Source of the DNA: Pirellulales bacterium
GTDB lineage: Bacteria; Planctomycetota; Planctomycetia; Pirellulales; JAICIG01
Direction of reading: 5' to 3'
Assembly (NCBI GenBank): GCA_036000185.1
Contig: DASYGD010000375.1
Coordinates: 1-48,494, forward strand
Length of the DNA stretch: 48,494 bases
Shown one piece after another: positions 1 to 48,494 of this stretch (its first letter is position 1; every line of letters begins with the position of its first letter). A program made the translations under genes and the position numbers. The notes below the pieces were generated by a model, which worked only from the letters and a program-made list of their open reading frames with translations, searched no databases and was not told the DNA's origin.

Positions 1-675
<675 letters not shown>

Positions 676-704
676 ATCGGATCCTTACTGGGTCCAGGTA
701 AAAA

Positions 705-1829
705 TCAGGCATTGACGGAATGAGCCAGCGAGGCGGGCAGCGTCAGGGTGAATCGCGCCCCTCCCGCGGGTAGATTCTCGGCCATCAGCTCCCCGCCATG
801 ATTGGCCGCGATGCGATGCGAGACGGCTAGCCCAAGGCCGATTCCCGTCTCCTTGGTGCTGACGAACGGGTCGAAGAGTCGAGGGAGTAAGCCGGCCGCG
901 ATGCCAGGCCCCGTGTCCGAAACGCGAAGTTCGACCTGCCGGGCGCTCGGGCCGTCCAACTCTATCGTCAGCGTTCCGCCCGCGGGCATGATGTCGAGCG
1001 CGTTCAGAACTAGATTGAGGACGAGTTGTTGCAGTTGGTCTTCGTCCGCATCGACAACCAGGGCGGCCTGCGGCCCACGCAGCACGAGTTCTACGCCCTG
1101 CTTCCGGGCGCGAGCTTCGATGAGGGCCGCAGCCCGGCTCGCGATCGGAGCTAGGCTCAGCGGTAGGCGGGTCGGCTGGGCAGGGCGCGCAAAATCGAGG
1201 AATTGCTGCAAGATCTTTTCCATGCGGCGGATTTCATGCTCGATGATCGCGAGGTCGTCCGTCGCCAGATTCTGCAAGCCGCCGTCTCTGCGGCCGCTCT
1301 GCACGAGCATCTTCACCGAGGTCAGCGGGTTGCGAAGCTCATGAGCGACGCCGGCCGCCAACTGGCCGACCATGGCAAGTTGATCGCCGCGCATCACTTC
1401 CCGTTCGCTCTGCCGCCGTTGTTCGTCAAGGCGTCGAATGACATGCACCATTTCATCGAGTCGTTCCGTCAGCCACGACAAATCACGGTTTTCAAGCGGG
1501 TCGGGCGGCGAAAAGCCCTGTCCCAGGCTGCTGGCGGCCGCGTCGAGCAAGCGACGAAGCGCGTGCAGCAATCGTCGAAGCCGTTGCGTCATTTTCCAGG
1601 AGCGATAAATGCCCCCCGCCGTCGCGCCTCCGCCGAACAGCAGCAGGCCCGCGGCGAACCACCGACCGCGGGTGGGCGTCCAATCCGTGCGAATCAGCCC
1701 GTTTGAGAGGCAGAACGCGACCGCGCCGCACAGGCCAACCAGCGCCAAGGAGACGCCCAATGTCGGGGCCATGAAACGAAGTGATGCACGATGCACAGTA
1801 AGTTCTTCCTCGCGATCGACCATCCGCAC
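705..1829 (-). CDS. Sensor histidine kinase (2 TM, HisKA, HATPase_c), partner of the NtrC-type regulator
   Basis: 374-aa ORF with the H-box AGVAHELRNPLTSV and N/G-box residues (DTGPGI, GIGLGLAV). It ends 30 nt upstream of the regulator start. The start codon is uncertain (an internal Met at 1772 is possible). Confidence 0.85.
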   Translation of the reverse strand: MRMVDREEELTVHRASLRFMAPTLGVSLALVGLCGAVAFCLSNGLIRTDWTPTRGRWFAAGLLLFGGGATAGGIYRSWKMTQRLRRLLHALRRLLDAAASSLGQGFSPPDPLENRDLSWLTERLDEMVHVIRRLDEQRRQSEREVMRGDQLAMVGQLAAGVAHELRNPLTSVKMLVQSGRRDGGLQNLATDDLAIIEHEIRRMEKILQQFLDFARPAQPTRLPLSLAPIASRAAALIEARARKQGVELVLRGPQAALVVDADEDQLQQLVLNLVLNALDIMPAGGTLTIELDGPSARQVELRVSDTGPGIAAGLLPRLFDPFVSTKETGIGLGLAVSHRIAANHGGELMAENLPAGGARFTLTLPASLAHSVNA

Positions 1830-1909
1830 GGCGCCAAAAGCGCGGCGGTTGGCGCATTCTATCCTGGCCGAGCAGAACGCCTAATCCGGCGCGAAACGCG
1901 CTTGCCCGC

Positions 1910-1928
1910 GTGGCTGAATTTCAGCCAC
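1910..1928. promoter_or_regulatory. Perfect 9-1-9 palindrome GTGGCTGAA-T-TTCAGCCAC, candidate enhancer (UAS) for the adjacent sigma54 activator
   Basis: Read directly. It lies 113-131 bp upstream of the -24/-12 motif at 2041, in the divergent intergenic region next to the activator operon. Confidence 0.35.
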
Positions 1929-2040
1929 TTGGCGGTTGGATCGCGGCAGTTCGAGGTTCTGGTGCGCCGTCCGCAGTCCGATCGGGGCCACACTCGCTGA
2001 TTTTCTCGCCGTCATGCCTGATTCCGCGATGTTCCGGCGA

Positions 2041-2056
2041 TGGCATGGAGTTTGCG
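2041..2056 (+). promoter_or_regulatory. sigma54 (-24/-12) promoter candidate TGGCATG-GAGT-TTGCG
   Basis: GG-N10-GC spacing is exact. It matches the TGGCACG-N4-TTGCW consensus at 14 of 16 positions, is intergenic, and sits 178 nt upstream of the ATG at 2234. Confidence 0.5.
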
Positions 2057-2233
2057 TAACACGGCAAATGCGACGCGGCAGTTGAGTTGCGAATCGCACA
2101 CCAGCATCATTCGCGTGAATTAGGGACTGTGAAGGGGGTTTGTCGCCCTTGAGGTTGCTGGCTCGGACTGAGCGAGCTCTCGCTGGTTCTCGATGGACGC
2201 CGCTGGCCGCGCAAATTGATGAAAGGATGAAAA

Positions 2234-2497
2234 ATGAAAGTCTGGCAACAATTGGAGGGCATTCTTGAACAAGTGGACCTGCTCAATCGCACCGCGCAGA
2301 TCCGAAAAGACCATCGCTGCTTGACCTTCGACCTGCCTCCAGCGTGCGATATTCTGCTGCGAGGCGAACGTGTCAAGCTTCGCATGCTGCAGCCGTTGGA
2401 CCGCGTAACAGTGCGCTATCGCAGCGCCGCGGGGCGGCATGTGGCCAGCCTGATTGAAGTGCTGGCGACGACGGCGAGCGAAGTACAGGCGGCATGA
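2234..2497 (+). CDS. Hypothetical small protein (87 aa)
   Basis: ORF with an RBS-like GAAAGGA 6 nt upstream of the ATG. No family recognised. Confidence 0.5.
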   Translation: MKVWQQLEGILEQVDLLNRTAQIRKDHRCLTFDLPPACDILLRGERVKLRMLQPLDRVTVRYRSAAGRHVASLIEVLATTASEVQAA

Positions 2498-2635
2498 AAG
2501 TCGGCGTCGAGAGGAACTCGTCGGAGAGTGACAGACAAGATTAAAAAAACAGATGATCCCGCAAATGCGACTTCGGTCGGAAGCCAAGGCGCCGCGAAGG
2601 AGGACGGGCAAGTTTCCAGGAGGAAAGGTCAAGCA

Positions 2636-3022
2636 ATGCATTTCGAACTTCATGGCCGCAGCCAGGACAGGAGTCGTGCCGTGCGCGACTTTATCGAGAA
2701 CCGAGTGCTGTCGAAGCTGTCTCGAACTCGCCAGCGCATTCGTTCGATTGACGTCTATATCGAGGATGTCAACGGGCCGCGCGGCGGTGCGGACCATCTG
2801 ATCCGCGTCGTCGTCGGTCTCAAGCCCAGGGGCCAAGTCATCGTCCGGCAGTTGGACCTGAGTCCCAGCGCCGGCATTGGTTTGGCGGCGGAGCGCACAG
2901 TTCGCGCCGTGCGGCGCGAATTGGGACGTCGCCGCACGAACCGGCTGCGCGGAGCGCAAAAGGCGATTCGCGAACCGAACCGGCCAGCGGGGGCAATGCA
3001 CGATTCGCAGCGCGCCGGCTAG
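2636..3022 (+). CDS. HPF/RaiA (sigma54-modulation / S30EA) family ribosome-associated protein
   Basis: MHFELHGRSQDRSRAVRDFIENRV...DVNGPRGGADHLIRVVV...AERTVRAVRRELGRRR fits the short HPF/RaiA pattern. A strong RBS AGGAGGAAAGG precedes the ATG at 2636. The ORF-track start at 2528 is probably too far upstream. Confidence 0.7.
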   Translation: MHFELHGRSQDRSRAVRDFIENRVLSKLSRTRQRIRSIDVYIEDVNGPRGGADHLIRVVVGLKPRGQVIVRQLDLSPSAGIGLAAERTVRAVRRELGRRRTNRLRGAQKAIREPNRPAGAMHDSQRAG

Positions 3023-3078
3023 CTTTCCGGCTAAGAAGCGCGCAGGGCGGGGAACCCATTTTTAAGGAGGAAACACGC

Positions 3079-3494
3079 ATGCGGCCGATTCGGGCCATTC
3101 TGCAACCCGCCAATTTTTCGGCCTTGGCCGAACGAGCGTTCGAGCTGGCGTGTCAGTTGGCACGAATGCTGAAGGCTCGCATTGTCGTCATTCTTGTGGC
3201 AACGCCAGCGATTCAGCCCTGGGGCAGGTGGTCGTTGGTGCTAGGCCAACCTCGCAACGAATGGCGGAAAAGCGAAGAAAAGTTGCATTCGATTGAGGCC
3301 GGCGATTTGGAGATCGAGCGACTGTTCGTCCCTGGCGAGCCCGCCGCGGCGATCGTCCGCACGGCGCTCGAGATCGACGCGGACTTGATCGTTATGAGAT
3401 CGCCGCGACGTTCCAGTTGGCGGTGGTCCACGGCGCCAGCGTGGCCGAGACGGTAACGCTCGAAGCGCGTTGCCCGGTTCTGACCACTCGCGAC
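3079..3494 (+). pseudogene. Universal stress protein (UspA family), frameshifted near 3412-3420
   Basis: The N-terminal 112 aa are in the frame of 3079 (…AAIVRTALEIDADLIVM). The conserved C-terminus (…VVHGASVAETVTLEARCPVLTTRD) is in the frame of ORF 3417. The annotated ORF 3079-3456 ends in out-of-frame residues. Confidence 0.7.
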
Positions 3495-3518
3495 TCAGCG
3501 GTAAAGGGAGTTTCACTG

Positions 3519-3775
3519 ATGATGCAAATGGAAAAGGCGACGACGGCGGCCGAAATCGCCAAGGCTGCGGAACGGATGGCCTTCGAGCTGCGAGGCCGCC
3601 TATTGACGCGAGCCTTTCCGTCGAGGAGGGGGGCGTGGTCCTTCGTGGGCGGGCGCAATCTTATTACGTCAAGCAATTGGCCCAACACGCAGTCATGCAG
3701 CACGTTGCACTGCCGATTCATGCGAATGACATCGAAGTGAGTCGGACGCAGCGCCACGTCTGGCGGAGAAGATGA
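3519..3775 (+). pseudogene. BON-domain protein, frameshifted near 3595-3600
   Basis: RBS AAGGGAG precedes ATGATG at 3519 (MMQMEKATTAAEIAKAAERMAFELRGR...). The BON core (IDASLSVEEGGVVLRGRAQSYYVKQLAQHAVMQHVALPIHANDIEV) is in the frame of ORF 3470-3775. Confidence 0.6.
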
Positions 3776-3903
3776 TCGAGATCGCGCGGTTGTCGCGAGT
3801 ATACGCCGATGGAAGTCGGTCGCTGATTCGCCGCAAATAGCCCCCAGGATTGAAACGCAATTTGAACTGCTCGCACGTCTGCCGGGACGTGCCGAGACGC
3901 CGC

Positions 3904-4335
3904 TCAGCCTGACCTCGCTGGCTGCGACATGCCAAGTGCCGCGACAAGACGTTGCAGTTCGCGGCTCATTGTACGGTGGCTTTCTTCCAAGTGCTGGTGT
4001 CTCTGGTTCGCCGCGTGGTGCCGTGCCGCGAGCCGCTGGTGTTCTTCGGCGAATCGGTCAGGCTCAGCGTCTGATGCGCCGCGCTCTTTTGCCGCGAGGT
4101 TCGCTTCGTGCCGAACCAGCCTCGCCTCGTGCGCGACAATATCCTCTTCGTGTTCCATCAGATCATCCTCTTCTTCGATGATGTGAGCCCGCAATCGCTC
4201 AAGCGCATCCAGCATGACACGGTTCTCAGCCCGCCAGCAAATGACGGCATGCATCCAGCCCGCGTGATCTGTGCTGTCGTGCCGATGCTCCGCATGCAAC
4301 TGACTATGTACGGGGTCGGGGTTCGGGTCGGACAT
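3904..4335 (-). CDS. Hypothetical His/Glu-rich coiled-coil protein (143 aa)
   Basis: ORF 3904-4398. The likely start is MSDPNPDP at 4335, preceded by GAGG. No family recognised. It lies directly downstream of a perfect -24/-12 motif. Confidence 0.6.
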   Translation of the reverse strand: MSDPNPDPVHSQLHAEHRHDSTDHAGWMHAVICWRAENRVMLDALERLRAHIIEEEDDLMEHEEDIVAHEARLVRHEANLAAKERGASDAEPDRFAEEHQRLAARHHAANQRHQHLEESHRTMSRELQRLVAALGMSQPARSG

Positions 4336-4411
4336 AACAAACCTCGGCTCAATAAGGAAAGGATTGAAGTCTGCCTGCAATCCGTTGAGAAAACGCACTG
4401 ACTATCGATAG

Positions 4412-4427
4412 TGCAACGGCCGTGCCA
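4412..4427 (-). promoter_or_regulatory. sigma54 (-24/-12) promoter candidate TGGCACG-GCCG-TTGCA (perfect consensus)
   Basis: The reverse complement of 4412-4427 reads TGGCACGGCCGTTGCA. It starts 12 nt after the ANTAR gene stop and ends 76 nt upstream of the ATG at 4335. Confidence 0.6.
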
Positions 4428-4439
4428 CGTCATCGCTGC

Positions 4440-5039
4440 TCAACCTTCGGCCGCCGGACGGATCGCCTTTTCAATCGCTAAAACGGCCTCGGCGGCAGCG
4501 ATGAGCTTCAGGTTTTTATCGGCGGCGAACGTTTGCAGACGGCGGAAGGCCGCGCGCTCATCGATGCCCGCGACCTTCATCAGCACGCCTTTGGCCTGCT
4601 CGATGATCCGCCGGTTAGCCAACGCCAGTCGTAAGTCGACGGCCTCCTGACGCAGGGCCTGTAAGTCGGCAAAACGGTGCATGGCGAGCGCGATGGCGGG
4701 CTCCAGGGCGGCTTTGCCGATCGGCTTGACCAAGAACGCCAGCACATGGTCCGTCTCCGCCCGTTGGATCAATTCCGCGTCGTGGTAGGCGGATATCAAG
4801 ATAATGGGCGTCGGGCGTTCGCTGCAGATCGCCGCCGCAGCCTCGATCCCGTCCATGTCGGGCATTTTGATGTCGGTGATCACCAGGTCGGGGCTGAGCG
4901 TGCGGCAGTGCTCGGCCAACTCGCGCCCATTCTCCGCCGCCGAAACCACTTGATGGCCGAGCAAGGGGAGCATGCGCTCGAACCAATCTCGCATATCGGC
5001 TTCGTCGTCGGCCACGGCAACCCGTAACGGTCCGCTCAT
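4440..5039 (-). CDS. Response regulator with ANTAR RNA-binding output domain (PdtaR/AmiR-like)
   Basis: REC domain (VAVADDEADMR...ITDIKMPDMDG) is followed by an ANTAR-type helical domain (LALANRRIIEQAKGVLMKVAGIDERAAFRRLQTFAADKNLKL). The start overlaps the upstream kinase stop by 4 nt. Confidence 0.9.
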   Translation of the reverse strand: MSGPLRVAVADDEADMRDWFERMLPLLGHQVVSAAENGRELAEHCRTLSPDLVITDIKMPDMDGIEAAAAICSERPTPIILISAYHDAELIQRAETDHVLAFLVKPIGKAALEPAIALAMHRFADLQALRQEAVDLRLALANRRIIEQAKGVLMKVAGIDERAAFRRLQTFAADKNLKLIAAAEAVLAIEKAIRPAAEG

Positions 5040-6493
5040 TCCAATTCCCTGGGCAAGATCACAATCATCTCCGCGCCTGGCCCCGAGTGGTCGCTCACTT
5101 CGATCAGGCCGCCGTGCGATTGCACAATCCGTCTAGCAATTGCCATGCCAAGGCCCGTGCCTCTGGTTTTGGTGGTATAGAACGGCTCAAAAATGCGCTG
5201 GCGCTGTTCGAGGGCCATTCCCGATCCGTGATCGCGAAAGGCGATGCGCAGCGCCATTCGTCCTTCAAGCCGGGCCGCACCGCAACGGACGATGATCCGA
5301 TCGCCGCCCGGCGTCGCACTCAACGCATTCTCCAAGATATTGCGAAACACCTGACCGATGGCAAAGCGGTCCACGCGGCAACTGAAGTCGTCGCCTTCGA
5401 CTTGCTCCAACAATTCGACTGGCTTCTCCTGATTGGGCTGCACTAGGTGCGACCAAATTTCGCGCCAAAGGCGTTGCAGGTCGCAAAGGTCGCGCTTCAG
5501 GTTGATCGGCGCCGCATAGCCGCGCACCTCTTCGTACAGGCGGTAAAGGTGCTCTTGCGCGTCCTCGATCCGCCGCACTAAGTCGAGCGCCTCCGGTCGG
5601 TCTTCGACTTCCAGCGCGAGCATTTCTAGGCACGCCTTGCTGCGCTGCAAGGCGTTGCGACTTTCGTGCGTCAAGCCGGCCATCATCTCGCCGATGGCCG
5701 CCAGCCGCTCGGCTTGCAGCGTTTTGCGCTGGGCGTCGTTAAGTTCGGTGATGTCGTGGCCGATGGCCAGAACGGCGCCTTGGCCGTCGAAATCGTCGAG
5801 CACCGCCGCATTCCAGACGATCGTACGGCGCATGCCGTTTTTGCACGCCATCGCGCCTTGCACGCCCCGAGGCGCTTTCGCGCGCGAACTGGCGTCGATC
5901 ATCCGTTGGATAAGTCGCTGGCGTGCGGGTTCCTCGACGAATACTGTCGTGAAATCGCGCCCTCGGACCTCATCGATGGAAAAGCCGGTCAGCTCTTCGG
6001 TGAAGGGATTCAGATACAAGATGGCGCCGTCGATCCGCAAGATGACGATCATCGAAGGGGCCGCTTCGACCAGCGTGCGAAAGGCGGTTTCGCTGCGGAG
6101 CTTGGCCTGCGTCAACCGCCGCCGCTCCGCGGACAGGCCCATTCGGGTCCGCAACGCGGCAGGGCTGATAGGCTTGACGATGTAGTCGACCGCTCCGTTG
6201 CGAATGGCCGCGATGGCTCCGTCTAGATCGGCGAGGCCCGTGGCGACGATCACGTCGGCCTCCGGCGCAAGCCGCTTGAGCCGCGGCAGCAGTTCTTCGG
6301 CGCTGCCGTCGGGCAATTGCCGATCGAGGATCACCACGGCGACCTCCGCCCAGTTGCGGCCAGCGAGCGCTTCGCGCATCGTGCCGACCGCGTCAACTCG
6401 GTAACCGTCCAAGGCGAGGATGTCGCGGAGGTTCCCCCGCGTATCTTCGTCGTCCTCCACTACCAGTACCGTCATCGCGGCCGATTCAGCCAT
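5036..6493 (-). CDS. Hybrid sensor kinase: REC-PAS-HisKA-HATPase_c
   Basis: N-terminal receiver (VLVVEDDEDTRGNL...ILDRQLPDG), a PAS-like segment, H-box AGLTHESRNAL and an ATPase domain (DHGSGM, GTGLGMAIA). Confidence 0.9.
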   Translation of the reverse strand: MAESAAMTVLVVEDDEDTRGNLRDILALDGYRVDAVGTMREALAGRNWAEVAVVILDRQLPDGSAEELLPRLKRLAPEADVIVATGLADLDGAIAAIRNGAVDYIVKPISPAALRTRMGLSAERRRLTQAKLRSETAFRTLVEAAPSMIVILRIDGAILYLNPFTEELTGFSIDEVRGRDFTTVFVEEPARQRLIQRMIDASSRAKAPRGVQGAMACKNGMRRTIVWNAAVLDDFDGQGAVLAIGHDITELNDAQRKTLQAERLAAIGEMMAGLTHESRNALQRSKACLEMLALEVEDRPEALDLVRRIEDAQEHLYRLYEEVRGYAAPINLKRDLCDLQRLWREIWSHLVQPNQEKPVELLEQVEGDDFSCRVDRFAIGQVFRNILENALSATPGGDRIIVRCGAARLEGRMALRIAFRDHGSGMALEQRQRIFEPFYTTKTRGTGLGMAIARRIVQSHGGLIEVSDHSGPGAEMIVILPRELE

Positions 6494-7220
6494 GCGTCGT
6501 CAAGCTCCTCAAAATCTCCAACAGCCTTGGGATGTCGAACGGCTTATAGCACGCGGCGTCGGCGCCGCTCGCCAGCGTTTGTTCGACGAGCTGCTCCATT
6601 TCGCCGCACAGTCCCGTGATCAGCACTGTGCGGGCTTGCGGATTAGCCTGTCGCACCAAGCGGAAAACGTCGGCCCCGCCGCCGTGTGGCAGTTTCATGT
6701 CGATCAACACGACGTGGTGCGAGCGCTGGCCCAATCGCGCGGCGGCTTCGGGCGGATCGTGCGCCAACGCGACGCGATAGCCCCGCTCGCGGAGCAGATT
6801 CCAAAGCGATTGGCAAAGATCGCGATCGTCGTCGACGATCAGCAGAAGTGGCTGTTCGACGGCTTCGTCCAGCAACGCCAGCAGCTTCGGCAACTCGACC
6901 GGTTTCGACAGAATCCGCCAGGCGCCGGCGGCGAGAGCTTCGCTTGCGGCGTTGCTGCTGGCATAGGCGGTGACGACAATGGCCACCGTGTCCGCCTGCA
7001 AGTGCTTGATGCGTCGATAGAGTTCGATCCCGTCCATACCCGGCATTTTCAAATCGAGAATCGCCGCGTCGTAGGCATGCTGCTTGATCAACTCGAGCGC
7101 GCTGGTTCCATCGTAGGCCGCATCGACTTGGTAGCCGACATCGGTCAGGATGTCGGACAGGTTGGCGCAGGTATCGGCATCGTCATCGACGACCAATAGG
7201 CGAGGTTTGCTGTCGGCCAT
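6486..7220 (-). CDS. Dual receiver-domain protein (REC-REC), no output domain
   Basis: Two tandem CheY-like domains (LLVVDDDADTCANL...ILDLKMPGMDG and LLLIVDDDRDLCQSL...LIDMKLPHGGG). Overlaps the downstream kinase gene by 8 nt. Confidence 0.85.
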   Translation of the reverse strand: MADSKPRLLVVDDDADTCANLSDILTDVGYQVDAAYDGTSALELIKQHAYDAAILDLKMPGMDGIELYRRIKHLQADTVAIVVTAYASSNAASEALAAGAWRILSKPVELPKLLALLDEAVEQPLLLIVDDDRDLCQSLWNLLRERGYRVALAHDPPEAAARLGQRSHHVVLIDMKLPHGGGADVFRLVRQANPQARTVLITGLCGEMEQLVEQTLASGADAACYKPFDIPRLLEILRSLTTHG

Positions 7221-7266
7221 GCCCGGAAACGTCTCCTCTCAGGGCGGATGAAATCTGGCGCCGGAA

Positions 7267-8442
7267 TCAAGCGGGCTGCGTTCGCCATGCGGCGGACAGT
7301 CGAACGGTAAAGCGGCTTCCGCTGCCAAACTCGCTGGCGACTTGCAGTTGCCCGCCGTGCTTGTCGATAATCGAGCGCGTGATCGGCAGACCCAGGCCGA
7401 TGCCGCGGGCTTTCGTCGAATAAAGCGGCTCCATGATTCGTCCCAGGCTTTCTCGAGGGATTCCGACGCCCGTATCGGAGATCGTCACGGCCACGTCTTG
7501 CTCAGCTTGCTGCGCCGCGATCGCAATCAAGCCGCCATTGGGCATCGCATCCCGCGCGTTGCGCAAGAGGTTGCTGAAGACGATCTGCAACTGCCGTGCA
7601 TCGCCCAGCACTGGCGGCAATTGGGCCGCGTAATCGAATGAGACGGTGATACCCGCCGGCAATGGATTCAACTCCAAGACCTCGCCGATGCACGTTTCGA
7701 CGCAGACGGGATGCAACTCGGGCGCGGGCAGGCGGGCGAAATCGGATAAGGCTGTAATCACCCGGTCGGCCAGGTCGATTTGCCGTTCGATTCGCTCAAG
7801 GTGTTCCCGCGTCTTGTCTGCGGACGGCGTCTTGGCATTCAACAGATAATACGCCGAAGTTTTGACCGCATTCAACGGATTGCGCAGTTCGTGGGCCACG
7901 CCGCCCGCAACCTGGCCGATGGCCGCCAGCCGATCGCTGCGCTGTTGTCGCTGGCTGAATTCGGTTTGGTAAGCGTCTTGAATGATCGCTAGGTCGAGAT
8001 CCAAAAGCGCATTGAGCGATGCGAGCACCGCCAAAAGCCGGCGATCGTCGCCCGTCCAGGCACGCTCCAGAGTTCGCAGCAGATGTCGACGCAAGCGAGA
8101 CAGCGCGGCGCTGGTAAAGACCTGCGAGAGCCCGATTTCCACGTGTCTCAAACCCACGCGCCAGCGGCGAGAAACGTATTTCTTGTCGTACTCGCCGGAA
8201 ACCAAGTCGCGCAACCAGTCGCCGAGCGTTTTTTTCAACCTGGCGACTTGCTCGGCCCCACCGGTGATCACCTTGCAAGCGTCCGGATGGCGGCCGATCT
8301 CCTGATAGAAGTCATCGATGATGTCGACGATATGCGGTTCGATCAGATCGGCCACGCCCGCGACCCGCAGGGCATCGTCATCGGTCCAGCCGACGTAGCT
8401 CTGTAGTTCCTGATAGAGCTGATAAATCTTCTCACATGGCAT
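7267..8442 (-). CDS. Globin-coupled sensor histidine kinase (protoglobin-type sensor + HisKA + HATPase_c)
   Basis: The N-terminal ~160 aa show the globin-coupled-sensor pattern (DDFYQEI..HP...RLKKTLGDWL..L.SGEYDKKY...RWRVGLRHVEIGL, with a candidate proximal His). This is followed by H-box GGVAHELRNPLNAV and an ATPase domain. Confidence 0.8.
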   Translation of the reverse strand: MPCEKIYQLYQELQSYVGWTDDDALRVAGVADLIEPHIVDIIDDFYQEIGRHPDACKVITGGAEQVARLKKTLGDWLRDLVSGEYDKKYVSRRWRVGLRHVEIGLSQVFTSAALSRLRRHLLRTLERAWTGDDRRLLAVLASLNALLDLDLAIIQDAYQTEFSQRQQRSDRLAAIGQVAGGVAHELRNPLNAVKTSAYYLLNAKTPSADKTREHLERIERQIDLADRVITALSDFARLPAPELHPVCVETCIGEVLELNPLPAGITVSFDYAAQLPPVLGDARQLQIVFSNLLRNARDAMPNGGLIAIAAQQAEQDVAVTISDTGVGIPRESLGRIMEPLYSTKARGIGLGLPITRSIIDKHGGQLQVASEFGSGSRFTVRLSAAWRTQPA

Positions 8443-8465
8443 GAATTACTCCCGATTCCCGCCGA

Positions 8466-8502
8466 CAAACAAAAAAGCCCGCCAGCCACGAAAATGGCTT
8501 GC
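8466..8502 (-). terminator. Terminator-like hairpin plus U6 tract inside the 5' leader of the globin-kinase operon (possible attenuator)
   Basis: Minus-strand RNA reads GCAAGCCA-UUUUCG-UGGCUGGC (7 of 8 pairs), then GGGC-UUUUUU-G. The U tract ends about 28 nt before the ATG at 8442. Confidence 0.3.
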
Positions 8503-8644
8503 GAGCTTGGTTCGATGAATCCGCGGGACGATCCGTCGCGAGCCGTCCGAATCCAACGATTGTAAACCATCACGATCATCTGCGAAAGTAGGATGAATGC
8601 TCCCATTCAATAGGCGAGATCCACGCGCCAGTGCCGGAGCCGAG

Positions 8645-8673
8645 TTGACAGACGCCCCGCGCCATCTTAGATT
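8645..8673 (+). promoter_or_regulatory. sigma70-like promoter candidate TTGACA-17-TAGATT
   Basis: Read directly. It lies 20-35 nt upstream of the candidate starts of the REC-only regulator. Confidence 0.3.
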
Positions 8674-8692
8674 GGCCGCGTGGGATGAACTC

Positions 8693-9172
8693 ATGGAAGG
8701 GCGCGTCATGGATCACGTCTGTAAGCTGCTGCTGGTGGACGACGACAAAGAGTTCTTGGAGATCGTCCTGCGGCGCTTTGCACGTTGCGGCGTCTTGGCC
8801 GCCGGAGCGACGAATCCCGAAGCGGCCCTGGATGCCGCCGACCGGCAGGAATTTCATGTGGCCGTCCTCGATCGATCGCTGCCGGGGCTGGACGGGATAG
8901 AACTCATGGTCCGCCTGCACGATCGCCGCCCCGAATTGCAGGTGATTTTGCTGAGCGGGCATGGCGACGAGCAGGCGATCGCCCTGGCCCGCGACTGCGG
9001 CGCGTTTGATTATTTGGTCAAACCCTGTTCGCTGTCCGACCTGGAAACCGCGGTGTCGGCCGCATACCGGTCGGCGAACCAATCTCCGCGGCAAAGCCCC
9101 GCGCTTTCCGGCGTAACGGACGTTCGCGGCCGCGCCGCGGTCGCCGCGCCGGCGCCCCCACCGGAATTCTGA
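8693..9172 (+). CDS. Stand-alone receiver (CheY-like) response regulator with a Pro/Ala-rich tail
   Basis: KLLLVDDDKEFLEIV...VLDRSLPGLDGIEL...DYLVKP. The start is either 8693 or 8708; the ORF-track start at 8597 is unlikely. Confidence 0.8.
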   Translation: MEGRVMDHVCKLLLVDDDKEFLEIVLRRFARCGVLAAGATNPEAALDAADRQEFHVAVLDRSLPGLDGIELMVRLHDRRPELQVILLSGHGDEQAIALARDCGAFDYLVKPCSLSDLETAVSAAYRSANQSPRQSPALSGVTDVRGRAAVAAPAPPPEF

Positions 9173-9308
9173 AACTCAGCCTAAGTGTGCGAAACGGCGC
9201 GCCGAGCGCGCATCGCACGGTTCTGCCCCGGAGCGGATCGGTCGCGGATTGCGGATCGGTCGACGTTTCTCGACGCCGCGGACGTTCTTTCGCATCCCCA
9301 CGCGGGCC

Positions 9309-9324
9309 TGGCGCACGACTTGCT
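9309..9324 (+). promoter_or_regulatory. sigma54 (-24/-12) promoter candidate TGGCGCA-CGAC-TTGCT
   Basis: GG-N10-GC is exact and TTGCT matches at -12. It ends 60 nt upstream of the ATG at 9384. A sequence related to the 1910 palindrome (CTGAAACTCAGCC, 9169-9181) lies 128-140 bp upstream. Confidence 0.5.
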
Positions 9325-9383
9325 TATCGAGCGGGAGGCGCCGTCGATCGCCGCAGTTCGAGTCACGAGACAGGAGATCAATC

Positions 9384-9908
9384 ATGGAAAACGCCTCTAC
9401 TTTGGACCGGCCGATTCGCGTCGGAGTGTTCTCGACGATTGGGGCCGCTGACTGCGCGGTAGACAAGCTGGTCCAGGCGGGGTTCACGAGCGAGCACATT
9501 TCGGTGATCTGTTCCGATCGCGCGATCGAAGAGCATTTTCGCCAATTCGAACATGAGCAGCCGGCAGGATCGCACACGCGCGCGGCGGCGACCATCGGCG
9601 GCGCCATCGGGGCCGCGTTGGGCGGTTTGACTGTGCTGGCCGGGGCCGTGACCACCGGCGGACTGGGTTTGCTGGCGGCGGGTGGGCTGGCCGCCTGGAC
9701 CGGCGGCGTCGTGGGCGGCCTGGTCGGCGCCATGCTGACGCGCGGCGTCGAACCGGAAATCGCCAACTACTACGACCAGGCGGTGACCGCCGGCAAGATT
9801 CTCGTGGCCGCGGAAGATCACAGCGAAGCGCAACGGCAACGACTCAGTTGGGCGGAGTGCATCCTGGCGGATTGCGGCGCCGAACCCGTGGCGCTCCGCG
9901 AAGGTTGA
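9384..9908 (+). CDS. General stress protein, YflT-like N-domain plus Gly-zipper membrane segment
   Basis: IRVGVFSTIGAADCAVDKLVQAGFTSEHISVI resembles the YflT heat-induced stress domain. A Gly/Ala-rich hydrophobic stretch follows, then YYDQAVTAGKILVAAE. RBS CAGGAGA precedes the ATG at 9384. Confidence 0.65.
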   Translation: MENASTLDRPIRVGVFSTIGAADCAVDKLVQAGFTSEHISVICSDRAIEEHFRQFEHEQPAGSHTRAAATIGGAIGAALGGLTVLAGAVTTGGLGLLAAGGLAAWTGGVVGGLVGAMLTRGVEPEIANYYDQAVTAGKILVAAEDHSEAQRQRLSWAECILADCGAEPVALREG

Positions 9909-9933
9909 AGCCACGCGCTCGCGTTTCCCATGT

Positions 9934-11127
9934 TCACGCGGGCAGACGCCCTTTCAAGTTGTTGGCATTAAACGGCCCTGGCTCGGCGATCAACCGCCGC
10001 GCCGCTTCTACCTGTTCCCACACGTTCCAAAGCAGCGCGCCGCGGACGCGGCCGTCTCGCAAGTAGTAAATCACCCCCTTGCGATACGGGTTCTGCCAAT
10101 CGGCCACGGTCTCCAACCGCGAGTCGGTCTCGCCGACTGCCTCGTATCCAAGATCGAACAGGTCGGAGTAAAAGAAGGGAAGATGATCGTAGACGACGGT
10201 CTGGCCCGCCATCGCCAAGCCTGCCAGCCGGCCCATCGTGTTGGCGTTGTCTTCGTGCTCCACGCGAAGACGTTGACCGAGGAGCGGGTTGTGAAAGTTA
10301 GCCACGTCGCCCGCGGCATAAATATCGGGATGGCTGGTACGCAGCGAGGCGTCGACCACGATGCCGTTTTTTACGTCCAGCCCCGCCGACAGTGCAAGCT
10401 CGACGTTCGGCCGAATGCCGATGCCCGCCACCACGCCATCCGCCGCCAGTTCCTGCTCGTTCTCATCGTGAACGTCGCGGACCTTCAGAATCGGCTGACC
10501 GGACCGCATCTCCAGGCCGGCGATCAACCTTTCCGGTACGATTTCGACGCCTTTTTTCCGGTAATAATCATTCAGGTAATCGACCAAGTCGCGCGGGAAG
10601 ATACGGCTGCCGATACCGGCCTCTGGGAAAACCATCGTCACTCGTTTGCCGTTCATGGCCAGCGCCGCGGCGATTTCGGAACCGATGAAGCCGCCGCCGA
10701 TGACCGCGAAATGCCGCCCTCGGGCGGTCTGGTCTCGGAGGCGTTGATAATCATCCAGCGTGCGCAAGTAAATAATGTGTTCGCCGCCGAACATGAAACG
10801 CCGCGGCGTGCCGCCCGTGGCCAAGAGCAGTTTGTCATAGCCATACACGGTCTCCTGGTCGTCGGTGACGCGCTTGTTCGCTGCATCCAGGCGCTGGGCG
10901 CTCCTCCCCAGGTGCAGGATCGCACCGTGGTTTTCGGTCTTGCGCCAGATTTTCTCCAGCGGCGTGTCTTTCCACAGCCCTTTTGTCAAGGGTGGGCGGT
11001 TGTAGGGCGGATGCGTTTCGGCGCCAATCAATCCGATGGGACCGCTGGTGTCGACCTCGCGGATACCCCGCACTGCGGCCGCAGCCGCCATCCCGCCGCC
11101 CACGATCAGATAATTGTAGTCAGGCAT
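9934..11127 (-). CDS. FAD-dependent pyridine nucleotide-disulfide oxidoreductase (AIF / ferredoxin-reductase-like)
   Basis: Two Rossmann GxGxxG motifs (LIVGGGMAAAAA; AVIGGGFIGSEIAAA) and AAGDVA. The likely start is MPDYNY at 11127, with GGAGAAAA upstream. Confidence 0.9.
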   Translation of the reverse strand: MPDYNYLIVGGGMAAAAAVRGIREVDTSGPIGLIGAETHPPYNRPPLTKGLWKDTPLEKIWRKTENHGAILHLGRSAQRLDAANKRVTDDQETVYGYDKLLLATGGTPRRFMFGGEHIIYLRTLDDYQRLRDQTARGRHFAVIGGGFIGSEIAAALAMNGKRVTMVFPEAGIGSRIFPRDLVDYLNDYYRKKGVEIVPERLIAGLEMRSGQPILKVRDVHDENEQELAADGVVAGIGIRPNVELALSAGLDVKNGIVVDASLRTSHPDIYAAGDVANFHNPLLGQRLRVEHEDNANTMGRLAGLAMAGQTVVYDHLPFFYSDLFDLGYEAVGETDSRLETVADWQNPYRKGVIYYLRDGRVRGALLWNVWEQVEAARRLIAEPGPFNANNLKGRLPA

Positions 11128-11232
11128 GGTTTTCTCCGGAGTCAGAAGTTTCAACCAGCTCCTCGCAAGCCGAGCGGCGCGAGCGAGTATCCCATGAATT
11201 CACTTGAAGGGCGGGACGCTTGTTCGGAGCGA

Positions 11233-11586
11233 CTACTTCGGTTCCAGCGGCCCGTCTACGGATTGCCACGCATCGAGGCCTCCCTGAAGAGCGTACGCCT
11301 GTTGACAACCTTCTTGGCGGATGATCTGCGCCGCACGGGCGCTATTTTGCTCGCGCGGTCACGTTCAGTAAAACGCCGTGATCCGGCCATCCAGCCACGA
11401 CGGGTCGATGCGCCACTCGGCCGGCCGCACACGCACGGCCCCTGCGATCTTGACGGAACTCGATTCCCACGCCTTGTCGTTCCGCACGTCCACGATCGTA
11501 ATCGGCGCGCCGGATGCCAAATGCTCCTTGAGCTCATCGGCGCTGATCAGGCAATCCTCGTCCGGAAGCTTTTGCATCGCATTCAT
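11233..11586 (-). CDS. Single-domain rhodanese-like sulfurtransferase containing two in-frame TGA codons (candidate selenocysteines) in the active-site loop
   Basis: MNAMQKLPDEDCLISADELKEHL...GRITAFY-TGA-T-TGA-PREQNSARAAQIIRQEGCQQAYALQGGLDAWQSVDGPLEPK-TAG. One frame runs throughout. RBS GAGGAGGG precedes the ATG at 11586. The ORF track truncates it at 11365. Confidence 0.6.
11328..11342 (-). other. SECIS-like hairpin candidate GCGCC-CGUGC-GGCGC downstream of the two UGA codons
   Basis: A 5-bp GC stem with a pentaloop that has G at position 2. It starts 22 nt and 16 nt after the first and second UGA. This is a loose match to bacterial SECIS geometry only. Confidence 0.3.
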
Positions 11587-11774
11587 GATTTCCCTCCTCT
11601 TTTGATAGGCCAAACATGCGCCGCAGAACTCTCGACCGCAGCGCTGGCGAACCCTGCACCTGTGCAACTACCGCGCCTTTAGTCAGATCGCGAAACCCGA
11701 AAGCCACAAGGCTAGCAACGGACCATCCCATTGTTGCGGTGGGTGGGCGATGCCTTCGTCGGCGCAAGCCGACG

Positions 11775-11790
11775 TGGCATGAATTCTGCG
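11775..11790 (+). promoter_or_regulatory. Weaker sigma54 (-24/-12) promoter candidate TGGCATG-AATT-CTGCG
   Basis: GG-N10-GC is exact, but -12 reads CTGC rather than TTGC. It ends 170 nt upstream of the GTG at 11961. Confidence 0.3.
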
Positions 11791-11960
11791 GGGGCGACAT
11801 GCTTACCCGCTTGCTGCGCAGGCGTGAAAGCATGCCACCCTGCCGCCCGTTATCGGATAGCCTTACAGAGCCTGAAGCCGTTTGAAGCTCGACGAATCCC
11901 ATCGTTGGGAATAGAAACGCGGCAGGCATCATATTTTGTCCATCAGCAAGGAGAGAGAAC

Positions 11961-12500
11961 GTGACGAATCCACAATCGCTGCTGGTTGCCGCGACATTCA
12001 TGGTCATCGCTCTGAATGCCGTGCAAGCCGAAGATCAAGATGGCAAGTCCAGGCAGGTCGGCAAGTATTATCTGGCGTTGGGACGGACCCACAACATGCA
12101 AGCGCACGACCATGCCCGTCTGCTACAGAAATACGCCGCTCTAAGCGACCAGGTGCCTGCCGACGTCATCCACGACCATGTGGCCGCGATTCGCTTTAAC
12201 GCCGAAGCGGCCAAGAAATCTTTCGCCCGCCAGGGCAAGTCGGCCGGCGACAATGTCGCCCTCGCCCATCATGTCGAGCAATTGCAAAAGCGTCTCGACA
12301 AAGTAATCGCTTCGGTCAACCAACTCGAAGACCAATTGGCTGGAAAGAGCGCCAGCGCTAAGACGGTGGCGGCGCGGACCAACGATATATCGCAGCAATT
12401 GCGGGCGAACCACAATGACCTCCGCACTATCGACAACGACTTCTACGATTCCGGCTCCGACTCGTACTACGAGACCGGCGAGGGGCACTTCATCGATTGA
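11961..12500 (+). CDS. Secreted hypothetical protein (signal peptide, helical, His-rich)
   Basis: GTG start preceded by AGGAGAGAG. N-terminal hydrophobic signal LLVAATFMVIALNAVQA. No family recognised. Confidence 0.6.
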   Translation: MTNPQSLLVAATFMVIALNAVQAEDQDGKSRQVGKYYLALGRTHNMQAHDHARLLQKYAALSDQVPADVIHDHVAAIRFNAEAAKKSFARQGKSAGDNVALAHHVEQLQKRLDKVIASVNQLEDQLAGKSASAKTVAARTNDISQQLRANHNDLRTIDNDFYDSGSDSYYETGEGHFID

Positions 12501-12501
12501 A

Positions 12502-12815
12502 TTAGTGCCGCTGACGATGCTCGCGGTCAGCGGCGCGAGATCGGCCTGGTCGCCGGGGCCGACCTCGCAGCCTTTCGTCGGCGTGGCGCGTCACGCGCTG
12601 ACGGTCGGCTTCATGACGATCTTGGTCCTGGGCGTCGGCCAACGTTTGCTGCCATTCCTGGTCCAGACGCGGCTGGCATGGCCGCGCGTCTAGCACGGCC
12701 GATTTTCGTTTTGATCGCGGTGGGAAACGTGCTGCGAATCGGCAGCGAACTGGTGACTGCGACAGATCCGCTCAGTGCGCGCCAATCCGCCCACCTGCTC
12801 GCACAATCCGCTTAG
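12502..12815 (+). pseudogene. Possible remnant of a polytopic membrane protein (C-terminal TM helices only), interrupted by a stop and a frame change
   Basis: …ARHALTVGFMTILVLGVGQRLLPFLV… ends at TAG 12691. Hydrophobic sequence ARPIFVLIAVGNVLRIGSELV continues in another frame to TAG 12813. There is no N-terminal part or start context. Confidence 0.25.
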
Positions 12816-12922
12816 CATGGATGGGATCGGACCGGTTCTTCGCGGCGTGCGAAAACGGTCATTTTCTCGACCACTACAATAAAACGATGCGACTTATCGC
12901 AAAGCGCGGCCCAGGTAATCCA

Positions 12923-12938
12923 AGGCACATCATTTGCG
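12923..12938 (+). promoter_or_regulatory. sigma54 (-24/-12) promoter candidate AGGCACA-TCAT-TTGCG
   Basis: GGCAC and TTGC are present with exact GG-N10-GC spacing. It ends 100 nt upstream of the ATG at 13039. Confidence 0.5.
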
Positions 12939-13038
12939 ATGGATGAATTTAGAGCGTGGAAACGCAGCACTTCGTCCCCAAGGGAGTGACTTCAGTCGCG
13001 ACAGTGCCAATATGGTTTTGGGCAAAAGGAGGGAAATC

Positions 13039-13362
13039 ATGGAGTCGTCAGAAAAGCGTAACGCCAAGAGCACCCACGAGCGGCAAGGCAGCCTACGCTG
13101 TCCAGCGGGGCCGACGCGGCGAGTCATCGCGCGCCGGGCCTACCACATTTGGGAGAGTCACGGTTGTCCAGGCGGCACGGATGCGAAGGATTGGCTGCAA
13201 GCCGAGGCCGAGTTGCAAGCGGCGAGCACGTTCCGTTCCGGACAGCGTGAGGAGCGCCGACGCCACAAGCAGACGGAATCCGATGCACGCATCGATGCAG
13301 CGTCGGAGCAGTCGTTTCCGGCGAGTGATCCGCCGGCATCGACTCACTGCACATTCACTTAG
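13039..13362 (+). CDS. DUF2934-domain protein with C-terminal SFPASDPP motif
   Basis: IARRAYHIWESHGCPGGTDAKDWLQAEAEL (DUF2934 pattern) and EQSFPASDPPA. RBS AAAGGAGGG precedes the ATG at 13039. Confidence 0.7.
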   Translation: MESSEKRNAKSTHERQGSLRCPAGPTRRVIARRAYHIWESHGCPGGTDAKDWLQAEAELQAASTFRSGQREERRRHKQTESDARIDAASEQSFPASDPPASTHCTFT

Positions 13363-13406
13363 GAGGCAAGGGCGAGATTCTTCAGAACGCGCATGAGGAA
13401 CATGAC

Positions 13407-14159
13407 ATGAGACATCCCGATATTCACAGTACGATGCGCGAGTGGCTTGCCTTTCGTCCGGGCTTGTCGCGCCTTTTCGCCAAATATGATGTCGATCTTT
13501 GCCGTGATGCAAACGTGTCGCTGAACGAGTTATGCTGTCGGAAAAATCTCGATCCGCTGATGTTGATGGCTGACCTCGAACGCGCAAAGCGGGGAACGCA
13601 CGGCGAACTGGGCGCCGATTGGTCCGCCGCCCCCTTGGGCGAGTTGTGTCAGCACGCGGAAAGAGCCCATCATGCGTATTACCTGCGTGAATTGCCGCGG
13701 CTCGCTGAGTTGTTGGCCAAGGTCAGCGCGGCCTACGGCCCGAGCCATCCCGAGACGCGTGAACTCGACAAAGCGTTCCAATGTTTCCGGGCGCGGCTTG
13801 AGTTCCACCTCGAACGCGCGAAGCAAGAGTTATTTCCGGCCATTCGACAATTGGAGGAGCTGCGGCCGCCGGCTGAGCCGCCCTGCGTGGCCGCTCTCAT
13901 CAACTCGCTGGAGCGAGATCATGACGCGATCGACGCTGATTTGCGGCGGATTCGAGAACTGACGCACGGATTCGTCGCGCCCCCCGACGTCTGCCAGACG
14001 TTTCAATCGCTGCTCGACGGACTCTGGGAGTTGGAAATGAACCTGCACCAGAACGTCTATGAGGAAAACCGCTTTCTCTTTCCCAGGGCTGTTCGGCGCG
14101 AGGCGGCGCTCAGCGCCGTTGTGGAATCCTTGGCGCCCAATCCCGATCGCCCGCCTTGA
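13407..14159 (+). CDS. ric: Iron-sulfur cluster repair di-iron protein (RIC / YtfE / ScdA family)
   Basis: N-terminal ScdA_N-like segment (MREWLAFRPGLSRLFAKYDVDLC) followed by hemerythrin-like repeats with conserved His/Glu (HHAYYLRELP..., ERDHDAIDADL..., NLHQNVYEENRFLFP). Confidence 0.85.
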   Translation: MRHPDIHSTMREWLAFRPGLSRLFAKYDVDLCRDANVSLNELCCRKNLDPLMLMADLERAKRGTHGELGADWSAAPLGELCQHAERAHHAYYLRELPRLAELLAKVSAAYGPSHPETRELDKAFQCFRARLEFHLERAKQELFPAIRQLEELRPPAEPPCVAALINSLERDHDAIDADLRRIRELTHGFVAPPDVCQTFQSLLDGLWELEMNLHQNVYEENRFLFPRAVRREAALSAVVESLAPNPDRPP

Positions 14160-14228
14160 AGCGGACGAGGAAGTTGTGGAACCTCAGCGAGAGCGCCTGC
14201 TCCGCCTTGGAGAAGGAGCGTCACGGCA

Positions 14229-14588
14229 ATGATCCAACTGAAGCGAGTTTACGATAAGCCCGCTCGAAAAGACGGCTTGCGGATCTTGGTCGATCGGCTG
14301 TGGCCGCGTGGTTTAACCAAGCAGCGCGCAGCAGTGGAACTGTGGTTGAAGGAAGTGGCGCCGAGCACGGAACTGCGCAAGTGGTTCGCCCACGACCCGG
14401 CGAAATGGAAGCAGTTCCAGGTCCGTTACCGGATGGAACTACGAGAGAAGAAAGACGTCCTCGAAATGTTGAAGGAGAAGGCCAAAGATCGCACCGTCAC
14501 GCTGGTGTACGGCGCGAGGGACGAGCAGCACAATGAGGCCCTGGTCCTGAAGAGCATCCTCGAAGGCCGCAGAATGAGAAATGAATGA
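14229..14588 (+). CDS. DUF488 family protein
   Basis: IQLKRVYDKPARKDGLRILVDRLWPRGLTK...WLKEVAPSTELRKWF...TLVYGARDEQHNEALVL is the typical DUF488 signature. Confidence 0.85.
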   Translation: MIQLKRVYDKPARKDGLRILVDRLWPRGLTKQRAAVELWLKEVAPSTELRKWFAHDPAKWKQFQVRYRMELREKKDVLEMLKEKAKDRTVTLVYGARDEQHNEALVLKSILEGRRMRNE

Positions 14589-17134
14589 AGAGCGAACAAG
14601 CACATGCGGGTCATCCGATATACGGCCTTCTGCCGACAGACGGCGAGGGGTTCGATTCGTTGGCCGAGCTTGCCTTCGACATGCGCTGGTCGTGGAATCA
14701 TTACGCCGACGACGTGTGGCGATTGCTTGATCCGGCTCTTTGGGAGCTTACTCACAATCCCTGGGTTGTTCTCCAGACGGTTTCGCGCGACAAGCTCCGG
14801 CATGTGTCGGCCGACCCTGCATTCCGCAAAAAAGTGGACGCTCTTGTGCAAACGCGACGTCAGGCGGCGGAGGCGCCCGCGTGGTTTCAGCAGACCTACC
14901 CGCAATCGTCCCTAAGCTGTGTTGTGTATTTCAGCATGGAATTCATGTTGAGCGAAGCGCTGCCCATCTATTCGGGCGGCCTTGGCAACGTGGCTGGCGA
15001 TCAACTCAAATCCGCCAGTGATCTGGGGGTGCCGGTGGTGGGCGTGGGGTTGCTCTATCAGCAAGGCTATTTTCGCCAGGTGATTGACAAGGAGGGAGCG
15101 CAGCAGGCCCTTTTCCCGTACAACGATCCTGGACAGTTGCCAATCTCGCCGCTGCGCCAACCGAACGGGGAATGGTTGAAGCTGCAGCTCGACTTACACG
15201 GTTATCCGGTCTGGCTGCGCGCCTGGCAAGTCCAAGTTGGCAGAGTCAAGCTTTACCTCTTGGACAGCAACGACCTGGCGAACTTCCCCGCTCACCGAGG
15301 CATTACCAGCGAGCTTTACGGGGGCGGGCCCGAGTTGCGGCTACAGCAGGAATTAGTGTTGGGAATCGGCGGATGGCGGTTGCTTCATGCCCTCGGCATC
15401 CGGCCGGAAGTCTGCCACTTGAACGAAGGGCACGCGGCCTTCGCCATTCTGGAACGTGCCCGCGCATTCATGAACGAGACCGGGCGACCATTCGAGGTCG
15501 CACTGGCCGCCACGCGAGCGGGGAACCTTTTCACCACACACACGGCGGTGGCCGCCGGCTTTGACCGTTTCGATCCGGCTCTCATCGAGCATTACCTTAG
15601 TGGTTATGCCCAACAAAAGCTCGGCACGACACTCCACGATTTGCTCGCCCTGGGCCGCAAGAACCCCAACGACTCGTCGGAGAGTTTCAACATGGCCTAT
15701 CTGGCCATCCGCGGCAGCGGGGCAGTCAACGGCGTGAGTCGCTTGCACGGAAAGGTGAGTCGGCGCCTGTTTGAGCCCCTCTTTCCGCACTGGCCGGAAG
15801 ACGAAGTGCCGGTCGGACACGTGACCAACGGCGTCCACATGCCGAGCTGGGACTCAGTCCCGGCCGACGATCTTTGGACGCAAGCTTGCGGCAAGGACCG
15901 CTGGCTGGGGACGACGAAGACCCTCGAGCACGAAATACGCCGAGTTTCCGACGCGGACCTTTGGCAACTGCGCACCGCCGCCCGCAAGACTCTTGTTGAA
16001 TACGCCCGCGAACGATTATCCAAGGAACTGGCTGCTTCCGGCGCGTCGCCCGAGGAGGTTGAAGGAGCGAAGCATCTGTTCGACCCCAACGCGTTGACAC
16101 TGGGCTTTGCGCGGCGCTTCGCGACCTACAAGAGACCGAATCTACTGCTGCACGACCCAGCGCGTTTGTTCTGTCTGCTGGCGAATCCCGCGCGCCCGGT
16201 GCAACTGATCATCGCTGGGAAGGCGCATCCGCAGGACCAAGCAGGGCGAGGATTGATCCAGGAATGGATTCAGTTCATCCGCCAGCCGGAGAACCGATCC
16301 CACATTATCTTCCTGAGCGACTACGACATGCTGTTGACGGAGAAGTTGGTGCAGGGGGTCGATGTTTGGATCAACACGCCACGGCGACCCTGGGAGGCGA
16401 GCGGAACGAGCGGCATGAAGGTGCTTGTCAACGGTGGTCTTAATCTTTCGGAGTTGGATGGCTGGTGGGCGGAAGCCTATACGCCTGAAGTCGGGTGGGC
16501 GCTTGGTGATGGCCAGGAGCATGGCGACGACCCCGCCTGGGACGCTGCCGAAGCCGCGGCGCTCTATGACCTGCTCGAGCGAGAGGTGGTTCCGGAGTTT
16601 CATGCCCGAGATCAGAGTGGCATTCCCAGGGCCTGGGTCAAGCGGATGCGGGAGAGCATGGGGAGGTTGACGCCGCGCTTTTCGGCCAACCGCACTGTCC
16701 GCGAATACACCGAGCAACACTACCTTCCGGCTGCGGCGGCCTATCGTGAGCGCGCCGTTGAAAACGGCGCCATGGGCAGGAGGCTGGTCGATTGGCGACA
16801 CAGTCTGGCGGAGAAATGGTCCAAGTTGTGCTTTGGGGGAGTGAAAGTGGAAACCAAGGACGAGCAACATGTATTTGAGATCCAGGTCTGTCTTGATGAT
16901 CTCAGCCCCGATGCTGTGCGGGTCGAGCTTTACGCCGACGGGGGCATTGGCAATGCTCCCGTGCTGCAGGAGATGCAGCGTGCTGGCCCACCGGCCGGCG
17001 CGTCGTGCGGCTACGTATACAGCGCCGCTGTGTCCGCGACCCGCCCCGCAACGGAATATACGGCGCGATTGGTACCGCACTGCGAGGGCGCCGCGGTGCC
17101 CCTGGAAGAATCGCACATCCTGTGGCAACGGTGA
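14585..17134 (+). CDS. glgP: Alpha-glucan (glycogen) phosphorylase, GT35 family
   Basis: 849 aa with YFSMEFMLSEALPIYSGGLGNVAGDQLKSASDLGVPVVGVGLLYQQGYF and the EASGTSGMK pyridoxal-phosphate region. ATGA start/stop overlap with the DUF488 gene. Confidence 0.9.
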   Translation: MKSEQAHAGHPIYGLLPTDGEGFDSLAELAFDMRWSWNHYADDVWRLLDPALWELTHNPWVVLQTVSRDKLRHVSADPAFRKKVDALVQTRRQAAEAPAWFQQTYPQSSLSCVVYFSMEFMLSEALPIYSGGLGNVAGDQLKSASDLGVPVVGVGLLYQQGYFRQVIDKEGAQQALFPYNDPGQLPISPLRQPNGEWLKLQLDLHGYPVWLRAWQVQVGRVKLYLLDSNDLANFPAHRGITSELYGGGPELRLQQELVLGIGGWRLLHALGIRPEVCHLNEGHAAFAILERARAFMNETGRPFEVALAATRAGNLFTTHTAVAAGFDRFDPALIEHYLSGYAQQKLGTTLHDLLALGRKNPNDSSESFNMAYLAIRGSGAVNGVSRLHGKVSRRLFEPLFPHWPEDEVPVGHVTNGVHMPSWDSVPADDLWTQACGKDRWLGTTKTLEHEIRRVSDADLWQLRTAARKTLVEYARERLSKELAASGASPEEVEGAKHLFDPNALTLGFARRFATYKRPNLLLHDPARLFCLLANPARPVQLIIAGKAHPQDQAGRGLIQEWIQFIRQPENRSHIIFLSDYDMLLTEKLVQGVDVWINTPRRPWEASGTSGMKVLVNGGLNLSELDGWWAEAYTPEVGWALGDGQEHGDDPAWDAAEAAALYDLLEREVVPEFHARDQSGIPRAWVKRMRESMGRLTPRFSANRTVREYTEQHYLPAAAAYRERAVENGAMGRRLVDWRHSLAEKWSKLCFGGVKVETKDEQHVFEIQVCLDDLSPDAVRVELYADGGIGNAPVLQEMQRAGPPAGASCGYVYSAAVSATRPATEYTARLVPHCEGAAVPLEESHILWQR

Positions 17135-17313
17135 CCCGATGTGCTCGGCCTTAGTTGGAACCTGCTGGAAATCCGCAACTGGAAGTGGAAGTAGAGTAAT
17201 TCCAAATGACAACAGATATCCAAGAAGTCGTGAGATCTGGAAAGAAGGACGGAATACGCAGTAAGGAAGCCAATGGCGGCCCGCCCACGGCTCCGGGGAT
17301 CGCATCCGCGTCA

Positions 17314-17442
17314 GAGAGGAACGATGCCGTCCAACTCCTGAAGCAAAAGTGGAAGGAGGGCACGGTCACCTTGCTCTACGCCGCTCGGGACGAGGCGCAC
17401 AACGAGGCGTTGGTCTTGAAAGGGCTGCTCCAGGGCCGTTAG
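17314..17442 (+). pseudogene. C-terminal fragment of a second DUF488 gene
   Basis: …LLKQKWKEGTVTLLYAARDEAHNEALVLKGLLQGR aligns with the C-terminus of the intact DUF488 protein (MLKEKAKDRTVTLVYGARDEQHNEALVLKSILEGR). No N-terminal domain is present. Confidence 0.5.
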
Positions 17443-17476
17443 CACGGGCGGGTCTGGATTGGAAGGATTCACGGTC

Positions 17477-19102
17477 ATGCATATTCGCCGCAAAACTCTG
17501 CTCCTGCTCGCTTCGCCCTTCGTGCTTCTGCTTGTCGCCGCTTACGTTCAGTGGGCCATCGCCGGCCTGCCCTCGGCGCCGCCTAACGCCACTGTCATGC
17601 CTGAGACGGCGACGGAGCCTTCTGGCTTTCCAGCCTGGCTGCGCGTCACGCACTACGTTAATTTTCTCTTCATCGTCCTGCTTGTCCGCAGCGGCCTCCA
17701 AATCCTCGTGGATCACCCGCGGCTGTACTGGAATGTCCACTGCACACCCGGCACGGAGTGGCTCCGGCTCACGCCGGTCGAGGTGCCGAAGGATCGCGTC
17801 TGGACGGCCAAGGACGACTCCCGCTATCTCTCCCCGTGGATCGGCCTGCCCGGCTACCGGCACACCATCGGCATGGCCCGGCACTGGCACTTCCTCAGTG
17901 TCATGTTCTGGGTGAGCAACGGCTTGGTCTTCGGGATCTTGTTGTTCGCGACCGGACAGTGGCGCCGTCTTGCGCCCGACTCCTGGCAGGTCGTACCCGA
18001 CGCCTGGGCCGTCTTCGTTCACTACGCCACCTTGCACCTGCCGCCGGAACCGAACGGCTTTTATCACTACAACGCCCTCCAGCAACTGGCGTACTTCGGG
18101 GTGGTGTTCATTCTGGCGCCGCTGGCGATCCTGACCGGGCCCTCCATGTCTCCGGCACTGACGAACCGGTTCCCGTGGTATCCACGCCTGCCCGGCAACC
18201 GGCAAATCGGCCGGTCGCTTCACTTCCTCGTTATGTGTGCCTTCGTTCTCTTCCTCGTCGGCCACGTGGCCATGGTGGCGATCACCGGGTTCGTCCGAAA
18301 CATGAACCATATCGTCGTGGGCAGCGATGACACCAGGCTGACCGGCGTATACTTTGGCCTGGTGGGAGTGGGCGTAATCGTGGCGGTGAATGTGCTGGCC
18401 AATTGGTTGGCGTGGCGACAGCCGCGGCTCGTGCAGCACGTTGCCAAGGCGCTCGTCACCCCGGTTATGGGCTTTATGCTCGACCGCCACGCCCCGCAGG
18501 CGGAGTTCCGCCGCGACGAGATCTCCCCGTTCGTCTGGGCCAATGGCAAGGCGCCCACCTGCGAGGAATGGAAGGCACTGGCGGCCAACAACTTTAAGGA
18601 CTATCGGCTGAAGGTGTACGGCCTGGTGGAGAACCCAGTCGAACTGTCGTTGGAAGACCTGCGGGGCTTGACCAAAAAGGCGCAAATCACCCTGCACCAC
18701 TGCATTCAGGGGTGGTCGGGCATCGCCGCATGGAGCGGATTACCGTTGGCAGAACTAATCCGACTGGTCCGGCCGAGGCCCGACGCAAAAGCGGTCGTCT
18801 TCTACTCGTTTGGCGAAGGCGTCGCGCTCCACGAGGGCGTCGTGGGTGTTCAGTATTACGACAACCTTTCGATTGAGAACGCTCTGAACCCGCAAGCATT
18901 GCTGGCTTACGAGATGAACTATCGGCCGCTCAATCATCTGCACGGAGCGCCGTTGCGGTTGCGCGTCGAGAATCAACTCGGCTTCAAAATGGTCAAGTGG
19001 ATCCAGACGATCCAGTTCGTCGAAAGCGTCCGGTCGATCGGCAAGGGTGAAGGTGGTTTTGCCGAAGACCACGAGTACTTCGGGGAGCTGGCCAACATCT
19101 GA
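17477..19102 (+). CDS. Fusion of a cytochrome-b-type membrane domain (MsrQ / thiosulfate-reductase cyt b-like) with a molybdopterin-dependent oxidoreductase domain (MsrP/YedY, sulfite-oxidase fold)
   Basis: N-terminal multi-TM region with conserved His (THYVNFLF, ARHWHFLSV, SLHFLVMCAF..GHV). The C-terminal part reads ITLHHCIQGWSGIAAWSGLPLAELI...GAPLRLRVENQLGFKMVKWIQ. The likely start is MHIRRK at 17477. Confidence 0.8.
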   Translation: MHIRRKTLLLLASPFVLLLVAAYVQWAIAGLPSAPPNATVMPETATEPSGFPAWLRVTHYVNFLFIVLLVRSGLQILVDHPRLYWNVHCTPGTEWLRLTPVEVPKDRVWTAKDDSRYLSPWIGLPGYRHTIGMARHWHFLSVMFWVSNGLVFGILLFATGQWRRLAPDSWQVVPDAWAVFVHYATLHLPPEPNGFYHYNALQQLAYFGVVFILAPLAILTGPSMSPALTNRFPWYPRLPGNRQIGRSLHFLVMCAFVLFLVGHVAMVAITGFVRNMNHIVVGSDDTRLTGVYFGLVGVGVIVAVNVLANWLAWRQPRLVQHVAKALVTPVMGFMLDRHAPQAEFRRDEISPFVWANGKAPTCEEWKALAANNFKDYRLKVYGLVENPVELSLEDLRGLTKKAQITLHHCIQGWSGIAAWSGLPLAELIRLVRPRPDAKAVVFYSFGEGVALHEGVVGVQYYDNLSIENALNPQALLAYEMNYRPLNHLHGAPLRLRVENQLGFKMVKWIQTIQFVESVRSIGKGEGGFAEDHEYFGELANI

Positions 19103-19304
19103 GGCCGGCGCAGAGCGCGCCCGACGGACTTGTCGCGGGAAACAGGTGTTTTAGAAAGATAAAGGGCTGCGGCTGCAACAGGAAATCGTCTTCGCCAGCA
19201 CCGGGGTTAAGAAGCCGTGCCACAGCACGCGCTGCTTTGGCTCATCTCCCAGGAGAGAACATCCGCCAGTGGTTTATAACTCGTTACGAGAGGAGTTTGG
19301 AGTC

Positions 19305-19706
19305 ATGTCTGAGAAAAAGCAGCTTTACCCGCAGGCGACCAGAGAACTCGCCGAGGAGCGGAAGAGGCTGGCCCCCAAGCCTGCCGAGGCCTTCAAAGCG
19401 TTCAGTCGGAGCGTGTTTGCCGCAGGGGCGCTTCCCGTAAAGACCAAGCAGTTGATCGCCGTGGCCGTGGCGCATGTGACACAATGTCCGTACTGCATTC
19501 GCGGGCATACCAGTGCCGCTCTCCAACAGGGAGCAACGGCAGAGGAGATCACGGAAGCCATCTGGGTCGCCGTCGAGATGCGTGCCGGCGGCGCCTACGC
19601 ACATTCGGCCTTGGCGATGGATACGATCTCGCGCGACAAGGCAGAGAAGGCGAGCGATTGCGACAAGGCCGCGGGTTTCCTCGGAGCGAGCGTTAAACAA
19701 ACTTAG
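19305..19706 (+). CDS. Carboxymuconolactone decarboxylase / AhpD-like family protein (CxxC)
   Basis: KTKQLIAVAVAHVTQCPYCIRGHTSAAL matches the AhpD-core motif. RBS GAGGAG precedes the ATG at 19305. Confidence 0.85.
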   Translation: MSEKKQLYPQATRELAEERKRLAPKPAEAFKAFSRSVFAAGALPVKTKQLIAVAVAHVTQCPYCIRGHTSAALQQGATAEEITEAIWVAVEMRAGGAYAHSALAMDTISRDKAEKASDCDKAAGFLGASVKQT

Positions 19707-19716
19707 GGAGTGCGGG

Positions 19717-20724
19717 ATGAGCACCAAAGTCGCGATCAACGGTCTGGGAAGAATCGGACGCGCAATCCTGAAGTTGGCAATCGACGAGCCATCGATCGAG
19801 TTGATTGCGGTCAACGACCTGGTCGATGTCGAGAACCTCGCCTACCTGCTTCGCTTCGACACGGCGTACGGACGGTACTCGAAGCCCGTGGTGACCGATG
19901 GAGTCGATCTGGTGGTCGCCGGACGCAAGTTGCGGACTTTGAGCAGCCGCGACCCTTTGGACCTCCCTTGGAAGGAACTGGCCGTCGAGCTCGTGTTTGA
20001 ATGCACCGGAGCGCTCACGCGGCGCGAGGATCTCGAAAAACACGTCCGCGCAGGCGCACGGATTGTCCTCCTGTCGGCGCCGCCGAAGGGTGAGGGGGTG
20101 GAAATGGTTGTTCACGGCGTGAACATGTCGGAAGGCACTCCCGCCATCATCTCCTGCGCAAGCTGCACGACGAACTGCATCACGCCGATCGTCGAGGTCA
20201 TCGGCCGCCGCATCGGGTTCCAGAAGGCGGTGATGACGACCGTGCATGCCTATACCTCGTCCCAGTCGATCATCGATGGACCGAGCAAGCGCTTCCGTCG
20301 CGGTCGGGCCGCGGCAGCGAACCTCGTGCCGGCCACGACGGGCGCCGCGCACGCGACGACGCGCGCACTGCCAGAGTATGCGGGTCGGTTCGACGGCATC
20401 GCGATTCGGGCGCCGATTCCTGTCGGATCGATCGCCGACATTACGTTCGTTACTTCGCGAAAGACGACCGTTGACGAGGTAAACCAGATCCTCACGGAAG
20501 AAGCCGATACGGAGCGCTACACCGGGGTGCTCGGAGTATCGCATGACCCACTCGTTTCGTCGGACATCGTGGGCGATCCGCGCGCGTCCATCGTCGATCT
20601 TGAGCTTACCAAGGTCATCGACGGGGATCTGGTCAAGGTCATGAGTTGGTACGACAACGAGTGGGGCTACGCAAATCAAATCGTCCGCGCAGCGTTGTCG
20701 ATGAGCAGGGGCGAGAGCAGATGA
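19717..20724 (+). CDS. gap: Type I glyceraldehyde-3-phosphate dehydrogenase
   Basis: MSTKVAINGLGRIGRAILKL..., catalytic SCASCTTNC, and C-terminal WYDNEWGYANQ. The ORF-track start at 19513 lies far upstream of the conserved N-terminus. Confidence 0.95.
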   Translation: MSTKVAINGLGRIGRAILKLAIDEPSIELIAVNDLVDVENLAYLLRFDTAYGRYSKPVVTDGVDLVVAGRKLRTLSSRDPLDLPWKELAVELVFECTGALTRREDLEKHVRAGARIVLLSAPPKGEGVEMVVHGVNMSEGTPAIISCASCTTNCITPIVEVIGRRIGFQKAVMTTVHAYTSSQSIIDGPSKRFRRGRAAAANLVPATTGAAHATTRALPEYAGRFDGIAIRAPIPVGSIADITFVTSRKTTVDEVNQILTEEADTERYTGVLGVSHDPLVSSDIVGDPRASIVDLELTKVIDGDLVKVMSWYDNEWGYANQIVRAALSMSRGESR

Positions 20725-20929
20725 GAATGCGCTTGTAGTAATGCGGTCGCGAAGGAAAGAAGTCGAACTTGATCCAACTACCAGCAGGAAACGCGCAGGC
20801 GACCAACTGGCCCACTGCCGCTTCGCTTGTTAAGGCTCTCAACGCCGCCGGCTTGAGCGCGCCGGTCGAGCAATGACAAAATCGTGGAACGTCTAAGCTT
20901 AGAGCAATACATTCTGGAAAGGGCTATCT

Positions 20930-21514
20930 ATGACTGCCGATCCAAGAACGGTCGTCGTTACAGAGGAGTTTTGCAACGCCTGTGGCACGCCTCGGGTCAA
21001 TGTCCATCATCAGAGCTTTCCCGAAATGCGGATTAGTGGCGAATCCCCCGATCAAGCAGTCGATGAACTGGCCATCCGCCTGGAGACCAACCTCGCCGCT
21101 GTTTCAGATCCTATGCACCGCGCGCCGGTCCAGCTCGCAATCGCCGACGTCCAGGCGTTCATCAACAGGGATACTGTTCCTCAGGCTAAACTGAGCGAAG
21201 TCATTGACGTTCTGGCCGTCGGCGCGCCCGACCCGGCTGCATCGCCGAGCATGCTCGCAAAGACCGGGACCCTAGAGATTCGCCGGTTGATCCTTCCTAA
21301 GGGCCGAGAGATTCCTACCCACCATGCGCGCGGGGAGATCACGGTCCTTTGTCTGGAGGGGCGGATCGCGTTTACCGCTAGCAGGACAACGCGCGAAGTG
21401 GGGGCAGGCCAACTGATCGTCCTCGCCGCCGGTGAGCCCCACTCGCTGGTGGGCTTGGAGGACTCGACCGTGCTGGTCACGAAGATCCTGCTCGGCCGCA
21501 AGCCCGAAAATTGA
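20930..21514 (+). CDS. Cupin-domain protein with an unrecognised ~110-aa N-terminal domain
   Basis: The C-terminal LEIRRLILPKGREIPTHHARGEITVLCLEGRIAFTA....GQLIVLAAGEPHSLVGLEDSTVLVT is a cupin_2-like barrel and a paralog of 22590-22997. Confidence 0.7.
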   Translation: MTADPRTVVVTEEFCNACGTPRVNVHHQSFPEMRISGESPDQAVDELAIRLETNLAAVSDPMHRAPVQLAIADVQAFINRDTVPQAKLSEVIDVLAVGAPDPAASPSMLAKTGTLEIRRLILPKGREIPTHHARGEITVLCLEGRIAFTASRTTREVGAGQLIVLAAGEPHSLVGLEDSTVLVTKILLGRKPEN

Positions 21515-21603
21515 CGTGGGTATGTCGCTGAAACGAGCCGTGGATGCCATCGGCCTCTCAATTGCTGGCATCACCCCAAAGACCGCGAGTAGGAGGATCC
21601 GCC

Positions 21604-22458
21604 ATGCAGTACTTGAACGGCTCGAAAAATGGCCTGGACGATCATTTCTTCGTGCGCGTCCTTCGCCAGGATCGACCGGACCTGTCGAGTTACTGGCAAA
21701 CGTTTTCTCTCGAACGTGTTCCAGGCTTGAACGTAACGAGCGTGCTCCAGCATATCGCAGCGCACCCTCTAACGGCGTCGGGGAAACAGGTTGCGCCGGT
21801 CGCTTATGACGCCAACTGTTTGGAGGAAGTTTGCGGCGCATGCACGATGTTGATCAATGGGCGCGTCCGACAGGCCTGCACGGCGCTGGTCGAGCGACTA
21901 TTGGAACAACAACCTCGGCAAATCGAACTGCGTCCGATGAGCAAGTTCCCCCTGATTCGCGATCTGATGGTGGATCGTCGCCGCCTTTTTCGCGCGTTGG
22001 AGAAGCTTCAGGGCTGGATCCCGGTGGACGGCTACCATGACGCGGGCCCTGGACCTCGACAATCGCAAGAAGCACAACAACAGGCCTATCCACTCAGCAA
22101 ATGCATGAGTTGCGGCTGTTGCTTGGAAGCTTGTCCGCAGTACACGAAAGTGCTGCTTGATCAGCAGCCGGACGAAACGAGTGACCAGTTCCACCAGCGC
22201 CAGGACGCGGCGTTCGATGCCAAGTTCATCGGAGCCCATGCCAACAATCAGGTGGTACTGACGAATTCGCATCCAACCGGTCGAATGACCGCTGGCCAGC
22301 GGCTCGACGCTTTGATGGCGCCGGGTGGGATTCAAAATTGCGGCAAGGCGGCAAATTGCGAGGCGGTTTGTCCCCAAAAGATTCCTCTCATGACTTCCTG
22401 GGGTCGCGCCGGCCGCGCGACGACGCTTTATGTAATCAAGAGGTTCTTCGACGGATAA
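21604..22458 (+). CDS. Succinate dehydrogenase/fumarate reductase iron-sulfur subunit-like protein (orphan SdhB/FrdB)
   Basis: All three cluster motifs are present: CLEEVCGAC...C (2Fe-2S), CMSCGCCLEACP (4Fe-4S) and CGKAANCEAVCP (3Fe-4S). RBS AGGAGG precedes the ATG at 21604. No SdhA or SdhC gene is in the window. Confidence 0.85.
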   Translation: MQYLNGSKNGLDDHFFVRVLRQDRPDLSSYWQTFSLERVPGLNVTSVLQHIAAHPLTASGKQVAPVAYDANCLEEVCGACTMLINGRVRQACTALVERLLEQQPRQIELRPMSKFPLIRDLMVDRRRLFRALEKLQGWIPVDGYHDAGPGPRQSQEAQQQAYPLSKCMSCGCCLEACPQYTKVLLDQQPDETSDQFHQRQDAAFDAKFIGAHANNQVVLTNSHPTGRMTAGQRLDALMAPGGIQNCGKAANCEAVCPQKIPLMTSWGRAGRATTLYVIKRFFDG

Positions 22459-22589
22459 CCAGCACGGCAGTTCGCGCGGGAGGGCTATCAGCAATGGCAT
22501 CTATCTGATTGGCAGACCCCGATTGTTCTGGCTGCTCGCAATATTCAGTGCAGATCGTTTCCGATTCATCGACAATAGGAGAGCCGACG

Positions 22590-22997
22590 ATGGCGATTAC
22601 CCGCCCACCGCAGCACGCGTATCCAGGCAGGCCCATCGATCTCCGACCCGAGGGAGGGTCGCTCGCGACGGCCACGACGTTCCCGCTCGTGAAAGAAGAA
22701 GCATTCGAGGCCATCCGGATGGTGCTCCGCAAGGACCACGAGATGGACGGTCACCAGGTTGAAGGGCCGATCACGATTTATTGTCTCGACGGGCAGATCG
22801 CCTTCACCGCCCGCGGCCAGACGCATGACCTGAGGGCTGGCCACTGGATTTTCCTCCTGGGCAACGAGCCGCATTCGCTCCGCGCGCTCGAGGACTCTTC
22901 GATTCTGTTGACCATCCTGTTCCCCCGTTCGAGTGAGCGCCAGGCCGGAGCGATGTCGCCAGAACCAGGAAGCCCAATCTACCCTCGTCTTTCTTGA
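22590..22997 (+). CDS. Cupin-domain protein
   Basis: FEAIRMVLRKDHEMDGHQVEGPITIYCLDGQIAFTARGQTHDLRAGHWIFLLGNEPHSLRALEDSSILLT. RBS AGGAGAG precedes the ATG at 22590. Confidence 0.75.
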   Translation: MAITRPPQHAYPGRPIDLRPEGGSLATATTFPLVKEEAFEAIRMVLRKDHEMDGHQVEGPITIYCLDGQIAFTARGQTHDLRAGHWIFLLGNEPHSLRALEDSSILLTILFPRSSERQAGAMSPEPGSPIYPRLS

Positions 22998-23043
22998 AGT
23001 CTCATCAGGACCGCGAGGCCCCAACACAGGAGTAGCTCTGGCT

Positions 23044-23760
23044 ATGGCGCTGAATACCAACGAATTGAAGCACGAGGTAAACGCGATCGGGCTATTGGTG
23101 AGTGGCGGGCTGGATAGCTCGATCCTACTCGAGCACTTGCTCGATGCCGGCCGGAAGGTCAGGCCTCTCTACATTCGAAGTGGGCTCTGTTGGCAGGCCG
23201 CTGAAGAATTGGCGCTGAAGCGCCTATTGAATGCCGTGGGAGCCCGACGTCTGGAACCGTTGATCGTGCTCGACTTACCCATGGCAGACGTATATGGCGA
23301 CCACTGGAGCATTACCGGGCGCGGTATTCCTGAGGCTGGCACACCGGACGAGGCGGTGTTTCTGCCGGGACGCAATGCACTCTTGACGATCAAGGCCGCG
23401 CTCTGGTGCCAGTTGCACGGCATCAACGAATTAGCAATCGCTACGCTGGATTCGAACCCGTTCGAGGATGCGAGCACCGCATTTTTTTCTCGATTGGAGC
23501 AAGTGTTTAATGCGATGGGACCGACGGTCCGTCTCGTGCGGCCCTTTGCCGACCTCGGCAAGCAACAGGTGATGGAGCTCGGCCGAACCTTGTCGCTCGA
23601 CTCGACGTTCTCCTGCATCGCTCCACACGATGGAGCGCATTGCGGCAATTGCAACAAATGCGCCGAGCGGCAGGAAGCCTTCCGCGTGCTTGGCAGGAGA
23701 GACCCAACTCAATATGCGTGCGCTGCTGCGGGCGAGCTGATTGCCGCTAACAAGCGATGA
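23044..23760 (+). CDS. QueC-like PP-loop ATPase (7-cyano-7-deazaguanine synthase family, divergent)
   Basis: PP-loop LLVSGGLDSS, the PGRNALL segment, and a C-terminal zinc motif C-x9-C-x2-C-x2-C (SCIAPHDGAHCGNCNKCAER). The canonical YGQRH region is not recognisable. Confidence 0.8.
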   Translation: MALNTNELKHEVNAIGLLVSGGLDSSILLEHLLDAGRKVRPLYIRSGLCWQAAEELALKRLLNAVGARRLEPLIVLDLPMADVYGDHWSITGRGIPEAGTPDEAVFLPGRNALLTIKAALWCQLHGINELAIATLDSNPFEDASTAFFSRLEQVFNAMGPTVRLVRPFADLGKQQVMELGRTLSLDSTFSCIAPHDGAHCGNCNKCAERQEAFRVLGRRDPTQYACAAAGELIAANKR

Positions 23761-23777
23761 ATCGTTGCCCGAGATCA

Positions 23778-24002
23778 TACGAGTTAGGATTCGTGGCGGT
23801 CGGCGAAGTGGACGCCCGGCTGGAAGCGGTAGCGGACTGGAAGGAACCTTACCCCGATGGCGTGGTCTGCTACCTGCGGGACGGCCGGGTACGGAGCGTA
23901 TTGCTGTGGAACGTCTGGGAGCAGGTGGACGCGGCCCAGAAGCTGATCGCTGAGGCCGGGCCGTTCCGCGCTGAGGATCCCCGAGGCCGGCTGCCTGCAT
24001 AG
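23778..24002 (+). pseudogene. C-terminal fragment of a paralog of the FAD oxidoreductase at 9934-11127
   Basis: YELGFVAVGEVDARLEAVADWKEPYPDGVVCYLRDGRVRSVLLWNVWEQVDAAQKLIAEAGPFRAEDPRGRLPA aligns with FDLGYEAVGETDSRLETVADWQNPYRKGVIYYLRDGRVRGALLWNVWEQVEAARRLIAEPGPFNANNLKGRLPA. Only the last ~75 codons are present. Confidence 0.6.
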
Positions 24003-24031
24003 AGTTCATCCAGGAAGCGAGAGCTTGTAAG

Positions 24032-24997
24032 ATGGCCCGCAACACCTTTGAGTTGAAGCCAGTGTCGCCCTTCCGTCTGGACCTGGCGGTCTGGACCCTG
24101 CGCCGTCGGCCGAACAACGTCGTGGACCGCTGGGATGGCACAACCTACCGCCGGGTACTGCCCTTGCTGGCCGGGCCGGTGGAGGTGGCAGTCACTCAGG
24201 TGGCGTCTCCCGAGGCGGCGCGACTGAAAGTCATGGTGGTGGGGCAGCCGATGCGCGCCGCGGTACGGACCGCCGTGACTTCGGCTTTGGAGCGACTGCT
24301 GGGTCTGCCCATCGACCTGACGGACTTCTACCAATTCGCCGCGCACGATCGGCGGCTGGGGCCGCTGGCCCATCGCTTCCGCGGCATGAAGCCACCGCGT
24401 TTCGCCACCATCTTCGAGGGAGCGATTAACGCGATGGCGTGTCAGCAGTTGACGCTAACGCTGGGTATCCGCCTCCTCAACCATCTTACCGTGGCTTTCG
24501 GTGCCGCGTTCGGCAAGGGCGACGAGGTCGATCACGGCTTCCCCCGCCCGGAGGACTTAGCCCAATTGAGCCCCGCGGACCTGCGGCAGTTCGGGTTCAG
24601 CCGTCAAAAGAGCCGGGCTATGATCGAACTGGCCCAGTCGGTTGCCGAGGGGCATCTGGACCTGGAAGAGTTGGCGGCTCTCCCCGACGACGAGGCCGTG
24701 AATCGCCTCTGTGAACTTCGAGGCATTGGGCGCTGGACTGCGGAGTATGTCCTGCTGCGCGGTCTGGGACGGACCCACATTTTTCCGGGCGATGACGTGG
24801 GCGCCCGAAATAACCTGCAGCGCTGGCTGCGTCTGACCAAGCCGCTCGATTACCAGGGGGTCCGGCGTGTTCTGTCGCGCTGGGACGACTACGCAGGGCT
24901 CGTTTATTTTCATCTTCTGCTGGATTGCCTGGGGGAGGCCGGCAACCTCAGCGAGCCAAGTCCCCAGGGGTCGGTTGCCGCTATTGATGAATCATGA
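24032..24997 (+). CDS. DNA-3-methyladenine glycosylase II (AlkA-like, HhH-GPD superfamily)
   Basis: HhH motif LCELRGIGRWTAEYVLLRGLGR followed by the catalytic-Asp context FPGDDVGARNNL. Confidence 0.85.
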   Translation: MARNTFELKPVSPFRLDLAVWTLRRRPNNVVDRWDGTTYRRVLPLLAGPVEVAVTQVASPEAARLKVMVVGQPMRAAVRTAVTSALERLLGLPIDLTDFYQFAAHDRRLGPLAHRFRGMKPPRFATIFEGAINAMACQQLTLTLGIRLLNHLTVAFGAAFGKGDEVDHGFPRPEDLAQLSPADLRQFGFSRQKSRAMIELAQSVAEGHLDLEELAALPDDEAVNRLCELRGIGRWTAEYVLLRGLGRTHIFPGDDVGARNNLQRWLRLTKPLDYQGVRRVLSRWDDYAGLVYFHLLLDCLGEAGNLSEPSPQGSVAAIDES

Positions 24998-25135
24998 CCG
25001 CCTTCGTGCTGCCCAAGCGGATCCGGTATGGACCCCACAAGGCATCGTCGGCCATCCGGGCCTCAACTTGCGCGAAAACGATGCACGACAAAAACCGCTA
25101 ACTAGTTGCGTCGGATTTTGCGTGTCACCGGCCGC

Positions 25136-25151
25136 TGGAACGCCAATTGCT
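25136..25151 (+). promoter_or_regulatory. sigma54 (-24/-12) promoter candidate TGGAACG-CCAA-TTGCT
   Basis: One mismatch to TGGCACG-N4-TTGCW. Intergenic, and ends 237 nt upstream of the actA ATG. Confidence 0.45.
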
Positions 25152-25236
25152 CGCCAGCTTCGCATAGAATTCTGCACTCCCTTGAAAACACGGTGGCCCT
25201 AGCCACATAAAGTGCGAAAACCGACCTTACTGCTCA

Positions 25237-25266
25237 TTGACGTATCCGCACACCGACTTCTATCAT
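25237..25266 (+). promoter_or_regulatory. sigma70-like promoter candidate TTGACG-18-TATCAT
   Basis: Read directly, about 120 nt upstream of the actA ATG. Confidence 0.3.
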
Positions 25267-25387
25267 GCGCGGTCGGGCGCGATCAACAGCGCACGATGAG
25301 CCACCCGCGCGAGCAGCGCGCCGCTTTTCCGGCCAGCCGGCCGCGACGTTGCGAGCGACGATCATACTGGGAGGGAGCCGCGGTTCG

Positions 25388-26049
25388 ATGACGCAAATCT
25401 TCCATCCCGGCACGAACACCTTCGCCAAAGTGACGATCTTCGGCTCGCTGTTCATCGTGGCGGGACTGGCCTTCGCCTGGGACCGAGTCACTCGCTCGCC
25501 TTACGTCACCGAGGAAGACGTCGTTCGCGACCAGCCGGCGCCCTTCAGTCACGAGCACCACGTGAGCGGGTTGGGCATCGACTGCCGCTATTGCCATACG
25601 TCGGTGGAGAAATCGTCGTTCGCCGGCATCCCCGCCACCGAGATTTGCATGAGCTGCCATTCGCAAATCTGGAAAGACAGCCCGATGCTCGAACCGGTGC
25701 GCGCCAGTTTCCGCACGGGCGAGCGGCTGAAATGGACGCGGGTCCACGATCTACCCGATTTCGTGTACTTCAACCACAGCATTCACATCGCCAAGGGCAT
25801 CGGCTGCGAAAGCTGCCACGGGCGAGTCGACAAGATGCCGCTCATGCGGCGCTCCGCCAGCTTGCAAATGTCGTGGTGCTTGGACTGCCACGAACATCCT
25901 GAGGACCAAGTGCGCTCGCCGGACGCGATCTACAAATTCGGCAAGACCGCAAGCAAGACTTCGATGAGCGCGCCGCGGCGGCCGGCCGCACTCGCCGAGG
26001 AGCTTGGAATCGACGCCAAACCGCTGCTCGACTGCTGGACGTGCCACCG

Positions 26050-26053
<4 letters not shown>
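25388..26053 (+). CDS. actA: Alternative complex III subunit ActA (pentaheme cytochrome c)
   Basis: An N-terminal TM helix and five CxxCH motifs (CRYCH, CMSCH, CESCH, CLDCH, CWTCH). RBS GGGAGGGAG precedes the ATG at 25388. Confidence 0.85.
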
Positions 26054-29132
<3,079 letters not shown>

Positions 29133-29136
<4 letters not shown>

Positions 29137-30536
29137 CTCGCGACGCGAACTACGACTCGGGCGTCGCCGCGGCCGAAGGGGCGCCGCTCACCGGCGTGTT
29201 GCCCGTGCTCGAACCGGGGCACACCTACGGCTCGGTGACCGACAAGATCAGTTCGATCGTGCTGACGCAGCCGACGCCCAAAAGCTGGTGGGTCGGGTTC
29301 CTGGTCGGCTTCGTGCTGTTGATGCTGTTGACCTACGCCACCATTTACCTGTTCGCCAAGGGCATCGGAATCTGGGGCACGACCGTGCCGGTGGCCTGGG
29401 CCTTTCCGATCGTCAACTTCGTCTGGTGGATCGGCATCGGACACGCCGGCACGCTGATTTCGGCGATCCTGTTGCTGCTCAAGCAGCAATGGCGGACCAG
29501 CATCAACCGCTTCGCCGAGGCCATGACGCTGTTCGCCGTTTCGTGCGCGGGGCTGTTCCCGCTATTGCACCTGGGCCGGCCCTGGGTTTTTTACTGGCTG
29601 TTTCCCTATCCGAATACGATGGACCTGTGGCCGCAATTCCGCAGCCCGCTGATCTGGGACGTGTTCGCGGTCTCGACGTACTTCACGGTCTCGATCATCT
29701 TCTGGTACGTCGGGTTGATTCCCGACATGGCCACGCTGCGCGACCGGGCGACGCGCAAACTGCCGCAAATCGTCTACGGCATGCTGGCGATGGGCTGGCG
29801 CGGATCGGCCGCGCATTGGCATCGCTACGAAACGGCCTATCTGCTGTTGGCCGGGCTGGCCACGCCGCTGGTGGTTTCGGTGCATAGCATCGTGGGCATG
29901 GACTTCGCCGTCGCCATCTTGCCCGGCTGGCACAGCACGATCTTTCCGCCCTACTTCGTCGCCGGCGCGATTTTTTCCGGCTTCGCGATGGTCGTCACGC
30001 TGGCCATTCCGCTGCGGTACATCTACGGCTTGCAAGATTTCGTCACCATGCGGCATCTCGACAGCATGGCCAAAATTCTGCTGGCCACCGGCTGCATGGT
30101 GACCTACGGCTACTTCACCGAAGTCTTTTACGCCTATTACAGCGGCAACCCCTACGAGCGCTACGTGATGATCAACCGCGCGCTCGGACCGTACGCGGTC
30201 AACTATTGGCTCTTGATTCTCTGCAATTGCATTACTCCGCAGTTGCTCTGGTCTAGGCTGGTGCGCCGCAACGTCTATGCCTTGTTCGCGATCGCGATGA
30301 TCATCAACCTCGGGATGTGGCTGGAGCGGTTCGTAATCATCGTGATCAGCCTGAATCGCGACTTTCTGCCCTCGGCCTGGCACATGTACTATCCGACCCG
30401 CTGGGATTTCGCCCACCTGTTCGGCTCGATCGGCCTGTTTCTCACGCTGTTGTTCCTGTTCATCCGCTTCCTGCCGATGATTTCGATCTTCGAGCTGCGC
30501 AGCCTGGTCCGCGAAACCGAGGGAGGCGGGGAATGA
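29133..30536 (+). CDS. actC: Alternative complex III subunit ActC (NrfD/PsrC-like quinol-interacting membrane subunit)
   Basis: 467-aa polytopic membrane protein with an NrfD-like pattern (WGTTVPVAWAFPIVNFVWWIGIGHAGTLISA). GTGA overlap with actB. Confidence 0.9.
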
Positions 30537-31075
30537 AGGGCCGCGATGACGAAATCTACGGGCTCTTGGCCGAATTCATCGACGCCGAGTCGGTGGTCCG
30601 CGCGGCGCAAGCCGCTTACGACGCCGGATATCGCCGAATGGACGCTTATACGCCGTTTCCGATCGAGGAATTGTCGCACGCGGTCGGCCACCACCGCACG
30701 CGGCTGCCTTTGATCGTGCTGATCGGCGGGATCGCGGGCGGCCTGGCGGCCTATTACATGATGTACTACGCCTCGGTGCTCAGCTATCCGATCGACGTCG
30801 GCGGACGGCCGCTGCATAGTTGGCCGTCGTTCATTCCGATCACGTTCGAATTGACCGTGCTGGCGGCGTCGTTCGCCGCGGTGCTGGGAATGTTGGGACT
30901 GAACGGACTGCCGGCGCCCTACCATCCGGTGTTCAACGTGCCCGAATTCAAGCGGGCCAGCCGCGACCGTTTTTTCTTGTGCATCGAGGCCCGCGATCCC
31001 TTGTTCCGGCTGGCCGCAACGCGGCAGTTTTTAGACGGTCTGTCGCCGCAGCAGGTGTTCGAGGTGCAGCCATGA
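30533..31075 (+). CDS. actD: Alternative complex III subunit ActD (DUF3341)
   Basis: IYGLLAEFIDAESVVRAAQAAYDAGYRRMDAYTPFPIEEL is the typical DUF3341/ActD start. ATGA overlap with actC. Confidence 0.85.
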   Translation: MKGRDDEIYGLLAEFIDAESVVRAAQAAYDAGYRRMDAYTPFPIEELSHAVGHHRTRLPLIVLIGGIAGGLAAYYMMYYASVLSYPIDVGGRPLHSWPSFIPITFELTVLAASFAAVLGMLGLNGLPAPYHPVFNVPEFKRASRDRFFLCIEARDPLFRLAATRQFLDGLSPQQVFEVQP

Positions 31076-31091
31076 GGTCCGTAAGAGTCGG

Positions 31092-31131
31092 CTTTCGCTC
31101 CGCGAAAGAACGTCCTTTCGCGGAGCGAAAG
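31092..31131. repeat. 17-bp perfect inverted repeat (REP-like hairpin) CTTTCGCTCCGCGAAAG-aacgtc-CTTTCGCGGAGCGAAAG
   Basis: Read directly. It lies between the actD stop and the lipoprotein-type Met of actE at 31138. When read in frame it translates as FRSAKERPFAERKA. Confidence 0.6.
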
Positions 31132-31137
31132 GCGACT

Positions 31138-31737
31138 ATGTTCCTGCTCGCCGCCGCCTGTCTGACATCGACTGGCTGCGACATGCTCGACATGTACGAC
31201 GAACCGCGGTATGAACCGCTCGAAGCCAGCGAATTCTTCGCCGACGGCGGCTCGTCGCGGCAGCTCGTCGAAGGCACGATCCCGCGCGGTTGGCTGCGAG
31301 AAGACGAAGCGCTCTACACGGGCAAGCTGAACGGCGAGTTCGTGAGCAAGCTGCCCCTGCCGGTCAACCGAAAACTGTTCGAGCGCGGCCGCGAGCGATT
31401 CAACATCTATTGCTCGGTCTGTCATGGTCGCACGGGCGACGGCGACGGCATGATCGTGCGGCGCGGGTTCCGCCGCCCCCCTTCGCTCGTGCGGACCGAG
31501 CGGCTGTTGAACGCCCCGGCCGGGCATTTTTTCGACGTGATGACGCGCGGCTTCCGCGCCATGCCGAGCTATGCCAACCGCGTCGAGCCTGAGGACCGCT
31601 GGGCCATCGTCGCTTATCTTCGGGCCTTGCAACTCGGCCAAAACGCACGCATCGACGACGTGCCCGAGGAGGCGCGTGCCGAACTCGACGAAACGGCGTC
31701 GTCTTTCGCTTCGCTCCGGCGGGAGGAGCGGCAATGA
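31138..31737 (+). CDS. actE: Alternative complex III subunit ActE (monoheme cytochrome c lipoprotein)
   Basis: Lipobox-like MFLLAAACLTSTGC, a single CSVCH motif, and a distal Met context (MPSYANRV). An alternative upstream ATG at 31072 would translate through the hairpin. Confidence 0.8.
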   Translation: MFLLAAACLTSTGCDMLDMYDEPRYEPLEASEFFADGGSSRQLVEGTIPRGWLREDEALYTGKLNGEFVSKLPLPVNRKLFERGRERFNIYCSVCHGRTGDGDGMIVRRGFRRPPSLVRTERLLNAPAGHFFDVMTRGFRAMPSYANRVEPEDRWAIVAYLRALQLGQNARIDDVPEEARAELDETASSFASLRREERQ

Positions 31738-32924
31738 GGCCTTCGGATGAGTTGCTGGCCTATTTGTCCAAGGTCCGCGGGCGCGCGCTGGCGGTCGGCT
31801 GCGTTGGCGCAGCGCTGTGCGCGGCGGGTTACTTTCTGCAACCTGAGCGGTTTTTTCAATCCTATCTGTTCGCTTATGTCTTTTGGCTGGGCCTGACGCT
31901 CGGGTCGATGGTGGTCGTGATGATCCACGGGCTGACGGGCGGCGGGTGGGGCCTGGCCATCCGCCGCATCAGCGAAGCCGCCATGAACACGCTGCCGCTG
32001 ATGGCGTTGCTGTTCCTGCCAGTGCTGTTCGGCGTACCGTCGCTCTACGAGTGGTCCCATCAAGAGGTCGTTGAGCACGACGCCGTGTTGCAGTCGAAAT
32101 CGGCCTATCTGAACGTCGACGGCTTTCAGATCCGCGCTGGCGTCGTGTTCGCCGTCTGGCTCGTCACGCTGCTGGCGCTCAATCGTTGGAGTCCGAACGA
32201 AGATCCCAACCCCGACTCGCCGCGAAGCATCCGCTTGCAGCGCGCCAGCGGCGTCGGTTTCGCCCTCTACGGGCTGACGGTCACCTTCGCCGCGGTCGAT
32301 TGGGTTATGTCGCTCGAACCGCATTGGTATTCGAGCATGTACGGCATTCTGTTTGCCGCGGGCGAGGCGCTCGCGGGGCTGAGCTTCGCGATCGTCGCCA
32401 TGACGGCGCTCGAACCGTTCGATCCCTGGCGCCGCATCGTGAACACGGAGCGCCGGCACGATCTGGGGAACTTGCTGCTGGCTTTCACCATGTTCTGGGC
32501 CTACATCGCCTTCATGCAGTATTTGATCATCTGGTCGGGCAACCTGCCCGAGGAGAACGTCTGGTACTTGCACCGCGGCGTCGGCGGCTGGGAACTGATC
32601 GGCCTGGCGTTGATGGGGTTGAGTTTCGCCCTGCCGTTCTTTCTGCTCTTGCTGCGCGACGTGACGCGGCGCCGCAGCCGGCTTTGCCAAGTGGCCGGCT
32701 TGCTGCTGGCGATGCAGGCGGTCAGCGCGTATTGGCTGGTCGAGCCGGCGTTTTCTCCGGGAACTTTGACGATCCATTGGCTGCACGTCGCCGCACTGGC
32801 CGCCGTCGGCGGCTTTTGGGCGGCGATGTTCGCGTGGCGCTTGCAAGCCAGGGCGTTTTTGCCGATCCACGATCCTGAGTTGTTGGAGGCGGTCGATGAA
32901 CGAGCTGGCCATGCCGCCGCCTGA
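31734..32924 (+). CDS. actF: Alternative complex III subunit ActF (NrfD-like membrane subunit 2)
   Basis: 396-aa polytopic membrane protein. ATGA overlap with actE. Its position and hydrophobic profile are typical of ActF. Confidence 0.85.
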   Translation: MRPSDELLAYLSKVRGRALAVGCVGAALCAAGYFLQPERFFQSYLFAYVFWLGLTLGSMVVVMIHGLTGGGWGLAIRRISEAAMNTLPLMALLFLPVLFGVPSLYEWSHQEVVEHDAVLQSKSAYLNVDGFQIRAGVVFAVWLVTLLALNRWSPNEDPNPDSPRSIRLQRASGVGFALYGLTVTFAAVDWVMSLEPHWYSSMYGILFAAGEALAGLSFAIVAMTALEPFDPWRRIVNTERRHDLGNLLLAFTMFWAYIAFMQYLIIWSGNLPEENVWYLHRGVGGWELIGLALMGLSFALPFFLLLLRDVTRRRSRLCQVAGLLLAMQAVSAYWLVEPAFSPGTLTIHWLHVAALAAVGGFWAAMFAWRLQARAFLPIHDPELLEAVDERAGHAAA

Positions 32925-33333
32925 AGGCGAACCGCGACTGGGCTACGAACCGCGCGACGTTCGCGTCGGCTGGATTCTGACTTTCGCCGGAGTCTTGGCG
33001 GCGATGGTGATTCTGGTCTTGCCTTTGGCGGATTGGACGTTCAGAAGCTTCGCTCGCAGCGCCGCGAAAACGGACGTCCCGGCGAGCCCGTTGGCGGGCG
33101 ATCAATCGCCTCCTCGTTCCCAGCCTCTTCTGCAAAGCCGGCCGAGCGAAGATCTGGCGGAACTGCGACAGCGAGAAGACGAAGCGCTCTCGCATTACCG
33201 CTGGATCGATAAGGAGCAGGGGGCGGTGCAGATTCCGGTCGATCGAGCGATCGAATTGTTAATCGAGCGCGGCTTGCCCGAGCCGCCGCCGACAAAACAG
33301 GACGGCGCGGCGCGAAGCGAGGACGAACCATGA
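32896..33333 (+). CDS. Small single-TM protein co-transcribed with ACIII (possible ActG-like accessory subunit)
   Basis: One TM helix (VGWILTFAGVLAAMVILVLPL). It overlaps the end of actF. No family assignment is possible by eye. Confidence 0.55.
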   Translation: MNELAMPPPEGEPRLGYEPRDVRVGWILTFAGVLAAMVILVLPLADWTFRSFARSAAKTDVPASPLAGDQSPPRSQPLLQSRPSEDLAELRQREDEALSHYRWIDKEQGAVQIPVDRAIELLIERGLPEPPPTKQDGAARSEDEP

Positions 33334-33409
33334 GCGCGTTTGCGAATCCGCGAACAATCGTCGACGGACCGGAAGTCCGTCCTGCGATTCGGTTAAGACG
33401 GCCGGAGGA

Positions 33410-33544
33410 GGATTACGGATTCCTCTTCTCTGCCCATGGCTTCTCGCCGCCACGGCGACCTCGGATTGCGGCTGCCGGCTCCGAACCGGCTTGTCGAACA
33501 AATAACAATGCTCCGCGCGAGCAGAGAAGAGGAACCCGTAATCC
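33410..33544. repeat. 135-bp element bounded by 24-bp inverted repeats (23/24 match), MITE/REP-like
   Basis: GGATTACGGATTCCTCTTCTCTGC (33410-33433) pairs with the reverse complement of GCAGAGAAGAGGAACCCGTAATCC (33521-33544). It is intergenic, between the small TM gene and the SCO1 signal peptide. Confidence 0.5.
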
Positions 33545-33557
33545 CCGGTGTCGGCTC

Positions 33558-34661
33558 TTGAACGCCGCTCGGCCCCTTGGAACCCGGAAGCCGCTGTTCT
33601 CGTTCGCCGCCGCCTTGTCGATCCTATGCAGCCTTACTCTGCCCGCGCCTCTGGCGGCGCAGAATCGTGCCATCACTCAAAACTACAAAACGCCGGCGGG
33701 CAAAAGCCCGCTGGACGGAATGCTGAACGAGATCGGCATCGATCAACGGCTCGGCGCCCAGTTGCCGCTCGACTTGGAATTTCGCGATGAGGGCGGCGAC
33801 AAGGTCCGTCTCGGCGATTATTTTCATGAAAAGCCGGTCGTGCTGGCGCTGGTGTACTATCGTTGCCCGATGCTTTGCACGCAGGTGCTCAACGGTCTCC
33901 TCAAAACCAGCCAGGCCGTCAAGTTCGCCATCGGCCGGGACTACGACGTGGTGACAGTCAGCTTCGACCCGCACGACACGTCGGAACTGGCCGCCGAGAA
34001 GAAGGCCAGCTACGTCCGCGCGTATCGCCGCGATGGCGCGGCCGAGGGCTGGCATTTTTTGACGGGCGACGCCGAATCGATACGGCGCCTGGCCGCAACG
34101 GTGGGATTTCGCTACGTCTACGACGAGCGAACCGATCAATACGCCCACGCCAGCGGCATCATGCTGGCCACGCCCGGCGGTCGGCTGTCGCGGTATCTGT
34201 ACGGCATCGAATACGCGCCGAACGATCTGCGGCTGGGGCTGGTCGAAAGTTCGGAATCGAAGATCGGCTCGCCGGTCGATCAGGTGTTGTTGCTCTGCTA
34301 TCACTACGACCCGCTGACCGGCAAATACGGCCTGGCGATTTCCGGTGCGCTGCGCGCGGCAGGCTCGGCGACGATGCTGTTTTTGGGCGGCTTTCTCGTC
34401 GTGATGTTCCGGCAAGAGCGGCGCCGGCAGCGCCTGGTGCGCCTCCCTCTCCCTCTGGGAGAGGGCCGGGGTGAGGGGGCTGCGTCAACGAAGATCTACG
34501 GCCCTCACCCTCACCCTCTCCCAAAGGGAGAGGGGATCTCAGGCCTCCCTCTCCCACGGGGAGAGGGCCGGGGTGAGGGGGCTGCGTCAAGAAGCGTGCT
34601 GCCCGAGACCACCAGCCCTCACCCTAACCCTCTCTCAGAGGGAGAGGGGACCGAACCATGA
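33558..34661 (+). CDS. SCO1/SenC family copper chaperone with a C-terminal TM helix and a repeat-encoded tail
   Basis: Thioredoxin-fold CxxxC ([15 protein letters not shown]) and a conserved His context (YAHASGIML). The putative TTG start at 33558 gives the signal peptide [35 protein letters not shown]. The ORF track starts at 33330. Confidence 0.75.
34441..34650. repeat. Two tandem copies of a composite palindromic REP-like element (units A1-B1-A2-B2)
   Basis: A units read GCCTCCCTCTCCC-NNNG-GGAGAGGGCCGGGGTGAGGGGGCTGCGTCAA (34441-34488, 34542-34590). B units read GCCCTCACCCT-N-ACCCTCTC-NNNNN-GGGAGAGGGGA (34501-34536, 34615-34650). A and B are partly reverse-complementary. Confidence 0.7.
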
Positions 34662-35697
34662 TCGACGATGGCTTTCGCCTGCTGCCCGAACAGGCCTCGA
34701 CGCACGCTCCGGACGTCGACTTGCTGTATTACGTCCTGGTCGCGGTCTTTCTTTTCGTCCAGGCGATCATCGCCTTTCTGATCGTCTATTTCGCGGTGAA
34801 GTATCGCAGCGGCTCCAAGGCCGCGCGCGACGCCTATCGGCCCGAGCAGGCCGCCGCCGTCGCTCGCCGCCGACATGCGATGGAGATCGCCTGGGTGGTG
34901 GGGCCGTTGATCGTGTTCGCGGGGATTTTCATCTGGGGCGCCAAGCTGTTTTTCGTCAGCTATCGCCCGCCCGACAACACGCTCGATGTGCGGGTCGTCG
35001 GCAAGCAGTGGATGTGGAAGTTCCAGCATCCCAGCGGCAAGCGGGAAATCAACGAATTGCACGTGCCGCTTGGGCAGCCGATCCGACTGATCATGATTTC
35101 CGAGGACGTGATTCACAGCATGTATGTGCCGGCCTTCCGCGCGAAACACGACGTGCTGCCCGGCTCGTACAGCCAGCTCTGGTTCGAGGCCAACCGGCTG
35201 GGCGAATTCCATCTGTTTTGCGCGGAGTATTGCGGCACGGAACATTCGCGGATGATCGGCCGCGTCGTGGTGCAGGAACCGAACGAGTATCAGGCCTGGC
35301 TTTCGGGCGGCGCGGCGAACGAGCCGCCGGCCGTGGCGGGCAAGCGGCTGTTCGAGGACTTGCGCTGCGCGACGTGTCACGAGGGGGGCGGCCAGTCGAG
35401 CCGTTGCCCGCCGCTGGCGAATCTCTACGGCCATCCGGTCAAGCTCGTCGGCGGCGAGACCGTAGAAGCCGACGACGACTACCTGCGCGAATCGATTCTG
35501 CACCCGGCCAAGCAGGTGGTGGCCGGATTCAAGCCGATCATGCCCGCCTTCGAGGGACAGATCGGCGAAGAAGGGTTGATTCAACTGCTCGCTTACCTCA
35601 AGTCGCTTTCCAAAGCAGAAGCGGCATCCCCGCCGCTGGCTCCGGCGACGCGGCAAGACGACGCGCCCCAGCCGGACGAGAAGGCGAAGCCAAAGCC

Positions 35698-35701
<4 letters not shown>
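34658..35701 (+). CDS. coxB: Cytochrome c oxidase subunit II with fused cytochrome c domain (caa3-type)
   Basis: Two N-terminal TM helices, the CuA site HSMYVPAF...[12 protein letters not shown], and a C-terminal CATCH heme c motif. Confidence 0.9.
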
Positions 35702-37378
<1,677 letters not shown>

Positions 37379-37386
<8 letters not shown>

Positions 37387-38080
37387 CGTTCCTTTGCCTT
37401 CCGGGTCGGCGCCTCGCGCCGAGCATGGCGCCGGCCGCTCGCCTGCCTTGCACCATCAGTTCGAGGATCTCGGGCAACAGCACGAGGCGGGCGAGATGGG
37501 CATGTGGCTGTTCCTGGCCACCGAGGTGATGTTCTTCGGCGGCATGTTCCTGGCCTACGCCCTCTATCGCTTGAAGGACGAAGCCGCCTTCGCCGCCGCC
37601 AGCCACCACATGGATCTCTGGTGGGGCACGGCGAACACGGCCGTGCTGTTGACATCGAGCCTGATGATGGCTACGGCCGTCCACGCCGCCCAAACCTCGC
37701 AGCGCAAGCTGCTTGAAGGCATGTTGCTGGCCACGATGACGCTGGGGACCGTCTTCCTGTGCATCAAGGGCTATGAGTATTATCGCAAATACGTCGAAGG
37801 CTACATGCCGCTGTTCGGACTGCCGTTCCGTTACGACGGCCCTTCGCCTGAACACGCCGAAATGTTCTTCGGTCTGTACTTCCTGATGACCGGCGTCCAC
37901 GCGCTGCACATGATCGTGGGGCTGGGCGTGCTCGCTTGGCTGTTGGCGCATGCTCGCCGCGGCGGCCTGATGGGCGACTTTTCGGGGCCCGTCCACATTA
38001 CGGGGCTGTATTGGCACTTCGTCGATATCGTGTGGGTCTTTTTGTTTCCGTTTTTGTACCTGATCGGGGCGCGCGGCTGA
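37379..38080 (+). CDS. coxC: Cytochrome c oxidase subunit III
   Basis: [36 protein letters not shown] start overlaps the coxA stop. Confidence 0.9.
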
Positions 38081-38082
38081 CC

Positions 38083-38400
38083 ATGACGCAAGCTCATCAC
38101 GCCAGGCATCCGTCGGTCGGCGCCTTGATCGCCGTCTTCTTCGCCCTCATGGCGCTGCTCGCGGCGACCGTGGCCGTGTCTGAAATCGATCTCGGAGGGC
38201 CCTGGAACTTCGCCGCCGCCGCCGCAATCGCCACCTTCAAGGCCTCGTTGATAATCTGGTTCTTTATGAACCTCCGTTACAGCACGCCCTTGAGCCGCCT
38301 GACGGCCTTCGCCGCGTTGTTTTGGCTGGCCATCATGTTCGTATTGACCTTCGCCGATTACCTGACTCGCGGATGGCTCGAAGTCACCGCGACCTGGTAG
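38083..38400 (+). CDS. coxD: Cytochrome c oxidase subunit IV (caa3-type small membrane subunit)
   Basis: 105 aa with three hydrophobic helices and ATFKASLIIWFFMNL (CoxIV/CtaF-like). It starts 2 nt after the coxC stop. Confidence 0.7.
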   Translation: MTQAHHARHPSVGALIAVFFALMALLAATVAVSEIDLGGPWNFAAAAAIATFKASLIIWFFMNLRYSTPLSRLTAFAALFWLAIMFVLTFADYLTRGWLEVTATW

Positions 38401-38414
38401 ATTCTCGCGCGTCC

Positions 38415-39743
38415 TGTACACAATCATTGTCAGGCGCAACCAAAGTGCGGATCGAGGATTGGCAGGCGACCGAGCCGCAGCCGCTTGTCCCGTCGATGAG
38501 GCAGGCCGACCCTCGGAGAGCAACGCCGGACAGTGGATTTGAGTCGGCGGGCGAACGCGGCGCAGCCGCGAACGCCGATCACGGACGAGATTGGAGGCGG
38601 GTTACCGGTCAAGCCGCTTGGCGGTAGTAGTGCTTCAGCAGCCCGCCCAACCGCTCGCGGCAGTGGATCGCGCCTTCCACAATTTCCGACGGCGGTTCCT
38701 TCTCGCCGAAGCGGCGCAGTCGCGTGTTGCCCACGCCTTGGTGCGCACGTTCCTCGTTGTAATAGGTCGTATACTGGCCGAGGATGTGCCGCAGATGCGC
38801 TTCGCCAAACACGATGAAGTGCTCCAGGCATTCTTGCCGAACCGATTGCACCCAGCGTTCCGCATAAGCGTTTAGGTTCGGCGCCATCGGGCCGACCTTT
38901 TTCGTCTCAATGCCCTCGGACTTGAGGATCGCGTCGAATTCCGCGGTGTACTTGGAATCGTGATCGCGGATCAGCAGCGTTGGTCGCTCCGGCAACTCGT
39001 CGAAGAACGAGTTCATGTTCCGAGCCTGTTGAGCCATCCCGGCCGAGTTGGGATTCGGCGTCATGCCGGCGATATGCACGCGCCGCGTGGCGACGTTGAT
39101 GAAAAACAGCACGAAGAACTCGACCAACCCGCCCTTGGTCCAGACCTTCTTGGAAAAGAAGTCGGTGGCCCACAGCGTCTCGGCGTGCCGCTTCACGAAC
39201 TCGTCCCAAGTTCCTTCGCCCCGCTTGGGGCCGGGATCGAGGCCGTGCTCCTTCAAGATATTGACGACCGTGGAGCGAGAGACGCCGTTGATGCCCAGCT
39301 TCTTCAGCTCGCCGAGGATTTTGGTGTAGCCCGCGCCGGTCTCGCGGGCGATCTTCAAGATCAGCGCGCGAATTTCGTCCGCCGTGCGCTTGCGGCCGGG
39401 CTTGGCTTCCTTTTTGTCCACCGGCAACTTGGTCTCGCCGCTGGCCCAGCGGGCGAAGGTCCGCGGGCTAACGATCGTAATCACTTCGTCGAGCTTCTTG
39501 CCCAGCGGCTTGCCGTACTTCAGTAACCGCTGTCGCTGCTCCGACGTCAGCCGCAAGCGGCCGGGCAGTTGCTCGCGCAGGATCTTGTTCTCCTCCTTCT
39601 GAAATTGAACGATCTTGGCCAGTTCGCATTCGGTGAACTGAGCCAAGCGCTTCAGAAAGGCAGTGTAAACCTTGTTGCTCGGTCGCATCGTGCTAAAATC
39701 CGCAAGTCCATGCTAGCATCCAAGATGACCATGATTTTGTACA
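38415..39743 (-). mobile_element. IS481-like (IS3 superfamily) insertion sequence, 1329 bp, single transposase ORF
   Basis: Terminal inverted repeats TGTACACAATCATTGTCA (38415-38432) and the reverse complement of 39726-39743, TGTACAAAATCATGGTCA (16/18 match), flank the rve-type transposase ORF. No clear target-site duplication is seen. Confidence 0.65.
38609..39688 (-). CDS. DDE transposase / integrase core domain (HTH + rve)
   Basis: N-terminal HTH region (YTKILGELKKLGINGVSRSTVVNILKEHG). Catalytic core with WATDFF..., IRDHDSKYTAEF and NAYAERWVQSVRQECL (the D, D, E context typical of rve). Confidence 0.9.
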   Translation of the reverse strand: MRPSNKVYTAFLKRLAQFTECELAKIVQFQKEENKILREQLPGRLRLTSEQRQRLLKYGKPLGKKLDEVITIVSPRTFARWASGETKLPVDKKEAKPGRKRTADEIRALILKIARETGAGYTKILGELKKLGINGVSRSTVVNILKEHGLDPGPKRGEGTWDEFVKRHAETLWATDFFSKKVWTKGGLVEFFVLFFINVATRRVHIAGMTPNPNSAGMAQQARNMNSFFDELPERPTLLIRDHDSKYTAEFDAILKSEGIETKKVGPMAPNLNAYAERWVQSVRQECLEHFIVFGEAHLRHILGQYTTYYNEERAHQGVGNTRLRRFGEKEPPSEIVEGAIHCRERLGGLLKHYYRQAA

Positions 39744-40080
39744 CCGCAGGAGCGCCGTCAAGCCGCCCGTGGACGGTCAATCCCGGAAAAAGATCCCGCA
39801 CCGCCCACGGCTCGCCCGACCACCGTTAACCCAGCCGTTCAGGCCGATCGCCGCAAGTGGCTCTCGCCGCGATCGGCGTTAACTTGAGTGTCGCCCCTGA
39901 TCTGCCCCCATCTCTCGTCCCCGTCGAGAGTTCGGTTCGAAGAGGGTTCTACACAGGGAGGGCTGAGTCGACATCCCTCATGGATGTTGGACTTGATGCG
40001 CCTCCGTCGGTGGCATTGACTTCGGCCGAGTGAAGGAACAGCCGGGCGCGAGTGCCGTGGAGAATCTCTTGCCGTGCTGA

Positions 40081-40109
40081 TTGACGACGCGCGTCGTTAT
40101 TGGTATCGT
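40081..40109 (+). promoter_or_regulatory. sigma70-like promoter candidate TTGACG-17-TATCGT with the 14-bp palindrome ACGACGCGCGTCGT (40084-40097) in the spacer, a candidate BlaI-type operator
   Basis: Read directly, about 55 nt upstream of the GTG start at 40165. Confidence 0.35.
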
Positions 40110-40164
40110 GGCTCAAAACGACACCTGTCGTCGCTCGGCACTCAACGCAATATGGAGGAACGCT

Positions 40165-40575
40165 GTGGCAACGCCGGACGGAAAACTGACTCCCGTCCAG
40201 TTCGAGATCATGCAACTGATCTGGAACTCGACGCAAGGACTGACGGTCGGGGAGATCTGGGAAGCGATTCGCTCGGGGCGCGATGTCAGCCGGACCACGG
40301 CGCTCAACCTGGTCGACCGGCTCGAGAAGCGGTCCTGGCTGAAGCGCCGCAAGGATCAGGGGGTGTTTCGCTACGCGGCCGCAGTGCAGCGGCAGTCGGC
40401 CGAAGCGCAGTTGGCGGTCGATTTTGTTGAGGAGTTCTTTGCCGGCTCGGCGGCGAATCTGGTGATGAGCCTGCTGGGTTCCCAGCGCATCTCCAAGTCG
40501 GACATTCAGCGTCTAAAACGCCTGATGGACGAGAGAGAGACAGGATCGACTCGAAAGAGAGGAGAATCTCAATGA
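40165..40575 (+). CDS. BlaI/MecI/CopY-family transcriptional repressor
   Basis: Winged-helix pattern LTPVQFEIMQLIWNSTQGLTVGEIWEAI...SRTTALNLVDRLEKRSWLKR. GTG start preceded by GGAGGA. ATGA overlap with the downstream M56 gene. Confidence 0.85.
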   Translation: MATPDGKLTPVQFEIMQLIWNSTQGLTVGEIWEAIRSGRDVSRTTALNLVDRLEKRSWLKRRKDQGVFRYAAAVQRQSAEAQLAVDFVEEFFAGSAANLVMSLLGSQRISKSDIQRLKRLMDERETGSTRKRGESQ

Positions 40576-43500
40576 CCTCGTTCTCAGACCTGTTGCTGCC
40601 TACGGGATTTCTCGTCCACTGTCTGAATGCGGCTCTGGCGCCAGTTGTGGCGTGTGCCGTCGCCGTCGTCTTGAGCCGGCGCTTGACTTGGTCGCTACCT
40701 GTGCGTCATGCACTGCTGGTCACCGCACTCGTTGCCAGTATTGCGGCTCCCATAGCCAGTCCGTTGTTCCGCCTGCCGTCGATCTGGGCGATTCGAGTAA
40801 CTTCGAATCCAGAGCGGCCGCTGCCGGCGGTCGACTTGCAGCCCAAAGCGTTAATCCATTCACCGCAGGTCGTGGAACCGCCCGTTGCCAATGCGATCTC
40901 CATTCCTGTCGCTGAAACGAACAACGATCGACCAGAATTCGCCGAAGCTGCCGTCATCCCGCCGGTTTCTGTTGTCGCCGATCCGTCCCCGCCCTCACCC
41001 ATCCAGAAGCTGCAATTCCTGACCATGACAGAGTGGGCTCGGATTATCGGCACGCTGTTATGCGGCCTGTGGTTCGTCGGCATCGCGTTCGGTAGTGTGA
41101 GGGCGATCTTCGGCCTCGCCAGATTACGGCGATGGATGCAAACCGTTTCCGTCGCCGACAATCCCATTCTCTCCGCAGCGGTCCGTCAGGCGGCGGACGG
41201 CGTGGGCCTGCAATCGGATTTCGTCGTCTCGCGCTCGGACCTTCTGCCGGCTCCCGTCACTTTCGGGCTGTTTCGTCCCCGGATCGTCGTGCCAGCGGGG
41301 ATCGAGTCGACTCTTCCGTCCGATCAATTGCGTGCGGTCCTGCAACACGAGATGGCGCATATCGCCCGAAGGGACCTGTGGATCGGGCTGCTGCAACAAC
41401 TCGCTCAAATCGGCTACTGGTGGAATCCGCTCGTGCGTCTGGCCAATCGTCAACTCGCCGATCTGCGCGAGCAGATCTGCGACGACATCGCCATCCGCGA
41501 ACTGGCGGAGCCGGGCGCTTATGCGGCAACTCTCATCGCCATCGCCGAGCGATGCAGCCAGTGCGCGCCGGTCCCGGCGACGCTCGGCATCGGCTCGTCA
41601 CCCGCGGGCCAATTGGAAACCCGCATTCGCCGCATCGTGTCGCCGCGCCGGGCCTCGAGCATTCGCTTGAGTCGCCGGGCCGCCGCCGGGGTGTCGGCAG
41701 CCGCCGTGCTGATGGCCGCGACGATTCTGTTCGCCGAGGTTCAGATCGAATCATCCGCCGATCAGGAGTCCGGAGAGATCGCGAATACGGTACAGGGCGA
41801 ACAGTCCGATGGCGCCATTGAGAAGGCTCCCGCCAAACAGTCCGGCGTTGCAAAAGAGAAGGCGCCAGCCGCGTCATCGGTCAAAGCGGGCGAGCCGCAG
41901 AACCCGACACTGCACGACCTGATCCAGCAGATGGCCGTTTACGAGCGGATGTACTTCCCGTATGACATCCAGGCGATGGAGACATTCCGCTTTCCCGACG
42001 ATTTGCCCCCCGAAGAGCGTGCGCGGAACCTCCGGGCCGATGGGCGCAAGCACCAGCGGTTGATGGAGTATGCTCAACTCAAGCGCCGCATCTGGAGAAG
42101 CAAAGAAACGGACTTGGTGGACGACGAAGTCGAACAAGGTCCGTATCAACGATTCAGCGACGGCGAACAGATCATCCAGGTTTCGCCGAGTTCGGTGACC
42201 ATCAATGGCGTCACGGCTCTGGAATATTACGTCAGCCACAGAAAAAACGACATCTCCAATTATCCGCTCGCCACGCCGCTCTACGGCGTCTTTTGCCTCT
42301 CTGCGTATAGTGCGTCGGAACTCTTCTCCGAAGTCTTCAAAGCCGACGAAGAAGCGGTGGAACTGGCCTGGGACAACGGCGACGCGAAACTCACGTTCGG
42401 TTACGGTCAGCCCCACTGGAACATGAAATTTGTCCTGTGGCTGAGCCGAGCCCATGCCTGGCACCCCGTGCGGCTGCAAAAGTTTTGGGATGCGAAGGAC
42501 ACGGTATTCCACGATGAGTGGGAAGTCACCAAGTTTGTGCAGCATGGAAAAGACTGGCGAATCGCCGAAGGGACGCACCGCTATCACAATCGAAATCGGA
42601 AGAACAACGTGCAGGACGCGAGAATCGAGTACTCGATGGATTTCAAGATTCTCAAAGAAAAATACGGCCGCGAAGTCGACGAGCAGCAATTCAAGTTCGA
42701 AATCCCCGCAGGGGCCAAGGTCCGGGACGATCAGAAACCAGAAGCGGAGCCTCCGCCGCCGGCAAAAACGCGGGAGATCACGGTCACCGTGATCGATGTC
42801 GACGGCAAGCCACTCCCCAACACAACCGTTCGCTTGCCCCGAGGGGGATTTAAGGACTTCGATCTGGTGACGACCGACGAGAAAGGCATCGCTCGTTCAT
42901 CCAAGGCTCCGGCGGACAACGTGACGGTGGAGATCACAGCGGAGAGCTTTCGCCCGGTGACATGGATTCTCGGTGACGGGACGAACGACCTGCGGGCCAT
43001 CATGGCGCCGGTGTCGACTGGCGTGGTCGTGGACAATGGCCAGCCCGTCGCGGACGCGTGGATCACAAATCGATCCCTGCAAATCCGCGCCGACGGATAC
43101 GCCTATGTCCCTTCACGGGATTGGGATGGCCGCGACGATGACTGGAGTGATAGCGCGGGGCGGTTTGAACTTAAAACGGATTTGATCCTGCGGCATCGCG
43201 ACGCCGTGATTCCGCTCGTCGCCATCCATCCGAATCGAGACAAGACGGCAATCCGGTTTGTTCCGGCTGGTGAACTCCAGCAGAATCAAGAGGTGGCCTT
43301 GCAGAGCGTATGCCACGTTCAGGGGCACTGCCTGTTGGAAGGGATGACAGAATCCGTGGAGGTCGGTATCGGGTTGGAATCCTCCACCGGCCAATACATC
43401 GGCTTCCTCTCGACGAGAAGGGAGCTGACTCCAGAGGGACTAAGTGTCGATTTTCAACTCCGCTTTCCTCCGGGCGATTATGTGCTCACTTCTCGCCAGA

Positions 43501-44072
43501 CGTCGCATCATGCCGGGTTCACGATTCCCTTCACCATCCCGAAGGACAAGTCCGATCTGGACCTCGGAACCAAGTCCGTGCAGGCCACTGGATTGGTCGC
43601 GCTCATAGGGAGGCCGGCGCCCGAACTGGATGTTCAATGGCGACACGGCCAGGAGACGAACTGGGAGAAACTACGTGGGAAGGTGGTCGTGCTCGATTTC
43701 TGGGGAACTTGGTGCGGCCCCTGCGTCGCCGGCATGCCGATGCTGATGGAGATCGCCGATCAGTTCCAGGACAAACCGGTCGCCTGGTTGTCGATCCACA
43801 CGGCCAATTTTAAGGACTTCAACGAGTTCGACGTGGAGCTAGCGAAGTGCGAACAGCGCGATTGGAACAAGCGCAAACTCTCCTTTACGACGGTGCTCGA
43901 TCAATCCCTGCCGGAAGGAGAATATACCGGCAAGACCAGTCAGCGATACGGGATTGCGGAGTGGCCCACGCTAATCATCATCGATCAGCAAGGCAAGGTC
44001 GTCGGGCCAATCCACAAGAAAAAGCTCGCCGAGACAATCGCCCGCCTGCTGGATAGCGGAACCGAAGAATAA
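40572..44072 (+). CDS. BlaR1-like M56 metallopeptidase signal transducer with a large extracytoplasmic region and a C-terminal TlpA-like thioredoxin domain
   Basis: N-terminal TM helices, zinc motif LQHEMAHIARRD (HExxH), a long beta-rich middle region, and a C-terminal VVVLDFWGTWCGPCVAGMP (thioredoxin CxxC). Confidence 0.85.
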   Translation: MTSFSDLLLPTGFLVHCLNAALAPVVACAVAVVLSRRLTWSLPVRHALLVTALVASIAAPIASPLFRLPSIWAIRVTSNPERPLPAVDLQPKALIHSPQVVEPPVANAISIPVAETNNDRPEFAEAAVIPPVSVVADPSPPSPIQKLQFLTMTEWARIIGTLLCGLWFVGIAFGSVRAIFGLARLRRWMQTVSVADNPILSAAVRQAADGVGLQSDFVVSRSDLLPAPVTFGLFRPRIVVPAGIESTLPSDQLRAVLQHEMAHIARRDLWIGLLQQLAQIGYWWNPLVRLANRQLADLREQICDDIAIRELAEPGAYAATLIAIAERCSQCAPVPATLGIGSSPAGQLETRIRRIVSPRRASSIRLSRRAAAGVSAAAVLMAATILFAEVQIESSADQESGEIANTVQGEQSDGAIEKAPAKQSGVAKEKAPAASSVKAGEPQNPTLHDLIQQMAVYERMYFPYDIQAMETFRFPDDLPPEERARNLRADGRKHQRLMEYAQLKRRIWRSKETDLVDDEVEQGPYQRFSDGEQIIQVSPSSVTINGVTALEYYVSHRKNDISNYPLATPLYGVFCLSAYSASELFSEVFKADEEAVELAWDNGDAKLTFGYGQPHWNMKFVLWLSRAHAWHPVRLQKFWDAKDTVFHDEWEVTKFVQHGKDWRIAEGTHRYHNRNRKNNVQDARIEYSMDFKILKEKYGREVDEQQFKFEIPAGAKVRDDQKPEAEPPPPAKTREITVTVIDVDGKPLPNTTVRLPRGGFKDFDLVTTDEKGIARSSKAPADNVTVEITAESFRPVTWILGDGTNDLRAIMAPVSTGVVVDNGQPVADAWITNRSLQIRADGYAYVPSRDWDGRDDDWSDSAGRFELKTDLILRHRDAVIPLVAIHPNRDKTAIRFVPAGELQQNQEVALQSVCHVQGHCLLEGMTESVEVGIGLESSTGQYIGFLSTRRELTPEGLSVDFQLRFPPGDYVLTSRQTSHHAGFTIPFTIPKDKSDLDLGTKSVQATGLVALIGRPAPELDVQWRHGQETNWEKLRGKVVVLDFWGTWCGPCVAGMPMLMEIADQFQDKPVAWLSIHTANFKDFNEFDVELAKCEQRDWNKRKLSFTTVLDQSLPEGEYTGKTSQRYGIAEWPTLIIIDQQGKVVGPIHKKKLAETIARLLDSGTEE

Positions 44073-44534
44073 AGGGGCGGCACTTCAATATCGAATTCGA
44101 AAGTCGCGGCCGCGACAAGACCCGCCAAAGGGACTTTGTCGTCCGACGGAAGGTAGTCGCCCCAAAACGCATATTCCGTAAAGTGCATCGGTCCGACACG
44201 CCGACGCAGGCTTGCAGGCCGCGTTTGGGCGCTTCGGTGAAATCGACCGACGCATCGAAACGTAAGTTGCCGGTGCGCCGCCGCTGGCAGATGTTCCGAT
44301 TTCGTTGCGTGCATAGGACGAACCGACCTTGGTCACGCACGTGTCAACCCGCGATCTAATGCCGCCAGCCAGGGGAATATTGATTCGGCGATTTGCCTCC
44401 CGCGCGGTATAATCTACTAAGCAGTCTCAGCGACAGGCGGCATTCTGGTCCGCCTGCCCGCCGCCCTGGATTGCCGGGGCCGCGCTCCGCAACTCGGAGC
44501 CACCAGCACATTCCTCGTGCAAAGGTGCGCTCCG

Positions 44535-44993
44535 ATGCAGATCGAGCTTCGCAAGCTGGCCGAAATCCGGCCCTATTCCAACAACCCCCGCCTCAACGAC
44601 TCCGCCGTCGACGCCGTGGCGGCCAGCCTCCGCGAGTTCGGCTTCCGCCAGCCGATCGTGGTCGACGAAGAGGGCGTGATCATCGTCGGGCACACGCGCT
44701 ACAAGGCGGCGCAGAAGCTGGGTTTCGAGAGCGTGCCGGTGCATGTCGCCACCGACCTGACGCCGGAGCAGATTCGGGCTTATAGAATCGCCGACAACCA
44801 GACGGCGTCTTTGGCCGAATGGGATTACGAGCTGCTACCCGTCGAGTTGGCGGACCTGCAGGCGGCGCACTTCGACCTCGGGCTGTTGGGCTTCGAGCCG
44901 GACGAGCTGGCGAAGCTGCTGGGCGGCGAACTGCAGGACGGGTTGTGCGACCCCGACGAAGTGCCGGCGCCGCCCGATGAGGCGGTCACGTAG
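44535..44993 (+). CDS. ParB-like nuclease domain (N-terminal part of a ParB-methyltransferase gene, ending at an in-frame TAG)
   Basis: MQIELRKLAEIRPYSNNPRLNDSAVDAVAASLREFGFRQPIVVDEEGVIIVGHTRYKAAQKLG is the ParBc pattern. The TAG at 44991-44993 is in the same frame as the methyltransferase ORF. Confidence 0.8.
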   Translation: MQIELRKLAEIRPYSNNPRLNDSAVDAVAASLREFGFRQPIVVDEEGVIIVGHTRYKAAQKLGFESVPVHVATDLTPEQIRAYRIADNQTASLAEWDYELLPVELADLQAAHFDLGLLGFEPDELAKLLGGELQDGLCDPDEVPAPPDEAVT

Positions 44994-45059
44994 CCGGGCG
45001 ATCTGTGGATTCTGGGCGAGCATCGGCTGCTCTGCGGCGATTCGTCGAAGCCGGAGGAC

Positions 45060-45878
45060 GTGGACAGGTTGCTCGACGGGGCGGCGATTCATCTGGTCAA
45101 CACGGACCCGCCCTACAACGTTAAGGTCGAGCCGCGCAGCAACAACGCCATCGCGGCAGGGTTGAGTTCGTTTCAGGGCACCAAGCACCACCAGGCGCTC
45201 GACCTAGCTCGCCATCCGGGCAAGTCGAAGCCGACGCAGAAGAAGCTGCGCGCCAAGGATCGTCCGCTGGCGAACGACTTTGTGACGGATGAGGCGTTCG
45301 ACAAACTGCTCGCAGCTTGGTTCGGCAACATGGCGCGCGTGCTTTTGCCGGGTCGAGGTTTTTTCGTCTGGGGCGGGTACGCGAACCTGGGCAACTATCC
45401 GCCTGTGCTGAAAGCCTGCGGCTTGTACTTCTCGCAGGGCATCGTCTGGGACAAGCAGCATCCCGTGCTGACCCGCAAGGACTTCATGGGGTGCTTCGAG
45501 ATCGCATTCTACGGTTGGAAGGAAGGCGCCGCGCACCAGTTCTTCGGGCCGAACAACGCACTGGACCTCTGGCACGTGAAGAAGGTCAACCCGCAGTCGA
45601 TGGAGCATTTGACCCAGAAACCTGCCGAGTTGGCAGCGCGGGCGATGCAGTACTCATCCCGGACCGGCGAGAACGTGCTCGATCTCTTCGGCGGGAGCGG
45701 GTCGACGCTGATCGGGGCGCAGCAGACGGGCCGGAAGGCGTTCTTGATGGAGTTGGACCGGCTCTATTGCGACGTGATCGTCGACCGCTTCCAACGATTC
45801 ACTGGGGTTCCGGCGGTGCTGGAGCGAACTGGGGAGGCACCGATTCCGATGAACGCCCGCGAGGAGGCGATGCGATGA
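45060..45878 (+). CDS. N4/N6 DNA methyltransferase domain (PF01555-type). Homology begins upstream at 44994, immediately after the TAG
   Basis: VNTDPPYN (DPPY motif) and LDLFGGSGSTLIGA (AdoMet motif). The conserved N-terminal motif PGDLWILGEHRLLCGDS is encoded at 44994-45044, before the first possible start (GTG 45060). Confidence 0.8.
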   Translation: MDRLLDGAAIHLVNTDPPYNVKVEPRSNNAIAAGLSSFQGTKHHQALDLARHPGKSKPTQKKLRAKDRPLANDFVTDEAFDKLLAAWFGNMARVLLPGRGFFVWGGYANLGNYPPVLKACGLYFSQGIVWDKQHPVLTRKDFMGCFEIAFYGWKEGAAHQFFGPNNALDLWHVKKVNPQSMEHLTQKPAELAARAMQYSSRTGENVLDLFGGSGSTLIGAQQTGRKAFLMELDRLYCDVIVDRFQRFTGVPAVLERTGEAPIPMNAREEAMR

Positions 45879-45883
45879 GGGAA

Positions 45884-46102
45884 TTAGCGAGCGCGGAAGG
45901 CAGTCGCGTGTTGCCAGCGGTCGGCGAAGTAGTCGTGCAGCTTGCGGTAGGCGTCGCAGATGTTGATCGCGTACTCGGCCCGCCAGATCTGAAGCTGCGC
46001 CCTGGCGGCGGGTTTCCTGGCGAGCGCGACAGCGTCGTCGATGTGGCCGTCCTCGTCTACGAGGCACATTGCGTCGTCGATGATTTGGATGGCGTACCGC
46101 AT
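45884..46102 (-). CDS. Hypothetical small phage-region protein (72 aa)
   Basis: ORF 45884-46171. The likely start is MRYAIQ at 46102, preceded by GGAGAA. No family recognised. Confidence 0.4.
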   Translation of the reverse strand: MRYAIQIIDDAMCLVDEDGHIDDAVALARKPAARAQLQIWRAEYAINICDAYRKLHDYFADRWQHATAFRAR

Positions 46103-46440
46103 GGTTCGTTCTCCGGCAAAAGGCGTCTTGGCGGCGCGTGCTACATCGGCGGCAACCGCGTGACACCACATAAGCCACAGTCGCGGGAGAACATCAATAG
46201 GTTGCCCAAAGAATTGTGTTGGGCGAACGGCGGCCGGGACGCGGGCCGTGCCGTTGGTGTTCGTTGGGGGATGGGCCGTTCCGCGCCATGTGGCGCCACG
46301 TTAGCGCACGTCGCCTTCGTCGTTCGGCGGTTGGCCAAGGGAGGCCCGGCAACGCCACAACGCGCCAGGGGCGAACGTCGTGCGTCTGGCCGGGAATGTT
46401 TGCCTTCGGTGAGTACCACGAGCTGTAGGGAGACCGATCC

Positions 46441-46893
46441 ATGCCCATGCGATTGAAGAAAGCCTGCCGGATCCCAGGTTGCCCGGAGTTGACGCACGAG
46501 CGGTTCTGCCCGACGCATCGCTCGATCACGTGGCAGAACGATCGGCGCGGCACGTCGCGCGAGCGGGGCTACGACCGCGCGTGGGACAAGGTAGCGCAGC
46601 TGCGAAGGCAATTGGATTACGGACTGTGCCAGCCGTGCTTGCGAGACGACCGGCTCACGTTCGCGCGCATCGTCGATCACATCGTGCCGTTGCACGTGCG
46701 CCCCGATTGGAAGCTGGCGTTGGAGAACACGCAGGTGATCTGCGCGCTGTGTCATGCGCGCAAGACGGCGAACGACACGCGCATGTACGGGAGCAGCGCG
46801 CAGATGAAGTTGAGCGCGGAGCAGCAAGCGAACGTCGAACGCGCGCGAGCGCTCGATGTTGCGCCGCGCTGCGGAGAAGTGGAAGTTCAATGA
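46441..46893 (+). CDS. Phage HNH endonuclease
   Basis: Cys-rich N-terminus (CRIPGCPELTHERFCPTH), HNH core VDHIVPL...NTQVICALCHARKT, and the position immediately upstream of the terminase genes. Confidence 0.85.
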   Translation: MPMRLKKACRIPGCPELTHERFCPTHRSITWQNDRRGTSRERGYDRAWDKVAQLRRQLDYGLCQPCLRDDRLTFARIVDHIVPLHVRPDWKLALENTQVICALCHARKTANDTRMYGSSAQMKLSAEQQANVERARALDVAPRCGEVEVQ

Positions 46894-46907
46894 TGCGGCA
46901 CAAGACC

Positions 46908-46993
46908 GGGGGGGGAGTACATTCTCTAGGCCAGCGCGCGTTGTTCCGTGCGTGCCCCGCCGTGCGCGCCGCCGCGAAATTGGGTGGGGGGGG
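46908..46993. repeat. Two G8 homopolymer tracts (46908-46915, 46986-46993) bracketing a 70-bp GC-rich segment in the HNH-terS intergenic region
   Basis: Read directly. The position is typical for a cos/pac region in HNH-TerS-TerL phages. Confidence 0.4.
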
Positions 46994-47019
46994 TAACTTT
47001 CGACAGGGAGGCGTAATTC

Positions 47020-47484
47020 ATGCGTGGGCGGAAGCCTAAACCCATTGTGCTCAAGGTGTTAGAGGGCAACCCAGGCAAGCGGCCCATCAACGACCGTGAA
47101 CCGACGGTACCCCCCGGAATGCCTGACTGCCCGGAGTACCTCGACGACACGGGTCGCGGCGAATGGCAGCGCACCGGCGCATTGCTCCGCGAAATGGGAC
47201 TTCTGAGCTTGGCCGACCGGACGGCGCTGGCGGCGTACTGCATGGTCTACAGCCGCTGGGTCCAGGCCGAGGCGGCGGTCAAGAAATACGGGGCGATTGT
47301 AAAGAGCCCCGAGAAAGGCTTCCCCATGAAATCGCCCTACCTGACGGTCGCCGACCAGGCGATGGAGTCGATGCGGAAGTTCATGGTCGAGTTCGGCCAT
47401 ACGCCATCGAGCCGCAGCCGCATCAAGGTTCCCGACGCCGGGCAGGCCGGCGATGAATTCGATTCTTTTATGGAGGCGGGCTGA
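47020..47484 (+). CDS. Phage terminase small subunit (P27 family)
   Basis: MRGRKPKPIVLKVLEGNPGKRPIN...GEWQRTGALLREMGLLSLADRTALAAYC...FGHTPSSRSRIKV is the typical P27-family pattern. Confidence 0.85.
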   Translation: MRGRKPKPIVLKVLEGNPGKRPINDREPTVPPGMPDCPEYLDDTGRGEWQRTGALLREMGLLSLADRTALAAYCMVYSRWVQAEAAVKKYGAIVKSPEKGFPMKSPYLTVADQAMESMRKFMVEFGHTPSSRSRIKVPDAGQAGDEFDSFMEAG

Positions 47485-48494
47485 TGACGAAGCTGCTTGA
47501 GCGCCTGGCGGAAGCCAAGCAAGAAGGCTGGGATGAATGGATTCAATGCGAAGCCGATGAACGGGCCGTGCTCGCCGGTCATCGCTTCGACTTGGCCTCC
47601 GCGGTTCGCGTCCGCACGTTCTTCACGACCTTCCTGCGGCACAGCAAGGGCCAATGGGCACGTCAGCCGTTCGAACTGCTCGACTGGCAATGGCGCAGCG
47701 TGGTGGCGCCGCTATTCGGTTGGAAACGCCCCGACGGGTCGCGGCGCTACCGGCGAGGGTACATCGAAGTCCCCAAGAAGAACGGCAAGTCGGCCCTGTT
47801 CTCAGGGCTGAGCCTATACCTGCTCGCAGGCGACAAGGAAGCGGGCGCCGAGATCTACAGCGCCGCAGTCGACCGGGATCAGGCTTCGATCGTTTTCAAC
47901 GAAGCCGCCAACATGGTCGAGGAATCACCGCAGCTGACCTCCCGGCTGCAGGTCGTGCGTTCGACCAAACGGATCGTGTTCCACCGCACTCGCTCGTTCT
48001 GCAAAGCGTTGTCCGCCGACGTGCCGGCCAAGGAGGGTCTCAACGCCCACGCGGTGCTGATCGACGAGCTGCACGCGCAGCGGACCCGCGATCTCTGGGA
48101 CACGCTGCGTTATGCCGGAGCATCGCGGCGTCAGCCGCTGCACCTGTCGATCACGACGGCGGGCTTCGACAGGCATTCGATCTGCTGGGAGCAGCACGAT
48201 TACGCTCAGAAGGTGCTGGACGGCATCATCGAGGATCTTTCGTTCTTCGCATTCATCTCCGGGGCGGGCGACGAGGACGACTGGACCAGCCCCGATGTGT
48301 GGCGGAAGGCGAACCCCAGCTTCGGCGTCACGCTCAATGAGGACCAGTTCGCGGAGGACTGCAAGGAAGCCGCCGAGTCGCCCGCCAAAGAGAATTCGTT
48401 CCGCCGCTACCGCTTGAACCAATGGACCGAACAGGACGTGCGCTGGCTGAGCATGGAGAAGTGGGACGCCTGCGACAGGATGCCCGACATCGCC
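47484..48494 (+). CDS. Phage terminase large subunit (partial, continues past the window end)
   Basis: The frame is open from the ATG at 47484 (TGATGA junction with terS) to the window end. It reads PFELLDWQWRSVVAPLFGW...VPKKNGKSALFSG (Walker A-like) ...VLIDELHAQ (Walker B-like). Absent from the ORF track because there is no stop. Confidence 0.9.
   Translation, partial: MTKLLERLAEAKQEGWDEWIQCEADERAVLAGHRFDLASAVRVRTFFTTFLRHSKGQWARQPFELLDWQWRSVVAPLFGWKRPDGSRRYRRGYIEVPKKNGKSALFSGLSLYLLAGDKEAGAEIYSAAVDRDQASIVFNEAANMVEESPQLTSRLQVVRSTKRIVFHRTRSFCKALSADVPAKEGLNAHAVLIDELHAQRTRDLWDTLRYAGASRRQPLHLSITTAGFDRHSICWEQHDYAQKVLDGIIEDLSFFAFISGAGDEDDWTSPDVWRKANPSFGVTLNEDQFAEDCKEAAESPAKENSFRRYRLNQWTEQDVRWLSMEKWDACDRMPDIA

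Follow-up and report, generated by a model that had tools for sequence, protein, structure and literature searches.

What does a haem-globin kinase control when the operon that it heads ends in a gene for a predicted RNA-binding regulator? The question is raised by a 48,494-nt stretch of DNA from a Pirellulales bacterium (GCA_036000185.1 DASYGD010000375.1:1-48494; "the window" below is this whole stretch), in which a first-pass annotation had described four overlapping or closely spaced minus-strand genes as a phosphorelay from a globin-coupled kinase to an ANTAR protein. The minus-strand open reading frames fall exactly on the coordinates given there, and the gene order and both overlaps are borne out by the sequence of the junctions:

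7267..8442, minus strand: U, globin-coupled histidine kinase of the NmpU/AfGcHK type, 391 aa, Protoglobin-HisKA-HATPase (Pfam)
6486..7220, minus strand: T, dual receiver protein of the NmpT type without an output domain, 244 aa, REC-REC (Pfam)
5036..6493, minus strand: S, hybrid kinase of the NmpS type, 485 aa, REC-PAS-HisKA-HATPase (Pfam)
4440..5039, minus strand: R, response regulator of the PdtaR/EutV type, 199 aa, REC-ANTAR (Pfam)

U and T are separated by a 46-nt gap that carries GAGAGGAG (7240-7233) ahead of T. The S start overlaps the T stop by 8 nt, ATGGCTGA (6493-6486), and the R start overlaps the S stop by 4 nt, ATGA (5039-5036); both overlaps are also present in two other loci, L127 and L128. 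Each domain type named in the annotation was matched by HMM (Protoglobin, Response_reg, PAS, HisKA, HATPase_c, and ANTAR), with the HisKA of S below the cut-off. Our preferred reading, to which we assign a probability of about 0.7, is that the operon encodes an oxygen-sensing kinase cascade of the Nmp type in which an RNA-binding regulator has taken the place of the usual output.

The input end of the cascade resembles a characterized sensor. U matches Protoglobin (PF11563; E 4.7e-33), HisKA (2.1e-11), and HATPase_c (8.1e-24), and its residues 9-160 align without gaps with the globin domain of AfGcHK (5ohe; E 1e-24, 35% identity). In that alignment the distal Tyr46 of U stands opposite Tyr45 and the proximal His100 opposite His99, which we take to be the haem contacts in AfGcHK numbering. 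Tyr46, His100, and the phospho-accepting H-box residue His184, within AHELRNPL, are invariant in 8 orthologues; the sensor domain thus keeps the haem-contact residues. AfGcHK, from Anaeromyxobacter sp. Fw109-5, is activated by O2 (PMC8697598), and shares with U a HisKA/HATPase kinase after the globin and with the operon a two-receiver partner response regulator. However, only the first two genes correspond, and a downstream kinase or output is unstudied for AfGcHK.

The receivers indicate how a signal from U would be distributed. T gives two Response_reg stretches (1e-50), whereas S gives Response_reg (7.8e-19), PAS (3.5e-12), HATPase_c (3.3e-22), and a HisKA match of 1.1e-3 and 19.4 bits, under the Pfam cut-off of 26.9. 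The H-box His is retained in both kinases, and the phospho-acceptor Asp, the Thr/Ser, and the Lys are retained in all four receivers of the operon (Asp, Thr, and Lys in both receivers of T). At the alpha-1 specificity positions, T-REC1 and S-REC both read DTNDI, T-REC2 reads DLSNL, and R, unlike T and S, reads DMWRM. The identity of T-REC1 and S-REC at all five positions, as DTNDI, is found in 11 loci, and in L142 the two receivers change in step (DMGRI/DMGRL). These shared residues suggest that a single kinase acts on T-REC1 and S-REC side by side and not one after the other.

Such an arrangement has a precedent in NmpU-NmpT-NmpS of Myxococcus xanthus, which was worked out genetically and by phosphotransfer. 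As summarized in the Nmp reports (PMC6211767, PMC11841059), the signal there does not run along a linear relay but through a branched cascade with two tiers of kinases. The first kinase phosphorylates two receivers, REC1 of the dual receiver as a side branch and the second kinase's own REC, a step that switches that kinase off; the second kinase uses ATP and then phosphorylates the output regulator. The same summaries (PMC6211767, PMC11841059) give the same sharing of specificity residues for NmpT-RR1 and NmpS, and they already note nmpSTU homologues in a Planctomyces genome. In both systems the protoglobin kinase gene comes first, followed by that for the dual receiver and then by a hybrid kinase gene whose product begins with a receiver, T-REC1 and S-REC have specificity residues in common, and here too the operon appears to control itself. 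S differs in carrying a PAS domain, which is not listed for NmpS in the abstracts of those reports; this PAS could supply a second input or alter the logic of the cascade.

By homology to NmpRSTU and AfGcHK, from which we take the ligand and the direction and sign of phosphotransfer, O2 on the globin haem would cause U to autophosphorylate and to pass phosphate to T-REC1, with T as a side branch or sink, and to the N-terminal REC of S, so that S would be held off. A drop in O2 would stop U and deprive S of its phosphate; S would then autophosphorylate from ATP and phosphorylate R, which is predicted to dimerize and bind RNA. The first-pass annotation had instead routed the signal by way of both kinases and all four receivers. 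That path lacks support, as the homologous Nmp cascade is described as branching, with REC phosphorylation shutting off the second kinase. Its strictest form, a linear multistep phosphorelay U to T to S to R in which S is a phosphotransfer station and not an ATP-using kinase, would fit four co-transcribed and translationally coupled genes with four receivers and two His-containing DHp domains. We nevertheless regard it as very improbable: Pfam finds no Hpt domain in U, T, S, or R and no Spo0B-type transferase in the cassette, the HATPase_c of S is complete, and the specificity residues argue for parallel substrates. Moreover, NmpS is reported to autophosphorylate, to be more active as the D59A mutant, and to leave its own REC and NmpT unphosphorylated (in the accounts of PMC6211767 and PMC11841059), and the globin fusions described below drop T and keep R.

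Comparison across genomes bears out the annotation's expectation that the four genes would be co-conserved. The U-T-S-R cassette recurs with differing flanks in 11 other loci, which comprise all four R-homologue contexts with unrelated flanks, five genomes belonging to the same taxonomic order, and two loci from metagenomes, L136 and L132; two of the 11 (L132 and G460) have an interrupted R gene. The order globin kinase, REC-REC protein, and REC-kinase hybrid is seen in more than 20 loci. In 22 of 40 sampled loci, including 6 full or fused globin cassettes, the gene immediately upstream of the R homologue has an S-type DHp/CA core, and the sensor inputs of these cores vary (REC, globin, PAS, or Cache+PAS). 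In G003 and G452 the S-type core, adjoining R, has a globin joined straight onto it, and a third such fusion, in L150, has no R beside it; the three occupy three separate branches of the globin tree. Globin has thus become fused to an S-type kinase core on at least three occasions. The fusions drop T altogether, with R retained in G003 and G452. If globin activates its kinase likewise in these proteins, their regulatory sign would be opposite.

The freedom with which S-type kinases and R pair with other sensors in many loci, together with the presence of U and T-like genes without R in G173 and G383, could be read as a sign that U-T and S-R are two independent two-component systems in one operon, the REC of S being served by another kinase or by none. 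However, T-REC1 and S-REC carry the same specificity residues in 11 loci and have shifted jointly in L142, and the U-T-S order is fixed across Planctomycetota and Myxococcota, the latter as outlined in PMC6211767. In addition, globin has taken the place of the S REC on three or more occasions, a link between the globin signal and the S-type kinase core, and we find independence improbable.

At the output end of the proposed cascade, R matches Response_reg (PF00072; 5.3e-23) and ANTAR (PF03861; 1.6e-16, 60.3 bits against a cut-off of 27.3), and its acceptor Asp lies within ITDIKMPDMDG. It aligns over its full length with Rv1626/PdtaR (1s8n, E 1.7e-34) and with 6wsh (E 4.5e-28), and it has at least 120 homologues, each at least 68% identical among the matches listed. 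The genetic coupling of a haem-globin kinase to an ANTAR response regulator is thereby supported. NmpR, in contrast, belongs to the NtrC-like sigma-54 activators and its gene is a few genes distant, whereas R is translationally coupled to the second kinase. Three genes outside the cassette bear on the choice of output and on its setting:

1-675: NtrC-like activator gene, cut by the window edge
705-1829: kinase gene adjoining the NtrC-like gene
8597..9172, plus strand: divergent receiver-only gene, a recurrent cassette neighbour, 191 aa, Response_reg (Pfam)

S might signal also, or instead, to the NtrC-like activator, which would keep an NmpR-type sigma-54 output and make R a secondary branch. 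The NtrC-like gene and its kinase lie 2.6 kb from R, a sigma-54-type consensus occurs 12 nt past the R stop, R is followed by an NtrC-like gene in L219, and NtrC-like regulators accompany U homologues elsewhere in the phylum (G173, G118, and L139). Against this, the NtrC-like receiver reads AISRA at its specificity positions where R reads DMWRM, it has its own adjacent kinase, and in every cassette it is R, and not an NtrC-like gene, that is translationally coupled to S. An NtrC-like output for S is accordingly unlikely. The receiver-only gene also stands beside the cassette in L129, L212, L213, and L216, and its specificity positions (EFIRR) are unlike those of T, S, and R. The neighbourhood had been described as typical of hypoxia and NO responses, which we confirm in part: Usp, a RIC/ScdA-type hemerythrin, a Pyr_redox_2 reductase, a glycogen phosphorylase, and an MsrPQ-like fusion are found nearby. 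Neighbours and regulon themes overlap with those of Nmp (USP, CBS, cbb3 oxidase, and hemerythrin).

If R is the output, the most likely RNA target would be the leader of its own operon, where three elements precede U:

8559..8586, minus strand: sigma-70-like promoter match TTCGCA-16-TACAAT (consensus scan only, 9/12 positions)
8526..8548, minus strand: leader hairpin P1, GGACG-GCUCGCGACGGAU-CGUCC, conserved apex GCUCG-NGA-YGG (covariation)
8466..8507, minus strand: intrinsic-terminator-like hairpin (8507-8476) and U tract (8476-8466) (fold, conserved pairs)

Transcription from the promoter match would make P1 the 5'-most part of the RNA, and a -10-like box lies at a comparable place, judged by eye, 8-12 nt ahead of P1 in orthologous leaders. 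The terminator follows P1 by 18 nt and ends 24 nt before the U start codon; it folds at -60.6 kcal/mol (z -2.9), and no minus-strand gene ends upstream of it. P1 scores 82.6 bits with model R1. Its stem shows covariation in two sets, 8 orthologous leaders and 34 model matches, and in both the terminator pairs are also kept with compensatory changes. For the two helices, 88% of cells are paired in the 8 orthologous leaders against 24-50% in slid controls, and 89.6% against 33-47% in the 34 matches. Of 31 copies, 19 have a short second hairpin, P2, overlapping the terminator on its 5' arm (shuffled spacers: mean 9.9, maximum 17), with a loop resembling AUGAC(A) in most copies; the window's own leader has no clear second hairpin.

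The element has no Rfam match. Among the genomes that could be checked, each one in which a true copy was seen also encodes a regulator of the R family (G000, G431, G451, G415, G452, G447, and G416), with a single copy in G000, and none was seen in 49 sampled genomes without such a regulator after removal of false positives, in a scan of low sensitivity. Cassettes also occur without the element (genomes G405, G460, and G003; loci L128, L211, and L250). In relatives, copies lie upstream of genes for csrA, Hsp20, HPF, CBS, PFK, and a cytochrome c that heads a cbb3-type oxidase cluster. The hairpin-plus-terminator is thus a conserved RNA not described before, and it may be the target of R. That R gates read-through at the leader terminator, and at the copies ahead of dormancy and hypoxia genes in relatives, is a working proposal to which we give somewhat less than even odds.

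The wiring could be as proposed while R acts on translation or RNA stability at other targets, the element being read by CsrA or a small RNA or serving as a constitutive attenuator. The canonical ANTAR dual hexaloop, with A at position 1 and G at position 4, was not found in the leaders and is not enriched in the window or genome, and the apex and loops of the element do not fit this A1/G4 rule. In seven loci csrA adjoins the cassette behind an element copy (L129, L130, L213, L214, L138, L215, and L256). CsrA prefers GGA in a loop, whereas the conserved apex is paired and GGG is commoner than GGA-in-a-loop; the window, moreover, keeps the element with no csrA near its cassette. Control of translation or RNA stability is reported for mycobacterial ANTAR targets, and actinobacterial examples include targets overlapping a ribosome-binding site (PMC8164766). 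On the other side, the element lies directly before kinase-R operons in several loci, non-globin ones included (L214 and L222), and a hairpin overlapping a terminator arm is an ANTAR design (PMC3369931). A different target for R is a serious possibility, though we lean against it.

Under the proposed gating by R, autoregulation would run through a leader terminator and not, as it appears to in Nmp, through an enhancer-dependent promoter. EutW/EutV of Enterococcus faecalis and PdtaS/PdtaR of Mycobacterium tuberculosis share with R the REC-coiled-coil-ANTAR architecture (1s8n, 6wsh), a cognate kinase gene adjoining that of the regulator, and a terminator in the controlled leader. They differ in input, which here comes from a globin fused to the kinase or from a phospho-receiver under the control of a haem kinase, and in target: no A1/G4 dual hexaloop was found here, and the candidate is one long hairpin with apex GCUCG-NGA-YGG, mostly joined by a short second hairpin in a non-canonical hairpin-hairpin-terminator arrangement seen in the leader and in relatives. 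In the DosS/DosT-DosR hypoxia system of mycobacteria, a haem gas-sensing kinase likewise controls dormancy-type genes (Hsp20, USP, PFK, and CBS), but through a GAF-haem sensor fold, a single step, and a DNA-binding, non-homologous output.

The architecture had first been taken as uncharacterized. This does not hold for the two kinases and the dual receiver, which correspond to NmpU-NmpT-NmpS; it does hold for the ANTAR endpoint, and only that endpoint is new, a PdtaR/EutV-like REC-ANTAR output replacing the NtrC-like activator in an Nmp-like cascade. With the balance of our judgement tilted against it, we suggest that the leader element could define a new class of ANTAR target RNA, with a long covarying P1, usually a short P2 overlapping the terminator, a U tract, and non-A1/G4 loops, at which the globin cascade would make read-through depend on the level of oxygen. 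If this is true, read-through into the operon itself would be oxygen-gated, as would that into a dormancy and hypoxia regulon in relatives (csrA, Hsp20, HPF, CBS, PFK, and the cbb3-type oxidase cluster), and the locus would connect a haem O2 sensor with transcription antitermination for the first time.

The four genes follow one another in a single direction on the minus strand of the window; they are set out here with two neighbours and their Pfam assignments.

Genes of the cassette and two further window genes, with Pfam assignments
7267-8442, minus: U, globin kinase, 391 aa; Protoglobin, HisKA, HATPase_c
6486-7220, minus: T, dual receiver, 244 aa; two Response_reg
5036-6493, minus: S, REC-PAS hybrid kinase, 485 aa; Response_reg, PAS, a weak HisKA match, HATPase_c
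4440-5039, minus: R, REC-ANTAR regulator, 199 aa; Response_reg, ANTAR
705-1829: kinase
1-675: NtrC-like regulator

Read directly from the sequence, the U-T gap is 46 nt and includes GAGAGGAG, T and S overlap by 8 nt (ATGGCTGA), and S and R overlap by 4 nt (ATGA). The gene coordinates and both overlaps of the first-pass annotation are exact, and each domain type that it named was matched, HisKA in S only weakly. The acceptor Asp, Thr/Ser, and Lys are retained in all four cassette receivers and the H-box His in both kinases. The globin domain of U aligns without gaps to that of the related globin-coupled kinase AfGcHK (structure 5ohe; E 1e-24, 35% identity), with Tyr46 opposite the distal Tyr and His100 opposite the proximal His; both haem-contact residues are invariant among 8 orthologues. 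The source genome is a 6.5-Mb MAG (1099 contigs, 89.7% complete), and the closest homologues come from MAGs named Pirellulales or Planctomycetia by their sources. The window additionally encodes a Usp, a RIC-type hemerythrin, a Pyr_redox_2 reductase, a glycogen phosphorylase, and an MsrPQ-like fusion, which, together with the kinase and the NtrC-like regulator, fit a hypoxia/stress island, in keeping with the first-pass annotation. A 499-aa plus-strand ORF at 10183-11682 has no Pfam match, overlaps the well-supported Pyr_redox_2 gene (9934-11154, minus), and is probably spurious.

Two papers on Myxococcus xanthus (PMC6211767, PMC11841059) describe the gene order nmpU (a protoglobin kinase), nmpT (with two receivers), and nmpS (a hybrid of receiver and kinase). 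There, epistasis and in vitro phosphotransfer have NmpU passing phosphate to REC1 of NmpT and to the receiver of NmpS; NmpS is off when phosphorylated, and the NtrC-like NmpR is phosphorylated by NmpS and not by NmpU. In AfGcHK, an NmpU homologue, binding of O2 to Fe(II) haem is activating (PMC8697598). U, T, and S have the same order and domain types as the Nmp proteins, whereas the output is the NtrC-like NmpR in the one system and the REC-ANTAR protein R in the other. Judged by gene order and domain content, the cassette is an Nmp/AfGcHK system with a predicted ANTAR output in place of the usual one. The first reading from sequence, which saw an uncharacterized architecture relaying phosphate through four receivers, is therefore only partly supported. 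Its globin kinase and ANTAR output stand; its novelty holds for that output and not for U-T-S, which correspond to nmpU/nmpT/nmpS, because the Nmp system has been worked out and nmpSTU homologues in a Planctomyces genome were already mentioned in the 2018 paper (PMC6211767). By analogy with Nmp phosphotransfer, a branched two-tier kinase cascade with sign inversion would describe U-T-S-R better than a relay does.

Receiver specificity was compared at five alpha-1 sites that correspond to Spo0F positions 14, 15, 18, 21, and 22. The first receiver of T and the receiver of S have the same five residues, DTNDI, in the window as in ten other loci, and in the divergent locus L142 they change together, to DMGRI and DMGRL; the second receiver of T reads DLSNL and R reads DMWRM. 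The identity of T-REC1 and S-REC, taken with the difference of R, argues for U as the one kinase of both these receivers and for S as that of R. The same specificity pattern is reported for NmpT-RR1, NmpS, and NmpR by the authors of the Nmp study (PMC6211767). The receiver of the NtrC-like regulator at 1-675 (AISRA) differs from R at these positions and is thus unlikely to share kinase S with it; a divergent receiver encoded at 8597-9172 reads EFIRR.

The cassette is conserved as a unit beyond the window, as the first-pass annotation had proposed to check. At least 120 R homologues were found, all at least 68% identical among the matches listed. In each of the four contexts looked up, the order Protoglobin kinase, REC-REC, REC-PAS kinase, REC-ANTAR is kept and S and R overlap by 4 nt; the flanks are mutually unrelated, holding a nitrite/sulfite reductase in the first, NiFe hydrogenase maturation genes in the second, Usp, CsrA, and a receiver in the third, and cbb3 oxidase genes with CsrA in the fourth. 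A census starting from R found a homologue in 32 of 81 same-order genomes, and 40 flanks were retrieved for classification. The full cassette is present in five (G405, G451, G431, G415, and G460), one (G452) has a fusion of globin and S-type kinase core with R behind it, and another 16 have an S-type kinase core immediately upstream of R. Where such S/R flanks were checked with Pfam, the kinase has a Cache-like sensor and PAS (G416, G429, G444) or PAS only (G447, G419). The remaining flanks are mostly without an adjacent kinase match, and the two checked among them (L231, L230) adjoin a HisKA-REC-Hpt hybrid. Two metagenome loci found via U (L136, L132) have four genes in cassette order. By these neighborhoods, S/R is a widespread predicted cognate pair, so that U, T, and the receiver of S would be one input module among several. 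In other parts of the phylum, globin kinases have receiver-kinase hybrids and NtrC-like regulators as neighbors, as in the class-level relatives G173 and G118 and in locus L139, which carries both NtrC-like and REC-ANTAR genes, and on this comparison the ANTAR output is a derived state of one lineage.

We note that the R gene is interrupted in L132 and G460 (L250), and that a frameshift or in-frame stop is seen in these and in G473; a few lineages may be losing the ANTAR output, or these may be assembly errors instead. A single-protein search of genome contigs returned one close relative only. On contig C964 of the window's own genome, G000 (3143-7139, locus L231), another REC-ANTAR paralogue, with 56% identity to R, sits between the HisKA-REC-Hpt hybrid and an NtrC-like regulator 60% identical to that at 1-675, and a HisKA-REC(-Hpt) neighbor also stands beside R paralogues in G431 and G451.

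Direct fusions offer a second view of the wiring. In G003 (L093), the DHp boundary marks the junction between a globin with 59% identity to the U globin and an S-type core (52% identical), and the fused gene overlaps by 4 nt a REC-ANTAR gene 56% identical to R. The design in G452 (L214) is the same, a globin-S-type kinase plus R, and metagenome locus L150 encodes a globin-PAS-S-kinase; all skip the first kinase and the dual receiver. These fusions take separate, supported positions in a globin-domain tree, with G452 sister to the L130 cassette (100/98), G003 inside the family-f4 clade (97/93), and L150 close to the window's clade, from which we infer that a direct globin kinase has replaced the cascade on at least three occasions. 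Such repeated fusion links the globin signal to kinase cores of the S type. Should the globin activate its kinase alike in both designs, the sign of the response would be inverted in the fusions. The fused gene of G452 is apparently frameshifted inside its kinase part.

Upstream of U lies a leader with the following features.

Leader of U
8586-8559, minus: sigma-70-like box, from a consensus scan
8548-8526, minus: second hairpin, P1
8507-8476, minus: terminator-like hairpin before U, from sequence and fold
8476-8466, minus: U tract, ending 24 nt before the U start codon

No minus-strand gene ends upstream of the terminator-like hairpin, and the sigma-70-like box would start an RNA just before P1. 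In an alignment of 8 orthologous leaders, both helices stay paired via compensatory changes (88% of cells paired versus 24-50% for slid partners; 17 double changes). A search with a covariance model built from these leaders, R1, added more than 20 copies from related loci. Three matches were removed for absence of the conserved apex; the discarded weak matches without apex are those in G190, G455, G477, G460, and G003, one of them a tRNA 3' end plus terminator. The element runs from P1, a freely covarying stem with the apex GC-UCG-NGA-YGG-GC, through a short spacer and, where present, P2, to the terminator and U tract. P2 is a 3-5-bp hairpin in 19 of 31 copies, typically GGCU-AUGAC(A)-AGCC, and its 3' arm is the beginning of the terminator 5' arm. 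With shuffled spacers, such hairpins numbered 9.9 on average and at most 17; stems of at least 4 bp occur in 11 copies versus a shuffled mean of 2.8 and maximum of 8. Over 34 rows, 89.6% of cells pair versus 33-47% in slid controls, the alignment being model-fitted and hence favoring pairing. In the window's own leader, antiterminator pairing sought by eye and script did not exceed 3 bp. Across G000, the apex as a plain pattern gave 266 loose, unenriched matches, a stem-plus-terminator descriptor gave 31 versus 27 in the reversed genome, and R1 and nhmmer scans recovered the window's leader copy only.

Element copies precede same-strand genes by 8-192 nt, with a single exception in L130, 454 nt upstream of csrA. 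Downstream are the kinase-R operon itself, as cascade, as fusion, and once in a version lacking globin (L222); csrA together with a gene for a BON-like protein, divergent from the cassette; a cbb3-type oxidase cluster that begins with a cytochrome c gene; two Hsp20 genes and genes for HPF, CBS proteins, and PFK; and genes for a cupin, a hydrolase, and a DUF883 protein. The divergent small BON-like gene and csrA, with their own element copy, stand beside the cassette in L129, L130, L213, L214, L138, L215, and L256, csrA often being followed by a receiver-only gene; at this site the window has only the receiver gene 8597-9172. In a low-sensitivity scan of the 81 same-order genomes, true matches were confined to G000, G431, G451, G415, and G452, and locus searches add G447 and G416. 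All seven of these genomes encode an R-family regulator, and the same low-sensitivity scan gave a true match in none of 49 sampled genomes without one. The element is absent from the cassette or fused-cassette genomes G405, G460, and G003. Rfam returned no match for the window at the gathering score or for three related loci at E<=1, and our literature searches found no described planctomycete RNA motif of this kind and nothing relevant on ANTAR with globin-coupled sensors or Planctomycetes. We regard the element as a candidate new cis-regulatory RNA attached to the cassette.

ANTAR targets described in the literature consist of two hexaloop hairpins, with A as the first and G as the fourth loop base, and the second hairpin overlaps a terminator (PMC3369931, PMC8164766, PMC8934654). 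The genome search for such motifs suggested by the first-pass annotation gave none above register-shifted controls: the A..G.. dual-hexaloop descriptor matched 2 times in the window (controls 1-3), 207 times in the genome (165-235), and, with a T run required, 10 times (4-12), and in the leaders it found only 3-bp candidates. Candidates on contigs C1 and C67 were unconvincing. At C1:263-335 of G000, a strict dual A..G.. match with a terminator lies upstream of feoA/feoB-like genes; strict matches are few, and those of this type are no commoner than in controls. Separately, TGGCACGGCCGTTGCA (4401-4428, minus), 12 nt past the R stop, fits the sigma-54 consensus. In a read-through RNA, these bases plus the 12 nt that follow could fold into two back-to-back hairpins with A..G.. 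hexaloops, GUGGC-ACGGCC-GUUGC and ACU-AUCGAU-AGU, probably by chance given the zero linker and G-U-rich stems.

The leader element resembles the ANTAR design in layout: it has two hairpins, of which the second competes with a terminator, and their loops are related (RYGAY). This layout, the distribution following the R family, and the position before the R operon point to R as the likeliest reader, an assignment that we hold tentatively, at somewhat below even odds. Against it, the loops do not conform to the A1/G4 rule, a clear P2 is missing from the copy in the window, and csrA, the gene of another RNA-binding protein, is a frequent neighbor. Were R to act at the leader, the operon in this genome would place its own read-through under oxygen-dependent control.

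To our knowledge, haem-globin kinases are known biochemically but have a known physiological output in one organism only, a sigma-54 activator, and the widespread ANTAR regulators have known RNA targets only in Firmicutes, Proteobacteria, and Actinobacteria. The window cassette couples a globin sensing front end to a predicted RNA-binding antiterminator. Comparison makes the re-plugging visible, in a kinase/ANTAR pair found with many sensors, with the Nmp front end among its possible input modules, and in the repeated origin of direct globin-kinase fusions. This natural set of wiring variants raises the question of why a sign-inverting two-tier cascade is used, and the conserved leader element provides a short, concrete RNA candidate for ANTAR target testing.

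Follow-up and report, generated by a model that had tools for sequence, protein, structure and literature searches.

A rhodanese-like gene with two in-frame UGA codons and a conserved candidate SECIS hairpin: probable coding of a Sec-Thr-Sec selenoprotein

We analysed a DNA stretch of 48,494 nt (hereafter the window), in which a short rhodanese-like gene on the minus strand is interrupted by two in-frame UGA codons separated by a single sense codon. The features considered below are the following, with positions given in window coordinates.

11233..11586, minus strand: rhodanese-like coding sequence (CDS) of 117 codons, from the ATG at 11586 to the TAG at 11233, with the motif F-Y-U-T-U-P.
11597-11593, minus strand: Shine-Dalgarno sequence GGAGG, 6 nt 5′ of the ATG at 11586-11584.
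11367-11365, minus strand: first in-frame UGA (UGA-1), codon 74, predicted selenocysteine (Sec, U), in the column of the first Cys of Y-C-x-C-P.
11361-11359, minus strand: second in-frame UGA (UGA-2), codon 76, predicted Sec, in the column occupied by Sec in C-x-U (LYCAU-type) rhodaneses.
11342-11328, minus strand: candidate bacterial SECIS (bSECIS) apical hairpin GCGCC-CGUGC-GGCGC, 15 nt, with a 5-bp stem and a 5-nt loop.
9934..11127, minus strand: FAD/NAD(P)H flavoprotein of 397 residues, immediately downstream, with Pyr_redox_2 and AIF_C/Reductase_C domains (Pfam, NCBIfam).

Around the motif the frame reads TAC (11370-11368), TGA (11367-11365), ACG (11364-11362) and TGA (11361-11359). The first UGA is preceded by 73 sense codons, ending in ...GRITAFY, and the second one is followed by 41 sense codons (PREQNSARAAQIIRQEGCQQAYALQGGLDAWQSVDGPLEPK) and then by the TAG at 11235-11233. 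Gene callers give the 73-residue product only, and the mechanical open reading frame stops at 11365. An earlier sequence-only reading of this DNA had ended the open reading frame at this position and had assigned coordinates to the UGAs, the TAG and the hairpin; every base position was re-read and found to be correct. The probability that 41 codons stay open after a stop by chance is about 0.3, as estimated from base composition in this 62% GC DNA. TGA is the predominant stop among the well-supported genes of the window, as the same reading had stated in calling it an otherwise normal stop here, hence the genetic code is not generally reassigned.

The read-through product, translated with Cys at both UGAs, matched the Pfam Rhodanese family (PF00581) over positions 1-101/102 with an E-value of 1.2e-10 and a score of 42.1 bits, against a gathering threshold of 22.2. 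The 73-residue stump alone matched it over positions 1-40 only (E-value 1.4e-4). The codons after the UGAs had been proposed to encode the missing C-terminal half of a rhodanese, and the span of the match agrees with this. As a structural reference we used the AlphaFold2 model of a homologue with Cys at both positions (P0099), which has a rhodanese fold with a mean pLDDT of 84.9 and for which Foldseek matched BH2092, Alr3790, RPA3614 and GlpE with TM-scores of about 0.6-0.7. In this model the central strand comprises residues 69-73 and ends at Tyr73, Cys74-Ser75-Cys76 form a coil, and a helix starts from Pro77. Since only C-S-C lies between strand and helix, the six-residue C-X5-(R/S/T) cradle appears, as far as the model can be followed, to be replaced by a three-residue C-x-C link.

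The sequence-only reading had also placed the first UGA on the catalytic Cys, a claim that stands in part. In favour of it, HMMER puts the first motif position on the catalytic Cys of RPA3614, although a 2-residue gap is needed, and the strand topology agrees. Against it, the second position is the one held by Sec in the commoner C-x-U form, and it is also the one kept as Cys in homologues with G-T-C and G-N-C. The nucleophile could be at either of the two motif positions.

Relatives were searched for in two ways. Queried with the read-through product, a word index of 5.8 billion proteins returned two matches only, each of exactly 73 residues. The contigs of both matches (loci L001-L003) read Y-TGA-ACG-TGA-PREQNSARAAQ... 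with the frame open to the same TAG, differ from the window by amino-acid substitutions 3′ of the UGAs, and have in common with it the block AAAG-GGAGG-ATCATG. The 73-residue N-terminal product, used as the query in an exhaustive phmmer search, gave the wider family, which was then enlarged by a profile search. The top match of the exhaustive search, P0003 (1745 residues, 33 matched stretches), was discarded as a spurious tandem-repeat protein. Many of the phmmer cluster representatives end at the column of UGA-1 (...LTVVY), many others extend two residues beyond it (...VVYCT, ...IYCA), and a small number cover the full length, with motifs such as Y-C-T-C-P and Y-C-D-C-P. Precisely, 50 of the 181 family proteins retrieved end at the first motif position and 91 after Y-C-x, nine have C-x-C (seven C-T-C, one C-D-C and one C-S-C), and the remaining members lack one or both motif Cys; one homologue has Trp in the motif (C-A-W). 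Cys is present at both columns in the full-length homologues P0119 (YCTCP), P0099 (YCSCP), P0140, P0161, P0167, P0016 and P0031, so the C-x-C-P relatives mentioned in the sequence-only reading do exist.

At the DNA level, every form with a stop at the first position for which DNA was retrieved turned out to be U-x-U. Both TGAs are present in all 13 related U-x-U metagenomic loci, which have a protein identity of 40-93% and come from independent samples of JGI, ENA, Logan and NCBI projects. These loci read Y-TGA-(ACN/GCC)-TGA-P and represent four or more lineages at 44-87% identity. The U-T-U motif is found in the window and in L001-L003, L006, L007, L010/L011, L012/L013 and L014, the U-A-U motif in L015, L016 and L017. 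Across all of these, protein identity spans 44-93%. In the C-x-U relatives L018 (C-T-U), L021 (C-A-U) and L009 (C-S-U), the first column is TGC or TGT. The TGA of the second column is present in all 14 distinct Sec-type sequences that were aligned, U-x-U and C-x-U together. A scan of a genome collection gave two loci, an ordinary gammaproteobacterial rhodanese and a Planctomycetota metagenome-assembled genome (MAG; L004, cut at the contig end), the latter being the only named relative.

The frame is kept to the homologous stop in 12 of the 13 U-x-U loci and is lost near the 3′ end in L017; the orthologous loci had been proposed as a place to look for further disruptions of the kind expected in a pseudogene, and these 12 have no frameshift. 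Nei-Gojobori dN/dS values were 0.06-0.35 for the 41 codons after the UGAs and 0.23-0.77 for the 60 codons before them, that is, the downstream part is constrained as strongly as the upstream part or more so. Judged from these ratios, the codons 3′ of the UGAs are under purifying selection. The earlier argument that random decay does not account for two nonsense codons at these positions gains support both from this range and from the recurrence of both TGAs in 13 other loci.

The distribution of Cys and Sec at the first motif position indicates how the U-x-U form may have arisen. The C-T-U protein of L018 has 71-73% of its residues in common with its U-T-U counterparts in L006, L010 and L012, and is closer to them than the window protein, for which identity to the same three is 55-59%. 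Similarly, identity is 64-68% between the C-A-U protein of L021 and its U-A-U counterparts in L015 and L016. Because C-x-U proteins are so close to U-x-U ones, the first position must have switched between Cys and Sec on at least two occasions. In a neighbour-joining tree built from 148 cores of sixty residues, at least 13 C/U changes were required, compared with 42 when the labels were shuffled, and the root was reconstructed as Cys. As this tree is short and noisy, we took from it only that several switches probably occurred. We propose that U-x-U arose repeatedly from a C-x-U ancestor, through a change of TGC or TGT to TGA at the first position.

The candidate hairpin starts 22 nt after UGA-1 and 16 nt after UGA-2. 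Its loop starts 27 and 21 nt after them, respectively, and has G-U at loop positions 2-3. As the bSECIS model is described in PMC13188914 (Fig. 2 legend), the loop is of 3-9 nt, the upper stem of 4-16 bp, the folding energy at most -7.5 kcal/mol and the UGA-to-loop spacing 16-37 nt, with a G in the first two loop positions that is usually followed by G or U. The window hairpin, with a 5-nt loop (C-G-U-G-C), a 5-bp stem, a dG of -9.4 kcal/mol and spacings of 21 and 27 nt, falls within these rules for both UGAs. The hairpin had been described beforehand as lying within bacterial SECIS spacing, and the two distances agree with that description, both being inside the 16-37 nt range. The pattern of the hairpin occurs once in the window, against 0.02 occurrences expected.

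We made a codon alignment of 14 distinct sequences (13 loci and the window), beginning at the Tyr that precedes the motif. The codons AGC GCC CGT G(C/T)G GCG are in identical register in 13 of the 14; the exception, L009, has GGT for CGT and GTG for the final GCG, with a single change in the stem, from G-C to G-U. Apart from L009 the hairpin codons have no synonymous change, whereas the flanks vary (CCG/CCC/CCT, GAG/GAA, CAA/CAG, AAT/AAC). In all U-x-U and C-x-U relatives the distance from the second UGA to the hairpin is 16 nt, the dG of GCGCC-CGUG(C/U)-GGCGC across relatives is between -9.1 and -9.6 kcal/mol, and the composite pattern TGA-N3-TGA-CC-N13-AGCGCC-NGTGN-GGYGC is present in all 13 related U-x-U loci. 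The fixed register relative to the second UGA fits the origin of U-x-U from C-x-U. As a control we considered the one Cys-type homologue with DNA, L022 (Y-C-T-C-P-N-E-A-S-A-A-R-V-A), which has GCT GCC CGT GTG GCT at the hairpin codons; its best hairpin is degraded, at -4.1 kcal/mol.

No covariation was found in the hairpin stem among the aligned sequences, the G-C to G-U change of L009 being the sole stem change; in fact, the hairpin is invariant, so covariation cannot support the pairing. The conservation could be due in part to the encoded peptide S-A-R-A/V-A, and the wider region was not predicted to fold more stably than shuffled sequence (z -0.2). Two larger structures were considered and rejected. 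The longer minimum-free-energy (MFE) stem CCGCGCG/CGUGCGG, which includes UGA-2, is broken in L006 and L007, where the 5′ arm reads CCCAACG; being destroyed in both, it is not a conserved feature. The hairpin that the sequence-only reading had named is the conserved element, rather than this longer stem. A lower helix, CCUG...CAGG, is found in most other lineages and, being absent from the window clade, was placed outside the core element.

Immediately downstream of the rhodanese lies the flavoprotein gene at 9934-11127, whose product has its best matches among ferredoxin-NAD+ reductases with an AIF C-terminal domain. It had been taken for a disulfide-reductase-like gene, an assignment that we do not retain: the protein and its orthologues in L001, L010 and L018 contain no cysteine at all, hence no CxxxxC redox pair near the FAD, and a protein without cysteine cannot be a classical thiol-disulfide reductase. 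Its association with the rhodanese makes it a possible functional partner. The flavoprotein gene is likewise the next one after the rhodanese gene in L001 and in the JGI contig that carries P0001, and this direct adjacency is confined to the window clade; in L010, L012 and L018/L019 it is found within about 6 kb of the rhodanese. Within the same distance of the rhodanese in these loci are DUF488, a cytochrome b561-molybdopterin oxidoreductase fusion and a cupin, together with an HhH-GPD glycosylase in L018 and with hemerythrin and Rrf2 genes in L010 and L012. The window has counterparts of genes found near the rhodanese in these loci, which suggests a shared neighbourhood that is broadly redox- or stress-related.

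The neighbourhood in the window includes a hemerythrin/ScdA-like gene, a protoglobin kinase, an MsrPQ-like molybdoenzyme and the cysteine-free AIF-type flavoprotein. A BlaR1-type M56 protein and an alternative complex III / caa3 oxidase cluster are also encoded in the window, and both would be in keeping with an origin from the Planctomycetota.

On the evidence of the sequences compared here, we consider it very probable that the gene at this locus is intact and encodes a selenoprotein of 117 residues with a rhodanese fold and a Sec-Thr-Sec (U-T-U) motif. Conservation, selection, the Cys columns and the hairpin all agree with the main claim of the sequence-only reading, namely two Sec-encoding UGAs and a SECIS hairpin within a rhodanese gene. 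According to the mechanism that we propose, both UGAs would be recoded co-translationally as selenocysteine via SelB and Sec-tRNA(Sec), under the direction of the single small SECIS hairpin inside the CDS at 11342-11328. The spacing of this hairpin is the one used for the second UGA in C-x-U rhodaneses, so the first UGA would depend on this hairpin too, at a distance that is 6 nt greater. We infer, on these grounds, that Sec is inserted at both codons and that the two share one hairpin. The motif would be placed at the junction of the central beta-strand and the following helix, and the protein would probably be a chalcogen-based redox or sulfur/selenium-transfer module. Judging by how C-x-C and Sec centres generally react, the U-x-U pair may form a diselenide or pass through a selenenyl intermediate, or it may carry a persulfide or perselenide.

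Neither the 48-kb window nor any fetched locus contains selA, selB, selD or a gene for tRNA-Sec. Rfam (at gathering thresholds) and ARAGORN gave nothing in the window, ARAGORN found no tRNA in nine related loci, and a scan for split open reading frames joined by TGA revealed no credible second selenoprotein in the window. Members of the Planctomycetes with complete Sec gene sets have been documented (PMC4807772).

Three other explanations of the two UGAs were weighed against insertion of Sec at both. A decaying pseudogene, or TGAs due to assembly or sequencing errors, would fit the fact that gene callers cut the product at 73 residues, but both TGAs recur in the 13 independent loci, 12 of them without a frameshift, the dN/dS downstream is that of a constrained sequence, and 50 database entries end exactly at the UGA-1 column. 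The TGAs conserved across loci, together with the low downstream dN/dS, exclude a pseudogene or sequencing artefact to the point that we leave this explanation next to no probability. Decoding of both UGAs as one of the standard, selenium-free amino acids, for example by a tRNA of this lineage that suppresses UGA or inserts Cys, with the hairpin serving another purpose or merely reflecting the peptide, we regard as very unlikely. It would agree with the 48 kb examined having no Sec machinery and with the hairpin having no covariation. However, TGA terminates most well-supported genes of the window, which argues against a general reassignment, and it is only in forms with TGA that the hairpin is without synonymous variation. 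Moreover, the closest curated relative is a recognised selenoprotein family (NF041203), and members of the likely phylum, the Planctomycetes, are documented to have full Sec gene sets (PMC4807772).

The remaining explanation is that UGA-2 alone specifies Sec, while UGA-1 is passed less efficiently by another route, such as near-cognate Trp or Cys read-through, or acts mainly as a selenium- or SelB-dependent gate that terminates most ribosomes at 73 residues. The register of the hairpin speaks for it, being tied to the second UGA and identical in the C-x-U relatives, so that the first UGA lies 6 nt outside it; moreover, Sec insertion is reportedly sensitive to the spacing between UGA and hairpin, according to work on E. 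coli fdhF. The homologue with C-A-W points the same way, as it implies that TGA/TGG exchange occurs in the family. Yet the first column is Cys in the Cys-type homologues, a classical Cys/Sec signature, the first TGA is kept across the lineages at 44-87% identity, and Cys and Sec alternate there between close relatives. The spacing of 27 nt is also well within the bSECIS range of 16-37 nt, and a U-x-U form has been taken as double-Sec in the literature (PMC1976440). We therefore hold this explanation to be improbable, the least so of the three, and prefer Sec at both UGAs.

A broader reading of the locus is that one 15-nt SECIS hairpin programmes two Sec residues at UGAs 6 nt apart, giving a diselenide-capable U-x-U centre in a three-residue loop, which would have arisen recurrently from C-x-U and would be common in an overlooked Planctomycetota-like clade; taken as a whole, we see this reading as evenly poised between right and wrong. 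If it is true, the clade has been missed both by NF041203 and by gene callers, and is represented in databases by 73-residue stumps only. The locus would provide a naturally occurring case of two Sec residues one residue apart, apparently served by one very small SECIS hairpin, hence a compact system in which the tolerance of SelB for UGA-to-SECIS spacing can be studied. It also exposes a gap in annotation, since truncation at UGA-1 affects 50 of the 181 family proteins and truncation at UGA-2 another 91, and the ten clade members tested all score below the NF041203 cutoff. Finally, it points to Sec-based chemistry amid redox and stress-type genes. Current knowledge of selenoproteins is not overturned by this locus.

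As regards known systems, canonical single-domain sulfurtransferases such as GlpE (PDB 1GMX), RPA3614 (2HHG) and Alr3790 (3K9R) have their fold in common with the window protein, and phmmer matches to such proteins had E-values from 3e-6 to 1e-4. They differ from it in having a six-residue cradle with one chalcogen residue, whereas the window protein is predicted to have two, with a three-residue link in the model of its homologue.

Among rhodanese selenoproteins, a 2026 review of prokaryotic selenoproteomes distinguishes five forms, of which form 3 is NF041203 (CxU, one Sec) and form 5 is TsoB (UxxxxU, two Sec). NF041203 (rhodanese_LYCAU, rhodanese-related (seleno)protein) was the best NCBIfam match of the window protein, over its full length, with 85.7 bits and an E-value of 1.9e-24, compared with about 34 bits for the next family. 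This score is below the curated cutoff of 115, and nine other clade members (U-x-U, C-x-U and C-x-C) scored 83.1-105.1 bits, all below it as well. Since all ten members tested are below the cutoff, the clade is, on these profile scores, a sister clade just outside the NF041203 equivalog. NF041203 has Sec at the last position of Y-C-x-U, where the window has its second UGA; at the first motif position NF041203 has Cys, hence one Sec, whereas the window has TGA, giving U-T-U. TsoB (NF045694) resembles the window protein in being a rhodanese-domain selenoprotein with two closely spaced Sec residues, but it is a 572-residue rhodanese/DsbD fusion-like protein with another motif spacing (UxxxxU), and the window protein matched it very weakly, at 17.8 bits.

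The nearest precedent was published by Zhang & Gladyshev in 2007 (Nucleic Acids Res 35:4952, PMC1976440) for deltaproteobacterial symbionts of Olavius algarvensis: a rhodanese-related sulfurtransferase selenoprotein in which 'a second Sec evolved ... resulting in a UxU motif'. The kind has thus already been described. The sequence-only reading had called a U-x-U loop unusual, which we cannot uphold, as the form was published in 2007 (PMC1976440) and makes up about one third of the Sec-type family members retrieved here. The motif and the inferred origin from a single-Sec form are alike in the 2007 proteins, as they are described there, and in the window. The 2007 sequences are from marine symbionts, whereas the window clade comes from other metagenomes, with a Planctomycetota MAG as its only named relative. 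What is modestly new, in our view, is how common U-x-U is in an environmental clade, its recurrent origin from C-x-U, and the systematic mis-annotation of such proteins as stumps of 73 and 75 residues with scores below the NF041203 cutoff. The window gene is a further U-x-U member, from a different lineage that is apparently unannotated.

The selenoprotein gene, which is predicted to encode a rhodanese-fold protein with two in-frame UGA codons, appears to lie in a conserved neighbourhood of redox- or nitrosative-stress genes. Six genes of the window were considered in this respect:

7267-8442 (-), protoglobin-histidine kinase
13407-14159 (+), hemerythrin/ScdA-like protein
14229-14588 (+), DUF488 protein
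17459-19102 (+), cytochrome b561-molybdopterin oxidoreductase fusion (MsrPQ-like)
20930-21514 (+), cupin
24032-24997 (+), HhH-GPD glycosylase

Several of these were seen again near the rhodanese gene in L010 and L012, two related metagenomic loci with a U-x-U rhodanese gene, and in the locus of a C-x-U relative (L018/L019). In this set of loci the recurring neighbours are accompanied by Rrf2 and ODP genes. Directly adjoining the selenoprotein gene is a further redox gene:

9934-11127 (-), Pyr_redox_2/AIF_C flavoprotein

This flavoprotein contains no cysteine, as is also the case for its orthologues in L001 (another U-x-U locus), L010 and L018, and the flavoprotein and rhodanese genes were found together in three clades, either side by side or at most about 6 kb apart.

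Among the proteins retrieved by the family searches, the full-length P0062 (126 aa) has the sequence L-A-F-C-A-W-P at the motif, where Trp fills the second of the two Cys/Sec positions. Since TGG is one step from TGA, the Trp may have replaced a Sec, or it may be an artefact of base calling or annotation. In P0140, P0044 and P0068 the rhodanese domain carries a fused N-terminal extension, conserved and about 110 residues long, MAE(M/I)(I/L)DCLV(N/T)Y..., in place of which P0040 carries a 440-residue PEP-utilising-enzyme-like region. We rejected as a rhodanese relative the top match of the exhaustive protein search, P0003 (1745 aa), a tandem-repeat protein whose score was a spurious sum: query residues 1-26 matched it weakly 33 times.

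One of the related loci, L017, has lost the reading frame close to the 3' end (...DAWRAGRSGEPS...) and is otherwise identical to L016, a further U-x-U locus:

about 268-660 of WNFJ01754012.1 (NCBI GCA_009772375.1), U-A-U copy

We considered this frame loss as probably an indel error in assembly GCA_009772375.1, rather than decay.

At higher coordinates, the window holds the following genes:

25265-38080 (+), alternative complex III-like cluster, then SCO1 and cytochrome oxidase subunits
38609-39688 (-), ORF with rve_3 integrase core and HTH_32 domain
40081-44072 (+), BlaI/penicillinase-repressor-like gene, then BlaR1 M56 peptidase gene

The alternative complex III-like genes, which include a cytochrome c7-type protein, a 1031-aa molybdopterin/4Fe-4S subunit and an NrfD-like membrane subunit, are followed by SCO1 and oxidase subunits II and III. 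The rve_3/HTH_32 ORF, probably an IS element transposase, separates the oxidase cluster from the BlaI/BlaR1-like pair. The BlaR1 M56 peptidase (1166 aa) combines Ig-like and carboxypeptidase-regulatory-like domains with a C-terminal AhpC/TSA-thioredoxin domain, an architecture that seems typical of Planctomycetota.
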